NCBI GenBank assembly: GCA_044344145.1 | Contig: JBIJDM010000002.1 | Span: 1-42,186, forward strand | DNA from: Phycisphaerae bacterium | GTDB taxonomy: Bacteria > Planctomycetota > Phycisphaerae > WQYP01 | Length of the DNA stretch: 42,186 nt | Direction of reading: 5' to 3' | In this document: in pieces, positions 1-42,186 of the stretch | Numbering within the stretch: position 1 is the first letter of the stretch | How the letters are laid out: the number at the start of each line of letters is the position of its first letter | Translations under genes and position numbers: made by a program | Notes under the pieces: generated by a model | The model's database searches: none | What the model was told of the DNA's origin: nothing | What the model saw: the letters and a program-made list of their open reading frames with translations, nothing else

Positions 1-80
1 AGGTTTGCGCGAATTATTGCTTCGTTATTTAATACTTGTATTCGGATTTGGGACGGCAATAATGATACTGCGAGGTAAAC

Positions 81-464
81 ATGGAAATTATTTTACACAC
101 CCGCAATGTAGCCTGGGCCCAAGCCCTGTGCAATCATGTCACCCGGCGTTTCCGTCAGGAATTGGAAGGGTTGGAAGCGGAACTGGCACGGGTCAGTGTG
201 ATTGTGAGTTTCGAGCCCGATACACAGGGCGGGGCCTATAACTGCATAGCCACGGTACGGACCCATGCCAAGACCATGCTGCGTGCGTGCGACCGGCAGG
301 CCAATCTGTTTCTGGCGGTGGACCGCGCTGCCGCGCGGGCACGGCTGGCCCTGTGGCGCACGCGTCGGAATTCGGCGCTCGGTGCGGTACCGGAACTACA
401 CCAGATCAACATCAGTAAGACCGCGGCACGGGCCGGGAGCGCGGGGCCAACTCACCAGGTATAG
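81..464 (+). CDS. hpf: HPF/RaiA (YfiA)-family ribosome-associated translation inhibitor, short form (candidate)
   Basis: 127-aa ORF with GAGG 5 nt upstream of the ATG. The N-terminus MEIILHTRNV, the central VSVIVSFE strand and the C-terminal basic helix ANLFLAVDRAAARARLALWRTRR fit the HPF layout as I remember it. The 3' end overlaps the convergent gene by 13 nt. No search was run. Confidence 0.5.
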   Translation: MEIILHTRNVAWAQALCNHVTRRFRQELEGLEAELARVSVIVSFEPDTQGGAYNCIATVRTHAKTMLRACDRQANLFLAVDRAAARARLALWRTRRNSALGAVPELHQINISKTAARAGSAGPTHQV

Positions 465-1186
465 GACACGCCGGTGTAGAACAGCAGGCCGTCGCGGACG
501 GGGTTTTCCTCGGCCATGTAGGCGTCGGAGATGTGCAGGAAACGCATACCCAAATCCACCGACCACTGATCCGCCACAAAGGTTTTGATTCCGATTCCGC
601 CGGTCCAGGACCAGGAGAAGACCGAGCCTTCTTCGGGCATTTTACGTACCGATTGCAGAAAACCGCCCAGCAGTTCCGCATACGGATTCGGCACCCACAG
701 TTCATGGGGATTGTATTCATTCAGATAAACCCGCATCCCCCAGTAGAGGCCCCACGCGAAATTGGTGCCGTTCTTCTGATCCAGCACAAAGACCGGGATG
801 GGTTCCAGCATGACTTCCAAATGTTCGTTCCACATCTTGCCGAACCGGAAGCCCATTTGATAGGCATCACCCTCCCCCGTACCATCGCCTTCAAAACTTA
901 CGCACGAGGAACCGCCCCAGATATCCCAGTGTTCATAACCGACCTGGCCGACCATGGGCCAGAGGATGAATTTAAACACATCTTCCACGCCGTTGAAGTT
1001 GGGCTGGCCATCAAACCACGGCAGCGGGGGCAGCGGGCTGCGTGCCGGGGGCATGGTGGTAGAGGCCGCTTGCAGAGTGGGCACCGCCAGCGTATCCAAC
1101 TGCATGCCGGGGTCTGCGGCCCAGAGCGGACTTGAGGCCAATGCTACCGCCACCGTGAAACACGCTGCTATTGTCTTACGCATCAC
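452..1186 (-). CDS. Secreted outer-membrane beta-barrel protein, PagL-like acyloxyacyl hydrolase (lipid A deacylase) family candidate
   Basis: Signal peptide MMRKTIAACFTVAVALASSPLWA|A. The sequence is rich in aromatic/Gly residues in an alternating pattern. An HIS(D) motif lies near the C-terminus (FLHISDAY...NP), resembling the PagL His-x-Ser site. The terminal YTW is an aromatic OMP ending. Confidence 0.55.
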   Translation of the reverse strand: MMRKTIAACFTVAVALASSPLWAADPGMQLDTLAVPTLQAASTTMPPARSPLPPLPWFDGQPNFNGVEDVFKFILWPMVGQVGYEHWDIWGGSSCVSFEGDGTGEGDAYQMGFRFGKMWNEHLEVMLEPIPVFVLDQKNGTNFAWGLYWGMRVYLNEYNPHELWVPNPYAELLGGFLQSVRKMPEEGSVFSWSWTGGIGIKTFVADQWSVDLGMRFLHISDAYMAEENPVRDGLLFYTGVSYTW

Positions 1187-1232
1187 TGCTACTCCAAGTT
1201 AGAGACCAACCTGCACTGAGCAACACCCAACC

Positions 1233-2126
1233 TTAAAACGGATTGCCGAGGATTCGTTCTTCGGCATTTAAAGCCGTCAGATCCGCCGTACTGAGCTGCA
1301 CATCGGCCGCTTTCGCCGAGTCGGCAATACTCGCGGAACGGCTGGCGCCGGGGATCGGAATCACCATCGGCCCCCGTGATAATAGCCAGGCTAATGCCAC
1401 TTGGTAAACACTCACCCCCATACGCAGGGCAATTTGGGCGATCAAGGCGTGTTTACTGCCGATATTTTTGGCGCCGCCCATGCCATCGAGGGGACTCCAG
1501 GGGAGGAAGGCCATGCCGTGTTGGATGGTGTAGTCGAGCGTGCCATCCAAGTCGGGGTTGCGATAGTTGCGGGCGTATTGGTTCTGCAAGCTGACCACGG
1601 GCACAATCTTGCGGGCCACTTCCAGATCGGCCACGCTGTGATTGGACGCCCCCAGATGCCGGACCTTACCCGCTTGCTGCAGTTGGGCCAAAGCCGCCCA
1701 GGAATCGGCCAGCGGGGTCTGGGGGTCGATGCGGTGATACTGGTATAGGTCAATGGTCTCGACCCCCAATGCAGTCAGCGAGGCTTCGCAAAATTTACGC
1801 AGGCTAGCGGGGCTACCCTCACGTTCCCAGCGCCCTTCGGGCCGGGTAAGACCACCCTTGGTGGCCACCACGATGGTTTGGCGGACCGAGGCGGGTAATT
1901 GCCGCAAGGCTTTGCCAATCAGCCGTTCGTTATGACCAAAATCAGTATCGTTCCAGCAATAGCAGTTGGCGGTGTCAATGAACGTGACCCCGCAGGCAAT
2001 GGCGTGATGAATCACGGCGATGGCTTCGGCCTCGCTGGGCCGGTCCGGTTTCAGGGACAGGGGCATACCGCCCAGACCAACGGCACTGACGCGCAGACCC
2101 GATGAACCCAAAATGCGATACTGCAT
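1233..2126 (-). CDS. Aldo/keto reductase family oxidoreductase
   Basis: MQYRILGSSGLRVSAVGLGGM...FIDTANCY...ATKGG...LYQYHRID is the classic AKR N-terminal and catalytic pattern. The start is moved to the second ATG (2126) because AGGAG sits 7 nt upstream of it and only 1 nt from the first ATG (2132). Confidence 0.9.
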   Translation of the reverse strand: MQYRILGSSGLRVSAVGLGGMPLSLKPDRPSEAEAIAVIHHAIACGVTFIDTANCYCWNDTDFGHNERLIGKALRQLPASVRQTIVVATKGGLTRPEGRWEREGSPASLRKFCEASLTALGVETIDLYQYHRIDPQTPLADSWAALAQLQQAGKVRHLGASNHSVADLEVARKIVPVVSLQNQYARNYRNPDLDGTLDYTIQHGMAFLPWSPLDGMGGAKNIGSKHALIAQIALRMGVSVYQVALAWLLSRGPMVIPIPGASRSASIADSAKAADVQLSTADLTALNAEERILGNPF

Positions 2127-2213
2127 AACCATACTCCTGCCCGTTAGACCGGCTTATCAGATTACGAGACTGACAAGGTGGACATCATAACACAAAAAGG
2201 TGCCATTACCGCC

Positions 2214-2252
2214 AAAAAAAGCAGGGAGTGTGCCCGAAAGCACACTCCCTGC
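2214..2252 (-). terminator. Rho-independent terminator downstream of pckG
   Basis: On the minus strand: GCAGGGAGTGTGC-TTTCGG-GCACACTCCCTGC, a perfect 13-bp stem, followed by TTTTTTT. It lies 27 nt after the pckG stop. Confidence 0.8.
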
Positions 2253-2278
2253 GGGAGTCACAAAACTAGCACTTACCC

Positions 2279-4066
2279 TTACAGACGGCTGATCAGCAAT
2301 TCACGCTTGAAGACCATTTCCTTGGGCATATCGCCCGCGAGTTTCAGGAAGAGTTCTTCCTGACTCAGGACTTCGTTCTTGAAGTCTTCGTTGTTGACCG
2401 CCTGCAGAACCTTGAAATCATCCTCGGAAAGCTTCAGGCCATCGAGGTTGATATCTTCCGGCCGCGGCATCCAACCCAAGGGGGTTTCGACCGCGTAAGC
2501 CTTGCCTTGGCAACGGTTGACGATCCATTCCAGCACGCGCATATTTTCGCCGAAGCCGGGCCACATGAACTTACCCTGATCATTTTTGCGGAACCAGTTG
2601 ACCATGAACACGCGCGGGCAATCGGTCATTTCCTTGCGCATCCGGAACCAGTGAACCAGATAATCGCGGATGTTGTAACCGATGAAGGGCAGCATCGCCA
2701 TCGGATCGCGGCGGACGACACCGACCTGGCCGGTCGCGGCAGCGGTGGTTTCGGAACCGATGGTGGCACCGATGTATACGCCATGAATCCAGTTGAAAGC
2801 CTGGAACACGAGCGGAATGGTCTTGGTACGACGACCACCGAAGACGATGGCCGAAACCGGCACACCGGCGGGATCGCTGGCGGCGGGATCAAGCACGGGG
2901 TTGTTGGCCATGGGGGCGGTGAAACGGCTGTTCGGATGGGCGGCCTTCTTGTCAGAAGCCGGAGTCCATTCGGTGCCATCCCAACCGGTGGCTTTGGCGG
3001 GGGCGGGCATGCCGCTATCTTCCCACCACACGTCATAGGTGCCGTCTTCCAACTTGATCAACGCGACGTTGGTGAAGATGGTGTCTTTGGCCATGGACTT
3101 GAGGGCGTTGGGGTTGGAGACGGGGTTGGTGCCGGGGACCACGCCGAAATAACCCGCTTCAGGGTTGATGGCGCGGAGCTTGCCGGAGGCCTTATCCACC
3201 CACATCCACACGATATCGTCGCCGAGGGTGGTGATTTCCCAACCGTCTTTCTTGTACTGTTCGGGCGGAACCAGCATGGCGAAGTTGGTCTTGCCGCAAG
3301 CCGACGGGAACGCCGCGGCCACGTAAGTCTTTTCGCCCTGAGGATTCTTGACGGCCATGAGCAGCATGTGCTCAGCCATCCAGTTCTGCTGCCGGCCCAG
3401 ATAGCTGGCGATACGCAGCGCCAGACACTTCTTGCCGAGCAAGGCGTTCCCACCGTAACCGGAACCGAACGAGATGATCTCGTTGTTCTGGGGGAAGTGG
3501 CAGATAAAGCGACGATCGGGATTGCAATCGCCAATCGAATGCAAGCACTTGGTGAACTCATCATTCTGGCCCAGTTGCTTCCAAGCCACATCGCCCATGC
3601 GGGTCATGATACTCATCGAGGCGGCGACGTAGAGTGAATCGGTCAGTTCCACGCCGACCTTGGCCAGCGGTGAACCTAACGGGCCCATCATGAAGGGGAC
3701 CACATACATGGTCCGGCCCTTGTAGCTGCCTTCGAAGAGCGAATCCATCTTGGCATAGGCCTTCTTCTCTTCCAGCCAGTTGTTGGTCGGGCCAACTTCA
3801 TCCTGGGTCTTGGTGCAGATGAAGGTCAGATGCTCGGTACGGGCCACATCGTTGGAATTAGAACGGTGATAGTAGCAGCCGGGCCACTTCTTCTGGTTCA
3901 ATTCCACAAACACGCCGTTCGTGCAGCCTTGCTTGAACATCGCTTGACGTTCTTCATAGCTGCCATCGCACCATACGACGCGATCGGGCTTACAAAACTT
4001 AACCATTTCCTCAATCCATTTCAGGACATAAGGGTTGGTAATTGACGCAGGCTTCGTCTCGGTCAT
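2279..4066 (-). CDS. pckG: Phosphoenolpyruvate carboxykinase (GTP)
   Basis: Full-length GTP-PEPCK pattern including the P-loop FPSACGKTN, GDDIVWMW, and YFGVVPGTN. The start is placed at the ATG at 4066 (MTETKP...), which has GGAG 7 nt upstream. The track start at 4090 is a GTG extension. Confidence 0.95.
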   Translation of the reverse strand: MTETKPASITNPYVLKWIEEMVKFCKPDRVVWCDGSYEERQAMFKQGCTNGVFVELNQKKWPGCYYHRSNSNDVARTEHLTFICTKTQDEVGPTNNWLEEKKAYAKMDSLFEGSYKGRTMYVVPFMMGPLGSPLAKVGVELTDSLYVAASMSIMTRMGDVAWKQLGQNDEFTKCLHSIGDCNPDRRFICHFPQNNEIISFGSGYGGNALLGKKCLALRIASYLGRQQNWMAEHMLLMAVKNPQGEKTYVAAAFPSACGKTNFAMLVPPEQYKKDGWEITTLGDDIVWMWVDKASGKLRAINPEAGYFGVVPGTNPVSNPNALKSMAKDTIFTNVALIKLEDGTYDVWWEDSGMPAPAKATGWDGTEWTPASDKKAAHPNSRFTAPMANNPVLDPAASDPAGVPVSAIVFGGRRTKTIPLVFQAFNWIHGVYIGATIGSETTAAATGQVGVVRRDPMAMLPFIGYNIRDYLVHWFRMRKEMTDCPRVFMVNWFRKNDQGKFMWPGFGENMRVLEWIVNRCQGKAYAVETPLGWMPRPEDINLDGLKLSEDDFKVLQAVNNEDFKNEVLSQEELFLKLAGDMPKEMVFKRELLISRL

Positions 4067-4294
4067 GAATGAACTCCGTATACGGATCACACTTTACCTC
4101 TATTGGCCCGCGCACATACGCGGACCCAAAACCGAGGGCATAATATAGCAGGTCAACCGAGTAATGTATAGGGAACTCCAGATAATGTATGAAATTTTGT
4201 TCACCCTTTTACGGACTTGACGAAACCCCCATAAATACTGCATATTTGTTATTATCGGAGCGAATTTCCGCATATTCACAAAGGTTAAATTAAG

Positions 4295-4315
4295 CCGTTT
4301 GGGGTGGGCAAACGG
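4295..4315 (-). terminator. Candidate weak terminator hairpin after recO
   Basis: On the minus strand: CCGTTTG-CCCACCC-CAAACGG followed by CTTAATTTAACCTTT, about 30 nt after the recO stop. The stem is short and the U-tract is interrupted. Confidence 0.3.
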
Positions 4316-4344
4316 GACGAAAAGCCGCAGAATAGGACCCCTGT

Positions 4345-5121
4345 TCAAGCGGTGGTTTCGCGCACGATTTCAGGGCCCCAACGCCGGCTGCGCAAGGCCC
4401 GATCGCTGACGGTTTCCACACGCTGGCATAACAGGTCCAGCGCGGCCAGGGCGGCGGATGGGGTGACGGGGCGTTGTAACTGGACGGCATCCAGACTGGT
4501 CGGCTGGGTCAGGCGTTGCAGGGCGGTGACAATGCCACTGGGCAGGGCACCAGGTTGCGCCGGAGTGCAGGCCACGATCCCCCCCGCTAGCGCGTCCAAA
4601 CGAACCATTTCCCCGGGCCGGAACATGCGCCCGGTGACCATGCAGCGATCGTAGACCAGCGCGTAGCCCGCTGCGGCGAGGGCATATTTCAAATACGACA
4701 AAACCACCCGGGCTGGTGCAGTGTGCGGGAGTAGCGTCAAAGCGGCCTCCAGTTCGCGCAGCCAGGTGGGCGTGACATCGCCGGGAGGCAGCAACGTGAG
4801 GGTGACATCGGCCAGCAGCGCGGCGGCGTAGTAGGCGGGGAGATTGCCGCGCAGCTCGCGGCGGGGCTGCAACAATTCCCAACCGGACAACAGACCCATG
4901 GCCCCAGGTTGGCGCGCGGGCAGCACCAGCACTTCACCGCCGGCGAGAAAATCCAACGGGCCGGAAAAACTGCCGGAAAAACCTTTGCGAGTCTGGCGTT
5001 TGGCGCCCTTGGCCAGCAGCGTCAACAATCCGTGGGCGCCGGTGAGTACGGTGACCACTTGCGAGGTTTCTGAGTAATCAATAATGTCCAGGCAGATGGC
5101 CTGATCGTGCCAGGTAGACAT
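4345..5121 (-). CDS. recO: DNA repair/recombination mediator RecO
   Basis: N-terminal OB-fold pattern (AICLDIIDYSETSQVVTVLTGAHGLLTLLAKGAKR) and a length typical of RecO. The ATG at 5121 is preferred over the GTG at 5127. Confidence 0.8.
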   Translation of the reverse strand: MSTWHDQAICLDIIDYSETSQVVTVLTGAHGLLTLLAKGAKRQTRKGFSGSFSGPLDFLAGGEVLVLPARQPGAMGLLSGWELLQPRRELRGNLPAYYAAALLADVTLTLLPPGDVTPTWLRELEAALTLLPHTAPARVVLSYLKYALAAAGYALVYDRCMVTGRMFRPGEMVRLDALAGGIVACTPAQPGALPSGIVTALQRLTQPTSLDAVQLQRPVTPSAALAALDLLCQRVETVSDRALRSRRWGPEIVRETTA

Positions 5122-5218
5122 AAACACACGAATCCTTTGGTATCATTGTACGTTGCGGGTATGATGATGCCAGAGTAACGGGTGGGAAGCCCGGAGATTT
5201 TTTACACCGGTAGTCGTC

Positions 5219-6001
5219 ATGACCACACACCAACAGTTGCACATCAAGGTCCTCGGTTCGGGCACCTCGGCGGGGGTGCCGATGATCGGCTGTCATTGCC
5301 CGGTGTGCCGCAGCCCCGATCCGCGCGATCGGCGCAACCGCTGTGCACTGGCGATCCGTTATGGCCCGCACACGATCCTGGTGGATACCCCCCCGGAATT
5401 GCGGCTGCAGGCGGTGACGCACGGGGTGGACCGGATTGATGCCATCGTGATGACCCATGCCCATGCCGATCATATATTCGGGCTCGATGATGTGCGGCGG
5501 TTCAATACTATTCTCGGCGCCCCCCTGCCCCTGTATGCCAACGCGGAAACGCTGACGGTCATCCAACGCTGTTTCGGCTATGCCTTTGCCAAGCCGGACT
5601 TTCCCGGGGTGTATCGGCCGGAACTGGTGCCGGAATTGATTCAGGGACCGTTTGATCTGCTGGGCCGGCATTGGCTGCCGGTGCCGATGGTGCATGGCCG
5701 TACGCTGGTGTATGGGTACCGGGTCGGCAACTTTGCGTATTGCACGGATTGCAATGAAATTCCGGACACGTCGCGGGCGCTGCTGAAGGGGTTGGATGTG
5801 CTGATTCTGGGGGCCCTGCGGCCCAAGCCGCATCCGGCGCATTTGAGTTTCTCTCAAGCACTGGACCTGGTGGCGGAATTGCAACCCAAGCGAACCTGGT
5901 TCACGCATTTATCCCATGACCTGCGACATGCCGAGATTGAAGCGGACCTGCCCGAGCATGTGCGGGTGAGTTATGACGGGTTGGAGATTGTGTCGGAGTA
6001 G
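5219..6001 (+). CDS. MBL-fold metallo-hydrolase (PhnP/PqqB-like subgroup)
   Basis: KVLGSGTSAGVPMIGCHCPVCRS (an N-terminal Cys-rich Zn knuckle as in PhnP-type enzymes) plus the metallo-beta-lactamase motif THAHADH. Confidence 0.85.
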   Translation: MTTHQQLHIKVLGSGTSAGVPMIGCHCPVCRSPDPRDRRNRCALAIRYGPHTILVDTPPELRLQAVTHGVDRIDAIVMTHAHADHIFGLDDVRRFNTILGAPLPLYANAETLTVIQRCFGYAFAKPDFPGVYRPELVPELIQGPFDLLGRHWLPVPMVHGRTLVYGYRVGNFAYCTDCNEIPDTSRALLKGLDVLILGALRPKPHPAHLSFSQALDLVAELQPKRTWFTHLSHDLRHAEIEADLPEHVRVSYDGLEIVSE

Positions 6002-6071
6002 GACCGACGCGGCCGTCCCCAAGTCAACGTGTAAACATCCACACCGCAAAGTCCCACTAAAATATCCCTAT

Positions 6072-6107
6072 AAAAATAAAAAGACCCGCATGTTAGCCAT
6101 GCGGGTC
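6072..6107 (-). terminator. Rho-independent terminator ending the pilus/secretin operon
   Basis: On the minus strand: GACCCGCATG-GCTAA-CATGCGGGTC, a perfect 10-bp stem, followed by TTTTTATTTTT. It lies 26 nt after the secretin stop. It sits between convergent genes, so it may also act weakly on the plus-strand MBL gene, which has no T-tract on that side. Confidence 0.85.
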
Positions 6108-6132
6108 TCGTGGGCATCAATGGTATGGCGAT

Positions 6133-9087
6133 TTACTTGGATTCGCCGGGAGCAATCAGATCGTAGTTCTTGCCGAACTGAGCTTCTTCCGCTTCGCGCT
6201 GGATGATGATCTTGGGACGGATCAGAATCAGCAGGGTGCGTTCTTCCTTGACATAGGTACGGTTGGTGAAGAGCCGACCGAGGCCGGGAATCTTGGACAG
6301 GAAGGGGACGCCGGTTTCCTGCTCTGCTTCGCCGATCATCTTCTGACCGCCGATCAGGAGGGTGCCACCATCGGGGATGGACACCATGGTCACAACGGTC
6401 TGGTATTGCACGCGGGGCATCAATATGTTAGAGCTTGACTGCGTGGCAGCGCTATTACCGGAACCACCATTACCGGTACCACCATTATCGGTACCACCAT
6501 TACCGTTGCCACCATTATTAATCGTATTGGAATTGTTCGTGAAAGAATCCATACCGATCAATTGCGAGAATTGCGGACGAACCTGCATCACCACATAACG
6601 GCGATCCGCAGATACCGTAGCCAATACATCCAGCACCACACCAGTATTGAGGGTACTCACGGACAAGTTGGTGGCCACCGCCGCGCCATTAAAGCCACTG
6701 CCCGCAGCGGCATTTTGCGAGGAATTGGACACATAATTCTGCTGTTGCAGCAGGGCGATGTAACCACGCTGACCATTGAACAGGGTCACACGCGGGGCGG
6801 TCACCGTGGAAACACGGCGATCGGCCTGAGTGGCCCGCATCAGAAGATTGAGCTGATAGCCATCCAGAGTCAGATCACCCACCGAGGTATTGAGGTTCAT
6901 GGAGTTATTGGACGAACCACCGCCCAATTGTCCAACAAGCGTGCCGGGCAAACCGGTAGTCTGCGGATTGTTGAAGATGGTAGTGCCGGTACCACTGCCC
7001 GTGGTCTGCGAAGTTATGCCGGTAGCGCCCAAGCTACCCAAAATACGGCTGGGGGCGAGTTGGAGATTCCAGCCAAAACCAAAGTCATCCATGAAGCTGT
7101 TGTCCACGAGCAACAACCGAGCTTCGATGGCGATCTGCACCGCCCGCGATTCGCGGAGCTGCTGGAGCAGATTCCACACGGCAACCTGATTATCCAACGA
7201 CTGATTGACAATCAAATTGCCACCAAGTTCGCGGACCGAACCCGAGCCCCCGCCAGCATCCCAGCTGGTGGGATCCACAATGGCAGTCAGGGTTTCGTTG
7301 ATTTCCTTGACAATTTCTTCGCGGGTTTTGGGCTGTGGTCCGGTCTGCTGTTGCTGCTGACCAAACAGTCCACCACCGCCACCGCCCTGCCCGGAAGTGC
7401 CACCGCTACCGCCCTGCCCGGAAGTGCCACCCTGTAAGGACGAGGTCAAATCAAGCTGGGGAGCAGCAACATTGGTATCGGGCTGGACCAGCAGATCGCG
7501 GATGTCATACACCCGGACCACGCGGTATTTGGCCGAACTCAAATCTTCTTTCGTGGTGATGGTGATGACCCCATCATCCACGGTGTAACTCAGGGCGTTG
7601 GGATTGGCCCCGCCCGCTTCGGAGAGTACATATTGCAGCGCCTTACGCAGGGGCACATCACGCAGCCCCACGGTGATGGCGATATTACGGTCCACACCTG
7701 CGGCGGTCAGGGCATTCCAATTCACGGACATGTTGACGCCGGTTTCTTCCCGCAGATAGGCGATGACGCGTTCGAAGGGCTGTTGTTCCGCGACCAGATC
7801 CCGGATGTTTTCATCCAATCGCTGGCGAATTTTCTGATTGGCGCCCGAGTCGTGCTTGAGCTGCTCGCTGGTGCGCTTGGCGGAGAGTTCCGGCCACTGT
7901 TCGGGGTAGATCAGCAAACGGCTGTAGGGTGTGAGAAGTTCTTCATTAGCAATCTGCTGCTGGACCATTTCCTTGGAGCGGTTCTTGCGCACCCGGGCCA
8001 CTTCCACATAATTGATGCGATCTTCGATCAGATCAAGCTGGAATTTGGCGTTGCTGTTCTGGGGATCAATCACCAAAACCTGACGCAGGCTGTCGGCAGC
8101 CTGTTCCAGTTGCTGAAGCTTGTAGGCTTCGCGCGACTGGGTCATGAGCTGATCAACCTGTTTGCTCCGCTTGACCGCGCGTTCGGCGGCCTGCTGTTTT
8201 TCAATTTGTTCGAGCTTGGTATTGCGGTCTTTGGCGATGCCGTTTTCATAATTCTCGCGGCTGGCCTTGATCGTTGCGAGCTGTTGTTCGGCCTGGGCGC
8301 GGAGATTGTTGTAGTCGGTGTCCGAGAAGAAACGCCGATTGGTTTCCACCTGGGTCAGGGCTTCGTTGGTGCGGGCATCGGCCGCTGTGAAATCTTTGCG
8401 GTCCAACGCGCTCTTGCCTTCCTTGAGGGCGTGGTTATAACGGACCATCGCGGCCTGCTGATTGACGCGGAACTGGTTCACCAGTTCACCCATAATGTCA
8501 CCGCTGGAGGCGGGCATGGGGGCGGCGGGAGCGGCTGCGGGGGCTTCCACCACGGGGCCGGGGGCGGCCACGGTGGCGGCATCGGAGGCCGTGGTCACAG
8601 CCACGGTGCTGGCGACCTGCTTCTGGGCCAGCAACTGCCGGAGCCGCGCGGGCTTGGCATTATCCTGCCAACCCAGATCAGCCCCGACCGCTTCCACGCC
8701 ATCAAGGGCGGCAGTGGCATCGGGGTAACGACCCGCCTCAAAGGCGGTCTGGGCATCGGCCAACAAGGCCTTCATTTGGGGAATCTTGGTTTGCTGCTGT
8801 TCCCGGACGAGGGCCAGTTCGATACGGGCCTGCTGACGCGTGGCATCAGACTGGCTGGCATCATCGGCCACCGTCTGGAATTGCAGACTGGCTTGGGCCA
8901 GTTGCCCGGCCGACTGGGCCTGACGGGCACTATCCAGACTTACTTTAGCTGGTACGGTTTGACCCGGAGCCGCCACCGGGGCGGCCGCCCACGTCATACC
9001 AATGGCACCCACCAGAGTGGTGCCGACCAACGACATTGCCAAAATCCGCGAGCGAAGACTCGTACTCAAAGCCGTACTCCTAGTCAC
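6133..9087 (-). CDS. pilQ: Secretin-family outer-membrane channel (type IV pilus / type II secretion family) with a long N-terminal extension
   Basis: The C-terminal secretin signature is ETGVPFLSKIPGLGRLFTNRTYVKEERTLLILIRPKII, and the secretin core begins at AVQIAIEARLLLVD. There is a signal-peptide-like N-terminus, a ~450-aa Ala/Gln-rich helical N-terminal region, and two Gly-rich low-complexity linkers. The track start is a GTG at 9087. An alternative TTG at 9069 has AGGAG 7 nt upstream. Confidence 0.9.
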   Translation of the reverse strand: MTRSTALSTSLRSRILAMSLVGTTLVGAIGMTWAAAPVAAPGQTVPAKVSLDSARQAQSAGQLAQASLQFQTVADDASQSDATRQQARIELALVREQQQTKIPQMKALLADAQTAFEAGRYPDATAALDGVEAVGADLGWQDNAKPARLRQLLAQKQVASTVAVTTASDAATVAAPGPVVEAPAAAPAAPMPASSGDIMGELVNQFRVNQQAAMVRYNHALKEGKSALDRKDFTAADARTNEALTQVETNRRFFSDTDYNNLRAQAEQQLATIKASRENYENGIAKDRNTKLEQIEKQQAAERAVKRSKQVDQLMTQSREAYKLQQLEQAADSLRQVLVIDPQNSNAKFQLDLIEDRINYVEVARVRKNRSKEMVQQQIANEELLTPYSRLLIYPEQWPELSAKRTSEQLKHDSGANQKIRQRLDENIRDLVAEQQPFERVIAYLREETGVNMSVNWNALTAAGVDRNIAITVGLRDVPLRKALQYVLSEAGGANPNALSYTVDDGVITITTKEDLSSAKYRVVRVYDIRDLLVQPDTNVAAPQLDLTSSLQGGTSGQGGSGGTSGQGGGGGGLFGQQQQQTGPQPKTREEIVKEINETLTAIVDPTSWDAGGGSGSVRELGGNLIVNQSLDNQVAVWNLLQQLRESRAVQIAIEARLLLVDNSFMDDFGFGWNLQLAPSRILGSLGATGITSQTTGSGTGTTIFNNPQTTGLPGTLVGQLGGGSSNNSMNLNTSVGDLTLDGYQLNLLMRATQADRRVSTVTAPRVTLFNGQRGYIALLQQQNYVSNSSQNAAAGSGFNGAAVATNLSVSTLNTGVVLDVLATVSADRRYVVMQVRPQFSQLIGMDSFTNNSNTINNGGNGNGGTDNGGTGNGGSGNSAATQSSSNILMPRVQYQTVVTMVSIPDGGTLLIGGQKMIGEAEQETGVPFLSKIPGLGRLFTNRTYVKEERTLLILIRPKIIIQREAEEAQFGKNYDLIAPGESK
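6454..6520. repeat. 15-bp in-frame tandem repeat (~4.4 copies) inside the secretin gene
   Basis: The units are attaccggaaccacc / attaccggtaccacc / attatcggtaccacc / attaccgttgccacc / attatta... They encode the GN-rich tract NGGNGNGGTDNGGTGNGGSGN. Confidence 0.9.
7381..7434. repeat. 27-bp in-frame tandem duplication inside the secretin gene
   Basis: accgccctgcccggaagtgccaccgct is followed directly by accgccctgcccggaagtgccaccctg. This encodes GGTSGQGGSGGTSGQGG within a Gly/Gln linker. Confidence 0.9.
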
Positions 9088-9354
9088 ACGTTGGGACCTT
9101 TGGCTCCGGAGGTAACAATCCGAAACCGATCCGAATCAATTTAGCACACGACATCCGCGAAGCGTTATTTCCGGATAAGAACTGTCCGGCACGCTCCGAA
9201 TTCCAACTCGATCTCAGCACGCACTCAGCACGTAATCCGTGCGATATGTTAATTTCACGACTTCGTTGTCGTGTATCCTAAAGCGGCGCATTTTTTCCTG
9301 CAACTACAATGCGCGGGAAAATGTTCAAACCCGCGTTAATTTTCCGGTCCCGGC

Positions 9355-11157
9355 TCAGAAGCCGCCCGACCGTCCACCTGCGGGCGACGGCCGCAGGGGA
9401 TTTTCACGTTTGACCAACTCTTCCCGCCGGGGGTCGGCGGCATCAGCCCGCGAGGACCGGGTCACCAGTTTGCCTTCGGCGGTCTCAAACACCACCACCA
9501 CATCCTGAGGCCGGCTGGGATTGGGGCGAAGCACATCCACCACCCGGTAATTGGTCACGAAGTCAACTTTGTTGCCATTGGGGTAATTGCGGGACATGTT
9601 CAGCGTGGAGCCGACATTCACCGTCTCGGGCACCATGTACCATTGGCCTTCCATCCACTTGAACAGGCTGACCGAAACACGTTCGCGGTCCGGCTGGAAG
9701 CCGTCAATGAACACATAAGCGTCCGGCGGTACGCGGTAAGTGACTTCGGTAATGGCCCAGGGCGACGTCAGAATCGGACGCGTGCGGGCGCTGTCTTCGG
9801 TCAGTTTCCAATATTCCGGCAACTTGTAGGTGGGATTGAACACCATATAACGCATTTGATAGCGATATTCGCCATCAGGTTTGATGGTGTCGTCAAAAAT
9901 CCAAACAGGAACCGTACTTTGCGCCAGCAATTGGGGATTGGTCAATTCCATGCCCACGGGCAGGCTGCCGGGGGGTGTAGCCTTGACACTGCGCGGTGCG
10001 GGATCAATCGGGTCGATCCCGACGATCCGCGTATCACGCCCGAGTGTAGCCTTGACACTGCGCGGCGCGGGATCAATCGGGGCGGCTGCGGGACCGGTTT
10101 CGCCGTCGGGCGGGCCCATGGGGTCCTGCGGAACGTAGAGGCGATCATTGAGCAGGGGCGAAACGCTGAGAATCCGCAATTGTTCAAAATATTTTTTCTG
10201 AACCTCGCCCTGCCACTCGGTGTTCACTTTGGTCGTGAAGGCGCGGAGGTTTTCCACCTGCTTGACGGTGGCGTTGTCCTTGATCGGGGTGGCGGGCAGG
10301 GCCCAAACCTTGGTATCGTTATCGAGGGTATAGAACACGGGGCGCAACATGGGGCCAATTTGTTTGTTGGCTTCCAGCAGATATTCGCCCGCAGTGGCGC
10401 TGTCGGTGATATTGGTCAGGGGCGGGAGATTGGCCGAGGTGTTCAGCCGGGGCGTTACGGTGGCCCAGGTGCTCCAACTGCCATCGGGGAGCCGTTCCTG
10501 CCGTTGTACTTCCAGTTTGAGGATGTGCGGATTGCCGGTTAGTTCCACCGGCAGCGCTTCGTTGGGGGCAACCACCCCCACACCCAACATCTGTTCCCGC
10601 AAATTCAACACCGGCAGATCGGCAGCGACCTGCACATAGGTGATACCCTGTTTGACGGCGGTGGGCTTACCCGTGGGATCAACCGGACCGGGTGTGGCGA
10701 CCACGACGCGTCCGCCGCCGGGCAGACGCGGTTTGACCAGGGCAGGGAGTTGGGGGACAGTGAAGGTCACCGCAATCCCCACCGGCTTTTCAATGCCGGG
10801 ATTGACGCTGTATTTGGTGGGGCCGAAATCCGCCACGGTGGCCAACAGTTCGCGCGGCAGAGGAGACTCTTTGCTGGCCCGATATTTTTTCACAAAATCA
10901 GTGCGGCTGGTGGACGATGCGGCCTTGAGGGTATCCAGCTTTTTTTCAGTTTCCTTGGCGGAATTCTGTAAATCACGCAACGCGGCGCCGACTTTTTCTT
11001 CCACCTCGGCGGGGGTCAGGACCTGATTTTTGAATTCCACCACCACCGGCTGGCTGATCATACTGGTCAGCCCCAGATACGCGGCCCCGGCGACCGCAAG
11101 CCCGAATACGAGCTTCTCGGCGTGGCGTTCCAGCGGATGGACATTCTTAACCTTCAT
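9355..11157 (-). CDS. Membrane-anchored periplasmic protein of unknown function in the pilus cluster
   Basis: 600-aa ORF with GGAGA 6 nt upstream of the ATG and one N-terminal TM segment (KLVFGLAVAGAAYLGLTSMI). It is Pro-rich and carries an internal near-identical repeat IDPAPRSVKAT. Its position between the PilMN-like genes and the secretin suggests a pilus alignment role (PilP-position), but I recognise no motif. Confidence 0.7.
   Translation of the reverse strand: MKVKNVHPLERHAEKLVFGLAVAGAAYLGLTSMISQPVVVEFKNQVLTPAEVEEKVGAALRDLQNSAKETEKKLDTLKAASSTSRTDFVKKYRASKESPLPRELLATVADFGPTKYSVNPGIEKPVGIAVTFTVPQLPALVKPRLPGGGRVVVATPGPVDPTGKPTAVKQGITYVQVAADLPVLNLREQMLGVGVVAPNEALPVELTGNPHILKLEVQRQERLPDGSWSTWATVTPRLNTSANLPPLTNITDSATAGEYLLEANKQIGPMLRPVFYTLDNDTKVWALPATPIKDNATVKQVENLRAFTTKVNTEWQGEVQKKYFEQLRILSVSPLLNDRLYVPQDPMGPPDGETGPAAAPIDPAPRSVKATLGRDTRIVGIDPIDPAPRSVKATPPGSLPVGMELTNPQLLAQSTVPVWIFDDTIKPDGEYRYQMRYMVFNPTYKLPEYWKLTEDSARTRPILTSPWAITEVTYRVPPDAYVFIDGFQPDRERVSVSLFKWMEGQWYMVPETVNVGSTLNMSRNYPNGNKVDFVTNYRVVDVLRPNPSRPQDVVVVFETAEGKLVTRSSRADAADPRREELVKRENPLRPSPAGGRSGGF
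9976..10082. repeat. Two near-identical 38-bp direct repeats with 69-bp (23-codon) periodicity inside the 600-aa CDS
   Basis: 9976-10013 is tgtagccttgacactgcgcggtgcgggatcaatcgggt and 10045-10082 is tgtagccttgacactgcgcggcgcgggatcaatcgggg. There are 2 mismatches. Both copies encode IDPAPRSVKAT. Confidence 0.9.
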
Positions 11158-11212
11158 GACACGTCTCCATCAACAGCAGGCACAAAGCCTGTCGTTCATT
11201 GCCTGATCATTC

Positions 11213-12520
11213 TTAGGGTGCGGCCAATTCCTTCACACCCAGTTGCGTACGAATTCTCGCCGGCATCAGCGGTACGGTCCAGCCACGGAAGAGCAGTGCT
11301 TCCACGGTGAGGGTAACCCGGACCACCGAACCTTCGCCATAGTTGTAGCCGGTGGTCATGGCTTCCCAGGGATCCACCGTTTCAAAACCAACATTCAAGA
11401 GCGTGTAGCCATTATTCTGCCGATACAGTTCGTCCATAAAGGCATTGATCGCTTTGGGCTGTGCCACCATCACCACGGTGAAATGCACCGTATCATATTT
11501 GTCCGAGGCCACCCGACCGGTCATGGAACGGGCGGGGTCCAGCCCACCGGCCGCGTCAGCGTTGGCCACATTCACCACATCCCGGTTGACGGTCTGGAAC
11601 AGATTACTGGTTGAGTTGACACCCTCGGTGGTGGCACGGCCGATCACGATACTGTTGAGGGCTTTGATAGGACTGCTGGTAACGGCCTTGGAATCCTTGT
11701 TGATCTTGGCAATCGCGGCCACGATATCCTGCTGCAGCCAGGAGTCCACGAAGGTTTCGAACGCGGCCGCCTCCGGCCCGGCGGCTTTGAACTTATCATC
11801 GTTGGAATACCGCGTAAAGAAGCTTTTGCTATTGACGTAGCAGCGAACTTCCTTGGAAAAATCCACAATCGCCTTGCGCGCGACCTGCTGTTTAAGCTGT
11901 TCTTTGTTAAGCAGAACATTAGTCGGTCCGGTCCCTGTGCCGGTTTCGGGAACCTGCCGAGCCACTTCTTCGGCCACACGGGTTTCGATCGGTTTTAAAA
12001 GTACATCAATATTGAACTGCGGTCCCACCCCGGCCAACTGCCGGACCCAAGCCGCTATCACCTCTTGCGCCTTAACCTGAACTTTGGGAAAATCCTGACC
12101 CGAAGCACCCACAGGCAGGAAGTTTTCAAACCGTGCGCCCATAAGCATGGGTACCGGCTCTTTGTTAACAATTTCCAATTGGCCGTCTTTCAGGGCGACG
12201 CGATTCTGCATATTCAAAATGCTGGCTTCGCTGACAATGCTGTCGGCCTGTTCTTTCATGTACTTCTGGGCATCGGCCCGCAGATCAATGGCGGTCTGGC
12301 TGATGACACCCTTCAAACCTTCCGGTCCCGTGACCCCGGCTATCTCAATCGTGCTGTTGCGCAGGCCCATAATATCGGTGGCCTTCTTGATCCGGGTCTG
12401 CATACCCTCTTCCAGGCCGGAATTGAAGTAGAACTTGATCGGCCAGATCAGGGCGATCAGGGCCACCACCACCACTGCGGCACAGATGACCAAAAAAAGA
12501 TGTCGCTTCAGAACATTCAT
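11213..12520 (-). CDS. Membrane-anchored periplasmic protein of unknown function in the pilus cluster (PilO-position)
   Basis: 435-aa ORF with GGAG 5 nt upstream of the ATG and an N-terminal TM segment (LFLVICAAVVVVALIALIW). It starts 38 nt after the PilMN stop. I recognise no family motif. Confidence 0.7.
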   Translation of the reverse strand: MNVLKRHLFLVICAAVVVVALIALIWPIKFYFNSGLEEGMQTRIKKATDIMGLRNSTIEIAGVTGPEGLKGVISQTAIDLRADAQKYMKEQADSIVSEASILNMQNRVALKDGQLEIVNKEPVPMLMGARFENFLPVGASGQDFPKVQVKAQEVIAAWVRQLAGVGPQFNIDVLLKPIETRVAEEVARQVPETGTGTGPTNVLLNKEQLKQQVARKAIVDFSKEVRCYVNSKSFFTRYSNDDKFKAAGPEAAAFETFVDSWLQQDIVAAIAKINKDSKAVTSSPIKALNSIVIGRATTEGVNSTSNLFQTVNRDVVNVANADAAGGLDPARSMTGRVASDKYDTVHFTVVMVAQPKAINAFMDELYRQNNGYTLLNVGFETVDPWEAMTTGYNYGEGSVVRVTLTVEALLFRGWTVPLMPARIRTQLGVKELAAP

Positions 12521-12558
12521 AGCTGCTCCATGCCCTACCGGGCAGCAGGCCTAAATCA

Positions 12559-14532
12559 TCACTTCAACACAACCCGTAGCTTGAGCACAAAACTGTAAGC
12601 GCCGATCAAGGATTTCCGGGTGTCGGGATCTACCCGCGTATTTATCGACATAGCCGACGTGGAATTCTCCACCCCGGGAGTGGTATCGGGGTTCACCAGC
12701 AGAGGTAAATCATTGGGGCCGAAGTATAGTCTAAGACTGCCCGTCTTGGCACCCCAAAGCACCGGCACATTGGCACTGGTGGACCCACCGGTATCGCTCA
12801 CCGCGTGGGCGCCGGATTCACTGATCACCGTGCCGCTGAAGGGCTGGGTATCGAGTTCAAAACTATAACTCTCGACCGCGCCTTTTTTCGTCCCGACTTT
12901 ACGCAGCCGGTTGGCGTAATCCACCACCACCTGACGGGCCTGATCCGGGGTGTCCGTGGTGGCATAACCGACAATCTCAACATCAAAGCCTTTGGTCAGG
13001 GCCGCCGTGGCTGGCGTGCCGGACACTGGCCCGGGTCCCGCTTCCGGTCCGACCGGAGCAGCGCCCGGAGCGGACGAGCCATAGCGATACTTGGAGTCTA
13101 ATCTTTTGACAATAATTTTATCACTGCCAGCCTTGTCGGTCATCTGCGGCAGGGCCTTGTAAAAGGCCTGGAGCACAGACGGCCAAATCTCCCGTTCAGC
13201 GGCCAGATTCACGAACGAATTAACCTGGGCCAAGTCGTTCTGATAGGTGCTCTGCAAACTATTGTACTTGCTACGGAGACCCTGCATTTTGTTGTATTCG
13301 GCATCATGCTGGATACGCTGGGGGGCACTGGTTCCGCTGGTTTTATCGAATTCGCCCTGATCCATCAGGGAACGGGTGCCGACCATCCCGACCCCCACCA
13401 CCACAGCGGCAGCCGAGGCGGCGAACCACGGGCGTTTGGCCGCCCACAGGGTTTGCCGGCCTAATTCCGGCGGGACCAAGTTGGTATCAATGGCTCCGAG
13501 TTCCAAGCCTTGCAAGGCCAGACCATACGCGGCGGCCAACCCGAGACAATTTTGTTCCAAGCCGGTCTGATATTGCGGGTCGGAAACGGTTAAGCGGTTG
13601 AAATGTTCGATCTGGGTGACAGGCATCTGCAGGCCCTGCTCCAGATACTTGAGCAAATTGGGCAGTTTGACCGGGTTGCCCACGCAGATCACGCGTTCCA
13701 GATTGGCATCGCGGTGCGTGGTGCGATAGAAGCCCAGCGTGCGCTGCAGTTCCTGCACCAGATCGGCAAAGACCGGCCGCATGGCCTGGAAAATATTCTT
13801 GGCATATTTGCTGGTCGCGGCCCCCTGCTTGAGGGCTTCGGCCTTGACGAACGGATATTTGAAACTCTTGGCGAGAATATCGGTGAAGGCATTACCACCA
13901 AGATTGATCGTCCGCAGCCACAAACGGCCCCGTTCGATCACAATCAGATCGGTATGCTCGGCGCCCAAATCCAGCAGCACGGTGCCCTTGTTGTCCGGGC
14001 CGCAGAACCCGTCATACATCGCGGCGTTATAGACGCCCAAGGGCGCCATCTGGATGCCGCGAATCCGGATATCGCAGGCCAGGAAGTCGGCCATGAACTG
14101 GGCGACCTGTTCTTTCTTCATGGCGAAAATACCGACTTCCACATCCGGGCTGTCGGGTTGCTGGAATGTCTGGTAATCCCAGTTCACCTGTTCCAAGGGG
14201 AACGGGACCTGCTGGATGGCTTCGAATTTTACAATTTCGGGGACACGGTGGGGTTCGACGGGGGGCAGTTTGACGAACTTGGAGAAGGTGGTGGAACCGG
14301 GGACGCCGACCACGACCATGTCATTACGGTTGATTCCGGAGCGTTCAGCAAATTTACGCAGCGACTGACGGATCGTTTCATCACGATCCGCTTCGGGCTC
14401 AGACAAGAAGCGATCGTGGGCCACCACGTCAAAGCTTTCCAATGAAACCTGGTCGCCATCGCGACGCAGTTTCATGGCTTTGATCGAAGTCGTGCCGACG
14501 TCGATTCCCCAAGCTACCTGTGTACGTGCCAT
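12559..14532 (-). CDS. pilM: Type IV pilus assembly protein PilM (actin-like ATPase fold) fused to a TM segment and a PilN-like periplasmic region
   Basis: WGIDVGTTSIKAMKL and VLLDLGAEHTDLIVIE are actin/FtsA-like phosphate motifs typical of PilM. A TM segment (PWFAASAAAVVVGVGMVG) lies around residue 365 and is followed by ~270 aa of periplasmic sequence. GGAGG lies 4 nt upstream of the ATG. Confidence 0.85.
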   Translation of the reverse strand: MARTQVAWGIDVGTTSIKAMKLRRDGDQVSLESFDVVAHDRFLSEPEADRDETIRQSLRKFAERSGINRNDMVVVGVPGSTTFSKFVKLPPVEPHRVPEIVKFEAIQQVPFPLEQVNWDYQTFQQPDSPDVEVGIFAMKKEQVAQFMADFLACDIRIRGIQMAPLGVYNAAMYDGFCGPDNKGTVLLDLGAEHTDLIVIERGRLWLRTINLGGNAFTDILAKSFKYPFVKAEALKQGAATSKYAKNIFQAMRPVFADLVQELQRTLGFYRTTHRDANLERVICVGNPVKLPNLLKYLEQGLQMPVTQIEHFNRLTVSDPQYQTGLEQNCLGLAAAYGLALQGLELGAIDTNLVPPELGRQTLWAAKRPWFAASAAAVVVGVGMVGTRSLMDQGEFDKTSGTSAPQRIQHDAEYNKMQGLRSKYNSLQSTYQNDLAQVNSFVNLAAEREIWPSVLQAFYKALPQMTDKAGSDKIIVKRLDSKYRYGSSAPGAAPVGPEAGPGPVSGTPATAALTKGFDVEIVGYATTDTPDQARQVVVDYANRLRKVGTKKGAVESYSFELDTQPFSGTVISESGAHAVSDTGGSTSANVPVLWGAKTGSLRLYFGPNDLPLLVNPDTTPGVENSTSAMSINTRVDPDTRKSLIGAYSFVLKLRVVLK

Positions 14533-14689
14533 AAAACCTCCACAGGACCGGCATTTACGCTGTCACTGTTAAGAATGGTCAGGAACCGCCGGATCTGATC
14601 TTTTTCGCAGGTCTTGTTGCCGCACAACTCGGGCAGATTTGACAGCCCGCCGCTGGCGGCACGACCAACGGTTCCGATTCAATGCACGC

Positions 14690-14719
14690 TAATAAAACCG
14701 CCAAACGCGAAAACGTCAA
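14690..14719 (-). promoter_or_regulatory. Candidate sigma70-type promoter for the pilus operon
   Basis: On the minus strand: TTGACG (14719-14714), an 18-nt spacer, then TTATTA (14695-14690), about 155 nt upstream of the pilM ATG. This is a sequence match only. Confidence 0.25.
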
Positions 14720-14778
14720 GCGCGGGAGCCGAATCTAGTCCGATATTTTAGCTTTTTTCTGCTGGTCACGGCAGAATA

Positions 14779-15441
14779 TTATTTTACTGCCGTGGGCTTG
14801 ACAGGTGGCCCCAAGGCCGTTTCGAGCGCGGTAACGACCACCGCGTCATCGGGCTTGGTCCGTGAGCCAAACCGGGCCATCAGTTGTCCCTGCCGGTCCA
14901 CCAGAAATTTGGCAAAATTCCACTCGATATCCCCGGCCATGGCGCCGGCGGTGGCCTTTTCGGTAAGAAATTTGTAGACCGGGTGCATTTCTTTACCCTT
15001 GACGGTGATTTTTTCCATCAGTGGAAAGGTCACATCGTAATTGAGGGTGCAAAATTGCCGGATTTCCGCAGGGGTACCGGGTTCCTGGCCGAGAAAATCG
15101 TTGGCCGGGAAGCCAATAATCACCAAACCCCGGTCCTTGTACTTGAGATACAGGGCTTCCAATTGTTTGTATTGCGGGGTCAGCCCGCACTTGCTGGCGA
15201 CATTGACGATTAGCACCACCTGCCCCTTGTGCTGCTTGAGTTCGGAGGGTTTACCCTCCAAATCCCGGACGGTGAAATCCAGCACACTGGGGGCCATCTG
15301 GGTGGTTGCCGGACCGGTAGTTGGAGCGGTGGATGGGGCTTGCACCACGTTACGTCCCGCCGCATAGATTTTGGCCGCAATTAACCCTGCCAAAATTGCC
15401 CCCAGACCCAACCCGCCGTATATAACCCAATGCCGGAGCAT
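14779..15441 (-). CDS. gpx: Glutathione peroxidase family (Cys-type), N-terminally membrane-anchored or secreted
   Basis: The three GPx signature blocks are present: VNVASKCGLTPQY, GFPANDFLGQEPG and WNFAKFLVDRQG. The N-terminus is hydrophobic (WVIYGGLGLGAILAGLIAAKIY). Confidence 0.9.
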   Translation of the reverse strand: MLRHWVIYGGLGLGAILAGLIAAKIYAAGRNVVQAPSTAPTTGPATTQMAPSVLDFTVRDLEGKPSELKQHKGQVVLIVNVASKCGLTPQYKQLEALYLKYKDRGLVIIGFPANDFLGQEPGTPAEIRQFCTLNYDVTFPLMEKITVKGKEMHPVYKFLTEKATAGAMAGDIEWNFAKFLVDRQGQLMARFGSRTKPDDAVVVTALETALGPPVKPTAVK

Positions 15442-15442
15442 A

Positions 15443-15474
15443 GCTAATCCTTTCGAAAGAATTAGCCCATTATA
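15443..15474 (-). promoter_or_regulatory. 24-nt near-perfect palindrome abutting the gpx start codon, preceded by a TATAAT hexamer
   Basis: On the minus strand: TATAAT (15474-15469), gg, then GCTAATTCTTTCGAAAGGATTAGC (15466-15443), t, ATG. In the palindrome 11 of 12 positions pair, and it contains the only SD-like sequence (AAGGA). It could be an operator, an RBS-sequestering hairpin, or the 3' hairpin of the upstream operon. Confidence 0.35.
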
Positions 15475-15491
15475 GGCCGTGCGCCGAGCGG

Positions 15492-16745
15492 TTATGTAGT
15501 CAAACCCGTCAAGTGCAGTAATTGGGTAGCCACCGCCGCGGGCGCGTGCCGGGTGGCCAAGAGGGGGCGTTGGATATGCGGTGGTGCGGCCAGACTGGTT
15601 GCGATGGCCCGGGCGAGGTCGGTGGCATTACCACTGGCGAATAATTGCCCCCCATACGACTGCACCCATTCCGGCATAGCGCCCGTGTCCGGAGCCACCA
15701 CCCCCACGCCACAACTCATGGCCTCCAAGGTGGCCAAGCCCCGACATTCCGGGATTCGGCTGGGCACACAAAACACCCGGCTGTGCTGCATGAGTTTGAT
15801 CTTTTCCGACCCGCTGAGTACCCCGTGGTACACCCACGGCCAGCGCTGCTGATCGAGCTTTTTTTGCACTTCCCGCATGTAGGTTTCGTGGCCGATGCGC
15901 CCGGCGATATGCAGGGTGATTTCCGTGCCCTGATCGGCCAAAATGCTGCAGGCATCCACCAGCAAATCGAGCCCTTTGGCGGGTGTAATCGTCGAAAGAT
16001 AGCCAATGGTATTTCCCGCCGGAGCGCTCACCGGGGGTCTGAATTTGTGGGTCGGCACGGGTGGGTATAGGACCTGTATCTGCTCCGGGGGCAGTTGCAG
16101 CCGGGACTGCATCGTTTCGCGGTGCCAGTGGGAACTGGCGAGTGTGCCCGTCACCTGTTTTACGCGAGTGCGTAATAAATCCCACGCCTGCTGACGCCAG
16201 GGGTCACCCAAGGCGTCCAGAAAATGTTCCTCTCCCTGAAGTCCACAGTAAATCGGCACCCCCGGCCAGTCGGGGAGGCTATCCAGCAGCCCCAACAACA
16301 TGCTGTTGCTGATACTCACCAGCCGGGGCACGGGCAGCGTTTTGAGGAATTTGCCGAGGCGCGCGAATTCTTTGGTTTGAAATCCGGCGCGGCCTTGCAG
16401 CATGGAAACCGTCATGGCCCCCAACGAGCGCGGATCGGTGGCGCTGGACCGGCGGGATAACAACCGCAGCAAGAACGAGGCATCCAAACCGCGGGTCAGC
16501 CAGGCCGGCAGGTGGCGGAACAGAGCGCTGGATTGACTCAGATAGACATTCAGCCCGCCCATATACAATGGGGCCAGATTTTCCGGTAACGTGCCGTCGG
16601 TGACCAGCGGGGTATACAACGGAATCAAACAGACATCATAGCCATGCACCTGCAGGGCCTGGGCCAGATATACATCGCGCTGACAGGCGCCGCAATGCGA
16701 TCCACCCGCCCCAGCGGTGAACATGAGTATCAACTCACGAGTCAT
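15492..16745 (-). CDS. GT4/GT-B-type glycosyltransferase-like protein, last gene of the redox operon
   Basis: The C-terminal GT-B motif is VFCVPSRIPECRGLATLEAMSCGVGVVAPDTGAMPEWV (EX7E-like). The start is set at MTRELIL (16745), which overlaps the upstream stop by 11 nt. The track's 20-aa extension lies inside the upstream gene. Confidence 0.75.
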   Translation of the reverse strand: MTRELILMFTAGAGGSHCGACQRDVYLAQALQVHGYDVCLIPLYTPLVTDGTLPENLAPLYMGGLNVYLSQSSALFRHLPAWLTRGLDASFLLRLLSRRSSATDPRSLGAMTVSMLQGRAGFQTKEFARLGKFLKTLPVPRLVSISNSMLLGLLDSLPDWPGVPIYCGLQGEEHFLDALGDPWRQQAWDLLRTRVKQVTGTLASSHWHRETMQSRLQLPPEQIQVLYPPVPTHKFRPPVSAPAGNTIGYLSTITPAKGLDLLVDACSILADQGTEITLHIAGRIGHETYMREVQKKLDQQRWPWVYHGVLSGSEKIKLMQHSRVFCVPSRIPECRGLATLEAMSCGVGVVAPDTGAMPEWVQSYGGQLFASGNATDLARAIATSLAAPPHIQRPLLATRHAPAAVATQLLHLTGLTT

Positions 16746-18273
16746 CCATACCTCCACGCCGCACAATCGCCCCGGTGGGACACACCTCGGCACAGCGGCT
16801 GGCACTATGCGTCAGGGCTTGGGCCCAACTGACCCCCAGCGGAGTCGCTAGATGAAAGGTAAGCCCCCGCCCCGCCAACGTCAAGCCCACGGGCTCGCGG
16901 GCCTGTTTGGTAACTTCCACGCACAAGCCGCAGCCGATACATTTGCTTATATCAATATCCACTTCCGGATGGCTGGTGATCAGGGGTGGGGGAATCTGGG
17001 TGGGGTTGTGGGTGGACCAGCGGGCACCATATTCTTCGGCATAATTCCGCAACCGGCAGGAATCCGCCACCGCGCAACCGCATTGCAGGCAGCGTTGGGC
17101 TTCCAGACTCATGGCCTCGGGGGTGTGGGTGGTGGTGGCCGGGGTCTGGGGGATAACGGTGATATGCGGATGGGGGCGATGAACTGAGAAACGCATAGGC
17201 TTCATGGTCGCTACTGGGTTCACGTGGGCCAGAAAATCGGCGTGAATCTGCTGGGCGGCTTTGCGGCCTTCGGCGAGACCTTTGACGGCCAGTCGCGTGG
17301 GGATGACCATCGCACCAGCGGCGTAAAGCCCGGTGGTCCCCAGCCGGTACGACTGGGTTAGTACCCCCTGCCCGCGCCAGGGCCAGCCATGGGCTTCGGC
17401 CAGCGCGGGAGTCATGGGGCCCAAGGCCAGCAGGACGGCATCGTATTGCCCGCGCAGATCGGCGGTGGTCAATTCGGGCCCGAAGGAGCAACCCAGGCGG
17501 AGTGTTATCCCCATACGGAGCAATACATCCAATTCGGCATCGAGCAGTTCTGGTGGCAGTTCGGCCGGGGGGACATGGGTCCGCAAGGCTCCACCCAGTT
17601 GGGTGGCTTTGTCTATGAGTGTGACGCGGTAGCCGCGCTGCAGGAGTTCGAAGGCAGCGGCCAGACCGGTGGGGCCGGTGCCGACGATGGCAACGGATTT
17701 GCCGGTGTCAGGGGCGCAGGTGGGCGGGCTGATGGGCCCGGAGGCCAGTTCCTGGGCGACCAGGCCGCGCTTCAAAGCGCACACGGCCAGTCCGCCGTCG
17801 TGGGCGCTGCGGTGACAACCTTTGGCACACGGCTCGGGACAAATATGACCTAGCACGCCCGGCAGGGCGATGGTCTGCCGTACCACGGCCAGGGCCTGGG
17901 CAAAGTCGCCCGCGCGGACCCAGCGGGCCACGCTGGGGACATCCATGTGGGCTGGGCAGGCTTGCGTGCAGGGGGCCACACAATCGCCGTAATGCTCGGA
18001 GAGCAGGAGTTCCAGACTCGCCCGGCGCGCGGCGAAGATAGCGTCGCTCTGGGTGGTGATGACCATGCCGTCCGACACCGGATGGCCGCAGGCGGGGATG
18101 AGATGATCCTGTCCGGCGACCTGTACCACGCAGACCATGCAGCAAACCTGGGGCGGGAGTGTGGGCTCGTAGCAGAGCGTGGGAATCGCGATGCCCAGCC
18201 GGGCGGCGGCGGTCACGATGGTGGTCGGTTCGGCAAGGGTGAGAGGTTGGCCATCAATGGTGATATGAATCAT
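16735..18273 (-). CDS. Fe-S flavoprotein: NuoG/HydA-type N-terminal [2Fe-2S] domain, GltD-like FeS/FAD domain, and NuoG-type [4Fe-4S] domains
   Basis: MIHITIDGQ...LCYEPTLPPQVCCMVCVV...PAC is a plant-type 2Fe-2S site as in NuoG. EHYGDCVAPCTQACPAH...ICPEPCAKGC matches the GltD N-terminal FeS region. VAIVGTGPTGLAAAFELLQRGYRVTLIDK...GG is a dinucleotide fold, and LYAAGAM follows. C-terminal FeS motifs are CLQCGC...C and CIGCGLCVEV...RCAEVCPTGAI. The ATG overlaps the upstream stop in an ATGA arrangement. Confidence 0.8.
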   Translation of the reverse strand: MIHITIDGQPLTLAEPTTIVTAAARLGIAIPTLCYEPTLPPQVCCMVCVVQVAGQDHLIPACGHPVSDGMVITTQSDAIFAARRASLELLLSEHYGDCVAPCTQACPAHMDVPSVARWVRAGDFAQALAVVRQTIALPGVLGHICPEPCAKGCHRSAHDGGLAVCALKRGLVAQELASGPISPPTCAPDTGKSVAIVGTGPTGLAAAFELLQRGYRVTLIDKATQLGGALRTHVPPAELPPELLDAELDVLLRMGITLRLGCSFGPELTTADLRGQYDAVLLALGPMTPALAEAHGWPWRGQGVLTQSYRLGTTGLYAAGAMVIPTRLAVKGLAEGRKAAQQIHADFLAHVNPVATMKPMRFSVHRPHPHITVIPQTPATTTHTPEAMSLEAQRCLQCGCAVADSCRLRNYAEEYGARWSTHNPTQIPPPLITSHPEVDIDISKCIGCGLCVEVTKQAREPVGLTLAGRGLTFHLATPLGVSWAQALTHSASRCAEVCPTGAIVRRGGMDDS

Positions 18274-20597
18274 CGGCGCACCGCCGTACTGCCGGACATG
18301 ATGGCAATCGCGTGTTCGGGACAACCGGTCCGGCACAAGTCACACTGGGTGCACAGGTCGAGATTAATTTTGGCTTTTTGGTACGGGAGCAAAGGAATGG
18401 CCTGCACCGGGCAGACCTGTGCGCACTTGCTGCAGCCGATACAGTCGGCGGTGACTTCGTAGTTGATCAGGGCTTTGCATACCCCCGCCGGGCATTGGCC
18501 GTTTTGGTGGGCGGTCCATTCGTCGGGGAAATAGCGCAAGGCGGATAACACCAGCCGCGGTGCATTGCGGCCCAAACCGCACATGCTGGCCTGCTGCATG
18601 TGCTGGCAGATTTGTTGTAGTTGGGCCACGTCGCCGGGCTTGGCGTTACCAGCCACGAAGCCTTCCAGCAGGGAGACCATACGGCGGGTGCCATAACGAC
18701 ACGGGATGCATTTACCGCAGGATTCCGCCGCGCTGAACCGGGCGAAATAGAGGCACAGGTCCAGCATGCAATCGGACTGATCCAGCGCGATGATTCCCCC
18801 GGAGCCCATGATACCGCCCAGCGTTTGCAGGGCTTCGAAGTCCACGGGGACGTGGCAATGTTCCGCCGGGATACAGGCTCCGGAAGGCCCGCCAAGTAGC
18901 ACGCCTTTGAGTTTACCCCCGGCGGCCATACCCCCACCCAGATCGTGAATCAGATCGTACAGGGAGATTCCCATGGGGACTTCCACCAAGCCGGGATGGC
19001 GTAATTTTCCCGCCAGACAGAACACCTTGGTGCCAGGGCTCGCAGCCGTGCCGGTGGCGCGAAATGCGCTTGCCCCGGTGGCGATCAAACTGGGAACCAA
19101 CGCGAGGGTTTCCACGTTATTGACGAGGGTGGGCTGACCATGCCAGCCGGATTGTGCGGGATAGGGAGGCCGGAGGCGCGGCACACCGCGCTGGCCTTCC
19201 AGCGAAGCGATGAGTGCGGTCTCTTCGCCGCAGATGTAAGCGCCCGCGCCGCGCTGCACCCGACAGGGAACGGCGAGCAATTGTTGGGCGTGCATCAGGG
19301 CCAGTGCGGCTTCGATCCGCGCGACGGCCATGGGATATTCCGCGCGAATATAAAAAATAATCGCCGACGCCCCCACCGCGTGCGCGGCAATCTGGGCGCC
19401 TTCCAGCACGCGAAACGGGAAGGACTCGAGCAACATGCGGTCCATGAAGGCACCGGGATCGCCTTCATCGCCATTGACGATGACGACCTTGTCGCCGGGG
19501 GCGGCGGCGACCAAGTCCCACTTGCGGCCACTGGGATAACCGGCCCCGCCGCGGCCGCGCAGACCGGCGGCGGTTACCTCGGTCCGGATCTGTGCGGGGG
19601 TCATGGTTTGCGCTTTGGACCAACCCTGCCACCCCCCGGCCTTGAGGTAACCGGCCCAATCGAGCGGATCATGGGTCCCGGCGGCGGCCATGGCATGGCG
19701 TTGTTGCTTGGCCAGAATCGTGGTCACCGGGCCCGCATGACTGATTTCGGCGGGGGCTGGGGTGTGCGTGCCGGTCAACCAGCGCTGCCCGAGTTGGGCG
19801 GCTTGCGTAAGTACTTTGCGCCAAGGTTGCAGCCGGCCCCGGGCCGCGGCCACGATGCCGGGGATCTGCTCGGGCCGGACCGAACCGAATAATTGTCGCT
19901 GGTCCCCCACCACCACTTCCACCATTGGCGCCGATTGGCACAGACCATTACACGCCACGGTTTGAATACTGATATTGCGCACGCCGCGCAGGGCCTGTTG
20001 CAAAGCTGCGTACAGCGCATCGGTGCCTTTGGCCACACAGCAGGAGTCTAAACAGACGCGCACCTGAACGGGGGCATCCATCGCCAGCATGGGTTTGAGG
20101 TCAATTGCAGCGACGGGTTCCGTCACGGTTTTCAGCAGCGCGGGCAGCGTGCTGGCTGTCTGCGTGCCATAAATCCGCGCGTCGGTTTGAATCACCGGGG
20201 CCATGCTGCAACAGCCCACGCAGGCTACGCCCTCGATGGTAAATTGCCCGGACGCATCAGTATCCGCATCGGGGTCCATATGCAGCAGGCGGCGCAGTTC
20301 CTGCTCCAGACGGCCACTGCCCTGCACATGACAGGCCGTGCCATGACACACACGCAGGATATGCTTGCCGGCGGGACGGCGCCGCCATTGACTGTAGAAC
20401 GAGGCCACACCTTCGATCTGGGCCAAGGGGAAACCACCGACCGCAGCCAGTTCGTGCAGGACTTCATTGGGCAGATAACCCCAATGTTCATGCACGGCCT
20501 GCAGGAGGGGCAAGAGGGCCTCGGGGGCGCGACCCGTTTGGGCAACGCGTTCCTGTAGCCAAGTGGTGATGGTGGGTGCGGTGAGGTCGGGCGTCAT
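18270..20597 (-). CDS. NuoE-NuoF fusion protein with HydB-type architecture (NADH-binding FMN/Fe-S flavoprotein)
   Basis: NuoE 2Fe-2S site: CHGTACHV...CVGCC. Thioredoxin-like 2Fe-2S site: VCLDSCC...CNGLC. NuoF motifs: GLRGRGGAGYPSGRKW, NGDEGDPGAF, YICGEETALIASLEG and ESCGKCIPCRYG...MCGLG. Two C-terminal ferredoxin motifs: CIGCSKCAQVCP and CTQCDLCRTGCP. The start is set at MTPDLTAP (20597), with an ATGA overlap to the upstream stop. The track's 123-aa Arg-rich extension lies inside the upstream gene. Confidence 0.85.
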   Translation of the reverse strand: MTPDLTAPTITTWLQERVAQTGRAPEALLPLLQAVHEHWGYLPNEVLHELAAVGGFPLAQIEGVASFYSQWRRRPAGKHILRVCHGTACHVQGSGRLEQELRRLLHMDPDADTDASGQFTIEGVACVGCCSMAPVIQTDARIYGTQTASTLPALLKTVTEPVAAIDLKPMLAMDAPVQVRVCLDSCCVAKGTDALYAALQQALRGVRNISIQTVACNGLCQSAPMVEVVVGDQRQLFGSVRPEQIPGIVAAARGRLQPWRKVLTQAAQLGQRWLTGTHTPAPAEISHAGPVTTILAKQQRHAMAAAGTHDPLDWAGYLKAGGWQGWSKAQTMTPAQIRTEVTAAGLRGRGGAGYPSGRKWDLVAAAPGDKVVIVNGDEGDPGAFMDRMLLESFPFRVLEGAQIAAHAVGASAIIFYIRAEYPMAVARIEAALALMHAQQLLAVPCRVQRGAGAYICGEETALIASLEGQRGVPRLRPPYPAQSGWHGQPTLVNNVETLALVPSLIATGASAFRATGTAASPGTKVFCLAGKLRHPGLVEVPMGISLYDLIHDLGGGMAAGGKLKGVLLGGPSGACIPAEHCHVPVDFEALQTLGGIMGSGGIIALDQSDCMLDLCLYFARFSAAESCGKCIPCRYGTRRMVSLLEGFVAGNAKPGDVAQLQQICQHMQQASMCGLGRNAPRLVLSALRYFPDEWTAHQNGQCPAGVCKALINYEVTADCIGCSKCAQVCPVQAIPLLPYQKAKINLDLCTQCDLCRTGCPEHAIAIMSGSTAVRR

Positions 20598-23500
20598 GGG
20601 GCCGCCTCCGGGGCGGCTTGCCCTTCCTTGAGGCACCAGAGATGCTTGTCGCCCCGCACATACATCCGCCCCGCCACCAGCGCGGGACCGGCGCGGACAG
20701 GTTCGCCCAGCCGCCAGGTGCCCACTTCGCGGAACGTGTCGGCCATGGCGAAGATATGCACCTCGCCGGCATCGGTGAACCAGTAGACCTGCTTGCCTGC
20801 CAGCACCGGATTGCTGTAGGAATGCTGACCGAAGTCGTGCGTCCAGAGGACTTTGCCATCGGCCAATTGGTAACAGGTGATTTTGCCTTCGGAGGCGAAG
20901 GTTAAGAGCAATTTGCCATCGGTCAACGGGCTGACGGTATCGGGCAGGGACGAATCGCTGCGCCATAATTCTTTGGGCGGTTGGCCGGACGTGGCGGTGG
21001 CGAGATCGAATACCGCTGTGATGGCATTGGCGTTGCTGACGGCCAGATAATTACCCGCTTGTACCGGGGTGGTGGAGACATCGTTGCTCAAAACTTCCAA
21101 GCGCCACAATTCACGCCCGGTCGCCGGGGCGTAGGCAATCACATTGGGGTTCGCACAAGTCAGCAGCGCGGGCGTGCCATCGGCTTGAGTAATCAGGCGC
21201 GGGGTGCTCCACGATCCGCCCATGGTACGGGGCACGCGCCACAATTGCCGGCCCGTCAGCGGGTCCAACGCCAGCAACGCGGACGAAGTGGCGGCATCCT
21301 GATCGTATTGAATAATCAAACGTTCCCCGGCCAACAGCAAACTACTCGCGTAGCCGTAAGCATTATCCACTACCCCCAGCCGTTTTTGCCAGACCTTTTC
21401 ACCGCTGACGCGCACACACACAACTTCACCAGTCGCCCACGTGGCCCAGACATAACGCCCGTCCGTCACCGCGGTGCTGGCGGCGCGAATGGTGGGCTCC
21501 AACACTTTCGGCGGTGGCGTCAGGCCCGGCCAGCTATGCGTCCAGCGCAGATTTCCGGTATCGGCGGCAAAGCACCAGAGGACGTTGGTTTGTTCGTCGG
21601 CGCCGGTCAGGAAGACATCATTACCCCAAACCACGGGGGAACTATCACCACCGAGGGGTAATTCCGCCTGCCAGCGGACTCCGTGACCAACAGGGGCATC
21701 GAATTTGCCCGGCCAGCAGCCGGGGGCGGCCACGCCGTTCATGTCGGGGCCGCGGAATTGGGGCCATTGCTGAGTCCAGATTCTAGCGTCAGGCGGAACG
21801 TATTGGGCGGGTGCGGTGGTGGCCACCGCGACATCGGTTCGCATTACAGGTTGATAAACCACCAGCAAGACCAGCCCCATGCTGACCAACCCACCACCCG
21901 CGCCAATGCCCCAGTAGGTTTGGCGCAGCCATTGGGGCCGTTCGTCGCGGCGTGGCAGACGCAGGTCGGGCAGATCACGCTGGCCACGGCGACCCAGCTT
22001 CCACAATATCACCGTCAGGGTCACCCCGAGTAACAGGGCGCCGCCCGCATTGGTGAAGAAGGTCACCCGCCATTCATATTCCTGACGCAGTTGTACATCG
22101 AGGGTGCGGATTTCCGCACGCAAGGTTTCGGGGTTGGGTGCGGTCAGGAGTTGGGTTTGCAGGTTCGCAATTTGCTCGGTTAGGAGCGGACTTTTCAGAC
22201 CACCGCGCAGATACACCCCCAGCATGAGCAGTGCGAGGATCACGGTGAGTGTCAGGGTGACCATGGCGCTGCGTTGCCAGGCCAAGTGCCGGGGCGGGAG
22301 CGCCACCGGGGCGGACGGGGTACCCAGTAATACCACTTGCGCACCGGGTTCCACGGTCTGGGGGCAATAGTCATAGCACCGGCCACAGGCGAGGCAATCC
22401 GCACTGCTGGCCAGATAATCCGCCTGGGGCTGACCACGCTGATATCGCCACCACCACGCCAGCAGAATCAGCGCCAGGGCCGCGCCTAGAACGGCGGTGG
22501 CGCTTTGCATACGGGTTTGAATCTGCCGGGCGGCGGTGAGTAACAGACCACGGTCTTCACCCAGCGCGGCAAAGGCTGCCATTGCGGTGCCGGGTTTGGG
22601 TAATGCGCCCGGAGTTTGTGCCTCCACCTGCGCGGCCAGTTGCACGGTGGGATGCCACTGGGCGAGTGTCAGTCCACCCCGCCAGCCCAGACCGGCCCAT
22701 ACGAGTACCGCAATCATTCCGCCCAGCAGCCACCAGACCCGCCGGGAGGAGCCGGTGGGGTTCAGCGCTTTTTCTGCGGGTAATTTAATCGCCCCAAATG
22801 GACAACTTTTTTCACACAACCGGCATTGGATACAGGTGGTCGGGGTCACGGTCACCGGCTTGCGGGCCAATGGCCCCAGCGCGCTCAACAGCGCCCCATA
22901 CGGACACAGCCACCGGCAATAGGGCCGACCCACCCACATACTCAGCAGTACAAAGCCCCCCGCCACCAGCAGCATTCCTACCCCCGCGTAACGGCGGAAG
23001 ACCACAACAAAGGGATCGTATTCACAAATCAGCCAGCGCGTGCCGGTGTAGGCGAGAATAAACGCCAAGCCCAAATACACCCACGGCAACAAGCGCAAAA
23101 CCCGGTCCACAGCCACCGGGACGTTCAGCGGTTTGAGCAGGACCAAATCCTGCAAAGCGCCCAGTGGACACACGCCAGCGCAAAACACGCGGCCATAAAA
23201 AAGTGTCCACACCAACGGCAAAGCCACATACACCCCCACCGCCCACGGCAGGGAATATTCCGCCGACCCCAGCGCCAGGGCCACATTCTGCAGACCCCCA
23301 ATGGCACAGACGCAGCCGCCACGATAAAAACCGAAGTACAACACCGAAGCCAGACTCAGCCACGCCAAGCCGGTGCGCTGCCGCCGGGCATGCACCAGCC
23401 AGGTCGCCACCACCATAAACGCCACCAGCATGGCCACATCCAGCACCACCATGCCCGACCAACTTAGCCGCGCCCCGGCGGGTAAATCCGTGGCCGGGAT

Positions 23501-23599
23501 GGTATAGCCGGTGGAAAACTCCGGCGGGGGAAAGCGCGCCTCCGCCCAGAGCGGGAGCGCCGTGGCGAACAAGACGAGGATGGTCAGGAGCTTGCGCAT
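20594..23599 (-). CDS. Fusion protein: NapH/CcoG-like CX3CP membrane polyferredoxin (~10 TM) plus a C-terminal PQQ-like beta-propeller
   Basis: Signal-like N-terminus MRKLLTILVLFATALPLWA. Two CX3CP motifs lie at membrane edges (FCAGVCPLGALQD and YCRWLCPYGALLS). The ferredoxin motifs are CIQCRLCEKSCP and CLACGRCYDYCP. Further TM segments run to about residue 600. From WPQFRGPDMNG (~21766) a propeller follows with repeated tGxxlW strands (TGNLRWTH, TGRQLWRV, TGRELWRL, DGKVLWTH). The start overlaps the upstream stop by 1 nt. Confidence 0.8.
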   Translation of the reverse strand: MRKLLTILVLFATALPLWAEARFPPPEFSTGYTIPATDLPAGARLSWSGMVVLDVAMLVAFMVVATWLVHARRQRTGLAWLSLASVLYFGFYRGGCVCAIGGLQNVALALGSAEYSLPWAVGVYVALPLVWTLFYGRVFCAGVCPLGALQDLVLLKPLNVPVAVDRVLRLLPWVYLGLAFILAYTGTRWLICEYDPFVVVFRRYAGVGMLLVAGGFVLLSMWVGRPYCRWLCPYGALLSALGPLARKPVTVTPTTCIQCRLCEKSCPFGAIKLPAEKALNPTGSSRRVWWLLGGMIAVLVWAGLGWRGGLTLAQWHPTVQLAAQVEAQTPGALPKPGTAMAAFAALGEDRGLLLTAARQIQTRMQSATAVLGAALALILLAWWWRYQRGQPQADYLASSADCLACGRCYDYCPQTVEPGAQVVLLGTPSAPVALPPRHLAWQRSAMVTLTLTVILALLMLGVYLRGGLKSPLLTEQIANLQTQLLTAPNPETLRAEIRTLDVQLRQEYEWRVTFFTNAGGALLLGVTLTVILWKLGRRGQRDLPDLRLPRRDERPQWLRQTYWGIGAGGGLVSMGLVLLVVYQPVMRTDVAVATTAPAQYVPPDARIWTQQWPQFRGPDMNGVAAPGCWPGKFDAPVGHGVRWQAELPLGGDSSPVVWGNDVFLTGADEQTNVLWCFAADTGNLRWTHSWPGLTPPPKVLEPTIRAASTAVTDGRYVWATWATGEVVCVRVSGEKVWQKRLGVVDNAYGYASSLLLAGERLIIQYDQDAATSSALLALDPLTGRQLWRVPRTMGGSWSTPRLITQADGTPALLTCANPNVIAYAPATGRELWRLEVLSNDVSTTPVQAGNYLAVSNANAITAVFDLATATSGQPPKELWRSDSSLPDTVSPLTDGKLLLTFASEGKITCYQLADGKVLWTHDFGQHSYSNPVLAGKQVYWFTDAGEVHIFAMADTFREVGTWRLGEPVRAGPALVAGRMYVRGDKHLWCLKEGQAAPEAAP

Positions 23600-24174
23600 C
23601 AGTCGCCGCGGGCTCCGGTGAGTTGGTTATAGGCTTTATCCGCATCTTTGCGGCTGATGGCCCCGGCGGGGCATTGTGCGGCGATGGCACATTGGTTGCA
23701 CTGCTGACATTCCGCATGACTGATCTGCAGGTACAACGAGCCATTGCCGTAATCCTGACAGCCTTGGACACAGCGGCCGCAGCCGATGCAGCGGTCCCAG
23801 TCAATGGTGTAAGCGTAATACGGGTCTTCGACGCTCTTGCGCACAATCGCATTCACCGGGCACAATTGATTTTCCGCGCCGGTGTTGAATTGCTCGGGCT
23901 TGGGGGTGAAATAACCGGAACAAATATTGCAATAACCACAGGCGGAATAGGCGTGCACACACTTCACCGCGGAGGGGGTTTTGACACAGGCCGAGGCGCA
24001 GCGGCCACAGCGGATGCAGCGGCGCGGATCGATCTGCCAGACTTGGGCGCCTTGCAGGCGCGCGGTACGCGTGGCCAGATAGCCGGCCCCGCCGGCGATG
24101 GTCACCAGCGCGGCGCCGCGCAGAATCCAGTGCATAAATTCGCGGCGTGAGGTGGGCGTGGGTTCGTCTGCCAT
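23599..24174 (-). CDS. Tat-signal periplasmic polyferredoxin, NapG-like (about four [4Fe-4S] motifs)
   Basis: The start is set at MADEPTPTSRREFMHWILRGAALVTIAGGAG, a twin-arginine SRREFM motif plus an h-region. Cys clusters: CIRCGRCASAC, CGYCNIC...CPVNAI, CIGCGRCVQGC and CQQCNQCAIAAQCP. The ATG lies 1 nt after the upstream stop. Confidence 0.8.
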   Translation of the reverse strand: MADEPTPTSRREFMHWILRGAALVTIAGGAGYLATRTARLQGAQVWQIDPRRCIRCGRCASACVKTPSAVKCVHAYSACGYCNICSGYFTPKPEQFNTGAENQLCPVNAIVRKSVEDPYYAYTIDWDRCIGCGRCVQGCQDYGNGSLYLQISHAECQQCNQCAIAAQCPAGAISRKDADKAYNQLTGARGD

Positions 24175-24175
24175 G

Positions 24176-24889
24176 TTACACCTTTCGTCCAAAAACTTTG
24201 ACCACGCCGTGATCCAGGGCATACACCCGCCCCTGGGCATCCACGGCCAACGCTTCTGGTCCAACGCGGGGATCGGTAAAATCTTCCGGTCCGGCGACAA
24301 CTTCCAGTAATTCCCCCGTCATACTGTAAATTTTGATCATCGCGATGATCTTCTGGGCCACGACGATGTGCCCTTCGGGGGTGAAATCCAGCAATACGGG
24401 GTTGCAGCAGCCGGGGAATTGCTCGGTGGCGATGCCGGGCTGGCCCCAGCGCCGGAGCAATTTGCCGTCCGCACTGTACGCCTGTAATTCATGCTGGCCG
24501 GGATTGGTCAGCCAGATTTCGCCGGCTTTGCTGACCCGCACCTGCGCTGGGGCGCGATACACCACCAGCCCCTCGGCCTTGGTAGTCACATCCGGTCCGC
24601 CGAGATGATTGAGAATCTGCCCGTTGGCATCGCGCTGGATAAAACAGCGTCCCGGCGCGTCATACGTGAAGGTATCGGTACTGATCGCCTGAGTCGCGGA
24701 TACTAGCGCCGTGGTGGCGGGTAATTTCTCCAGCAGGACAAACGTACGCCATTTCGGGTCAATGCGGGTATCGGGAATCTGTTTGGGGGTAGGCTCGGTA
24801 TTCTGGGCGTTCTGTTTCAGCAGCACGCCGGTGCCCACCGCCACGACGGCCACGCCCGCGAGGATATACAGCTTTTTGTTATTTTCCAT
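24176..24889 (-). CDS. Membrane-anchored periplasmic NHL-repeat-like protein
   Basis: The start is set at MENNKKLYILAGVAVVAVGTGVLL, an N-terminal anchor. NHL-like units include RWGQPGIATEQFPGCCNPVLLDFTPEGHIVVA...IKIYS and PEALAVDAQGRVYALDHGVVKVF. The ATG lies 1 nt after the upstream stop. Confidence 0.65.
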   Translation of the reverse strand: MENNKKLYILAGVAVVAVGTGVLLKQNAQNTEPTPKQIPDTRIDPKWRTFVLLEKLPATTALVSATQAISTDTFTYDAPGRCFIQRDANGQILNHLGGPDVTTKAEGLVVYRAPAQVRVSKAGEIWLTNPGQHELQAYSADGKLLRRWGQPGIATEQFPGCCNPVLLDFTPEGHIVVAQKIIAMIKIYSMTGELLEVVAGPEDFTDPRVGPEALAVDAQGRVYALDHGVVKVFGRKV

Positions 24890-24890
24890 C

Positions 24891-26318
24891 TCACGGCCCC
24901 TCCGGTAAATCGTAACAGACCATCTCATCAAGATCGCGCACGATCAGGCCCCGGCCACTCACGGCCATGGGAGCCCAGCTTTCATGCCCCTGGAGCAAAC
25001 GCGCCTGGGCCCGCACAGTAAAGCCATCCGGCCGTGCAGCCATGACGGTCAAACGGCCACGATCGTCCAAGGCCCAGAGGCTGTCACCGGCCAGAAAATA
25101 GGGCCCCAGGCCAAAGCGTACCGCGCCGCTGCTCCACTTGCGTGTGGCCGTCAGGGGGTCCAGACAGACCATCTCTCCGCCGGGCACCACGCCGTAGACG
25201 TGTCCATCGTGAGTGATGGGGGTATGTTGCTCGGCGCCGAATTCATTGGCCTTGAAAGTATGCACCCGCTGCACCTGCCAGTGGTCTTCGACCAGCGCGA
25301 GTTTGATGACCTGTGCCCCCGCGCCGTAACCGCCGGCGAGTAGCAGATGATCTTCACCTACCACCACGGGCGAGGCCACGACGGCCTGAGGAATCCGCCA
25401 ACCGGGATAGGTCCATAATAACGTACCGTCGTTACTGATTCCCGCCACGCCGCCGGTGTAACAGGCCACGTACATGCGTTGGCCCGCGAGGGTCAGGGGC
25501 GTCAGACTGGCATGGGTCTGTTCCCATCCAGCCAATTCCGCCGGGGCATCCAACTGCCAGAGCACCTTGCCGGTTGAAGGGTCCAAGGCCAGCATGAGCA
25601 CCTTGCCCCCGACGGCGACGAGTAATTTGCCATCATCCGCCAGCAAGCATTGACCCGCATACCACTCTGGCACGCGCGCCTGATATTGGGCGCATAAATC
25701 CAAGCCCCACAAATAAGCCCCAGACTTTATATCCACCGCCATCAGATGTAATTTCGGCCCCAGCGTGATGACCACATCCCCCACCACCATCGGCACGGTG
25801 CGCGATACGCCGTGATTGCTTTTGGTCTTGAGCGTGTAACCCCGCCGCCAGAGTTCCTGGCCATCGTGGATATTCCAGCAGCGCAGGACATCCCCGCCGG
25901 TGTTCTGCCACTTGGGATCGTAATCCAGCAGCATGACGCGTCCCTGCGCCACCACCGGCCCGGCATAGCCCGGCCCGAGCATGGGCACCCGCCAGCGGAC
26001 CTGAGGACCGGCGCTGGGCCAATGGTAGGACAGTGCTTCGGAGTGTACCCCATCGCGTAATGGCCCCCTGAAGCCGGGCCAGAGCGGTGTGACGGCGGGG
26101 TCCGCGCTGGCAAAGGTCTGTAAGGTGCCGGTGATATCCAGCGGCTTTTTTCCCGCCCCATCGGCAACACCTCCATCCAAGCCCGGCACCCGCAGAGCGG
26201 GCGCAGGTCGGGAAGATTGCCATACCAGTGCCACCATGGCCAAAGCACAAGCCAAACCGACCACCAGTGGTATCCCGTACGGCGCGAAGCGTAATTGGCG
26301 CGTGGGCATCCGTAACAT
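24891..26318 (-). CDS. Membrane-anchored PQQ-like (BamB-family-like) beta-propeller protein, first gene of the redox operon
   Basis: N-terminal anchor IPLVVGLACALAMVALVW. LWPGFRGPLRDG is followed by repeated propeller strands (DGQELWRR, SGAYLWGL, TGKVLWQL, DGTLLWTY). There is no SD, which is consistent with a near-leaderless start. Confidence 0.8.
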   Translation of the reverse strand: MLRMPTRQLRFAPYGIPLVVGLACALAMVALVWQSSRPAPALRVPGLDGGVADGAGKKPLDITGTLQTFASADPAVTPLWPGFRGPLRDGVHSEALSYHWPSAGPQVRWRVPMLGPGYAGPVVAQGRVMLLDYDPKWQNTGGDVLRCWNIHDGQELWRRGYTLKTKSNHGVSRTVPMVVGDVVITLGPKLHLMAVDIKSGAYLWGLDLCAQYQARVPEWYAGQCLLADDGKLLVAVGGKVLMLALDPSTGKVLWQLDAPAELAGWEQTHASLTPLTLAGQRMYVACYTGGVAGISNDGTLLWTYPGWRIPQAVVASPVVVGEDHLLLAGGYGAGAQVIKLALVEDHWQVQRVHTFKANEFGAEQHTPITHDGHVYGVVPGGEMVCLDPLTATRKWSSGAVRFGLGPYFLAGDSLWALDDRGRLTVMAARPDGFTVRAQARLLQGHESWAPMAVSGRGLIVRDLDEMVCYDLPEGP

Positions 26319-26326
26319 AATACCGG

Positions 26327-26355
26327 ATTTTAATGTCTTATTTTGTTATTTCCAA
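26327..26355 (-). promoter_or_regulatory. Candidate sigma70-type promoter of the leftward redox operon (near-leaderless)
   Basis: On the minus strand: TTGGAA (26355-26350), a 17-nt spacer, then TAAAAT (26332-26327). Only 8 nt separate the -10 hexamer from the ATG at 26318, and there is no SD. Confidence 0.35.
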
Positions 26356-26370
26356 GTTTTTAGGTATCAT
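26343..26370 (+). promoter_or_regulatory. Candidate sigma70-type promoter of the rightward propeller/ABC operon
   Basis: TTGTTA (26343-26348), a 16-nt spacer, then TATCAT (26365-26370). Its -35 element is back-to-back with the -35 of the leftward promoter. The region is AT-rich in an otherwise GC-rich genome. Confidence 0.3.
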
Positions 26371-26398
26371 CAGGCTACATTTTATGAAAGGTTTAACC

Positions 26399-27622
26399 AT
26401 GCGACGGATGGGATTGGCCGTATTAACTACACTCGCGGTGGTCTCTTTGGCCCCGGTTTACGCCGCTTGGCCGCGCTATTTGGGCCCGCAAGGCAATGGT
26501 TTTGCCGATGATGTGGGGATCAACAAAGACTGGAACAACAAAGCGCCCAAGAAGCTGTGGACCATGCCGTTATCGGATAATGGCTATGGCGGGCCGATCG
26601 TGGCCGATAAAAAAGTATTCATCATGGACCACACCGGCGGCGGTGGCGGTCAGGATGTCATCCGGGCATTGGATTTGGAAACCGGGAAACAGGCATGGGA
26701 ATTCGCCTTTGTCTCCAAGGGCAGCAAAGACAATTATGGTTTTACCCGTCCGAGTCCCTGTTATGCCGGGGGGATGCTGTACATCTCCGGCAAAATGGGT
26801 GAGATTGCCTGTCTGGATGCCAATACCGGCAAGGGGGTGTGGGAAAAACATTTGGTGAAAGACTTCGGCGGCAATCCCCCCAAGTGGGAATTTTCCGCCT
26901 CCCCGGTCGTGGATGAAGACCGTCTGCTCATTCAGCCCGGGGGCAAGACTTCGCTGGTCGTGCTGAACCGTAAAGATGGCAAGACGATCTGGCAGGGACC
27001 GGCATCCAATGGTTCGGCGGGTTATGCCGCCCCGGTCAAAGCCAAAATCGGCGGCGTGGAGCAGTACGTCATCATGACGGATGCCGAATGTTGGGGTCTG
27101 GATTACAAGACCGGGGCCAAGCTCTGGAGTTTTGAGTGGAAAACCAATTTCGGCGTCAACGCCTGTGTGCCGATTGTGATCGGCGATCAGGTATTGGTCT
27201 CCAGCGGTTACAACATGGGCACCGGGTTATACCAGATCACCGATAACAAAGCCACGCAGGTGTGGTTCACCAACGAGGCAAAATCGCGTTTCAGCACGCC
27301 GATCTACCATAATGGCTTTGTTTACAGCACCGGCGATCAGAAAACCCTTGCGTGTTTGGATATCAAGAACGGCAAGCCTGTATGGACGGTCAAGGGTTTT
27401 GAGTGGGGTGGTCTGCTGGCGGCCGATGGCACTTTGATTGTGATGGATGCCAAGACCGGCGCGCTGGTGCAATATGCCCTGGACGGCACGGCGGCCAAGG
27501 AACTAGGCCGGATGGAAAAACCGGTTGGCGGCAAGAATAACTTCTGGACCGCTCCGGTACTCAGCGAAGGTCGGCTGGTCCTGCGCAGCCCGGTGGAACT
27601 GGCCGTCTACGATTTGAAATAA
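26399..27622 (+). CDS. Secreted PQQ-like beta-propeller protein
   Basis: Signal peptide MRRMGLAVLTTLAVVSLAPVYA|A, then WPRYLGPQGNG, then repeated strands TGKQAWEF, TGKGVWEK, DGKTIWQG, TGAKLWSF and NGKPVWTV. The start at 26399 is chosen because AAAGG lies 7 nt upstream. ATGs at 26384 and 26333 are alternatives. Confidence 0.8.
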   Translation: MRRMGLAVLTTLAVVSLAPVYAAWPRYLGPQGNGFADDVGINKDWNNKAPKKLWTMPLSDNGYGGPIVADKKVFIMDHTGGGGGQDVIRALDLETGKQAWEFAFVSKGSKDNYGFTRPSPCYAGGMLYISGKMGEIACLDANTGKGVWEKHLVKDFGGNPPKWEFSASPVVDEDRLLIQPGGKTSLVVLNRKDGKTIWQGPASNGSAGYAAPVKAKIGGVEQYVIMTDAECWGLDYKTGAKLWSFEWKTNFGVNACVPIVIGDQVLVSSGYNMGTGLYQITDNKATQVWFTNEAKSRFSTPIYHNGFVYSTGDQKTLACLDIKNGKPVWTVKGFEWGGLLAADGTLIVMDAKTGALVQYALDGTAAKELGRMEKPVGGKNNFWTAPVLSEGRLVLRSPVELAVYDLK

Positions 27623-27638
27623 GTCCGCAAGGAACCCC

Positions 27639-28304
27639 ATGCTAACCTTGCACGCGGTCAGTAAGAGTTACCCCACGCCGCAAGGCGCACTGGCGGTATT
27701 GGATGGGCTGGACGCAGTATGGGGACCCGGCACGTATGCACTGATGGGCGCATCGGGTTCGGGCAAGAGCACGCTGCTGAATCTGATTGCGGGACTGGAC
27801 ACCCCCACCGCCGGGGAGATTCGGTTTGAGGGGACGGCATTAGCCAGCTACACCGCAGCCCAAATGGATGCCTATCGGGCGCGGACCATCGGACTGTTGT
27901 TTCAAGAGCATCATTTACTGGGTCATCTCACGGCGCTGGATAATGTGCTGCTGGCCACGCTGGCGGTGGATGCCCCACAACCCCGCGCGGTGGCGCTGGA
28001 ATTATTGGCGGAGCTGGGGATTGATCGACGCATGGCCTTTGCCTATCCGCACCAACTCTCCGGCGGGCAGTGCCAGCGCGTCGCGCTGGCTCGGGCCCTG
28101 ATCAATCAGCCACGCATGTTACTGTGCGATGAACCCACCGGCAGTCTGGACGCGGCCACCGCCCGGCAAGTCGCCGCGACGATTACACAAATCGCCCAGC
28201 GCCGCGGCCTGATCGTATTGGTCGTCACGCATAATCCCGATCTGGCCGCCCTGATGCAGCAACGGTATCACCTGGCGGATGGCCACCTGACGCGACAGAC
28301 CTAG
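27639..28304 (+). CDS. ABC transporter ATP-binding protein (LolD/MacB/FtsE-like)
   Basis: Walker A GASGSGKST, Q-loop LLFQEH, signature LSGGQCQRVALARAL, Walker B MLLCDEPTGSLD and H-loop VVTHN. Confidence 0.95.
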   Translation: MLTLHAVSKSYPTPQGALAVLDGLDAVWGPGTYALMGASGSGKSTLLNLIAGLDTPTAGEIRFEGTALASYTAAQMDAYRARTIGLLFQEHHLLGHLTALDNVLLATLAVDAPQPRAVALELLAELGIDRRMAFAYPHQLSGGQCQRVALARALINQPRMLLCDEPTGSLDAATARQVAATITQIAQRRGLIVLVVTHNPDLAALMQQRYHLADGHLTRQT

Positions 28305-28313
28305 GAGTATGCG

Positions 28314-31277
28314 ATGGCCGGAACCGCTCTTGTGTTGCGCGCTGTAACTCCGCCGTTCCGCCTGCTGCTCGCCAGTGCGGCGGTAGTGGCGCTGATCACA
28401 CTGGTAATCGGCGGGGCGCTGCAACTGGGCCACCAGTTCAATTCCATGTTGCTGGAACAGGCGCGGCGTAACACGCTGGATCTGGGTTGGTATTGCCTAA
28501 CGCCGGATTATCTCGACGCCAGTATCACGCAGGCGTATCCGGCGGATACCGTCGCCCCGCTGGTCTGGTTGCCGGGGGCGGCGGAAACGGCGACCAGCGA
28601 CATTTCCGTGCCGGTACAGATTCTCGCGGGGGATGCCACACTGGCCCAAGTCACATTGCCGGCACCGCCGGAGCAGCAGGCCTGGGTGCATCCGATTCTG
28701 CTCCAGCGGTTGGGCCTCAAGGCGGGGCAGGAAATTCTGTTGACCGTCACCCGGCCCGACCAACTTCCCCAGCATGTACTCATGGCCACCCGTCGTGATC
28801 AAAAGCGTTTACTCACGCTCCGGGTGCAGGCGATGGAATATACCACGCTGCCAGCGCAGTGTGATCTGGGGCCGCAGGGCGGTGGGCTATTGGTGGTGAT
28901 CAACCGGGCCACACTGGTGCAGGCGGGTTGGGATGCCATGCGGATCAATATGTTGGCCGCAACCAAGCCACCTGCACGCAGCGCCACGGCAGTTGATCTG
29001 GCGACTTTTGGCCTGCAATTACGGCCGCGCCCTGAGCATGGCGACACGTTGCTAATCGGGCACGATTTCGCCCTGCCGAAACTACCGTTTGGTGATTTTG
29101 TTCTAACCCCACGCGTACTGTATGTCGCGGACCGAGTAGCCACCGGCACGGGCGCGGAAATTTCCTATGCGACCATCGGCAGTGAGACCAAGGCACGCGG
29201 CTGGTGGTTGACGCCCTGGACGGCAGAGGCGCTGCGTGCCCAAGTCGGGCAGCCACTCACAGTGACCTTGCTGCGCCCCGATGCGACGGGACAATTTATC
29301 GCCAGCACCCACACGCTGCCGGTGGAACGCATCCTCACCCCCGCAGAATGGCGTCCCGACCGCGACTATGCCCCCGCGCTGCCCGGTCTGACGGATGCCA
29401 CCAACATCACGGATTGGGATGTGCCTTTCCCGCTGGAGGCCCAGCGCATCACCCCCGCCGATGAAGCCTATTGGGATACGTACCGCGCCAGTCCCAAACT
29501 TTGGGCTCCGCCTGCGTTACTGCAAACTTTACTCTTACCCGCACAGGCACCACCAGAGGCCACGCTCTACAGTAGCGCCACGTCCACACGTACAGATGAG
29601 GCCTCGCTGGTCCGGCAAATTGCCGACGAACGTTGCACCCAACTGGAGACCCAGGGGGTGCAACCGCAATTGCAGTTGGCTCAACGGGCCACCACGGCCA
29701 TGAACTTTACCGCGCTGTTGGTGGCCCTGAGCATACCACTGCTGTTGGCCCTGTCGCTGCTGCTGTGGAGCCTGCTGCAATTAACCATCCGCCGGCTAGC
29801 ACCCCATATCGCGCTCTTGCGTACGCTGGGTTTTTCGCTCTGGCGTTGCCGCATGCTGACGCTGCTGGCACTCCAGCCGATGTTGCTGATCGGCATTGCC
29901 TGCGGACTGGCTTTTACGCTGGGTTATCAGAATATTCTGGGGCAATTCTTCCTGATAGTGGGTGGCCGATCCCTGCTGGGGATCACCAGCGGGTCCATGA
30001 TGATCTGGCCCGCGCAGGGGTTGAATGGCATGAGTGTGTGGGTAGGAGTGGGGATGGCACTGACGGCCAACCTGATGTTGCTGCGGCAAATCTGTGCGCT
30101 GGGGTCCCGGCCTGAAGTGGCGGCCCTGCGGCAGAAGTCGGAATTGCACGCGCCGCGCCGGCTAAGTCGCTGGTTGCCCGGCCAGTTGTCCAGCCTGCCG
30201 CAGCTCGCGCTACGTAACATGACGGCGGGGATATGGCAGGGGCTGGGGATTTTTACCAGTATGCTGTTCGCGCTGCTGCTGGTGACCGCGTTGCTGCTGC
30301 ATATCCAGCGCAGTGCCACACCCGCATCCGCCACGGCGGGACTATTTAATGGCCAATATCGCGTGATCACGCAATTGGATTTACCCGCGCGCTGGCGCGA
30401 CCCGCAACAGCGTACCGAACTGCTGGCCGATTTCCCGGAACTCCAAACGCTGCGTCTGCAATCCCTGTTGCTGGGTCCCGGCCAGAGCACCGACTGCACC
30501 ACGGCCCTGCGGCCACCCCAGCCGCGTTTGTTAGGGATTCCGGACGCGTGGTTTGCGCAACTGGCACCGCAGGCGGTCGCACTCCCCGCCGGGGTCGTCG
30601 CCTGTATTGCCGACAGCCAAACATTGCAATGGACATTGCACACCGCACTCGGTGGTATCTTGCCCGATAGCGCGCCGCGCCCCCTGCAGGTTGTAGCCAC
30701 CACGGAAAACACGATCTGGTCCGGAGAACTGCTGGTCCGTGAAAGTGACCTGTTGGCCATGTATCCTCAGGCCAGCAGTCAGCGGTATTGGCTGGTGGAT
30801 GCCCCACCGGGTCAAAGTGCCGCTTTGGCACGGCTGTGGGCACGCTATGGCCCGCAGGTGGAGACCACGGAAGATTTGCTCGCGCGGGTGCTGGCCGCGC
30901 AAAAAGTGTATATGTATGTGCTGCTCTTGTTGGGTGGTTTGGGGGTCATCATGGGCACGCTGGGCTGGATGGCTCTAATCTGGCGGAATGTCGCGGCCCG
31001 ACAGAGCGAACTGGCTTTATTACGTGCCCTGGGCTTCAGCGGGCAACGGATTCTGGTTATGTTGCTCTGGGAATATGGCACACCGTTGTTAGGCGGGGTG
31101 ATTTTGGGAACGGCACTGGGCGTGCTGGTTGGGCTGCCGGTACTTTCCACCCCAACGGCCCTGTGGCCCCCTATGATTCTGGCGGTGGTACTGGTGGCAG
31201 GCAATCTGGTTGGACTAAGTTTCCTGCTAGGACTGCACCTTCGTGGCCCGTTGTTAACCGCCCTGCGGCGGGAGTGA
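28314..31277 (+). CDS. ABC transporter permease with two FtsX-type domains and large extracytoplasmic regions
   Basis: 987 aa with AGGAG 6 nt upstream. There are two FtsX-like modules (...IALLRTLGFSLWRCRMLTLL... and ...LALLRALGFSGQRILVMLLWEY...). Each is preceded by a TM segment and a long hydrophilic stretch. Confidence 0.85.
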   Translation: MAGTALVLRAVTPPFRLLLASAAVVALITLVIGGALQLGHQFNSMLLEQARRNTLDLGWYCLTPDYLDASITQAYPADTVAPLVWLPGAAETATSDISVPVQILAGDATLAQVTLPAPPEQQAWVHPILLQRLGLKAGQEILLTVTRPDQLPQHVLMATRRDQKRLLTLRVQAMEYTTLPAQCDLGPQGGGLLVVINRATLVQAGWDAMRINMLAATKPPARSATAVDLATFGLQLRPRPEHGDTLLIGHDFALPKLPFGDFVLTPRVLYVADRVATGTGAEISYATIGSETKARGWWLTPWTAEALRAQVGQPLTVTLLRPDATGQFIASTHTLPVERILTPAEWRPDRDYAPALPGLTDATNITDWDVPFPLEAQRITPADEAYWDTYRASPKLWAPPALLQTLLLPAQAPPEATLYSSATSTRTDEASLVRQIADERCTQLETQGVQPQLQLAQRATTAMNFTALLVALSIPLLLALSLLLWSLLQLTIRRLAPHIALLRTLGFSLWRCRMLTLLALQPMLLIGIACGLAFTLGYQNILGQFFLIVGGRSLLGITSGSMMIWPAQGLNGMSVWVGVGMALTANLMLLRQICALGSRPEVAALRQKSELHAPRRLSRWLPGQLSSLPQLALRNMTAGIWQGLGIFTSMLFALLLVTALLLHIQRSATPASATAGLFNGQYRVITQLDLPARWRDPQQRTELLADFPELQTLRLQSLLLGPGQSTDCTTALRPPQPRLLGIPDAWFAQLAPQAVALPAGVVACIADSQTLQWTLHTALGGILPDSAPRPLQVVATTENTIWSGELLVRESDLLAMYPQASSQRYWLVDAPPGQSAALARLWARYGPQVETTEDLLARVLAAQKVYMYVLLLLGGLGVIMGTLGWMALIWRNVAARQSELALLRALGFSGQRILVMLLWEYGTPLLGGVILGTALGVLVGLPVLSTPTALWPPMILAVVLVAGNLVGLSFLLGLHLRGPLLTALRRE

Positions 31278-31280
31278 ACC

Positions 31281-32339
31281 TTGCGTTACGCTGGTTATAT
31301 CTGCGGATTGGCCCTGCTCCTGATTATGGGGGTCTGGGCCGCTGCGCCCACGCCTCCGACCACCCGACCACTAAAGCCGGAAATCGTCTGGTCACAAAAC
31401 TTTGGCAAACGACTGAAAGCCACGCCGGTCATGACGCCGGCCGGGCTGATCCTGCCCACCGATGCGGGACAGGTCCATTTGCTTGATCCCGCCACCGGCA
31501 AGCCGATCTGGTCCGCCCCCGTCGAGGGCAGCGCGGGGCAGGCGACCTGCACCGACAAGCTGGTTTATCTGGGCGATGAAGATGGGTTCATGCGTTGTCT
31601 GGACCTCGCCACCGGCAAAGAGCGCTGGCAATTCGCCACCCAGCAAACCATTGTCGGCGCCCCGCTGTTGGCGGATGGCCGGCTCTACTTTGGCTCGTAT
31701 AATCACAAGGTCTATGCGGTGGATGCCGTCACGGGCAAGGAGCTTTGGAGCTTTACCACCGATGCGGAAGTACATGCCCCACCCCGGCTGGTGGACAATA
31801 TGCTGCTGGTCGGGGGCTGCGATGGCTTTGTGCGGTGGTTGGATCCGGCCACCGGCAAGGAAGTGCAGCAATACAAGCTTGGACAGAATGTCGCCAGTGC
31901 TCCACTGATTGATACCAGCGTCAAACCCCCACTCGTGGTGGTCGCGGGCATGACCGGCCAAGTGACCGCCCTGACGGCAGCGGATAAAGTGCTCTGGCAA
32001 TTTGATCTGAAAAAGAAAATCCAAGCCGACCTGATTGCCCTGCCTGATGCGGTGGGTTTGTATACACTGGATGGGTTGTTTATGGTCCTCAATCGCGACA
32101 CCGGCAAGACGCTGGCGCGGTTCAAACTCGAGGACGGCGAACGCTGTGCCCCGCTCCTCACCGCCGATACGATCTATCTGATCGGCGATAACGAGCTTAA
32201 TGCACTGAACCTGAAAACCTATAAGAAACGCTGGGATTTTAAACTTACCGGCCAGCCGCTGGCCACCCCCGCCATCACACCCGAGGCGCTTTATATCGCG
32301 CAGGAAAACGGCACGCTGATCAAGCTGCGTTTGCCCTGA
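31281..32339 (+). CDS. Secreted PQQ-like beta-propeller protein
   Basis: TTG start with GGAG 6 nt upstream, 3 nt after the permease stop. Signal peptide MRYAGYICGLALLLIMGVWAAA. Repeated strands are TGKPIWSA, TGKERWQF, TGKELWSF, TGKEVQQY, DKVLWQF and YKKRWDF. Confidence 0.8.
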   Translation: MRYAGYICGLALLLIMGVWAAAPTPPTTRPLKPEIVWSQNFGKRLKATPVMTPAGLILPTDAGQVHLLDPATGKPIWSAPVEGSAGQATCTDKLVYLGDEDGFMRCLDLATGKERWQFATQQTIVGAPLLADGRLYFGSYNHKVYAVDAVTGKELWSFTTDAEVHAPPRLVDNMLLVGGCDGFVRWLDPATGKEVQQYKLGQNVASAPLIDTSVKPPLVVVAGMTGQVTALTAADKVLWQFDLKKKIQADLIALPDAVGLYTLDGLFMVLNRDTGKTLARFKLEDGERCAPLLTADTIYLIGDNELNALNLKTYKKRWDFKLTGQPLATPAITPEALYIAQENGTLIKLRLP

Positions 32340-32345
32340 TAAAGC

Positions 32346-33071
32346 TTATGATTTCTTCCACACCCGGTATAACGTGCCGCATTGCGGTTGGCCAGCAAAG
32401 TCTTTGCCTTCCAGCGGTTCGGCTTTGATGGCAAAACCCGCACTCACGGCTTCCAGCGGAAAATCTTCCGCGCTGCGGCGCTGCGGATCGGATACCCAGG
32501 CGACCCCGCCGGGGGCCAGTAGCGCCTCAATGGCACCCAGCAACAACGGATGTAAACGCCGTTCATACAGCACATCCGAAGCGATAATCCAGGTAAATTT
32601 TTCCGCCACGGGCGCACGCCAATCCATCGGTGCGGTGCGCACCTGCTGGGGGGAAATCCCGTTCCGCAGGGCATTATGTTCGGCAAATTCCACGGCTTTG
32701 GCGTCGTAGTCCGTGAACAGAACGTCCCAACCGCGCTGAGCGGCGGCTATCCCTGCCAGCCCCAGGCCGCACCCCAGTTCAATCGTCCGCGCCACCTGCC
32801 CCGGTATGATTACCGGCGGCGCACTGGTGGCACTCAGGATGTAATTTGCCATCATCAGACTGCTGGGCCAGATTACCGGCCAATAGGGCATGTAGTTATC
32901 GGCTTTATACCGGGCATGGGTCTCGGGGTCATCTAGCAGGGCATCGGGATTGGCCGGGGCCAAGAGCTGCACCTGCCCCGCACAGGTCTCCAGCAGATGA
33001 ATCCGGGTGGCGATGTGCGCGGATAAACGGGCGGCACCGGCGGTGATGGCATCGGGTTGGGCGTTGGTCAC
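32346..33071 (-). CDS. Class I SAM-dependent methyltransferase (Methyltransf_16/protein-lysine-MT-like)
   Basis: Motif I is IELGCGLGLAGIAAA. It is followed by the acidic residue of FTDYD and the post-III motif IIASDVLYE. GTG start with AAGGAG 8 nt upstream. Confidence 0.8.
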   Translation of the reverse strand: MTNAQPDAITAGAARLSAHIATRIHLLETCAGQVQLLAPANPDALLDDPETHARYKADNYMPYWPVIWPSSLMMANYILSATSAPPVIIPGQVARTIELGCGLGLAGIAAAQRGWDVLFTDYDAKAVEFAEHNALRNGISPQQVRTAPMDWRAPVAEKFTWIIASDVLYERRLHPLLLGAIEALLAPGGVAWVSDPQRRSAEDFPLEAVSAGFAIKAEPLEGKDFAGQPQCGTLYRVWKKS

Positions 33072-33133
33072 AAATCATACTCCTTGGCGGGTTTCCTGCC
33101 CGCCGCTTTGGCGGTATCTTACCGCATACACGC

Positions 33134-34846
33134 ATGATGCACGAACCACCGCCAACCTCGCCCTTGTGTAATCGTTCCGCCACGCGCTGGCCGTGGCTGG
33201 CGACCGGGCTCGTGATGGTAATTTACTTTTGTGTGGTATTACGTTGGATCAGTGCCAGCACCGCCATCCCCACGTTTGATCAGGCGGCTTATGTCGAGCA
33301 GTCCTATTATCTGGCCGATTTGCTATACCATCGCCCCCTGCAGCTACTTAATCCGTGGGCGCTGATCGGCGGAGATTGGGCCAACCGTCCCCCGCTGTTT
33401 CCGTTAATCACAGCGCCCTTGGGGATGCAAGCGGATCCGCGTCTGCTGGCCATGGTTTGGCTGGGTGCCCGCATGGCCGTGCTGGGTCTTGCGCTCTACG
33501 CATTAGCCCGGCGCATCGGCCCCGGCTGGTGGTTGCCCGCGGCCAGCGCGGTGATTCTGGCCCATCCCAATAATCTGACAGTCTATCCGCATCTGCTCAT
33601 GGCCGATCAGATGTTTGAGATGGTAGGGCTATTGGTCTGGGTTATCGGCTTGTATTATCTGGATCAACCCACCTGGCGCCGGGGGATCGGCTTTGTCTTG
33701 AGCATGATTGCGCTGCTCTTGATCAAACCCGCCGCGCTGGCGTGGGCGTTTCCGCTGGTGATGATCTGCGGTTGGGTCTTGTACCGGCAACATCGGTTAT
33801 CAGCCAAGTCCCGGCAATGGTGGGTGACCACGGTCCTGATCCCCGCCGGGGTGGGGCTGGGATTACTGGCGTTGCTGGCCACCACGCGGTATCTGCCCTC
33901 AGTCGTGGGGCAATATGCCGACGGGGCCCGTGGTTACTGGGCCACCAAAACCAGTTGGATTGAGCAGGCCCGGATGGCCGGTTGGTTGCTGGCGCCATGG
34001 CTATTAGTCCCGTTGCTAATGATCCTCCGCAAACGCCAGCTTAACCTTATGTTTATCAGTGCCCTGCTGATGGGGCTTTGGTGGTGGATTTTCAATGCGT
34101 ATATCACTTACACCCTCGATGCCCGGATCATTTCCGCCATGTCGACGGTGGTCGTCGTGGGCATCCTGACCGCAATCACCAACCGCACTGGGCAGATCAT
34201 CACGACTCTGGTGGCATTGGGATTTTTCACACTCAGCCTGCTGAGTGCCACGGGCCACTTGCCGGTGGCCATCCGGGATCGATTGGCCCCGCTGTGCCCG
34301 TTGGGCGTTGTGCAACAGCCCAGCGTGGAAGTGGGCTTGCTCCCGATGGCGGTCAATACCAATGCCACCATCGGCATACTGGCCCCGGAGGCACCGCACC
34401 GTCTGATGCTGCTGTGTCACGATGATTTCACCGAGACCATCGCGTTCCGTCTGGCGCTGCGCCGGCTGGGGGTGGCGGACCAATATCGCTTTGAATACTT
34501 CTGCTGGCATGGCACGGATCAGGACCTGACCCACACCTTCGGCCCCGGCGGGAACCAATGGTTTATCACCAAACAACATCGTCAGGCCACCCCGCTGCAA
34601 GGGGATGCTTTTCTCAATCTTACGGCCCTGCATAAATTGGCAACTAATCCCGACAGCCCCATCGCGGCGCGGTTTGTGCGCGTGCTGGAGCAGGAAGTCC
34701 AACTGCCCGACCACCACGACACACTGACGCTCTGGCAGCTACCCACGCCGCTGAGTCCCGCCGAAATCCGCGCCGCGGCGGCGTACATACTACCGCTGTA
34801 CACAGGTAAACCGGGCGCTGCGGGCATTGCCCGGCAGGCGCAATAA
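33134..34846 (+). CDS. Polytopic membrane protein, GT-C-fold (ArnT/PMT-like) glycosyltransferase candidate
   Basis: More than 10 hydrophobic segments occupy the first ~400 aa, followed by a ~170-aa soluble C-terminal domain. The first extracytoplasmic loop has FDQAAYVEQSYY, resembling the Asp-containing loop of GT39/GT83 enzymes. The family call is tentative. Confidence 0.5.
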   Translation: MMHEPPPTSPLCNRSATRWPWLATGLVMVIYFCVVLRWISASTAIPTFDQAAYVEQSYYLADLLYHRPLQLLNPWALIGGDWANRPPLFPLITAPLGMQADPRLLAMVWLGARMAVLGLALYALARRIGPGWWLPAASAVILAHPNNLTVYPHLLMADQMFEMVGLLVWVIGLYYLDQPTWRRGIGFVLSMIALLLIKPAALAWAFPLVMICGWVLYRQHRLSAKSRQWWVTTVLIPAGVGLGLLALLATTRYLPSVVGQYADGARGYWATKTSWIEQARMAGWLLAPWLLVPLLMILRKRQLNLMFISALLMGLWWWIFNAYITYTLDARIISAMSTVVVVGILTAITNRTGQIITTLVALGFFTLSLLSATGHLPVAIRDRLAPLCPLGVVQQPSVEVGLLPMAVNTNATIGILAPEAPHRLMLLCHDDFTETIAFRLALRRLGVADQYRFEYFCWHGTDQDLTHTFGPGGNQWFITKQHRQATPLQGDAFLNLTALHKLATNPDSPIAARFVRVLEQEVQLPDHHDTLTLWQLPTPLSPAEIRAAAAYILPLYTGKPGAAGIARQAQ

Positions 34847-34851
34847 GCCTA

Positions 34852-37803
34852 TCAGTTAACCAGCGCATCCATTCCAGCGCAACTGCAGACCAGATTACGG
34901 TCACCGTAGGGATTATCAATCCGCGCCACGGCGGGCCAGAATTTGTACGCCTTCAGCCACGGGGCGGGATAGGCCGCCTGCTGGCGGGTGTAGCCATGGG
35001 TCCAGGTATCCCCGCAGACCATAGCCGCAGTGTGCGGGGCCTGCTTGAGGGGGTTATCGGTGCGCGAAAGCTTGCCTTCGGCGATGTCCTGAATCTCCTG
35101 CCGGATGGCGATCATGGCGTCACAGAAGCGGTCCAATTCCGCCTTGGATTCACTTTCCGTGGGCTCGATCATCAGCGTACCGGGCACAGGCCAGCTCATG
35201 GTCGGGGCATGGAAGCCATAATCCATGAGTCGTTTGGCCACATCTTCAGGCTTGATCCCGGCGCTGGCCTCGAAGGGCCGCAGGTCAATAATGAACTCGT
35301 GGGCACACAAACCGTGCGGGCCTTTGAACAGAATCGGATAGTGGGTTTCCAGCCGGTGCCGCATGTAGTTGGCGTTAAGGATCGCCACCTGCGTGGCCAT
35401 CCGCAAACCGGTGGTGCCCATGGCACAAATGTAGGCATAACTGATCGGCAAGATGCTGGCGCTGCCAAACTTGGCCGCAGAAACCGCCCCGGCGGTTTTG
35501 GCATCATACGCCAGCGGATCGCAGGGCAGATACGGCACCAGATGCTTGGCCACGCAGATCGGGCCCATGCCCGGACCGCCACCACCGTGGGGGATGCAGA
35601 ACGTTTTGTGCAGGTTGATATGGCAGACGTCCGCGCCAATTTCACGCGGCCGGCAGACACAAACCTGCGCGTTCATGTTGGCGCCGTCCAGATACACCTG
35701 TCCGCCGTGGGCGTGGATGGTGCGGGTCACTTCCTTGATGTTGGCCTCGAACACGCCGTGTGTGGAAGGATAGGTGATCATCAGGCACGCCAGATTATCG
35801 GCGTGGGTCTGCGCCTGGGTGCGCAGGTCTTGTAGATCAATATTGCCCTCGCTGTCGCACGCCACGGGCACCACGGTCAGCCCCGCCACCACGGCGCTGG
35901 CGGGATTGGTGCCATGCGCGGAGGTGGGAATCAGACAGATATTGCGATGCCCCTGCCCTTTGGCTTCCAGATAGGCGCGGATGGTGATCAGGCCGGCATA
36001 TTCGCCCTGCGAACCGGCGTTGGGTTGCAAGCTGCAACCCGACAGGCCGGTCACCCGGATCAGCGCTTTGCTCAGGGCATCGAGCAATCGGGTATAACCG
36101 CGGGCCTGCCGTTTGGGGGCATAGGGATGCAACTGACTGACTTCCGGCCAGGTCACCGGAAGCATTTCCACCGTGGCGTTGAGCTTCATGGTGCACGACC
36201 CCAGCGGGATCATGGATTGGGTCAGCGACAGATCGCGGCTTTCCAGCCGTTTGATATAACGGAGCATCTCGGTTTCGCTGTGGTACGAGTTGAAAACCGG
36301 ATGGGTCAAAAACGCACTGGTGCGTTGTAAGGCGGGCGGGATAAAGCTATAGGTACGGGTGGTGACCGAGACCGTCGGGTCCAGCGCCAGCCGGCCTTCG
36401 CAACACAGGCGGATCAGATGATGCGACTCATTGGCCGTGGTGGTTTCATCAAAACTCACTCCGACGGTGTTATCTGCAAACAAGCGGACATTGTAGTTAT
36501 TTTTGCGCAGGGTCTCGACCATTTCTTCCGCCGTCACCCCGATGGGTTCGAAGCGCACCGTGTCAAAACACTGCCGGGTTTTCATGATGTGGCCGAAACC
36601 GCGGATGTTGGTGGCAAATTCCGCCATCAGGGCCTGAACGCGCTGGGCAATGCGGCGCAGCCCGGCGGGGCCATGATACTGGGCATACATGCTGGCCATA
36701 ATCGCCAGCAGCACCTGCGCGGTGCAGATATTGCTGGTGGCTTTGTCGCGCCGGATATGTTGTTCGCGGGTCTGCAAACTCAATCGCAATGCGGGCTGGC
36801 CGTTGGCATCTTTTGACACCCCCACCAGCCGGCCGGGCATCTTGCGTACCAATTCGGGCCGGGTGGCCATAAAGGCCGCGTGCGGCCCGCCATAACCCAT
36901 GGGGATACCAAACCGTTGGGCGCTACCGACCACGATATCCGCGCCCCACTCGCCGGGGGGTTTGAGCAGCGTCAGCGCCAGCAGATCCGTGGCCACGACC
37001 ACCAAACCGCCGACCGCATGCACCGCGTTCACCAGCGTGGTGTGATCAAAAATGTTGCCCGAGGTATCGGGATACTGTACCAACACGCCACATACTTCGG
37101 GCGTGATGGGATAATTCAAGATATCCGCCACCACGCGGCAATCCACGCCCTGCCAGCGGGTACGGGTTTTAACCACGGCCAGCGTTTGGGGATGGCACTG
37201 GTCCGAGACCAGAAACACCCGCTTCTGCTCCACTGCATCCGCAACGCTGCCAAAGACCATATTGATAGCTTCCGCCGCGGCCGTGGCTTCGTCCAGCAGC
37301 GACGAATTGGCCATGGGCAGACCGGTCAGGTCGGCAATCATAGTTTGAAAGTTCAGCAGCGCTTCCAGACGACCCTGGGAAATTTCCGCCTGATACGGGG
37401 TGTACTGGGTATACCAGCCGGGATTTTCCAGCACATTACGCAGGATCACGCCGGGCGTGCTGGTGTCGTAATACCCCTGACCGATCAGCGAGCGCATGAT
37501 GGTGTTTTGGCTGAACAGGTACTTCATTTCCTTGATCAGTTCCCGTTCGCCCAGCGCCGGCCCCACGGTAATGGCATCGCGCCGGCGGATATCTTTCGGC
37601 ACGGCGGCATTGGATAGCGCATCGAGATCGCGGTAGCCCAGTTCGGTCAGCATCTGGTCCAATTCCGCCTGGGGACTGCCCAAATGGCGGAAGAGGAACG
37701 TATCGCAGGCTTCTACATTCGCGGCCGGGGCCTTGTCGTAGTAGTACGCGGTCATCACCCCACCATCGAGCGCGAGCGAACGGAAAGCCGGATTAAATTC
37801 CAT
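34852..37803 (-). CDS. gcvP: Glycine dehydrogenase (decarboxylating), single-chain P-protein of the glycine cleavage system
   Basis: ~980-aa length, FLFRHLG near the N-terminus, YTPYQAEISQGRLE, and the PLP-lysine block HINLHKTFCIPHGGGGPG. An alternative internal start is M17 (37755). Confidence 0.95.
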   Translation of the reverse strand: MEFNPAFRSLALDGGVMTAYYYDKAPAANVEACDTFLFRHLGSPQAELDQMLTELGYRDLDALSNAAVPKDIRRRDAITVGPALGERELIKEMKYLFSQNTIMRSLIGQGYYDTSTPGVILRNVLENPGWYTQYTPYQAEISQGRLEALLNFQTMIADLTGLPMANSSLLDEATAAAEAINMVFGSVADAVEQKRVFLVSDQCHPQTLAVVKTRTRWQGVDCRVVADILNYPITPEVCGVLVQYPDTSGNIFDHTTLVNAVHAVGGLVVVATDLLALTLLKPPGEWGADIVVGSAQRFGIPMGYGGPHAAFMATRPELVRKMPGRLVGVSKDANGQPALRLSLQTREQHIRRDKATSNICTAQVLLAIMASMYAQYHGPAGLRRIAQRVQALMAEFATNIRGFGHIMKTRQCFDTVRFEPIGVTAEEMVETLRKNNYNVRLFADNTVGVSFDETTTANESHHLIRLCCEGRLALDPTVSVTTRTYSFIPPALQRTSAFLTHPVFNSYHSETEMLRYIKRLESRDLSLTQSMIPLGSCTMKLNATVEMLPVTWPEVSQLHPYAPKRQARGYTRLLDALSKALIRVTGLSGCSLQPNAGSQGEYAGLITIRAYLEAKGQGHRNICLIPTSAHGTNPASAVVAGLTVVPVACDSEGNIDLQDLRTQAQTHADNLACLMITYPSTHGVFEANIKEVTRTIHAHGGQVYLDGANMNAQVCVCRPREIGADVCHINLHKTFCIPHGGGGPGMGPICVAKHLVPYLPCDPLAYDAKTAGAVSAAKFGSASILPISYAYICAMGTTGLRMATQVAILNANYMRHRLETHYPILFKGPHGLCAHEFIIDLRPFEASAGIKPEDVAKRLMDYGFHAPTMSWPVPGTLMIEPTESESKAELDRFCDAMIAIRQEIQDIAEGKLSRTDNPLKQAPHTAAMVCGDTWTHGYTRQQAAYPAPWLKAYKFWPAVARIDNPYGDRNLVCSCAGMDALVN

Positions 37804-37836
37804 GAGTTACAGTCCTATTTATTTGCCAAAAGAAAC

Positions 37837-37858
37837 GGCCCAAACATAAAGTTGGGCC
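37837..37858 (-). terminator. Terminator/attenuator-like hairpin in the gcvP 5' leader
   Basis: On the minus strand: GGCCCAA-CTTTATGT-TTGGGCC followed by GTTTCTTTTGG. It ends about 34 nt upstream of the gcvP ATG, so it is a 5' leader element rather than a 3' terminator. Confidence 0.45.
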
Positions 37859-37912
37859 TGCAAAATGTCAGAGTTTACCAAAAGCATCTTAAATGTGTTA
37901 GGGGACGGGGCA

Positions 37913-37921
37913 TGGTATAAT
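37913..37921 (+). promoter_or_regulatory. Candidate extended -10 promoter (TGgTATAAT) facing the MFP-RND operon
   Basis: TGGTATAAT on the plus strand about 170 nt upstream of the MFP start. The -35 element is poor. This is a sequence match only. Confidence 0.25.
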
Positions 37922-38089
37922 CCTTAAACATCTGCATGATGGCTACTTACGTACTTTTATTCATGCTTTCGTGGTGCGGAATACATTCTGATTCGATCGC
38001 AACCTGCGGTTGAACGTCTTTCCCGACGCGTAAGGACGCGGCTATAATATTGAACGTTTAATAAATAACGCCTTGAGGAGTCTATTTTG

Positions 38090-39328
38090 ATGTCCCTTAT
38101 TTTTCCCCCCATAACCCCATGGCACCAGCGTCCCTTGTGGGCCTGCAGTATTGGCCTGTGTCTGTTTTTATCGGTCGCGGGTTGCCGTGAACATAAAACT
38201 TCTGCGCCCGCGCCGGAGGCGGTGCGGGTGGCCAAGTTGGTGCCGGAAGAGATCACCCTCGCCACACGCTTCAGTGCTACGGTACGCCCCCGGCAGAGCG
38301 TGGACCTGGCCTTCAAAGTACCCGGGCGGGTGCAATATTTGTATAAAACCGATGGACTGCGTTTTGTCCAAGAAGGCGACCGCGTGGCCAAGGATACCAT
38401 TCTGGCGAAACTCGATACCGCCGATGCCCAGCGCGATGTGGATGTGGCCAACGCCCAATTGGGTGCGGTGACCGAGGCGGTGCGCAAAGCCCAGTCGAAT
38501 CTGGACCAGGCCCAGCGTGATTTTGAACGGACTGCCGGGCTGTATGAACGCCGCGTGGCCACGCAAAAGGAATTCGAAGACAACCGTACCCGGCTGGATG
38601 CCGCCAAAGCGGATCACACCGGGGCCCAGCGCAATTTGGAAGCAGCCGCAGGCACGCTGGCGCAGGCCGGGGCGCGGCTGCAGGACTGCACGCTGCAAGT
38701 CCCCATCAATAATGCCACGATCGTATTGCGCGCCATCGAGCCCGATGAGGTGATTCCCGCGGGCCGGCAGGCGTTCCGTATTATGGATGTTTCCGAAGTC
38801 CGGGTGGCTTTTGGCGTGCCCGATACCATGCTGGGCGGGGCGCTGGCGGGAGAAAGCGTCAATACCGTCAGTCTGGGGCAGGAAATTGAAATTCAAGCCG
38901 ACGCGTTTGAAGGCAGTCGGTTTACCGGACGCATCACCAAAATCGCCGCGGCGGCGGATGCCGATTCGCGGACCTTTCTCACCGAAGTCACGGTGCCCAA
39001 TCCCGATGGCCGACTGAAATCCGGCATGATCGTCACGCTCTCGGTGGGCCAAAAACGCAGCAATATGCTGCTCGTACCGATGCATGCCGTACAACGCGGG
39101 GTGGGGCCGCAGGATACCGTGCTCTATGTCATCAACGAAAAAACCGGCAACACCGCCCAACCGCGGCAGGTCCGGCTCGGGGCGGTCTATGATCAACGCG
39201 TCGAAATCCGTCCCGGCAGTGAAGTCAAACCCGGCGATCGGATCGTCATCAGCGGCGCCAACCGCATCGTGACGGACCAGCCGCTGATTATTCTGCCCGC
39301 AGACCCCAGCCCGGCGGTGCGGCCATGA
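38090..39328 (+). CDS. Efflux RND transporter periplasmic adaptor subunit (MFP/HlyD family), lipoprotein
   Basis: The lipobox is LSVAG|C after a hydrophobic N-terminus. A coiled-coil hairpin region (DVDVANAQLGAV...LDQAQRDFERT...LEAAAGTLAQAGARLQD) is flanked by beta-barrel-type segments. The ATG at 38090 has GAGGAG 9 nt upstream. The stop overlaps the RND start in an ATGA arrangement. Confidence 0.9.
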   Translation: MSLIFPPITPWHQRPLWACSIGLCLFLSVAGCREHKTSAPAPEAVRVAKLVPEEITLATRFSATVRPRQSVDLAFKVPGRVQYLYKTDGLRFVQEGDRVAKDTILAKLDTADAQRDVDVANAQLGAVTEAVRKAQSNLDQAQRDFERTAGLYERRVATQKEFEDNRTRLDAAKADHTGAQRNLEAAAGTLAQAGARLQDCTLQVPINNATIVLRAIEPDEVIPAGRQAFRIMDVSEVRVAFGVPDTMLGGALAGESVNTVSLGQEIEIQADAFEGSRFTGRITKIAAAADADSRTFLTEVTVPNPDGRLKSGMIVTLSVGQKRSNMLLVPMHAVQRGVGPQDTVLYVINEKTGNTAQPRQVRLGAVYDQRVEIRPGSEVKPGDRIVISGANRIVTDQPLIILPADPSPAVRP

Positions 39329-42186
39329 CCACCAGCCAATTCTTTGTCTATCACCGTCCGATTGCGTGGGTGGCGCTGCTGGCGTGCCTGCTCTGGGGGG
39401 TGTTTGGCTATCTGCGTATGCCCCAGCGGCTGGATCCGATCATACCCATCGGCAATGCCGTGGTGGTCACGTCGTATCCGGGCGCCTCGGCGTTGGAAGT
39501 GGAACAGGAAGTTTCCCGCAAAGTCGAGTTGGCATTGGGCGAGGTGGCCGGGGTTAAACGCACCTATTCCACCAGCCGGCCGGGCTTTTCCGCGGTCTTT
39601 GTCGAACTGCATGATTCGGTCCGCGATACCGACCTGCATTGGCTGGAATTACAACGGCGTCTAAGTGCGATCCCCGATCTGCCGGAGGTGAACGGGGTGC
39701 GGGTACATCCGCTGCTCAACAAGGATTTTGGCGATACGGTGGCGGTTTTACTGACGCTGAGTGCCCCGCCAGTATCGGATTTCGAACTCAACCTGCGCGC
39801 CAACTCGATCATCGAAACCTTGCAGCAGACCCGCGCGGCTCTGCCGGAAGCTACCCGCGCCCGGCGTTGGGCGGGGGTACTGGTATATCCCGATACGGTG
39901 GCGCGCTCATACGTCCTGCGCATCGGGCGCAACTTGCTCCAGCAGATGGCCAGTGCGGGGATGCTGGTCGGCCCGGCCCATATTGTGGAAGCCCCCGGCG
40001 CGGGGTGTATTGATTTTGAACTCGCCCCCGGCTTCACGGTAGCCGATTTGGAGCACCTGACGACCAGGCTCCACGCCCAGGAAGGCAATGGCCGGGTGCA
40101 TCCGGACATCTGGCCGGGGTTGTGGGTGCAGGACCTTACAACCTTACCCCAGGCCCTGCGGCGCGTCGCCAGCGACCGTTACACCTACCGGCAGTTGCGT
40201 GATTTCGCCCAACACACCCGCGACCGGCTGCGTCAGTCCCCCACCGTGGCCAAGGTGGACCTGATCGGTGTACAGGAAGAACAGGTTACCCTCTATTACA
40301 GCGGTCAACGCTTTACGCAATATGGCCTGGCACCCCATGACGTGCTGACGCGGTTACAGGCCCGCAACACCAATCTCCCCGGCGGGCGTGTGGAACTTCC
40401 CGAACAGAACATCATCGTCAAACCTTCGGGACGTTTTACCAGTGCCACCGAGATCGGCGATGTGGTCACCGGCACGGTGAGTGAGTTTGGCTATCCGCTG
40501 TATCTGCGCGATTTGGTGGAGGTGGTGCGCGGCTATCAGGACCCGCCGGATGTGATGAATTTCCGTACGGTCAAAGCGGACACGCAAAAGCCCCTCACTG
40601 CCCTGCTGCCGGGAGAAATCCAGCCCGGGACGTTTTCGCTGCATCTGAATACCCCGCCACCGGCGGAGTATCAATTGCAGAATGGCCGCGCCATCACGCT
40701 GGCGATCCAGCAGGTCAAGGGCAGCAACATCCACACCTTTGATAAAGATTTAACCCAGGCGCTCACCGAGTTGCAGGCCACACTGCCCGCCGATCTGCGG
40801 ATTGAACGCACCAGCGATGAGCCCACGCATGTGGTGGAACGGCTGTCGGAGTTCAATAGCTGTCTGATCGAGGCCATCCTGATTGTCATCGCCTGTTGTG
40901 TGCTGATTATGGAATGGCGCAGCGCGGCGTTGGTGGCGATTTCGATTCCTCTAACCATTGCCATGACGTTGGGTATGTGCCAACTGATCGGCATTGATGT
41001 CCAGCAGGTTTCGATTGCGGCATTGATCATTGCACTGGGTTTGCTGGTGGATGATCCCGTGGTGGCGGCCGATGCGATTAATCGCAGTCTGGCCACGGGC
41101 AAGACGCCCGATGTGGCCGCCTGGTATGGTCCGGACAAACTGGCCCGCGCGATCATGTATGCCACGTTGACCAATTGCGTGGCCTTCCTGCCGCTGTTAT
41201 TGATTGAAGGCAAGACCGGGGATTTCGTCTATTCGCTGCCGGTGATGGTGGCGACCAGTCTGGTGGCCAGCCGGATTGTCTCGATGACGTTTGTACCGTT
41301 GCTGGGGTATTACCTGCTGCGCGGCCAATCCAGTCTGAACAGCCAGACGCACAAGAATCTGGCGGCCCGGGGCTATTACGCGCTTTGCCATTGGTGTGTG
41401 AATCACAAGGCCGTGGTTTTGTCCGGGGCGTTAGTGGCGTTGCTGGTGGGCGCAGGTCTGACCACGCAAATCGGTTCCGCCTTCTTTCCCAAAGACCTGC
41501 AACAGGTGTTTGTGGTGAATGTATACCTGCCCGAGGGGGCGCCGATCCAACAGTCCCAGAAGGTGGCCCAGCAGGTCATCGCCCGGATGGATACGCTGGA
41601 AGGCAAGCATCTGCACAGCTTTACCACGTTTGTCGGGGCCGGGGGACCGCGCTTCTGGTTGAGCATCGCACCCGAACAGCGCGCGGATAATTACGCCCAG
41701 ATTCTGGTGCATACCAATGACCGTTGGCAGACCGCCGCCGTGGTGGGTCGGCTGAAACAGAGCCTGCCCAGCGGCATTGCCGAAGCCCGGGTTACGGTCC
41801 AGCAACTCGAAACCGGCCCGCCGATCGGCATGCCGGTACAACTGCGTATCATGGGTCCGGAGGTGGGCACGCTGCGCCTGCTGGCCAGCCAAGCCAAAGA
41901 ACTGCTGCGTCAGATTCCCGGCGCCGACAATATCCATGACGACTGGGAACCGGAAAACTTCCAGATTCCCCTCGCGGTCAACGCCGACCGGGCCAATCTG
42001 GTGGGCATTTCCAATCAGGATGTGGCCGCGATTGTCGGCACCGGACTGGCCGGCGCCACGGTCACGTACATGCAGGACGGAGAATACAGCATCCCCGTGG
42101 TGCTGCGGTTGCGGCCTTCGGAACGCAGCCAACTCAACGACCTGTTCAGCCTGAATGCCATGAGTGCCAATGGCAAAGCCCGGGTG
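39325..42186 (+). CDS. Efflux RND transporter permease subunit (AcrB/CzcA superfamily), 3'-truncated by the window edge
   Basis: This CDS is not in the supplied ORF track because no stop is reached. The frame from the ATG at 39325 stays open for 954 codons to the window end. The N-terminus MTTSQFFVYHRPIAWVALLACLLWGVFGYLRMPQRLDP matches the AcrB-type start. The TM2-TM6 bundle has the conserved ALGLLVDDPVV (AcrB: AIGLLVDDAIV). Confidence 0.9.
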   Translation, partial: MTTSQFFVYHRPIAWVALLACLLWGVFGYLRMPQRLDPIIPIGNAVVVTSYPGASALEVEQEVSRKVELALGEVAGVKRTYSTSRPGFSAVFVELHDSVRDTDLHWLELQRRLSAIPDLPEVNGVRVHPLLNKDFGDTVAVLLTLSAPPVSDFELNLRANSIIETLQQTRAALPEATRARRWAGVLVYPDTVARSYVLRIGRNLLQQMASAGMLVGPAHIVEAPGAGCIDFELAPGFTVADLEHLTTRLHAQEGNGRVHPDIWPGLWVQDLTTLPQALRRVASDRYTYRQLRDFAQHTRDRLRQSPTVAKVDLIGVQEEQVTLYYSGQRFTQYGLAPHDVLTRLQARNTNLPGGRVELPEQNIIVKPSGRFTSATEIGDVVTGTVSEFGYPLYLRDLVEVVRGYQDPPDVMNFRTVKADTQKPLTALLPGEIQPGTFSLHLNTPPPAEYQLQNGRAITLAIQQVKGSNIHTFDKDLTQALTELQATLPADLRIERTSDEPTHVVERLSEFNSCLIEAILIVIACCVLIMEWRSAALVAISIPLTIAMTLGMCQLIGIDVQQVSIAALIIALGLLVDDPVVAADAINRSLATGKTPDVAAWYGPDKLARAIMYATLTNCVAFLPLLLIEGKTGDFVYSLPVMVATSLVASRIVSMTFVPLLGYYLLRGQSSLNSQTHKNLAARGYYALCHWCVNHKAVVLSGALVALLVGAGLTTQIGSAFFPKDLQQVFVVNVYLPEGAPIQQSQKVAQQVIARMDTLEGKHLHSFTTFVGAGGPRFWLSIAPEQRADNYAQILVHTNDRWQTAAVVGRLKQSLPSGIAEARVTVQQLETGPPIGMPVQLRIMGPEVGTLRLLASQAKELLRQIPGADNIHDDWEPENFQIPLAVNADRANLVGISNQDVAAIVGTGLAGATVTYMQDGEYSIPVVLRLRPSERSQLNDLFSLNAMSANGKARV

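Follow-up and report, generated by a model that had tools for sequence, protein, structure and literature searches.

The redox genes are half of an 11-gene envelope system

The window analysed, a 42,186-nucleotide stretch of a Phycisphaerae bacterium genome, carries an 11-gene envelope system at positions 15492-32339, of which seven translationally coupled minus-strand genes constitute the redox half. A divergent operon at 26399-32339, encoding a propeller protein, a MacB-type ABC ATPase, a duplicated FtsX permease and a further propeller, is part of the same system. A preliminary description had treated the seven genes as a single coupled unit. The coupling was re-derived exactly by ORF translation from the starts implied there, with junctions of +1, +1, -1, -4, -4 and -11 nt, and all of the domain calls were upheld by Pfam and NCBIfam searches. 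However, the extent had to be revised: four divergent genes up to 32339 (propB, ABC, FtsX, propC) belong with the seven, as does, elsewhere, a five-gene terpenoid cassette. The features are as follows.

15492..16745, minus strand: g7, GT4 glycosyltransferase with an invariant N-terminal C18-x-x-C21-x-R-D (Glycos_transf_1, E = 5e-21)
16735..18273, minus strand: g6, trimmed NfnA/StnC-like subunit (PDB sequence matches, ligand conservation)
18270..20597, minus strand: g5, NuoE-like [2Fe-2S] domain (residues 1-170) plus a complete HydB/StnB/NfnB-type subunit (Pfam, PDB sequence matches, motifs)
20594..21799, minus strand: g4 residues 601-1001, periplasmic PQQ_2 propeller, propD (PQQ_2, E = 2e-23)
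21800..22309, minus strand: g4 residues 431-600, three more transmembrane (TM) helices and a coiled periplasmic loop linking core to propeller (hydropathy analysis)
22310..23599, minus strand: g4 residues 1-430, NapH-family membrane polyferredoxin core (Fer4_5, E = 4e-12)
23599..24174, minus strand: Fd (g3), Tat-signal ferredoxin with 16 Cys (4 x [4Fe-4S]) and a 17th conserved Cys (Fer4 Pfam families)
24176..24889, minus strand: NHL (g2), N-terminal TM anchor, then an NHL propeller with F-x-G-C-C-N-P (C161-C162) (Pfam NHL)
24891..26318, minus strand: propA (g1), N-terminal TM anchor, then an 8-bladed PQQ_2/BamB-like propeller (PQQ_2, E = 5e-24)
26319..26398, between the operons: AT-rich divergent intergenic region of 80 bp with promoter-like hexamers on both strands
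26399..27622, plus strand: propB, secreted PQQ_2 propeller (PQQ_2, E = 1e-33)
27639..28304, plus strand: ABC ATPase of the MacB/LolD/FtsE/YbbA/DevA (type VII) group (ABC_tran)
28314..31277, plus strand: duplicated FtsX-type permease, 987 aa (FtsX Pfam)
31281..32339, plus strand: propC, secreted small PQQ_2 propeller (PQQ_2, E = 5e-37)

The -1 and -4 junctions are kept in L001, an orthologous locus at 35% identity (9441-10001, 10001-13063 and 13060-15498). Between the two operons, the hexamer pairs TTGGAA-17-TAAAAT (minus strand, 26355-26327) and TTGTTA-16-TATCAT (plus strand, 26343-26370) are consensus matches only, and promoter-like hexamers are in total no more numerous here than shuffling would predict. 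A motif scan found CXXCH in none of the 11 proteins, in agreement with the earlier report that a canonical haem-c motif is lacking. The description had also named no described system of this composition; consistent with this, we found no curated NCBIfam or Pfam family that claims the gene set and no solved membrane structure that covers the system.

The cytoplasmic module resembles bifurcating NADH enzymes

The genes g5 and g6 had been called a NuoE-NuoF fusion and a NuoG/GltD chimera. Those domains are present, and alignments assign the module specifically to the HydBC/NfnABC/StnABC ("Bfu") type, with the NADPH and FDH-like domains of the third subunit lost. In g5, Pfam identified 2Fe-2S_thioredx, Complex1_51K, NADH_4Fe-4S and Fer4_21 domains. 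Its HydB/StnB/NfnB-type part contains a Trx-like 2Fe-2S domain, the FMN/NADH site, the N3 cluster and a C-terminal 2 x [4Fe-4S] domain, with the FMN loop GLRGRGGAGYPSGRKW at residues 345-360 and the motifs GDEGDPG and ESCGKCIPCR. With the NuoE-like domain in front, residues 178-767 align end to end with the best PDB sequence matches, the solved NfnB, StnB and HydB chains (9bov_B, 9n5u_B 'NfnB', 8oh5_B and HydB chains; E = 1e-155 to 1e-135).

The g6 protein (Pfam Fer2_4, Fer4_20, Rossmann and Fer4 domains) keeps the [2Fe-2S] cluster, the His/Cys3 cluster, the GltD-type FeS domain, the FAD Rossmann domain and further clusters, and its GxGxxG and every cluster ligand are invariant in 35 orthologues. 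Its N-terminal half and FeS linker align with NfnA and StnC (best PDB matches 9bov_A, 9n5u_A 'NfnA' and 8oh5_C). In these alignments, which step from residue 288 to 307 in g6 but from 289 to 458 in the target, g6 has neither the NADPH-binding domain nor the FDH-like domain. Thus, although the FMN site described earlier is confirmed, the proposed donor 'NAD(P)H' would be narrowed to NADH, bound at the NuoF-type site only. The module further differs from HydABC, NfnABC and StnABC in having no hydrogenase, FDH or NADP site and in being fused or coupled to a membrane protein.

A NapH-like protein and a Tat ferredoxin would link the two sides of the membrane

The membrane protein g4 (CDS 20594-23599, minus strand) contains Pfam Fer4_5 (NapH-type), Fer4 and PQQ_2 domains. 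Its core has a signal peptide, TM helices, two CX3CP and two CxxCxxCxxxCP motifs, C96-x-C98 and C192, and the motif cysteines are all ~100% conserved in 56 sequences. The positive-inside rule places the FeS motifs inside, and C96, C98, C192 and the propeller outside. These three cysteines are subfamily-specific and predicted to lie at the periplasmic face: GCxCxxGxxQN occurs in 30/33 and CxxDPF in 33/33 NapH-like proteins of the system, and both in 0/87 NosR-like relatives. In most loci NapH (~440 aa) and propD (~600 aa, 'mid+prop') are two genes, residues 431-600 of g4 forming the N-terminus of the separate propD; the NapH-propeller fusion in the window is a rare form. The propD part bears a WPxFRGP start motif, and its conserved residues include no His and a single, C-terminal Cys (54 orthologues). 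It is probably a scaffold.

In the ferredoxin g3, R10-R11 and the 16 Cys are 100% conserved and C72 is 93% conserved (61 orthologues). Overall, the FeS cysteines and twin arginines are ~100% conserved in 55-61 orthologues, as the preliminary description would have predicted. In Bacteroidota (P0014-P0021 and L006), the ferredoxin is joined onto the periplasmic N-terminus of the NapH-like protein.

The adjoining, translationally coupled 16-Cys Tat ferredoxin and membrane protein with two CX3CP and two CxxCxxCxxxCP motifs resemble NapGH, NosGH and MauMN, which are likewise encoded with propellers, namely the NosZ N-terminal domain and the MauB subunit. However, the present proteins score far under the family cut-offs (50 versus 213 bits for TIGR02163 NapH/MauN, 20 versus 269 for NapG), and g4 has 10 TMs, a split second FeS motif and the three extra periplasmic-face cysteines, which the 87 NosR-like relatives lack. 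Moreover, the proposed donor would be a docked NADH module instead of, or besides, quinol, and Mo, Cu and TTQ enzymes are absent from the cluster. For the NapH-type protein, sequence searching retrieved no related solved structure.

PropA and NHL are candidates for the terminal enzyme

The AF2 model of propA (pLDDT 90.5) has 8 blades, and its top Foldseek matches are BamB (E about 1e-16, TM-score about 0.74) and tetrathionate hydrolase. While propA thus shares the fold of BamB and the PQQ-dependent dehydrogenases, it scores far under their cut-offs (34 versus 285 bits and 24 versus 480 bits, respectively), is TM-anchored and has conserved pocket residues of its own. Among 48 orthologues H169, R173, Q223, H269, Q364, D132/Y133 and R461 are invariant, and conservation reaches 90% or more at C147, C224, C385 and C468; the DSSP string of the model places the conserved residues in loops preceding the inner strands.

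The NHL protein, whose profile matches TRIM NHL domains with E = 1e-25, has C161 and C162 as its sole conserved cysteines, both 100% conserved in 61 orthologues. At ~100 residues shorter than its orthologues (320-370 aa), g2 retains ~4 of 6 NHL blades, as does its AF2 model, which is confident at residues 69-237 only; a 96%-identical relative (P0283) is likewise 237 aa long.

The propellers showed no recognisable cofactor site for catalysis, and invariant His residues number two in propA and zero in propB, propC and propD. Contrary to the earlier view, the periplasmic enzyme need not be missing: propA, with its central-pocket His, Arg, Gln and Cys residues, and NHL, with its invariant Cys-Cys, are candidates for the terminal enzyme, and the two are fused in some genomes. 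The vicinal pair could also be structural or metal-binding instead of redox-active.

The divergent operon encodes a type VII-like ABC transporter

The propB ORF opens at 26333, and its start is likely the ATG at 26399, directly ahead of the signal peptide. In other genomes its orthologues are members of the cluster, where the GltD-like gene and the terpenoid cassette often flank them. The ABC ATPase, orthologues of which lie inside the cluster in other genomes, matches LolD best in NCBIfam (186 bits, under the cut-off of 308), then MacB, FtsE, YbbA and DevA. As in the type VII transporters (MacB, LolCDE, FtsEX, YbbAP, DevCA), the permease combines FtsX domains with large periplasmic domains, two of ~430 and ~190 aa by hydropathy. 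Unlike them, it is duplicated (987-1150 aa), falls under all family cut-offs, matches no PDB sequence and is embedded with its ATPase in a redox/propeller cluster. It matches the ADOP duplicated-permease family weakly and the in-cluster permease of L003 with 25% identity over 982 aa. PropC, the first gene of the canonical operon, is homologous to a 380-414 aa protein ahead of GT4/ABC in L003 and L006. The GT4 protein g7 is conserved in 24 orthologues, and its gene lies within the cluster in Bacteroidota, Planctomycetota and Armatimonadota.

Gene order is conserved across phyla, and natural fusions link the parts

The synteny anticipated by the preliminary description proved strong. The order propC-GT4-ABC-FtsX-propA-NHL-Fd-NapH-propD-NuoEF-GltD-like-propB is kept in dozens of genomes, and the cluster is conserved in at least 10 bacterial phyla, including Planctomycetota, Verrucomicrobiota, Armatimonadota, Bacteroidota and Desulfobacterota, with at least 593 hits among species-representative genomes. 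In 47 loci fetched via propA alone and having at least 9 kb downstream, NHL, Fd and NapH were present in 41, propD in 40, NuoEF in 38 and the GltD-like gene in 33. In 19-20 of 43 loci, ABC, GT4 and propC are the immediate upstream neighbours; other loci carry them at another place. NuoEF is absent from L003 and L004, g6 is missing beside the cluster in several Verrucomicrobiota and some loci have no ABC/GT4 genes nearby; hence, the constant core is only propA-NHL-Fd-NapH-propD.

Fusions that occur naturally join the proteins pairwise and so connect them as one assembly: Fd with NapH (the Bacteroidota form above), NapH with NuoE (P0025-33 and L005), NapH with propD (g4 itself), propA with NHL (P0167, E = 4e-70) and NuoE with NuoF (g5). 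They back the wiring suggested earlier, from the NADH-type module through the NapH-like protein and Tat ferredoxin to the propellers.

In some genomes the five-gene terpenoid cassette, which includes a prenyl synthase, an SHC-like cyclase and a B12 radical SAM protein, is built into the system operon. It adjoins the system in 7 genome loci from 3 phyla; conversely, system genes lie beside the cassette in 21 of 33 cassette loci. GT4 shares an operon with it in L033 and L007, and super-operons run GltD-like, propB, A317 ferredoxin, radical SAM. Neither the window nor the 10 kb past its left end contains the cassette, and most of the system loci seen lack it as well; no other genes recur beside the cluster.

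Proposed electron route and alternatives

These features are consistent with a model, plausible if somewhat short of probable, in which electrons from NADH would be exported to a propA/NHL end station acting on an envelope, possibly lipid, substrate. The FMN of g5 would oxidise NADH, and the FeS chains of g5 and g6 would deliver electrons into the cytoplasmic clusters of g4. Cys-ligated centres at both faces of g4 would then allow the membrane (~30 Å) to be crossed to g3. From there electrons would enter a propA-NHL complex, whose vicinal Cys pair and propeller pockets may reduce a periplasmic or membrane-derived substrate. PropD, propB and propC would serve as scaffold, and the MacB-type transporter and GT4 would bring in or take away the substrate. 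Where the terpenoid cassette shares the operon, as it does in some genomes, it suggests a glycosylated cyclic isoprenoid lipid as one of the clients.

The polarity of this chain is not set by any sequence feature, and the Bfu-type enzymes HydABC and NfnABC, the closest solved relatives of g5/g6, are reversible. Electrons might thus flow inward, propA/NHL oxidising a low-potential periplasmic substrate and Fd/NapH feeding the Bfu-type module, which would reduce NAD+ and possibly also a cytoplasmic ferredoxin. Dehydrogenases and hydrolases do occur among 8- and 6-bladed propellers. We consider this direction unlikely, however, given that there is no dehydrogenase cofactor site (cf. the PQQ-dehydrogenase scores above) and no haem, Mo or Cu motif, that few donors in the periplasm have a potential low enough to reduce NAD+ and that, to our knowledge, the characterised NapH, NosR and CcoG relatives all pass electrons outward or to acceptors. 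Somewhat more doubtful is an arrangement like that of the nos cluster (NosZ, NosR or NosGH, NosDFY, NosL), which also unites periplasmic propellers, a membrane FeS donor and an ABC system. On this reading the periplasm would house a metallo- or cofactor-enzyme formed by propA, perhaps together with NHL, and its centre would be assembled by the ABC system and accessory propellers (cf. NosDFY, NosL) and kept reduced and active by Fd/NapH/NuoEF (cf. NosR, NosGH). The conserved His and Cys around the propA central channel would suit such a centre, as would the Cys-Cys pair of NHL, such pairs being typical soft-metal ligands (MerT, MerA, ArsD). Yet CuZ needs seven His where propA has only two that are invariant, a cupredoxin domain is lacking, as are homologues of NosD, NosY and NosL, the ABC system is of FtsX/MacB type rather than ABC-2, and the scheme gives no role to GT4 or the terpenoid cassette.

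A further possibility, to which we give a low probability, is that the Bfu-type module splits NADH electrons by flavin-based bifurcation, one branch running downhill through NapH/Fd to a periplasmic or quinone sink and the other reducing a cytoplasmic ferredoxin of very low potential (e.g. the A317 protein of the cassette) for the B12 radical-SAM terpenoid step; the periplasmic part would then be an exergonic outlet and not the system's purpose. The HydB-specific N-terminal Trx-like and C-terminal 2 x [4Fe-4S] domains of g5 mark bifurcating relatives as opposed to complex I NuoF, the NapH-NuoE fusions bring NapH next to the NuoE cluster, and the super-operon order fits. Against this, the cassette is missing from the window and most loci seen, while it is the periplasmic proteins that vary least, several Verrucomicrobiota lack g6 beside the cluster, and no high-potential acceptor was identified. 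Finally, two divergent transcription units and the absence of some members from some loci might indicate several small operons without a common function. This reading is contradicted by synteny and fusions and has hardly any probability left: at least 10 phyla share the gene order, the members are connected by gene fusions of four independent kinds, the coupled junctions are conserved too and only the terpenoid cassette recurs beside the cluster.

The favoured export model has precedents in DsbD, MsrQ/Fre and CcoG, another NapH-family polyferredoxin, all of which move cytoplasmic reducing power to the periplasm. In the present system, by contrast, a dedicated NADH module would feed FeS clusters, which take the place of thiols or haem b as carriers, and the predicted acceptors are propeller proteins.

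Two Divergent Operons Make Up the Gene Cluster

Re-translation of the seven minus-strand coding sequences gave genes identical to those of the preliminary description, with spacings of +1, +1, -1, -4, -4 and -11 nt, and the domain calls made there for g1 to g7 were each upheld by Pfam and NCBIfam. The -1 and -4 junctions are shared by an orthologous locus of 35% identity. The limits proposed for this seven-gene unit did not stand, since a divergent operon of four genes, with intergenic gaps of 16, 9 and 3 nt, also belongs to it. On contigs carrying g4 homologs, the genes of the divergent operon and the redox genes form a single co-directional operon, for example GT4-ABC-FtsX-propA-NHL-Fd-NapH/propeller-NuoEF-GltD-like or, in a Bacteroidota MAG, propB-propA-NHL-(Fd+NapH)-propD-NuoEF-GltD-like-propC-GT4-ABC-FtsX; on this basis we assign the four genes to the unit.

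Genes of the two operons
24891-26318, minus strand: g1 (propA), PQQ_2 propeller
24176-24889, minus strand: g2, NHL protein
23599-24174, minus strand: g3, Fer4 ferredoxin (Fd)
20594-23599, minus strand: g4, Fer4_5 (NapH-type), Fer4 and PQQ_2 domains, the last being propeller propD
18270-20597, minus strand: g5, NuoE, NuoF and 2 x [4Fe-4S] domains
16735-18273, minus strand: g6 (GltD-like), Fer2_4, Fer4_20, Rossmann and Fer4 domains
15492-16745, minus strand: g7, GT4 protein
26399-27622, plus strand (divergent): propB, secreted propeller
27639-28304, plus strand (divergent): LolD/MacB-type ABC ATPase
28314-31277, plus strand (divergent): duplicated FtsX permease with two large periplasmic domains
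31281-32339, plus strand (divergent): propC, small propeller

The 80 bp between the two operons are AT-rich, with promoter-like hexamers on either strand. An Rfam scan of the window and five loci revealed no riboswitch or known RNA element that could serve as a ligand clue.

The Cluster Is Widespread and Its Gene Order Recurs

The cluster is common, as a scan of 185,579 species-representative genomes with a propA profile yielded at least 593 confirmed relatives. Our locus survey covered the best 80 of these matches, fetched via propA alone. The 80 loci come from Planctomycetota (Pirellulales, Phycisphaerae, Sedimentisphaerales and Thermoguttaceae), Verrucomicrobiota, Armatimonadota, Kiritimatiellota, Lentisphaerae, Desulfobacterota, Latescibacterota, Omnitrophota, Poribacteria and Aegiribacteria. 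Synteny in relatives, which the preliminary description had singled out as a check on the unit, was borne out among these loci. With at least 9 kb of downstream flank (n = 47), NHL, Fd and NapH genes were present in 41, propD in 40, NuoEF in 38 and the GltD-like gene in 33; with at least 7.5 kb of upstream flank (n = 43), propC, GT4, ABC and FtsX lay directly upstream in 19 to 20. At 50% identity, the NHL family falls into at least 140 clusters above 340 bits.

A close relative of the window is a Phycisphaerae MAG (P0283, 96% identity). No cultured representative was identified and the named members are all MAGs; the records of two loci (L076 and L077) bear the species names Chthonomonas calidirosea and Blastopirellula marina. 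No curated NCBIfam model matched any system member at its cut-off, and the database names seen were "hypothetical" or "BamB family" throughout.

Individual loci vary. NuoEF is missing after NapH-propD in L003 (12993-15413), which has a GDSL-lipase/TPR/FGE-sulfatase fusion protein instead, and in L004 (12931-16941), which has a HEAT/TPR-like protein and an LRR protein. Two tandem NHL paralogs occur in L167 (8773-11083), L168 (10001-12067), L041 and L068. Some clusters are interrupted, or followed directly, by small genes of mobile or toxin-antitoxin type (L167:7922-8727, L005:11769-12185 and the contig of homolog P0003), the kinds seen being HEPN with a small partner that separates propA from NHL, PDDEXK_3 between NapH-NuoE and NuoF, and NTP_transf_2 with HEPN beyond the last gene.

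The Cytoplasmic Module Is of the Bfu Type

The FMN loop that had been claimed for the NuoF-type protein, GLRGRGGAGYPSGRKW, was located in g5, which carries GDEGDPG and the N3 motif besides. Residues 178 to 767 of g5 match solved chains end to end, namely 9n5u_B (deposited as NfnB), 8oh5_B, 9bov_B and HydB (E = 1e-155 to 1e-135); therefore, in g5 a NuoE-like domain precedes a complete HydB-type subunit. Two domains of the HydB-type part, Trx-like at the N terminus and 2 x [4Fe-4S] at the C terminus, are missing from complex I NuoF. Indeed, g5 contains the combination that characterizes the electron-bifurcating Bfu family (HydABC/NfnABC/StnABC), a NuoE-like 2Fe-2S subunit and a NuoF-like subunit with Trx-like 2Fe-2S and 2 x [4Fe-4S] domains. 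Its scores against complex I NuoF (TIGR01959, 381 bits) and NuoE (NF005722, 132 bits) fall below the respective cut-offs of 559 and 141.

The g6 protein aligns with the matching A/C subunits (9bov_A; 9n5u_A, "NfnA"; 8oh5_C). The alignment skips from query residue 288 to 307 where the target runs from 289 to 458, indicating that the NADPH-binding domain has been deleted; the FDH-like domain at the C terminus is missing as well. The [2Fe-2S], His/Cys3, GltD-type and later clusters are invariant, as is the FAD GxGxxG motif. Against GltD (TIGR01317) g6, with its NADPH domain missing, reaches 119.5 bits, below the 447.7 cut-off. Judged by sequence, the cytoplasmic module is of Bfu type, lacking in g6 the catalytic site that a Bfu third subunit carries (hydrogenase, FDH or GltD-type NADPH site).

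A NapH-Type Membrane Protein and a Polyferredoxin

Hydropathy and the positive-inside rule predict that g4 has a signal peptide followed by approximately 10 transmembrane helices, with the propeller outside. Both CX3CP and both [4Fe-4S] motifs fall in K/R-rich loops and are predicted to be cytoplasmic. Such a polytopic architecture with two CX3CP motifs and, toward the C terminus, two CxxCxxCxxxCP motifs is the hallmark of the NapH/NosR superfamily, and Fer4_5 is matched with E = 4e-12; scores against the NapH/MauN model TIGR02163 (50.5 bits, cut-off 213) and the NapH model NF007013 (46.4 bits, cut-off 234) are below threshold. The g3 ferredoxin, with a twin-arginine leader and 16 Cys (4 x [4Fe-4S]), fits the NapG-like class of periplasmic polyferredoxins, and scores 20.4 bits against NapG (NF007012), below the 269 cut-off.

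Conservation of the Cys motifs in orthologs, on which the preliminary description had let its reading depend, is evident in both proteins: the g4 cysteines C140/C144P, C228/C232P, C256-C266P and C402-C412P are ∼100% conserved, and in g3 the RR pair and all 16 Cys are invariant in 61 orthologs, a 17th Cys being 93% conserved. Two additional g4 motifs, G-C96-x-C98-x-x-G-x-x-Q-N and C192-x-x-D-P-F, are predicted to lie on the periplasmic face. The former is present in 30/33 and the latter in 33/33 system proteins, and both in 0/87 NosR-like relatives. We infer that these extra cysteines are where the trans-membrane path lands on the periplasmic side. By sequence search, neither the membrane part nor the permease matched a solved structure.

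Propellers of the Predicted Periplasmic End

Single N-terminal anchors are predicted for g1 and g2 by the same hydropathy and positive-inside analysis. The model of propA is a confident 8-bladed propeller (pLDDT 90.5). Its residues H169, R173, Q223, H269, Q364 and W448 are invariant and C224 is nearly so (≥90%); in the model they lie in the loops that lead into the inner strands of successive blades and would ring one mouth of the central channel, a pattern that typically marks binding or active sites and not scaffolds. The NHL protein is a TRIM-like NHL propeller in which cysteine conservation is confined to the vicinal pair of F-x-G-C-C-N-P (100% of 61 sequences). Foldseek searches with propA and NHL returned generic propellers only (BamB and tetrathionate hydrolase, the folds nearest to propA, and TRIM NHL) and were uninformative on chemistry. 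The remaining propellers, propB, propC and propD, conserve no His and a single Cys apiece.

The window NHL (24176-24889) is ∼100 N-terminal residues, or about two blades, shorter than more than 100 orthologs and models as about four blades, with the Cys-Cys motif kept. The 96%-identical relative has an NHL of equal length; therefore, the short form is a lineage variant, not an assembly error. Its competence is uncertain.

A true PQQ dehydrogenase or BamB was ruled out by scores far under the cut-offs. Against BamB, g1 reached 34 to 38 bits (cut-offs 285 and 423), propB 74 bits and propC 124 bits (cut-off 285), and against the PQQ-dependent dehydrogenase model TIGR03075 (cut-off 480) g1, propB and propC reached 24, 45 and 65 bits. 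A heme conduit was likewise ruled out, as CXXCH is absent from all 11 proteins (g1 to g7 and the divergent four; motif scan), in keeping with the earlier report of no heme-c motif.

Natural Gene Fusions Couple the Components

Physical coupling of the components is indicated, at the gene level, by natural fusions: Fd to the periplasmic N terminus of NapH (Bacteroidota), NapH to NuoE (homologs P0025-P0033 and locus L005), NapH to propD (g4 of the window), propA to NHL (P0167; 40% identity, E = 4e-70) and NuoE to NuoF (g5). The g4-type fusion is rare, with ∼10 full-length homologs, because most genomes encode NapH (∼440 aa) and propD (∼600 aa) separately.

Glycosyltransferase and ABC Transporter

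The g7 protein matches Glycos_transf_1 with 75.4 bits (gathering score 26.4) and has no specific NCBIfam equivalog match. Residues 14 to 24, in the N-terminal (acceptor) domain, hold an invariant G-x3-C-x-x-C-x-R-D, a type of motif unusual among GT4 enzymes, which could be a metal or redox site. A type VII ABC system (MacB/LolCDE/FtsEX) would pair an FtsX-domain permease with a LolD/MacB-type ATPase; here the FtsX domain of the permease scores 29.9 bits (threshold 25.5), and the ATPase is nearest LolD (186 bits, under the 308 cut-off).

A Terpenoid Cassette Is a Frequent Add-On

The only other recurrent neighbors of propA are five genes, found in seven genome loci from three phyla, where they share operons with the GT4, propB and propC genes of the system.

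Genes of the terpenoid cassette
A317: 2 x [4Fe-4S] protein
Radical SAM enzyme (rSAM): B12-binding
Synthase: prenyl-diphosphate synthase (FPP/GGPP-like) fused to a Cys-rich DUF116 domain
E360: alpha-alpha toroid protein
Cyclase: SHC-like class II cyclase

The cassette lies at 2777-9607 (minus strand) in L033 and also in L007, L034, L048, L050, L071, L079 and L087-L149. Its enzymes look genuine by their signature motifs: the cyclase has an invariant P-D-x-D-D, the synthase DDIED and the radical SAM enzyme CxxxCxxC. No cassette protein reaches the curated cut-off of hopene cyclase or of any other named family, and the cassette is apparently uncharacterized. Assignment of E360 as a zinc protein-prenyltransferase acting on CC/CxC motifs was ruled out, as no Cys or His is conserved in 35 sequences.

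A reverse search of metagenome contigs with the radical SAM enzyme returned at least 540 relatives, and 66 of the best 80 loci carry an orthologous cassette. System genes adjoin it in 21/33 cassette loci with usable flanks, in super-operons such as NapH-propD-NuoEF-GltD-like-propB-A317-rSAM-synthase-E360-cyclase and ...cyclase-propC-GT4-ABC-FtsX. The cassette is missing from the window and the 10 kb to its left, and was not found after the cluster in L168; it is therefore a frequent add-on, not core. The link points to an uncharacterized envelope lipid, which could matter to biomarker geochemistry and the envelope biology of poorly studied phyla.

A Possible Envelope Redox System

Our model builds on what is observed, namely the composition of the cluster, its conservation, the topology signals, the fusions and the identity of the cytoplasmic module. 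Electrons from NADH would be exported to g3 and passed to a propA-NHL station working through the Cys pair; the ABC transporter and GT4 would handle a membrane-derived or glycolipid substrate, one client being a cyclic isoprenoid glycolipid. On a further-reaching reading, the system would be a new class of envelope redox machine, in which a bifurcation-type NADH module on a NapH-type FeS conduit sends electrons over the inner membrane to cofactor-poor vicinal-dithiol propellers and, with a MacB-type extractor and a glycosyltransferase, makes or remodels a cyclic-terpenoid outer-envelope glycolipid in PVC, Armatimonadota, Bacteroidota and related phyla. We put this full reading forward tentatively; it is less likely than not, but its chance of being right is substantial.

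Electron flow may be inward instead of outward. The genes may also represent a Nos-like maturation and maintenance arrangement. The system would work like the NapGH/NosGH/NosR electron-donor module, but by score it is no member of those families, and its donor, acceptor and partners also differ. The full nos set (a seven-His CuZ, a CuA cupredoxin and NosD/F/Y/L) is not present: there are two invariant His in propA and none in the other propellers, and a Pfam-level search of the cluster proteins found no cupredoxin, NosD or NosL domain. A NosZ-like CuZ propeller was ruled out by the too few conserved His and the lack of a cupredoxin. In a third scheme the module may bifurcate, the periplasmic branch being no more than an exergonic outlet.

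If the wiring is as in our outward-export model, it would, to our knowledge, be the first case of a HydBC/Nfn-type NADH module directly feeding a NapH-type membrane protein. It would also bear on trans-membrane electron movement by NapH-, NosR- and CcoG-type proteins and on the role of many "BamB-like" and NHL propellers in Planctomycetota and Verrucomicrobiota. A limited search of the literature and of curated libraries found no earlier account of the system, though one may exist.

Genomic Surroundings of the Cluster

Three flanking genes were rejected as system members, as they have no counterpart in 86 loci: a glutathione peroxidase (14779-15441), a methyltransferase (32346-33071) and a 570-aa ORF (33134-34846). 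The first, a membrane-anchored glutathione-peroxidase-family protein, is encoded on the minus strand like GT4, 50 nt downstream of it, and is not kept beside the cluster elsewhere. Pfam matches are lacking for the 570-aa ORF (plus strand) and for minus-strand ORFs of 600 aa (9355-11157) and 435 aa (11213-12520), the latter two sitting between the secretin (6133-9087) and PilM-like (12559-14532) genes of a minus-strand set of type IV pilus or secretion genes (6133-14532). The contig additionally codes for heme A synthase. The GC content of the minus-strand operon (16000-26000) is 62 to 64%, compared with 57 to 59% in the flanks and 57% over propB (26 to 28 kb), and the strand opposite 16000-26000 has many long shadow ORFs.

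Follow-up and report, generated by a model that had tools for sequence, protein, structure and literature searches.

NfnABC and StnABC (9bov, 9n5u, 8oh5) are the described enzymes with the best sequence and fold matches to the gene pair analysed here, and the published electron path in both is FAD-A7-A6-A3-A2-A1-B1-FMN. The pair has in common with them the B-subunit domain set and ligands, the C-type [2Fe-2S] subunit and, in the A subunit, the N-terminal [2Fe-2S] cluster, the GltD-type clusters with a lysine ligand, a flavin-type Rossmann fold and two NuoG-type [4Fe-4S] clusters. Unlike those enzymes, it has an A subunit with neither the NADPH subdomain nor the Fdh-like domain (A4/A5), in which GIPxxR and the Asp of the GD motif are not conserved; its C and B subunits are fused, and its operon holds genes for membrane and periplasmic proteins. 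With HydABC and HydABCSL the pair shares the BfuBC core, ie FMN, B1, the His/Cys3 site, B3/B4, the thioredoxin-like domain and C1, but no H-cluster or NiFe partner is present anywhere in the window, by which is meant the whole stretch of 42,186 nucleotides that was analysed. The N-module of complex I (NuoEFG) has homologous folds, with the NADH/FMN site and the first FeS clusters in common, whereas the pair has extra Bfu domains, gives much lower scores and lacks the C-terminal domain of NuoG; no nuo genes (nuoA-N) occur in the window. No publication describing this system was found, and the trimmed pair with its membrane and periplasmic neighbours points to an undescribed route of electrons across the cell membrane.

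The two genes lie at 16735-20597 on the minus strand, exactly where the earlier note had placed them, and all coordinates below are for that strand unless stated. The gene for the 512-aa protein (16735..18273) and that for the 775-aa protein (18270..20597) share four nucleotides, ATGA (18270-18273). Neighbouring genes also overlap (1–11 nt) or abut, with junctions ATGA, ATGA and TGATG. On an 88%-identical contig an independent gene caller gave equal lengths for both genes. The dN/dS ratio was 0.069 for the 512-aa gene and 0.074 for the 775-aa gene, and was 0.07-0.08 across all genes tested, the flavin domain included. Neither protein of the pair has a membrane segment. The claim that the pair has no hydrogenase or FDH partner held, as neither domain turned up in the ORFs scanned across the window.

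The 775-aa protein has Pfam matches to 2Fe-2S_thioredx (two stretches), Complex1_51K, SLBB, NADH_4Fe-4S and a C-terminal dicluster Fer4, and its PDB relatives are 9bov_B (522 bits), 9n5u_B, 8oh5_B and 7t2r_B. The NuoE/BfuC part (aa 1-160, 20118..20597) carries the [2Fe-2S] site C1 (C84, C89, C126, C130). It is followed by the thioredoxin-like N-terminal domain of BfuB (aa 178-255, 19833..20066), which accounts for the second 2Fe-2S_thioredx stretch and contains the B5 site with invariant cysteines C186, C187, C216 and C220. This extra site had been noticed from the sequence, but C182, the first cysteine of the quoted VCLDSCC motif, is specific to the window and is not one of the conserved ligands. 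The NuoF core (aa 311-700, 18498..19667) has the FMN/NADH motifs, the invariant B1 ligands C627, C630, C633 and C673, and the Bfu His/Cys3 site. In 7t2r_B the corresponding B2 site, which holds Zn or 2Fe-2S, consists of C438, C476/T, H525, C531 and C536; C610, H697, C702 and C707 align with it and are invariant, and the fifth, variable position is Val. A C-terminal 2x[4Fe-4S] ferredoxin domain (B3/B4; aa 712-765, 18303..18464; Fer4_21/Fer4_7) has eight invariant cysteines. None of the ligands for FeS, Zn or the FMN region varies among 10 orthologs. The NuoF part scored 454-522 bits against the B subunits of Nfn-Bfu, Stn and HydB, 342-357 against FdsB, and about 240-306 against complex I subunits. 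In a neighbour-joining tree, a phylogeny having been asked for in the earlier note, it grouped with Bfu-type proteins and apart from E. coli NuoF, and the NuoEF proteins of the cluster formed one clade within the Bfu-type B subunits. The sequence features by which Schut et al. (2022) recognise Bfu enzymes, ie a B-type NuoF with B1, the His-containing B2 site, B3/B4, B5 and a NuoE-type C1, are all present. The protein is thus a core of the HydABC/NfnABC (Bfu) family in which BfuC and BfuB are fused and the cofactor sites are all intact, as had been proposed when it was called a HydB-type NuoE-NuoF fusion.

The 512-aa protein, a short BfuA-like subunit, has Pfam matches to Fer2_4, Fer4_20 and a single NAD_binding_8 (aa 196-235). 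Its best PDB matches were 9bov_A, 9n5u_A and 8oh5_C, and its AF2 model (pLDDT 83) superimposed on the same three chains with Foldseek TMq values of 0.77-0.79. It begins with a NuoG/HydA-type [2Fe-2S] domain, A1 (aa 1-95, 17989..18273; Fer2_4), whose ligands C34, C45, C48 and C62 are invariant across 20 family members. The GltD-type domain that follows (aa 96-185, 17719..17988; Fer4_20) holds two [4Fe-4S] clusters, A6/A7, with C98, C102, C106, C145, C149, C153 and K168. In short and long forms alike the cysteines are conserved at 100% and K168 at 89%; the latter is equivalent to the lysine ligand K170 of both NfnA and StnC, so that the Lys-ligated [4Fe-4S] cluster beside the flavin (A7/C7; C106, C145, C149, K168) is present. 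Beyond a single FAD-type Rossmann domain, the protein ends in a NuoG-type ferredoxin domain (aa 386-512, 16738..17118; Fer4_Nqo3/Fer4_15), which aligns to 9bov_A 559-673 and has two [4Fe-4S] motifs, A2/A3, with invariant cysteines C395, C398, C400 and C406, and C445, C448, C451 and C498. The earlier inventory of this protein, a [2Fe-2S] site, a GltD FeS region and one dinucleotide fold, was correct as far as it went but overlooked this C-terminal domain.

GltD, NfnB and SudA carry two Rossmann folds, for FAD and NAD(P)H, whereas the 512-aa protein has one (aa 186-345, 17239..17718; NAD_binding_8; dN/dS 0.079), with GTGPTG at aa 198-203 and LYAAGA at aa 316-321. Alignment to GltD/NfnB-type proteins, set beforehand as the test of this point, showed that the NADPH Rossmann insertion has been cleanly lost. 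The 9bov_A alignment passes from query 288/target 289 to query 307/target 458, and where long forms hold a 130-170-aa NADPH-binding subdomain there is a short linker (aa 285-306, 17356..17421). The long relatives P0068 and P0112 have an insertion of 130-146 aa past query aa 285, with a second GxGxxA motif. The Fdh-like C-terminal domain (A4/A5) is also absent, the protein stopping at the equivalent of 9bov_A residue 673. The description of a NuoG/GltD chimera therefore stands, but the architecture is a known one, that of NfnA/StnC, and two domains are missing rather than one. In the remaining fold GxGxxG, D/E221 and GG227-228, ie the ADP-binding motifs, are invariant throughout the short family, and those positions that in long forms surround the flavin ring (GIPxxR, which includes StnC R239, and the GD Asp) are relaxed family-wide, reading THVPPAE and AAGA in the 512-aa protein. 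By these comparisons, it is an NfnA/StnC-type A subunit cut down to an electron wire (A1, A2/A3, A6/A7) together with the half of the flavin domain that binds ADP.

The best NCBIfam match of the 512-aa protein was the long form PRK12814/NF009454 (335 bits, where the cutoff is 916), a protein of about 660-700 aa which shares its N- and C-terminal FeS domains and its lack of the Fdh-like domain, but keeps the second Rossmann fold and, in Firmicutes and others, follows separate NuoE and NuoF genes. NuoE and NuoF were separate genes at the loci with long forms, and tblastn found none of the NapH-like, ferredoxin, NHL or propeller proteins of the window near them. The NADPH-subdomain deletion is clean throughout the short family, which has at least 125 clusters at 50% identity and is constant in length and architecture in several phyla. 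The short form is thus a family rather than a product of decay.

Upstream of the pair is a 1001-aa ORF, of which aa 1-440 (22280..23599; Fer4_5) are a NapH-like integral membrane polyferredoxin with two CX3CP and two CxxCxxCxxxCP motifs, all cysteines being invariant. Hydropathy and charge place both [4Fe-4S] motifs in loops rich in K/R, on the predicted cytoplasmic side, and put the remainder of the ORF, a membrane-anchored PQQ_2-type beta-propeller (20594..22279), after the last helix; in other phyla this propeller is a separate gene. Then follow a NapG-like ferredoxin with a Tat signal, SRREF (23599..24174), whose 16 invariant cysteines fit four [4Fe-4S] clusters and whose family numbers 4409 clusters at E<=1e-8; an NHL-type propeller protein with an invariant vicinal-cysteine motif, GCCNP (24176..24931); and a membrane-anchored PQQ_2 beta-propeller (24891..26318), the first gene of the operon. 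Neither sequence conservation nor the ortholog model, which for the NHL protein is a generic six-bladed NHL fold, gave any evident redox cofactor in the propellers. NapGH, NosGH, MauMN and NosR share with these neighbours the Fer4_5 repeats, the two CX3CP, the two predicted cytoplasmic [4Fe-4S] motifs and the Tat-exported four-cluster partner. The window differs in having no nitrate reductase, N2O reductase or amine dehydrogenase (NapAB/NapC, NosZ and MauAB were absent from it and from the related loci examined), and in scoring below the family cutoffs, TIGR02163 (napH) and PRK09476. It differs also from NapGH in that the membrane pair appears to be coupled to a cytoplasmic NADH module; to our knowledge no such module linked to NapGH has been described.

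The order propeller, NHL, Tat-exported four-cluster ferredoxin, NapH-like protein, propeller, NuoEF, short GltD recurs in Planctomycetota, Verrucomicrobiota, Bacteroidota and Aminicenantes, and continues with a glycosyltransferase and a MacB-type ABC transporter. The segment from NapH-like protein through propeller and NuoEF to short GltD was found in 12/12 loci with enough flank, from the four phyla (L001-L005, L007, L009, L010, L029, L085, L087, L088), and L008, which is cut at its 5' end, matches from the propeller onward. With the overlapping start and stop codons, this strict synteny with the NapH-like gene supports the earlier suggestion that the module was re-purposed to feed the membrane polyferredoxin.

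The pair is best read as the cytoplasmic part of a conserved electron-transfer system that spans the envelope and in which NADH electrons would pass outward via the NapH-like protein, a reading to which we give a probability of roughly 0.62; most likely it serves as the NADH, or possibly NADH plus ferredoxin, input module of a NapH/NapG-like transmembrane conduit. The FMN of the 775-aa protein would oxidise NADH, and electrons would then travel B1-A1-A2-A3-A6-A7(-flavin), the NfnABC path in reverse. From the soluble module they would cross to the [4Fe-4S] clusters on the cytoplasmic side of the NapH-like protein, encoded just upstream, the likely docking site being the surface bared by loss of either the NADPH subdomain or the Fdh-like domain, and pass on to the Tat-exported ferredoxin and the periplasmic propeller/NHL proteins. 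Since GIPxxR and the GD Asp are relaxed, the A subunit may have lost its flavin or put it to another use. The classical role of NapH-type proteins is that of quinol dehydrogenases, and electrons may therefore go via the quinone pool instead of directly across. Purifying selection on the entire bifurcation core makes it probable that NAD(H) is still coupled with a partner of low potential, for instance ferredoxin at B3/B4, and the electrons delivered would then be more strongly reducing than those of NADH by itself (confurcation); this is the least secure step. The direction of flow, the physical coupling and the retention of flavin are what we infer here, the functional link of the soluble module to the NapH-like protein being drawn from synteny and translational coupling. 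It is conceivable, as a tentative extension, that the loci represent a new Bfu class (NapH-Bfu) in several phyla, whose core joins NADH and reduced ferredoxin and sends low-potential electrons via the NapH-family protein to the periplasmic polyferredoxin, driving reductive chemistry by the apparently cofactor-less propeller/NHL proteins. If so, the third substrate of a Bfu enzyme would be the cell exterior, and the cytoplasmic FeS clusters of NapH/NosR-type proteins would have in the module their first redox partner to be identified in the cytoplasm.

Bfu enzymes are reversible, and in the majority of those characterised a mid-potential donor enters through the A subunit; the bifurcation core is here conserved in full. 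Electrons might flow inward, periplasmic proteins oxidising a low-potential donor and the exported ferredoxin and NapH-like protein feeding a Bfu core that bifurcates onto NAD+ and ferredoxin, in the manner of the hydrogenase-, formate- or NADPH-linked Bfu enzymes. We think this unlikely, as neither the propellers nor the NHL protein has a recognisable catalytic cofactor that could oxidise a donor near -400 mV, and the potential of PQQ-type chemistry is far too positive to reduce NAD+. A doubtful reading, too, is that of a non-bifurcating alternative NADH:quinone oxidoreductase in which the NapH-like protein reduces quinone, the exported ferredoxin belongs to a NapGH-type quinol dehydrogenase, and the extra Bfu clusters are structural. 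The quinol dehydrogenase subunit annotation of the NapH and NapG families agrees with it, as does the existence of Bfu homologues that do not bifurcate (complex I, FdsABG), but across phyla there is no variation in the Bfu-specific His or in the ligands of B3/B4 and B5, and that His is missing in non-bifurcating homologues (Schut et al., 2022).

That the pair is a free soluble diaphorase or NADH:ferredoxin oxidoreductase, next to membrane genes through shared regulation only, is quite improbable. The lack of a membrane segment would suit such an enzyme, and the short form occurs as an orphan in one locus (L026) and in fusion variants in other contexts; against this stand the fixed order in four phyla, which long forms never show, and the overlapping start and stop codons. 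Retention of Nfn-type transhydrogenase activity, with NADPH on the remaining Rossmann fold or on a partner in trans, seems very unlikely: no second dinucleotide fold exists in the 512-aa gene or elsewhere in the cluster, the arginine needed in StnC (R239) is not conserved, and the invariant D/E221 ends beta-2, where an acidic residue disfavours the 2'-phosphate. A metagenomic variant, P0249, does join the short form to a complete GltD-like module with an NADPH fold. Finally, a decaying remnant of an NfnABC operon might be suspected from the loss of two domains relative to NfnA/StnC, but is barely credible, being contradicted by the low dN/dS (0.07), by the invariance of all cluster ligands, and by the number, constancy and phyletic spread of the short forms.

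The glycosyltransferase, of GT4 type with an invariant CxxC (15492..16745), shares 11 nt with the stop-codon end of the 512-aa gene and has orthologs within the cluster in L003, L004, L009, L010 and L029. The earlier note did not include it among the parts of the system, nor the ABC transporter, the Tat-exported ferredoxin, the NHL protein and the propellers, nor did it mention the Fdh-like loss or NfnA/StnC as closest relatives. A divergent arm on the plus strand encodes a PQQ_2 protein (26333-27622), a LolD/MacB-type ABC ATPase (27639-28304), an FtsX-type permease (28314-31277) and another PQQ_2 protein (31281-32339). This arm (26333..32339) is co-linear with the cluster in L003, L008, L009, L010, L029 and L088.

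The 512-aa protein (16735-18273, minus strand), here called the short GltD, and the 775-aa NuoE-NuoF fusion (NuoEF; 18270-20597, minus strand, with its true start at the ATG at 20597) have the Nfn-Bfu/Stn electron-bifurcating transhydrogenases as their best solved relatives. Independent gene calling on a contig of 88% identity gave both gene lengths as well. The 533- and 898-aa ORFs of a mechanical listing are upstream extensions and not real genes; the latter (18270-20966, minus strand, start 20966) is an open-frame extension into the end of the NapH-propeller gene. In Pfam, the 775-aa protein contains two thioredoxin-like [2Fe-2S] stretches, the NuoF FMN domain, SLBB, the NuoF [4Fe-4S] region and a C-terminal dicluster ferredoxin domain. 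The 512-aa protein contains Fer2_4, a GltD-type Fer4_20, one NAD_binding_8 Rossmann fold and a C-terminal NuoG-type ferredoxin domain. Because of this domain content, the motifs that the earlier note had read from both proteins are real, although the C-terminal two-cluster domain of the 512-aa protein had been overlooked.

The 512-aa protein matches Caldicellulosiruptor NfnA (9bov_A, 268 bits), Thermococcus NfnA (9n5u_A) and Sporomusa StnC (8oh5_C), and its AlphaFold model (pLDDT 83) superposes on all three over its whole length with a TMq of 0.77-0.79. The combination of NuoG and GltD parts, which the earlier note had singled out together with an apparent loss of the NAD(P)H-binding subdomain, is therefore a known architecture; the loss itself is borne out, and the unusual part is what was removed. 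In the alignment to 9bov_A, residues 2-288 correspond to 4-289 of the target, the match restarts at residue 307 (target 458), and it ends at target residue 673 of 1178. Thus about 170 residues are missing from the middle of the protein and about 500 from its C-terminus. Two long-form relatives, P0068 and P0112, have an insertion of 130-146 aa exactly after the position of residue 285, and this carries a second dinucleotide motif (VVVIGDGNEAIDAARSALRLGA). What the C-terminus has lost is the Fdh-like domain, which houses clusters A4/A5 and is a non-functional side branch according to both structural papers (NfnABC and StnABC). NfnA and StnC carry the NADPH subdomain and the Fdh-like domain, whereas the 512-aa protein has neither.

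The short form proved to be a family. A word-indexed search with the 512-aa protein gave 764 matches; among the best 120, 117 were 500-580 aa long and 115 covered at least 95% of the query, at 35-43% identity. In an exhaustive search of 50%-identity representatives, 148 of the best 150 were newly fetched, and 127 of these were proteins of 470-600 aa, 112 of them with exactly one dinucleotide motif. Residue conservation was compared between 117 short and 18 long sequences. C98, C102, C106, C145, C149, C153 and the ADP-binding GxGxxG/GG are invariant in both sets, and the lysine ligand K168 is 89% conserved across them. Conservation of the motif G-I-P-x-x-R is 94% or more in the long forms and falls to 21-46% in the short forms. 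Among its residues is the arginine that corresponds to StnC R239, found in the Stn paper to be required for activity. The aspartate of the 'GD' motif is replaced by N, S, G or A in most short forms. Relative to the 88%-identical sequence, dN/dS was 0.069 over the whole 512-aa gene; the Rossmann domain by itself gave 0.079. A decaying gene or pseudogene is ruled out by these ratios and by the family-wide conservation. Judged from these comparisons, the Rossmann domain is under selection and the constraints tied to hydride transfer from NADPH to the flavin have been lost.

The best NCBIfam model for the 512-aa protein is that of a 657-aa long form (335 bits, against a cutoff of 916), and no curated family naming the short form was found. 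Its public names are 'glutamate synthase', 'FAD-dependent oxidoreductase' and '(2Fe-2S)-binding protein'. A diverged, orphan homologue of 507 aa (30% identity) occurs in a Victivallales MAG (L026, 10001-11524); Pfam no longer finds a Rossmann motif in this protein, and neither a NuoEF nor a NapH-like gene was found nearby. Three rare metagenomic fusion variants were also seen (P0249, at L089 1690-5091; P0277; P0339). One of them, lying 3' of a NuoEF gene, combines the short form with a ferredoxin and a complete GltD-like module that includes an NADPH fold; in the other two the short form is joined to a URO-D-like domain or to NuoE.

The 775-aa protein scored 504-522 bits against the B subunits of Nfn-Bfu/Stn, 454-480 against HydB proteins, 342-357 against FdsB and about 240-306 against complex I subunits. 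Ligand conservation was followed in ten orthologs from four phyla. Invariant in all ten were the C1 site (C84, C89, C126, C130), the N-terminal B5 site (C186, C187, C216, C220), the B1 site (C627, C630, C633, C673), the eight cysteines of B3/B4, and the Bfu-specific metal site (C610, H697, C702, C707). According to Schut et al., virtually all bifurcating B subunits have the histidine of this metal site, and non-bifurcating homologues lack it. C182, which lies within the 'VCLDSCC' stretch of the earlier note, is not conserved. By sequence, the 775-aa protein is a complete Bfu core. When the NuoF cores were compared in a neighbour-joining tree, the ten proteins from the cluster grouped in one clade among Nfn/Stn/HydB-type proteins. 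The neighbour of this clade is the B subunit of a Victivallaceae long form (L022), and E. coli NuoF is distant from it; since the tree has no bootstrap support and E. coli NuoF is its single complex I outgroup, it was taken as supporting evidence only. Scores, signature residues and tree together rule out an affiliation with respiratory complex I, and the earlier assignment of the NuoF domain to the HydB/Bfu type holds.

A common gene order was found at twelve short-form loci with sufficient flanking sequence: a PQQ_2 propeller, an NHL protein, a ferredoxin of about 190 aa, the NapH-like protein, a membrane-anchored PQQ_2 propeller, the NuoE-NuoF fusion and the short GltD. These loci come from Thermostilla marina (two records, L001 and L002), an Aminicenantes genome, three Bacteroidota MAGs, three Prolixibacteraceae, a Draconibacterium, a Limisphaerales MAG and a 908-kb contig; one of the Bacteroidota loci (L008) ends 5' inside the cluster, and the order is visible there from the propeller onward only. 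Carriers belong to the Planctomycetota, Verrucomicrobiota, Bacteroidota and Aminicenantes. Often next after the short GltD are another propeller, a GT4 glycosyltransferase, a LolD/MacB-type ABC ATPase and an FtsX permease of 1000-1100 aa. The long forms, which have the NADPH domain and come mostly from Firmicutes, are encoded after separate NuoE and NuoF genes, and tblastn did not detect the window's NapH-like, ferredoxin, NHL or propeller proteins beside them. At the Limisphaerales locus (L087, 16535-16981) an IS200-type transposase gene lies between NuoEF and the short GltD. On the 908-kb contig (L088) the short GltD is split over two reading frames (15862-17398), which may reflect a frameshift or faulty assembly, and genes for squalene-hopene-cyclase-like, radical SAM, prenyltransferase and polyprenyl synthase proteins (412-6504) lie divergently just upstream of the cluster.

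The window differs from this arrangement in two ways. A single 1001-aa ORF (20594-23599, minus strand) encodes both the NapH-like protein and the propeller, here as in the 88%-identical relative, whereas they are two adjacent genes in every other phylum examined. The ABC/FtsX/propeller arm (26333-32339, plus strand; two PQQ_2 propellers, the LolD/MacB-type ABC ATPase and a 987-aa FtsX permease) is divergent, but co-linear with the cluster in other phyla; the divergent start codons, 26318 and 26333, are 14 nt apart. Neighbouring genes overlap by 1 nt (ferredoxin/NapH-like), 4 nt (NapH-like/NuoEF), 4 nt (NuoEF/short GltD, ATGA) and 11 nt, the last between the stop of the 512-aa gene and the GT4 gene (15492-16745, minus strand). 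The GT4 protein has an invariant CxxC (C38 and C41 of the 437-aa ORF) in an N-terminal glycine-rich motif, plus the EX7E signature, and its orthologs come after the cluster in Aminicenantes and Bacteroidota.

Fer4_5 repeats and two CX3CP motifs were found in the NapH-like part, along with two CxxCxxCxxxCP motifs whose loops contain 10 and 5 K+R; its last helix is followed by the propeller. This pattern fits a NapH topology with the FeS clusters predicted to face the cytoplasm. A PDB sequence search gave generic ferredoxin motifs only, and therefore no solved relative. The ferredoxin resembles NapG, with a twin-arginine motif (SRREF) and 16 invariant cysteines in four cluster motifs. Its family comprises 4409 clusters at 90% identity (E ≤ 1e-8), the best 120 of which are 52-62% identical to it, except for one near-copy at 98%. 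In the NHL-type protein (24176-24931, minus strand), two adjacent cysteines (GCCNP) are invariant. Its orthologs measure 315-373 aa, about 80-120 aa more than the copy in the window, and one or more of them have an RR Tat-like N-terminus. An ortholog model (pLDDT 85) is a plain six-bladed NHL propeller and, as a clue to the periplasmic reaction, matched generic NHL propellers only (TRIM2, Thin, Brat). The invariant-residue lists of the propellers contained paired cysteines and no obvious metal site. Nothing in these membrane and periplasmic partners pointed to a terminal reaction.

In NfnABC/StnABC the path is NADPH-FAD-A7-A6-A3-A2-A1-[B1-FMN-C1]-B3-B4-ferredoxin. By sequence, every element but the NADPH site appears to be kept in the window's pair, where FAD may still be bound. 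The simplest reading is that the membrane protein would replace NADPH at the end of the same FeS wire. NADH would be oxidised at the FMN of NuoEF, and electrons would leave via the A subunit for the cytoplasmic clusters of the NapH-like protein and pass from there to the exported ferredoxin. Because the full bifurcation core is retained, a low-potential partner may still bind at B3/B4; in that case the enzyme would be confurcating. We infer all of these steps from homology and synteny. Inward electron flow, a route via quinone and a free soluble role of the pair are possible, less likely rivals to this reading.

We class the system as a module of the Bfu family whose putative partner is new and membrane-linked. 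The types in the Bfu survey are hydrogenase, Nfn, Fdh, F420, Wor, Bam, Codh, Por, Mbh, Nuo and rubrerythrin, with 17-18 of 57 clades lacking an assigned type; a NapH or propeller type is absent from that list, and no published description of this cluster was found in the literature searched. The family would gain a membrane or extracytoplasmic partner. The short form also offers a natural experiment on the GltD fold, with the NADPH domain gone and the FeS wire retained. Membrane proteins of the NapH/NosR/RdhC type have cytoplasm-facing FeS clusters, for which, to our knowledge, no electron source has ever been identified. The strict linkage of the NapH-like protein to an NADH-oxidising module provides a concrete, testable candidate for the cytoplasmic donor. 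The system is abundant yet unnamed, its genes being labelled today as 'glutamate synthase', 'RnfB' or 'BamB family'.

The window sequence was found in lake-water metagenomes only and in no RNA runs, and proteins 96-98% identical to those of the window carry the label Phycisphaerae. The rest of the window (1233-15441 and 32346-39328) is ordinary, with no tRNA genes; these two stretches encode an aldo/keto reductase, GTP-dependent PEPCK, RecO, a secretin, PilM and unannotated pilus-region ORFs, a glutathione peroxidase, a methyltransferase, the glycine dehydrogenase GcvP and an HlyD-like protein. The G+C content is 0.62-0.64 at 16000-26000 and 28000-32000, 0.57 in the 26-28 kb bin, and 0.56-0.59 in the flanks.

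Follow-up and report, generated by a model that had tools for sequence, protein, structure and literature searches.

A conserved bacterial gene cluster that appears to connect NADH oxidation to periplasmic propellers, and a rare fusion of its NapH-like and propeller subunits

Introduction

Among the closest described systems are NapGH and NosGH (together with MauMN), in which a membrane-bound CX3CP polyferredoxin of the NapH type works with a Tat-exported ferredoxin of the NapG type. MauMN are encoded in the cluster of methylamine dehydrogenase (MADH), whose heavy chain is a beta-propeller. NapH touches both the periplasmic NapG and a cytoplasmic Fe-S protein, NapF (PMC5928378). NapH-like proteins have been proposed to be modular transmembrane conduits for varied periplasmic oxidoreductases, including PQQ-ADH propellers, with some flavinylated NapH-like clusters encoding such a propeller (ExaA), and NuoF-like donors in the cytosol have been noted for conduits of the MsrQ type (PMC8238504).

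Here, we analyse a locus in a 42,186-nucleotide stretch of DNA from a Phycisphaerae bacterium (assembly GCA_044344145.1, contig JBIJDM010000002.1, positions 1 to 42,186), which as a whole we call the window. A first-pass annotation had described a 1001-aa fusion of a NapH/CcoG-type polyferredoxin with a C-terminal propeller; our analysis confirms that observation and supports its interpretation in part. The fusion belongs to a widespread, uncharacterised bacterial cluster that appears to move electrons from NADH through iron-sulfur proteins to propellers outside the inner membrane.

Results

Gene content of the cluster

The conserved gene order, drawn from 85 loci in at least 8 phyla, is PQQ475/NHL/Tat-ferredoxin/NapH/3TM-propeller/NuoEF/GltD-like/PQQ_2/GT4/ABC/FtsX. 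In the window, the genes from PQQ475 through NHL, the Tat-ferredoxin, the fusion, NuoEF and the GltD-like protein to GT4 follow one another with gaps of at most 1 nt (Table 1). A divergent operon carries genes that in other phyla run co-linearly with those of the cluster, among them a duplicated FtsX permease (987 aa, with a periplasmic domain of ~430 aa).

Table 1. Position of the cluster genes, and of the segments of the fusion protein, in the window.
Feature	Coordinates	Strand	Content or basis
GT4 glycosyltransferase, last gene of the packed minus-strand operon	15492..16745	-
NuoG-N-terminal 2Fe-2S + GltD-like FeS/FAD + Nqo3-like ferredoxin domains	16735..18273	-
NuoE-NuoF-2x[4Fe-4S] fusion protein (NuoEF), 775 aa	18270..20597	-	Pfam, NCBIfam
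Fusion gene, 1001 aa: NapH-like polyferredoxin + 3-TM anchor + periplasmic propeller	20594..23599	-
8-bladed BamB-like (PQQ_2) propeller, aa 593-1001	20597..21823	-	Pfam, Foldseek
Three-TM anchor, TM8-10, aa ~446-581	21824..22309	-	hydropathy, alignment, AF2
TM6-TM7 hairpin + second CX2CX2CX3CP (C402-C412) + linker aa ~413-445	22310..22738	-
NapH-like core, aa 22-287: TM1-5, two CX3CP, first CX2CX2CX3CP	22739..23536	-
Sec-type signal peptide, aa 1-21, MRKLLTILVLFATALPLWA/EA	23537..23599	-	hydropathy
Tat-exported polyferredoxin, 191 aa, 17 Cys, four CX2CX2C-type motifs	23599..24174	-	MADEPTPTSRREFMHW...
Membrane-anchored NHL-repeat propeller, vicinal-Cys motif FPGCCNP	24176..24889	-
PQQ475, membrane-anchored 8-bladed PQQ_2 propeller, 475 aa	24891..26318	-
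Divergent operon	26333..32339	+	PQQ_2 429 aa, MacB/LolD-type ABC ATPase, FtsX permease, PQQ_2 352 aa

The most informative context, absent from the first-pass annotation, is the Tat-exported ferredoxin upstream of the fusion and the NuoEF module downstream. The ferredoxin gene, whose stop codon overlaps the start codon of the fusion by 1 nt, lies directly upstream in 77 of the 85 loci; its product keeps the twin-arginine motif in 74 of 77 orthologues and is analogous to NapG/NosG. On the other side, the ATG of NuoEF overlaps the stop codon of the fusion (ATGA) and has a Shine-Dalgarno site. With its NADH, FMN and N3 cluster motifs intact (GRGGAGYPSGRKW, GAGAYICGEETAL and ESCGKCIPCR), the NuoE-NuoF protein is predicted to be a cytoplasmic NADH-oxidising flavoprotein module. 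It is encoded directly downstream in 61 of 85 loci, and in nearly all of those with enough flanking sequence. Seven loci (L003, L004 with its duplicate L036, L017, L030, L038 and L082) are without it despite sufficient flank, and thus NADH is not an obligatory donor everywhere. The NuoG/GltD-like protein, which has a single dinucleotide-binding motif (GTGPTG), is encoded in 48 of 85 loci.

The two membrane-anchored propellers upstream have conserved His and Cys residues. PQQ475 (AF2 pLDDT 90.7, BamB-like fold) has six invariant residues (D132, H169, R173, Q223, H269 and R461) and four near-invariant cysteines (C147, C224, C385 and C468), and GCC[NGSD]P is found in 70 of 72 orthologues of the NHL protein, which in the window is N-terminally shortened (237 aa against ~320-348 aa elsewhere). 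The glycosyltransferase carries a conserved N-terminal CxxC (G-S-H-C-G-A-C-Q-R-D), and PGSGGxFYCxNCxRD is present in 21 of its 22 orthologues by inspection (16 by a narrower regex). Neither the co-conserved GT4 nor the MacB-type ABC transporter has a place in a purely respiratory model. No CxxCH heme motif was found in any cluster protein, nor do the clusters contain a known terminal reductase or any additional gene that is widely conserved.

Architecture of the fusion protein

The fusion is a single open reading frame with an ATG start, on the minus strand, which had been left unstated. All the motifs first quoted are present: the two CX3CP motifs FCAGVCPLG (C140/C144) and YCRWLCPYG (C228/C232), the ferredoxin motifs CIQCRLCEKSCP (C256-C266) and CLACGRCYDYCP (C402-C412), and WPQFRGP, from which (W612) the propeller runs 390 aa to residue 1001, much as had been estimated. 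Pfam finds Fer4_5 twice, Fer4, Fer4_17 and PQQ_2, and Pfam and NCBIfam together place the N-terminal half in the NapH/NosR superfamily, in keeping with its original assignment as a NapH-type polyferredoxin. By hydropathy, the protein has a signal peptide that looks cleavable (1-21) and the expected ten TM helices, at about 51-69, 78-96, 116-134, 164-185 and 203-223 (TM1-5) and 288-306, 364-382, 446-464, 514-532 and 563-581 (TM6-10), with which the helices of the AlphaFold2 (AF2) model agree (mean pLDDT 78.8; about 90 in the NapH-like core).

After the signal peptide stands a conserved periplasmic motif, RFPPPEF, kept in the alignment of fused homologues (A1). The core has a family-specific cysteine triad, C96/C98 (GCVC) and C192 (CEYDPF); among 78 NapH ORFs, GC[VIL]C occurs in 77, CxYDPF in 74 and two CX3CP motifs in all 78. 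The two ferredoxin motifs are non-contiguous, being separated by the TM6-TM7 hairpin, whose predicted periplasmic loop bears the invariant H316; in the NapH::NuoE relatives the motifs are contiguous and the hairpin is absent. The linker that follows is variable, of low confidence in AF2, and the site at which the gene is split in other lineages. The three-TM anchor, which forms the N-terminus of a separate protein in the 73 split loci, includes a long periplasmic helix with a conserved IRxLDxxLR (R498, D501 and R505). Hydropathy, K+R bias (weak for the last loops) and the logic of the fusions predict that both CX3CP and both ferredoxin motifs are cytoplasmic and that the propeller is periplasmic, a self-consistent topology.

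Discussion

A proposed electron conduit

We propose that the cluster encodes a conserved multi-subunit membrane redox complex, a heme-free, NADH-fed transmembrane electron conduit resembling NapGH, and hold this proposal to be slightly likelier right than wrong. One subunit would be the NapH/NosH-like polyferredoxin, whose 5-TM core bears two CX3CP motifs and whose cytoplasmic 2x[4Fe-4S] domain is split by the hairpin, and the other the periplasmic 8-bladed BamB-like propeller on its 3-TM anchor. NADH would be oxidised at the FMN of NuoE-NuoF. The iron-sulfur chain formed by NuoEF and the NuoG/GltD-like protein would carry the electrons as far as the cytoplasmic [4Fe-4S] clusters in the NapH-like part. 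From there the electrons may cross the membrane through the Cys-rich core, from the CX3CP pair at the inner face to the CxC...C triad towards the outer face, possibly with the involvement of H316, and pass to the four-cluster Tat-ferredoxin, which would in turn reduce the periplasmic pair of PQQ475 and NHL, where the conserved His and Cys residues and the vicinal Cys-Cys suggest a metal or redox site.

In other lineages, neighbours on this path are joined by gene fusion. The Tat-ferredoxin is joined to NapH at the periplasmic N-terminus, just before RFPPPEF (P0012-P0021, L006), NapH to NuoE at the cytoplasmic ferredoxin domain (nine protein clusters, P0025-P0033, and L005), and PQQ475 to NHL in single chains (P0309 and P0313); a 3TM-propeller fused to a second PQQ_2 propeller is also observed. 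From anatomy, motifs, fold, synteny and these fusions we infer the whole path, including cofactor content, direction of flow and the role of each propeller. The membrane-spanning Fe-S wiring is hypothetical, since the function of CX3CP is unassigned even in NapH and NosR (PMC5928378), and in NosR only 8 Fe per protein have been measured (PMC5928378). Counting against a conduit is that all the periplasmic components resemble binding scaffolds (BamB, NHL) and not known enzymes.

Alternative readings

Might the complex instead be a quinol dehydrogenase of the NapGH/NosGH type? Its core would then oxidise menaquinol and pass electrons to the Tat-ferredoxin and on to the periplasmic partners, and the cytoplasmic Fe-S domain and NuoEF would be accessories (for example in poising or repair) and not the main donor. 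We consider this reading unlikely, though it has several points in its favour: among curated families, NapH/MauN and NapH quinol dehydrogenase come nearest, the Tat-ferredoxin partner has its parallel in NapGH, NuoEF is missing from some loci, and the literature holds that the membrane segments of NapH oxidise quinol (PMC5928378; PMC8238504). Set against this are the near-constant position of NuoEF directly downstream in sufficiently flanked loci, its translational coupling in the window, the nine clusters of NapH::NuoE single chains, and an HMM score far under the NapH cut-off (50.5 against 213.05).

The NADH-fed conduit could also be read in reverse, with a periplasmic propeller enzyme oxidising a donor and electrons flowing inward to reduce NAD+ (or FAD or ferredoxin) in an electrogenic redox half-loop. 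NuoEF/HoxEFU-type modules are reversible, and nothing in the sequence fixes the direction. Furthermore, the partners of NapH-like systems may include oxidases and not just reductases, as in the ExaA clusters (PMC8238504). However, NAD+ reduction would require a periplasmic donor of very low potential, the cluster is without any hydrogenase-, formate-dehydrogenase- or other low-potential dehydrogenase-like subunit, and known dehydrogenase cofactor signatures are absent from the propellers, making inward flow distinctly improbable.

In the first-pass annotation, the fused propeller was taken for the business end of the protein. That it is itself a catalytic or substrate-binding domain, such as a quinoprotein-like or metal-dependent oxidoreductase wired to the conduit, is an idea to which we give little credence. 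It is covalently joined to the conduit, has invariant polar residues (D766, Q767, R791, S753 and S796) and shows weak similarity to the propeller enzymes PQQ-ADH and tetrathionate hydrolase. Across 11 fused homologues, however, there is no invariant His, the sole invariant Cys is C989, near the C terminus, and the invariant residues belong mostly to the repeated blade motif. The domain is of the BamB/PQQ_2 type and not a PQQ-enzyme propeller: PQQ_2 is found with E=2e-23, the TIGR03075 score is 21.5 (cut-off 480), PF01011 is not reported, and AF2 gives a high-confidence 8-bladed fold whose top structural matches are BamB and the designed propeller Cake8 (Foldseek TM-score 0.75-0.83). Closely similar propellers occur in unrelated planctomycete proteins (BlaR1-like and FGE-sulfatase fusions), the domain is mostly a separate subunit, and conservation in PQQ475 and NHL is far more site-like, so that a catalytic or substrate site is better sought in these two. 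By analogy with BamB in the BAM complex, the fused propeller is most likely a docking platform rather than a catalyst, tethering periplasmic partners to the conduit.

A machine mainly for envelope biogenesis or export, with the Fe-S/NADH module serving in redox sensing or regulation (the role in which NosR was first described), would account for the scaffold look of all the periplasmic parts (BamB-like and NHL), for the MacB/LolCDE-like ABC transporter, and for the co-conservation of GT4, the ABC ATPase and the duplicated FtsX permease. This explanation is very doubtful: a full conserved chain of NuoEF, GltD-like, NapH-like and Tat-ferredoxin proteins, rich in Fe-S cluster motifs and with a four-cluster ferredoxin that is exported, is costly for a sensor, no DNA-binding or signalling domain was found, and in several loci the PQQ475-NHL-ferredoxin-NapH-propeller core stands without GT4/ABC within the available flank.

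Fused and split forms

Two adjacent genes take the place of the fusion in 73 of the roughly 80 related loci, which come from Bacteroidota, Verrucomicrobiota, Planctomycetota and other phyla: one encodes a NapH-like protein (~420-470 aa) and the other a “3 TM + propeller” protein (~570-660 aa). The two halves are likewise separate and adjacent in more than 120 of the best 150 library representatives. The gene pair is thus common, though unannotated. Fused forms were observed only in the Planctomycetota/Verrucomicrobiota part of the tree, and in a rough NJ tree the NapH::3TM-propeller fusions lie at three or four scattered places. The possibility that two genes were joined artificially, by sequencing, assembly or gene calling, is effectively refuted: most relatives do split at exactly the same junction (directly behind the second ferredoxin motif by BLASTP mapping against L006), but the frame is continuous in the window and open across the junction in an independent MAG contig (L007, 94% identical, query residues 115-813), at least ten diverged homologues from different samples have the same single-chain architecture (P0002-P0011, 34-42% identity), and the linker varies in length among fused homologues, as expected of real fusions. 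The 1001-aa protein is therefore a genuine but rare fusion of two normally separate adjacent subunits. Literature and family searches turned up no paper or curated family describing this architecture or its cluster, in line with the earlier impression of novelty.

Comparison with known systems

The fused propeller shares its fold with BamB (YfgL), the 8-bladed PQQ_2-type scaffold lipoprotein of the BAM complex, and both are without a cofactor-binding signature and plausibly dock proteins. Unlike BamB, it is no lipoprotein, being anchored by 3 TM helices or the NapH-like fusion; it scores 57 against the BamB HMM (cut-off 285), and its context is redox and not BAM. The cupric reductase CcoG/FixG/RdxA is also a membrane polyferredoxin of the PF12801 type and has two [4Fe-4S] motifs. 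A CcoG-like function, raised at the outset, finds no support: no FixG_C/Ig-like domain was detected in the fusion, the context is not that of cbb3 oxidase assembly, a periplasmic ferredoxin and propellers are found instead, and nothing points to copper.

The genes downstream of the fusion recall the NuoEFG N-module and the HoxEFU diaphorase: they encode NuoE and NuoF together with an Fe-S protein resembling the NuoG N-terminus, and the NADH and FMN motifs are intact. This module differs in its partner, which is neither complex I nor a hydrogenase nor MsrQ but a NapH-like protein, linked to it genetically and, in certain lineages, covalently as well; its third subunit has a GltD-like insertion with one dinucleotide-binding motif. 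A cytosolic NAD(P)H donor that feeds a transmembrane conduit has precedent in MsrQ-like systems (PMC8238504).

NosR, NirI and RdhC (PceC) and the flavinylated “NapH-like systems” of Meheust et al. 2021 (PMC8238504) share the PF12801 membrane core, and their proposed role as a modular transmembrane conduit for periplasmic oxidoreductases is alike (PMC8238504). The window system differs in having no FMN_bind domain or flavinylation motif, with the Tat-ferredoxin as periplasmic acceptor, and would have escaped that survey, which was limited to flavinylation-associated clusters (PMC8238504). The cysteine triad (GCVC, CxYDPF) is absent from the NosR-type relatives that were aligned; NosR has GGFVSVSH and QYFEPF where the window family has GCVC and CEYDPF.

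With NapGH/NosGH, the window system has in common a 4-TM core bearing a CX3CP pair, two CX2CX2CX3CP motifs on the cytoplasmic side, an adjoining four-cluster Tat-exported ferredoxin and a periplasmic redox partner that it would serve. It falls under the HMM cut-offs not only for NapH, as given above, but also for NapG (19 against 269), and departs from these systems in the additional N-terminal TM helix and signal peptide of its NapH-like part, the TM hairpin inserted between the two ferredoxin motifs, the attachment of a 3-TM propeller subunit in a setting without NapA, NosZ or MADH, and the linkage of the whole module to NuoEF.

The gene cluster around the fusion

We find that the best-supported reading of the fusion gene and its neighbours is an NADH-fed, NapGH-like electron conduit, and that this widespread, heme-free, NADH-linked cluster is of more interest than the fused chain, itself a modest curiosity. 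The genes of the minus strand follow one another as PQQ475 (a 475-residue PQQ_2 propeller), NHL (an NHL-repeat propeller), a small ferredoxin, the fusion, a NuoE-NuoF-2x[4Fe-4S] protein (NuoEF), a NuoG-N/GltD-like protein, and a GT4 glycosyltransferase. Their spacing is that of an operon, with overlaps or gaps of at most 1 nt and an ATGA at the fusion/NuoEF junction. The small ferredoxin, which begins MADEPTPTSRREFMHW, carries a twin-arginine signal (SRREFM, the Tat motif being present in 74 of 77 orthologues) and four Cys motifs.

Features of the fusion-gene operon and of the genes flanking it
Feature	Coordinates	Strand	Description
Secretin gene set	6133-14532	-	secretin (984 aa), PilM/FtsA-like protein (657 aa), two unannotated ORFs of 435-600 aa
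Glutathione peroxidase	14779-15441	-	N-terminal hydrophobic segment; 50 nt downstream of operon
GT4 glycosyltransferase	15492-16745	-	conserved N-terminal motif containing a CxxC
GltD-like protein	16735-18273	-	single dinucleotide-binding motif, GTGPTG
NuoEF	18270-20597	-	NuoE-NuoF-2x[4Fe-4S]
Fusion	20594-23599	-	NapH-like polyferredoxin, 3-TM anchor and propeller (1001 aa)
Tat-ferredoxin	23599-24174	-	191 aa
NHL	24176-24889	-	237 aa
PQQ475	24891-26318	-	475 aa
Divergent operon	26333-32339	+	PQQ_2 propeller, MacB/LolD-type ABC ATPase, duplicated FtsX permease, second PQQ_2 propeller

When one genome per GTDB species was scanned, at least 586 relatives emerged, the best 80 loci of which cover query residues ~1-990. 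These best loci come from Bacteroidota (the cultured Sunxiuqinia elliptica CGMCC 1.9156 and Gaoshiqia sediminis A06, Prevotella, Rikenellaceae, Prolixibacteraceae) and from Verrucomicrobiota, Planctomycetota, Aminicenantes, Armatimonadota, Chitinispirillia, Poribacteria, and Aegiribacteria. The canonical order across 85 loci, assigned by best BLASTP match of stop-to-stop ORFs with many loci cut by contig ends, is PQQ_2 (one to five copies), PQQ475, NHL, Tat-ferredoxin, NapH-like protein, 3TM-propeller, NuoEF, GltD-like protein, PQQ_2, GT4, ABC, and FtsX. None of the cluster proteins has a CxxCH c-type heme motif, and none of the components tested reaches the cut-off of a curated NCBIfam model.

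Several genes are found beside this core. Radical-SAM, polyprenyl-synthase-like, and squalene-cyclase/prenyltransferase-repeat-like genes (at least one of these) lie upstream in L015, L023, L025, L083, and a few other related loci, Bacteroidaceae and Prevotella among them, with each family confined to 4-6 loci. In the Phycisphaerae MAG GCA_022072085.1, a PDDEXK_3 nuclease-family gene (L005:9769-10185) sits between the NapH::NuoE and NuoF genes. The adjacency of the glutathione peroxidase to the cluster is not conserved, and the secretin gene set resembles that of a type IV pilus or of a type II secretion-like system unrelated to the fusion.

The membrane core and its topology

The first-pass annotation described a single reading frame joining a NapH/CcoG-type polyferredoxin of about ten transmembrane (TM) segments to a PQQ-like propeller. 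The frame is indeed present, on the minus strand, with an ATG start and 1001 codons, and all of the motifs quoted (FCAGVCPLG, YCRWLCPYG, CIQCRLCEKSCP, CLACGRCYDYCP, and WPQFRGP) are found in it. A hydropathy scan gives ten TM helices, preceded by a Sec-type signal peptide. Pfam reports two Fer4_5 domains, Fer4, Fer4_17, and PQQ_2, Fer4_5 being the NapH/NosR-type CX3CP domain. The CX3CP pairs, C140/C144 and C228/C232, each stand before a proline, after TM3 and TM5, and are invariant in sets of 11, 33, and 78 sequences. Both CX2CX2CX3CP motifs are also present and conserved, with ~135 residues, including a TM hairpin, between them. The AlphaFold2 model (mean pLDDT 78.8; NapH-like core ~90; propeller mostly 85-95) has helices matching those of the hydropathy scan and ~32 strands at the C-terminus, a domain that Foldseek recognises as an 8-bladed, BamB-like propeller (TM-score 0.75-0.78 to BamB and 0.83 to the designed propeller Cake8). 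PDB sequence and profile searches and Foldseek found no solved-structure match for the NapH-like core, propeller hits being predominant.

Both the CX3CP and the ferredoxin motifs are predicted to face the cytoplasm and the propeller the periplasm, an orientation set by four independent anchors. The N-terminus would be periplasmic given a cleavable-looking signal peptide, the conserved RFPPPEF, and the Tat-exported ferredoxin that is fused straight before RFPPPEF in a Bacteroidota locus (L006) and in database homologues P0012-P0021. The ferredoxin motifs would be cytoplasmic since cluster insertion requires the cytoplasm, and in nine protein clusters (P0025-P0033, L005) a NuoE domain directly follows the ferredoxin motifs of the NapH-like protein. 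Among 11 homologues, the predicted cytoplasmic loops have the higher K+R density (0.52, 0.09, 0.15, 0.16, and 0.22, against 0.07, 0.04, 0.09, 0.10, and 0.15 in the predicted periplasmic ones). Three TM helices lead from the second ferredoxin motif to the propeller. The proposed architecture is thus topologically coherent, with a TM count that would put the propeller outside, but the charge bias is weak at the last loops.

Two further sets of residues mark the family. The Cys triad C96, C98, and C192 belongs to motifs present in 77/78 and 74/78 ORFs, respectively, and by the predicted topology would lie toward the periplasmic face. The inserted TM hairpin has H316 in what is predicted to be its periplasmic loop, and no fused form departs from this residue.

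Proposed electron donor and direction of flow

Electrons from NADH would enter at NuoF (FMN) and pass along an Fe-S chain to the cytoplasmic clusters of the NapH-like part, from which they could cross the Cys-rich membrane core to the Tat-exported ferredoxin and, in the periplasm, reach PQQ475/NHL. NapH-like proteins have been described as modular transmembrane conduits, clusters with PQQ-ADH among them (PMC8238504), and NapH touches both NapG and the cytoplasmic NapF, the role of its CX3CP motifs being unknown (PMC5928378). For NuoF-like donors, MsrQ-like conduits are a precedent.

Quinol as the donor in place of NADH is a rival, less probable reading. The NuoEF protein keeps the NADH-binding, FMN-binding, and N3-cluster motifs (GRGGAGYPSGRKW, GAGAYICGEETAL, ESCGKCIPCR) and the Pfam domains 2Fe-2S_thioredx, Complex1_51K, and NADH_4Fe-4S. 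Its NuoF equivalog score is 380 against a cut-off of 558.65, which makes it a relative rather than complex-I NuoF. The propeller gene is followed by NuoEF in 61 of the 85 loci, and NuoEF is absent despite adequate flank from seven (L003, L004 and its duplicate L036, L017, L030, L038, L082). The GltD-like protein, with its single dinucleotide-binding motif, may be an FAD/Fe-S connector rather than a second NAD(P)H site. A relative next to the homologue P0003 is only 345 aa long and consists of Fer2_4 and Fer4_20 alone.

Electron flow in the reverse direction, from the periplasm inward, is a still less probable reading that would employ the same modules. As regards a destination outside, no further gene that hints at a terminal enzyme recurs across the 85 loci, the largest unassigned family occurring in at most six.

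The propellers

The covalent propeller had been suggested as the "business end" of the chain, and a catalytic role for it is the next alternative. Its invariant positions in 11 fused homologues mostly follow the blade-repeat pattern; there is no invariant His and no vicinal Cys pair, and the sole invariant Cys is C989, near the C-terminus. We consider that suggestion unlikely and read the domain as a putative periplasmic docking platform. Unrelated fusion proteins of the BlaR1-like and FGE-sulfatase types have propellers closely similar to it. The PQQ-like label stands in that Pfam assigns PQQ_2, but the domain is not a PQQ enzyme (TIGR03075 21.5 against 480.05; PF01011 unreported). A PQQ-dependent dehydrogenase was rejected on the same sub-cut-off HMM score and on the lack of the active-site set of vicinal Cys-Cys, catalytic Asp, and Ca/Ln ligands, and no pqq biosynthesis genes were seen within the 42 kb.

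The neighbouring propellers have a different pattern of conservation. In 55-74 sequences, PQQ475 has invariant D132, H169, R173, Q223, H269, and R461 and near-invariant C147, C224, C385, and C468; H169, C224, and H269 come just ahead of the first strand in successive blades, which suggests a site in the central pore. The vicinal GCCNP motif of NHL is shared by 70 of 72 orthologues, and the database proteins P0309 and P0313 are PQQ475::NHL single chains of 773 and 814 aa that retain it. No enzyme is among the structure matches for PQQ475 and NHL, whose folds are BamB-like or TRIM-NHL-like. A lactonase-type (clade III) NosZ was considered for NHL and dropped, since NHL lacks both a cupredoxin domain and a His-rich site and matches NHL domains of the TRIM/Brat type. 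The NHL of the window is N-terminally short, the protein having ~320-348 aa at every other locus. It lacks about two blades but keeps the TM anchor and GCCNP, and the PQQ475 gene, which ends 1 nt away, leaves no space upstream for the lost part.

A bolder reading, which we offer as a tentative whole that is more probably wrong in some part than right throughout, is that the cluster, common across Bacteroidota, Planctomycetota, Verrucomicrobiota, and allied phyla, encodes a hitherto unrecognised respiratory-type complex. This complex would be a heme-free and possibly quinone-independent, all-Fe-S/flavin wire from cytoplasmic NADH to the periplasm, powering a new propeller redox enzyme formed by the PQQ475-NHL pair, with its His/Cys site and vicinal Cys-Cys. 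The family-specific CxC...C(+His) residues close to the outer face of the membrane would supply the transmembrane relay that NapH/NosR-type proteins have seemed to lack.

The remaining genes of the cluster

The conduit reading leaves unexplained the co-conserved GT4, the MacB-type transporter, and the multiplicity of PQQ_2 propellers. An improbable alternative is that the cluster is chiefly an envelope machine, in which the Fe-S/NADH module would serve as a redox sensor. The N-terminal GT4 motif, PGSGG(S/T)FYC(G/Q)NC(L/F)RD, is found in 21 of 22 orthologues (including L018:19659-20960), and the GT4 has no curated family match. The duplicated FtsX permease has 987 aa and a first periplasmic domain of ~430 aa. 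The ABC and FtsX genes and the two PQQ_2 genes flanking them are divergent in the window, but their counterparts in Bacteroidota and several Planctomycetota run co-linear with the redox genes and overlap them.

Split and fused forms

That the fusion is an artefact, the weakest of the alternatives, is ruled out by a 94%-identical contig of another MAG ("Phycisphaerae bacterium ELA289"; L007), which is open across the junction. The fused single chain recurs in at least 10 homologues at 34-42% identity. It is nonetheless the exception among relatives, the usual arrangement being a split pair: 73 of the 80 best loci have two adjacent genes, one for a NapH-like protein (~420-470 aa) and the other for a "3 TM + propeller" protein (~570-660 aa). 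In BLASTP against the Bacteroidota locus L006 the split point falls immediately 3' of the second ferredoxin motif, at what is in the window's protein a variable, low-confidence linker (residues ~413-445). A library of 1.84 billion representatives holds about 10-12 full-length fusions, and over 120 of its 150 best hits are to the propeller subunit alone. In a rough, approximate NJ tree built on the NapH-like part, the fusions occupy three or four separate places, all within the Planctomycetota/Verrucomicrobiota part, a scatter which suggests repeated fusion of two subunits already working together. Programmed read-through or selenocysteine at the junction was rejected: 22 of the 73 split pairs (L008-L084) are in the same frame with a single intervening stop, a frequency that chance alone (1 in 3) would give, and the stops are of all three kinds (10 TAA, 9 TGA, 3 TAG). 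In P0125, P0126, and P0131 the 3-TM propeller subunit is joined to a second PQQ_2 propeller.

Comparison with known systems

Nitrate, nitrous-oxide, and organohalide respiration need NapH-, NosR-, and RdhC-type proteins, for which the questions at stake are the source of the electrons and how, or whether, they cross the membrane. In this cluster, gene fusions flank the membrane core with a periplasmic ferredoxin on one side and an NADH-dehydrogenase module on the opposite one, and an extra conserved Cys triad is located where a relay would be needed. Because the cluster occurs in the cultured Sunxiuqinia and Gaoshiqia strains, these questions are directly addressable. The gene set is large, widespread, and entirely unannotated, and its hosts are abundant polysaccharide-degrading phyla.

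The architecture had been thought undescribed, and we found the cluster neither in full-text literature searches nor among curated families, but its halves are common as separate adjacent genes. The PQQ475 family and the few named fusion homologues carry generic annotations ("PQQ-binding-like beta-propeller repeat protein", "BamB", "ferredoxin"). The fusion belongs to the PF12801 NapH/NosR superfamily and falls below the cut-offs of NapH/MauN (TIGR02163, 50.5 against 213.05; NF007013 for NapH, 46.4 against 234), NosR (NF046105, 23.9 against 1000), and BamB (TIGR03300, 57.4 against 285.2); the split Sunxiuqinia orthologue is likewise below the NapH/MauN cut-offs. The suggested kinship with CcoG finds no support, with no FixG_C/Ig-like domain or CcoG/FixG HMM match in Pfam or NCBIfam at E<=0.01. 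Unlike NosR, NirI, and RdhC, the fusion has no PF04205 FMN_bind match, and the domain is absent in alignment with NosR-type hits; where this family has GC(V/I)C and C-x-Y-D-P-F, NosR has GGFVSVSH and QYFEPF. As in BamB, the propeller is modelled with an 8-bladed PQQ_2-type fold, but it is TM-anchored without a lipobox and is encoded in a redox operon rather than a BAM context. No genes for NapA, NosZ, or methylamine dehydrogenase are present in the window or among the recurrent genes of the 85 loci. The Tat-ferredoxin scores 19 against 269 with the NapG HMM and is thus analogous, not orthologous, to NapG.

Like NapH, NosH, and MauN, the family has two CX3CP motifs within a 4-TM membrane core and an adjoining Tat-exported, NapG-type four-cluster ferredoxin. 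By analogy, the cluster would work most like NapGH/NosGH, from which it is set apart by another donor module, an added propeller subunit, a putative ferredoxin domain split by the TM hairpin, and the extra Cys triad.
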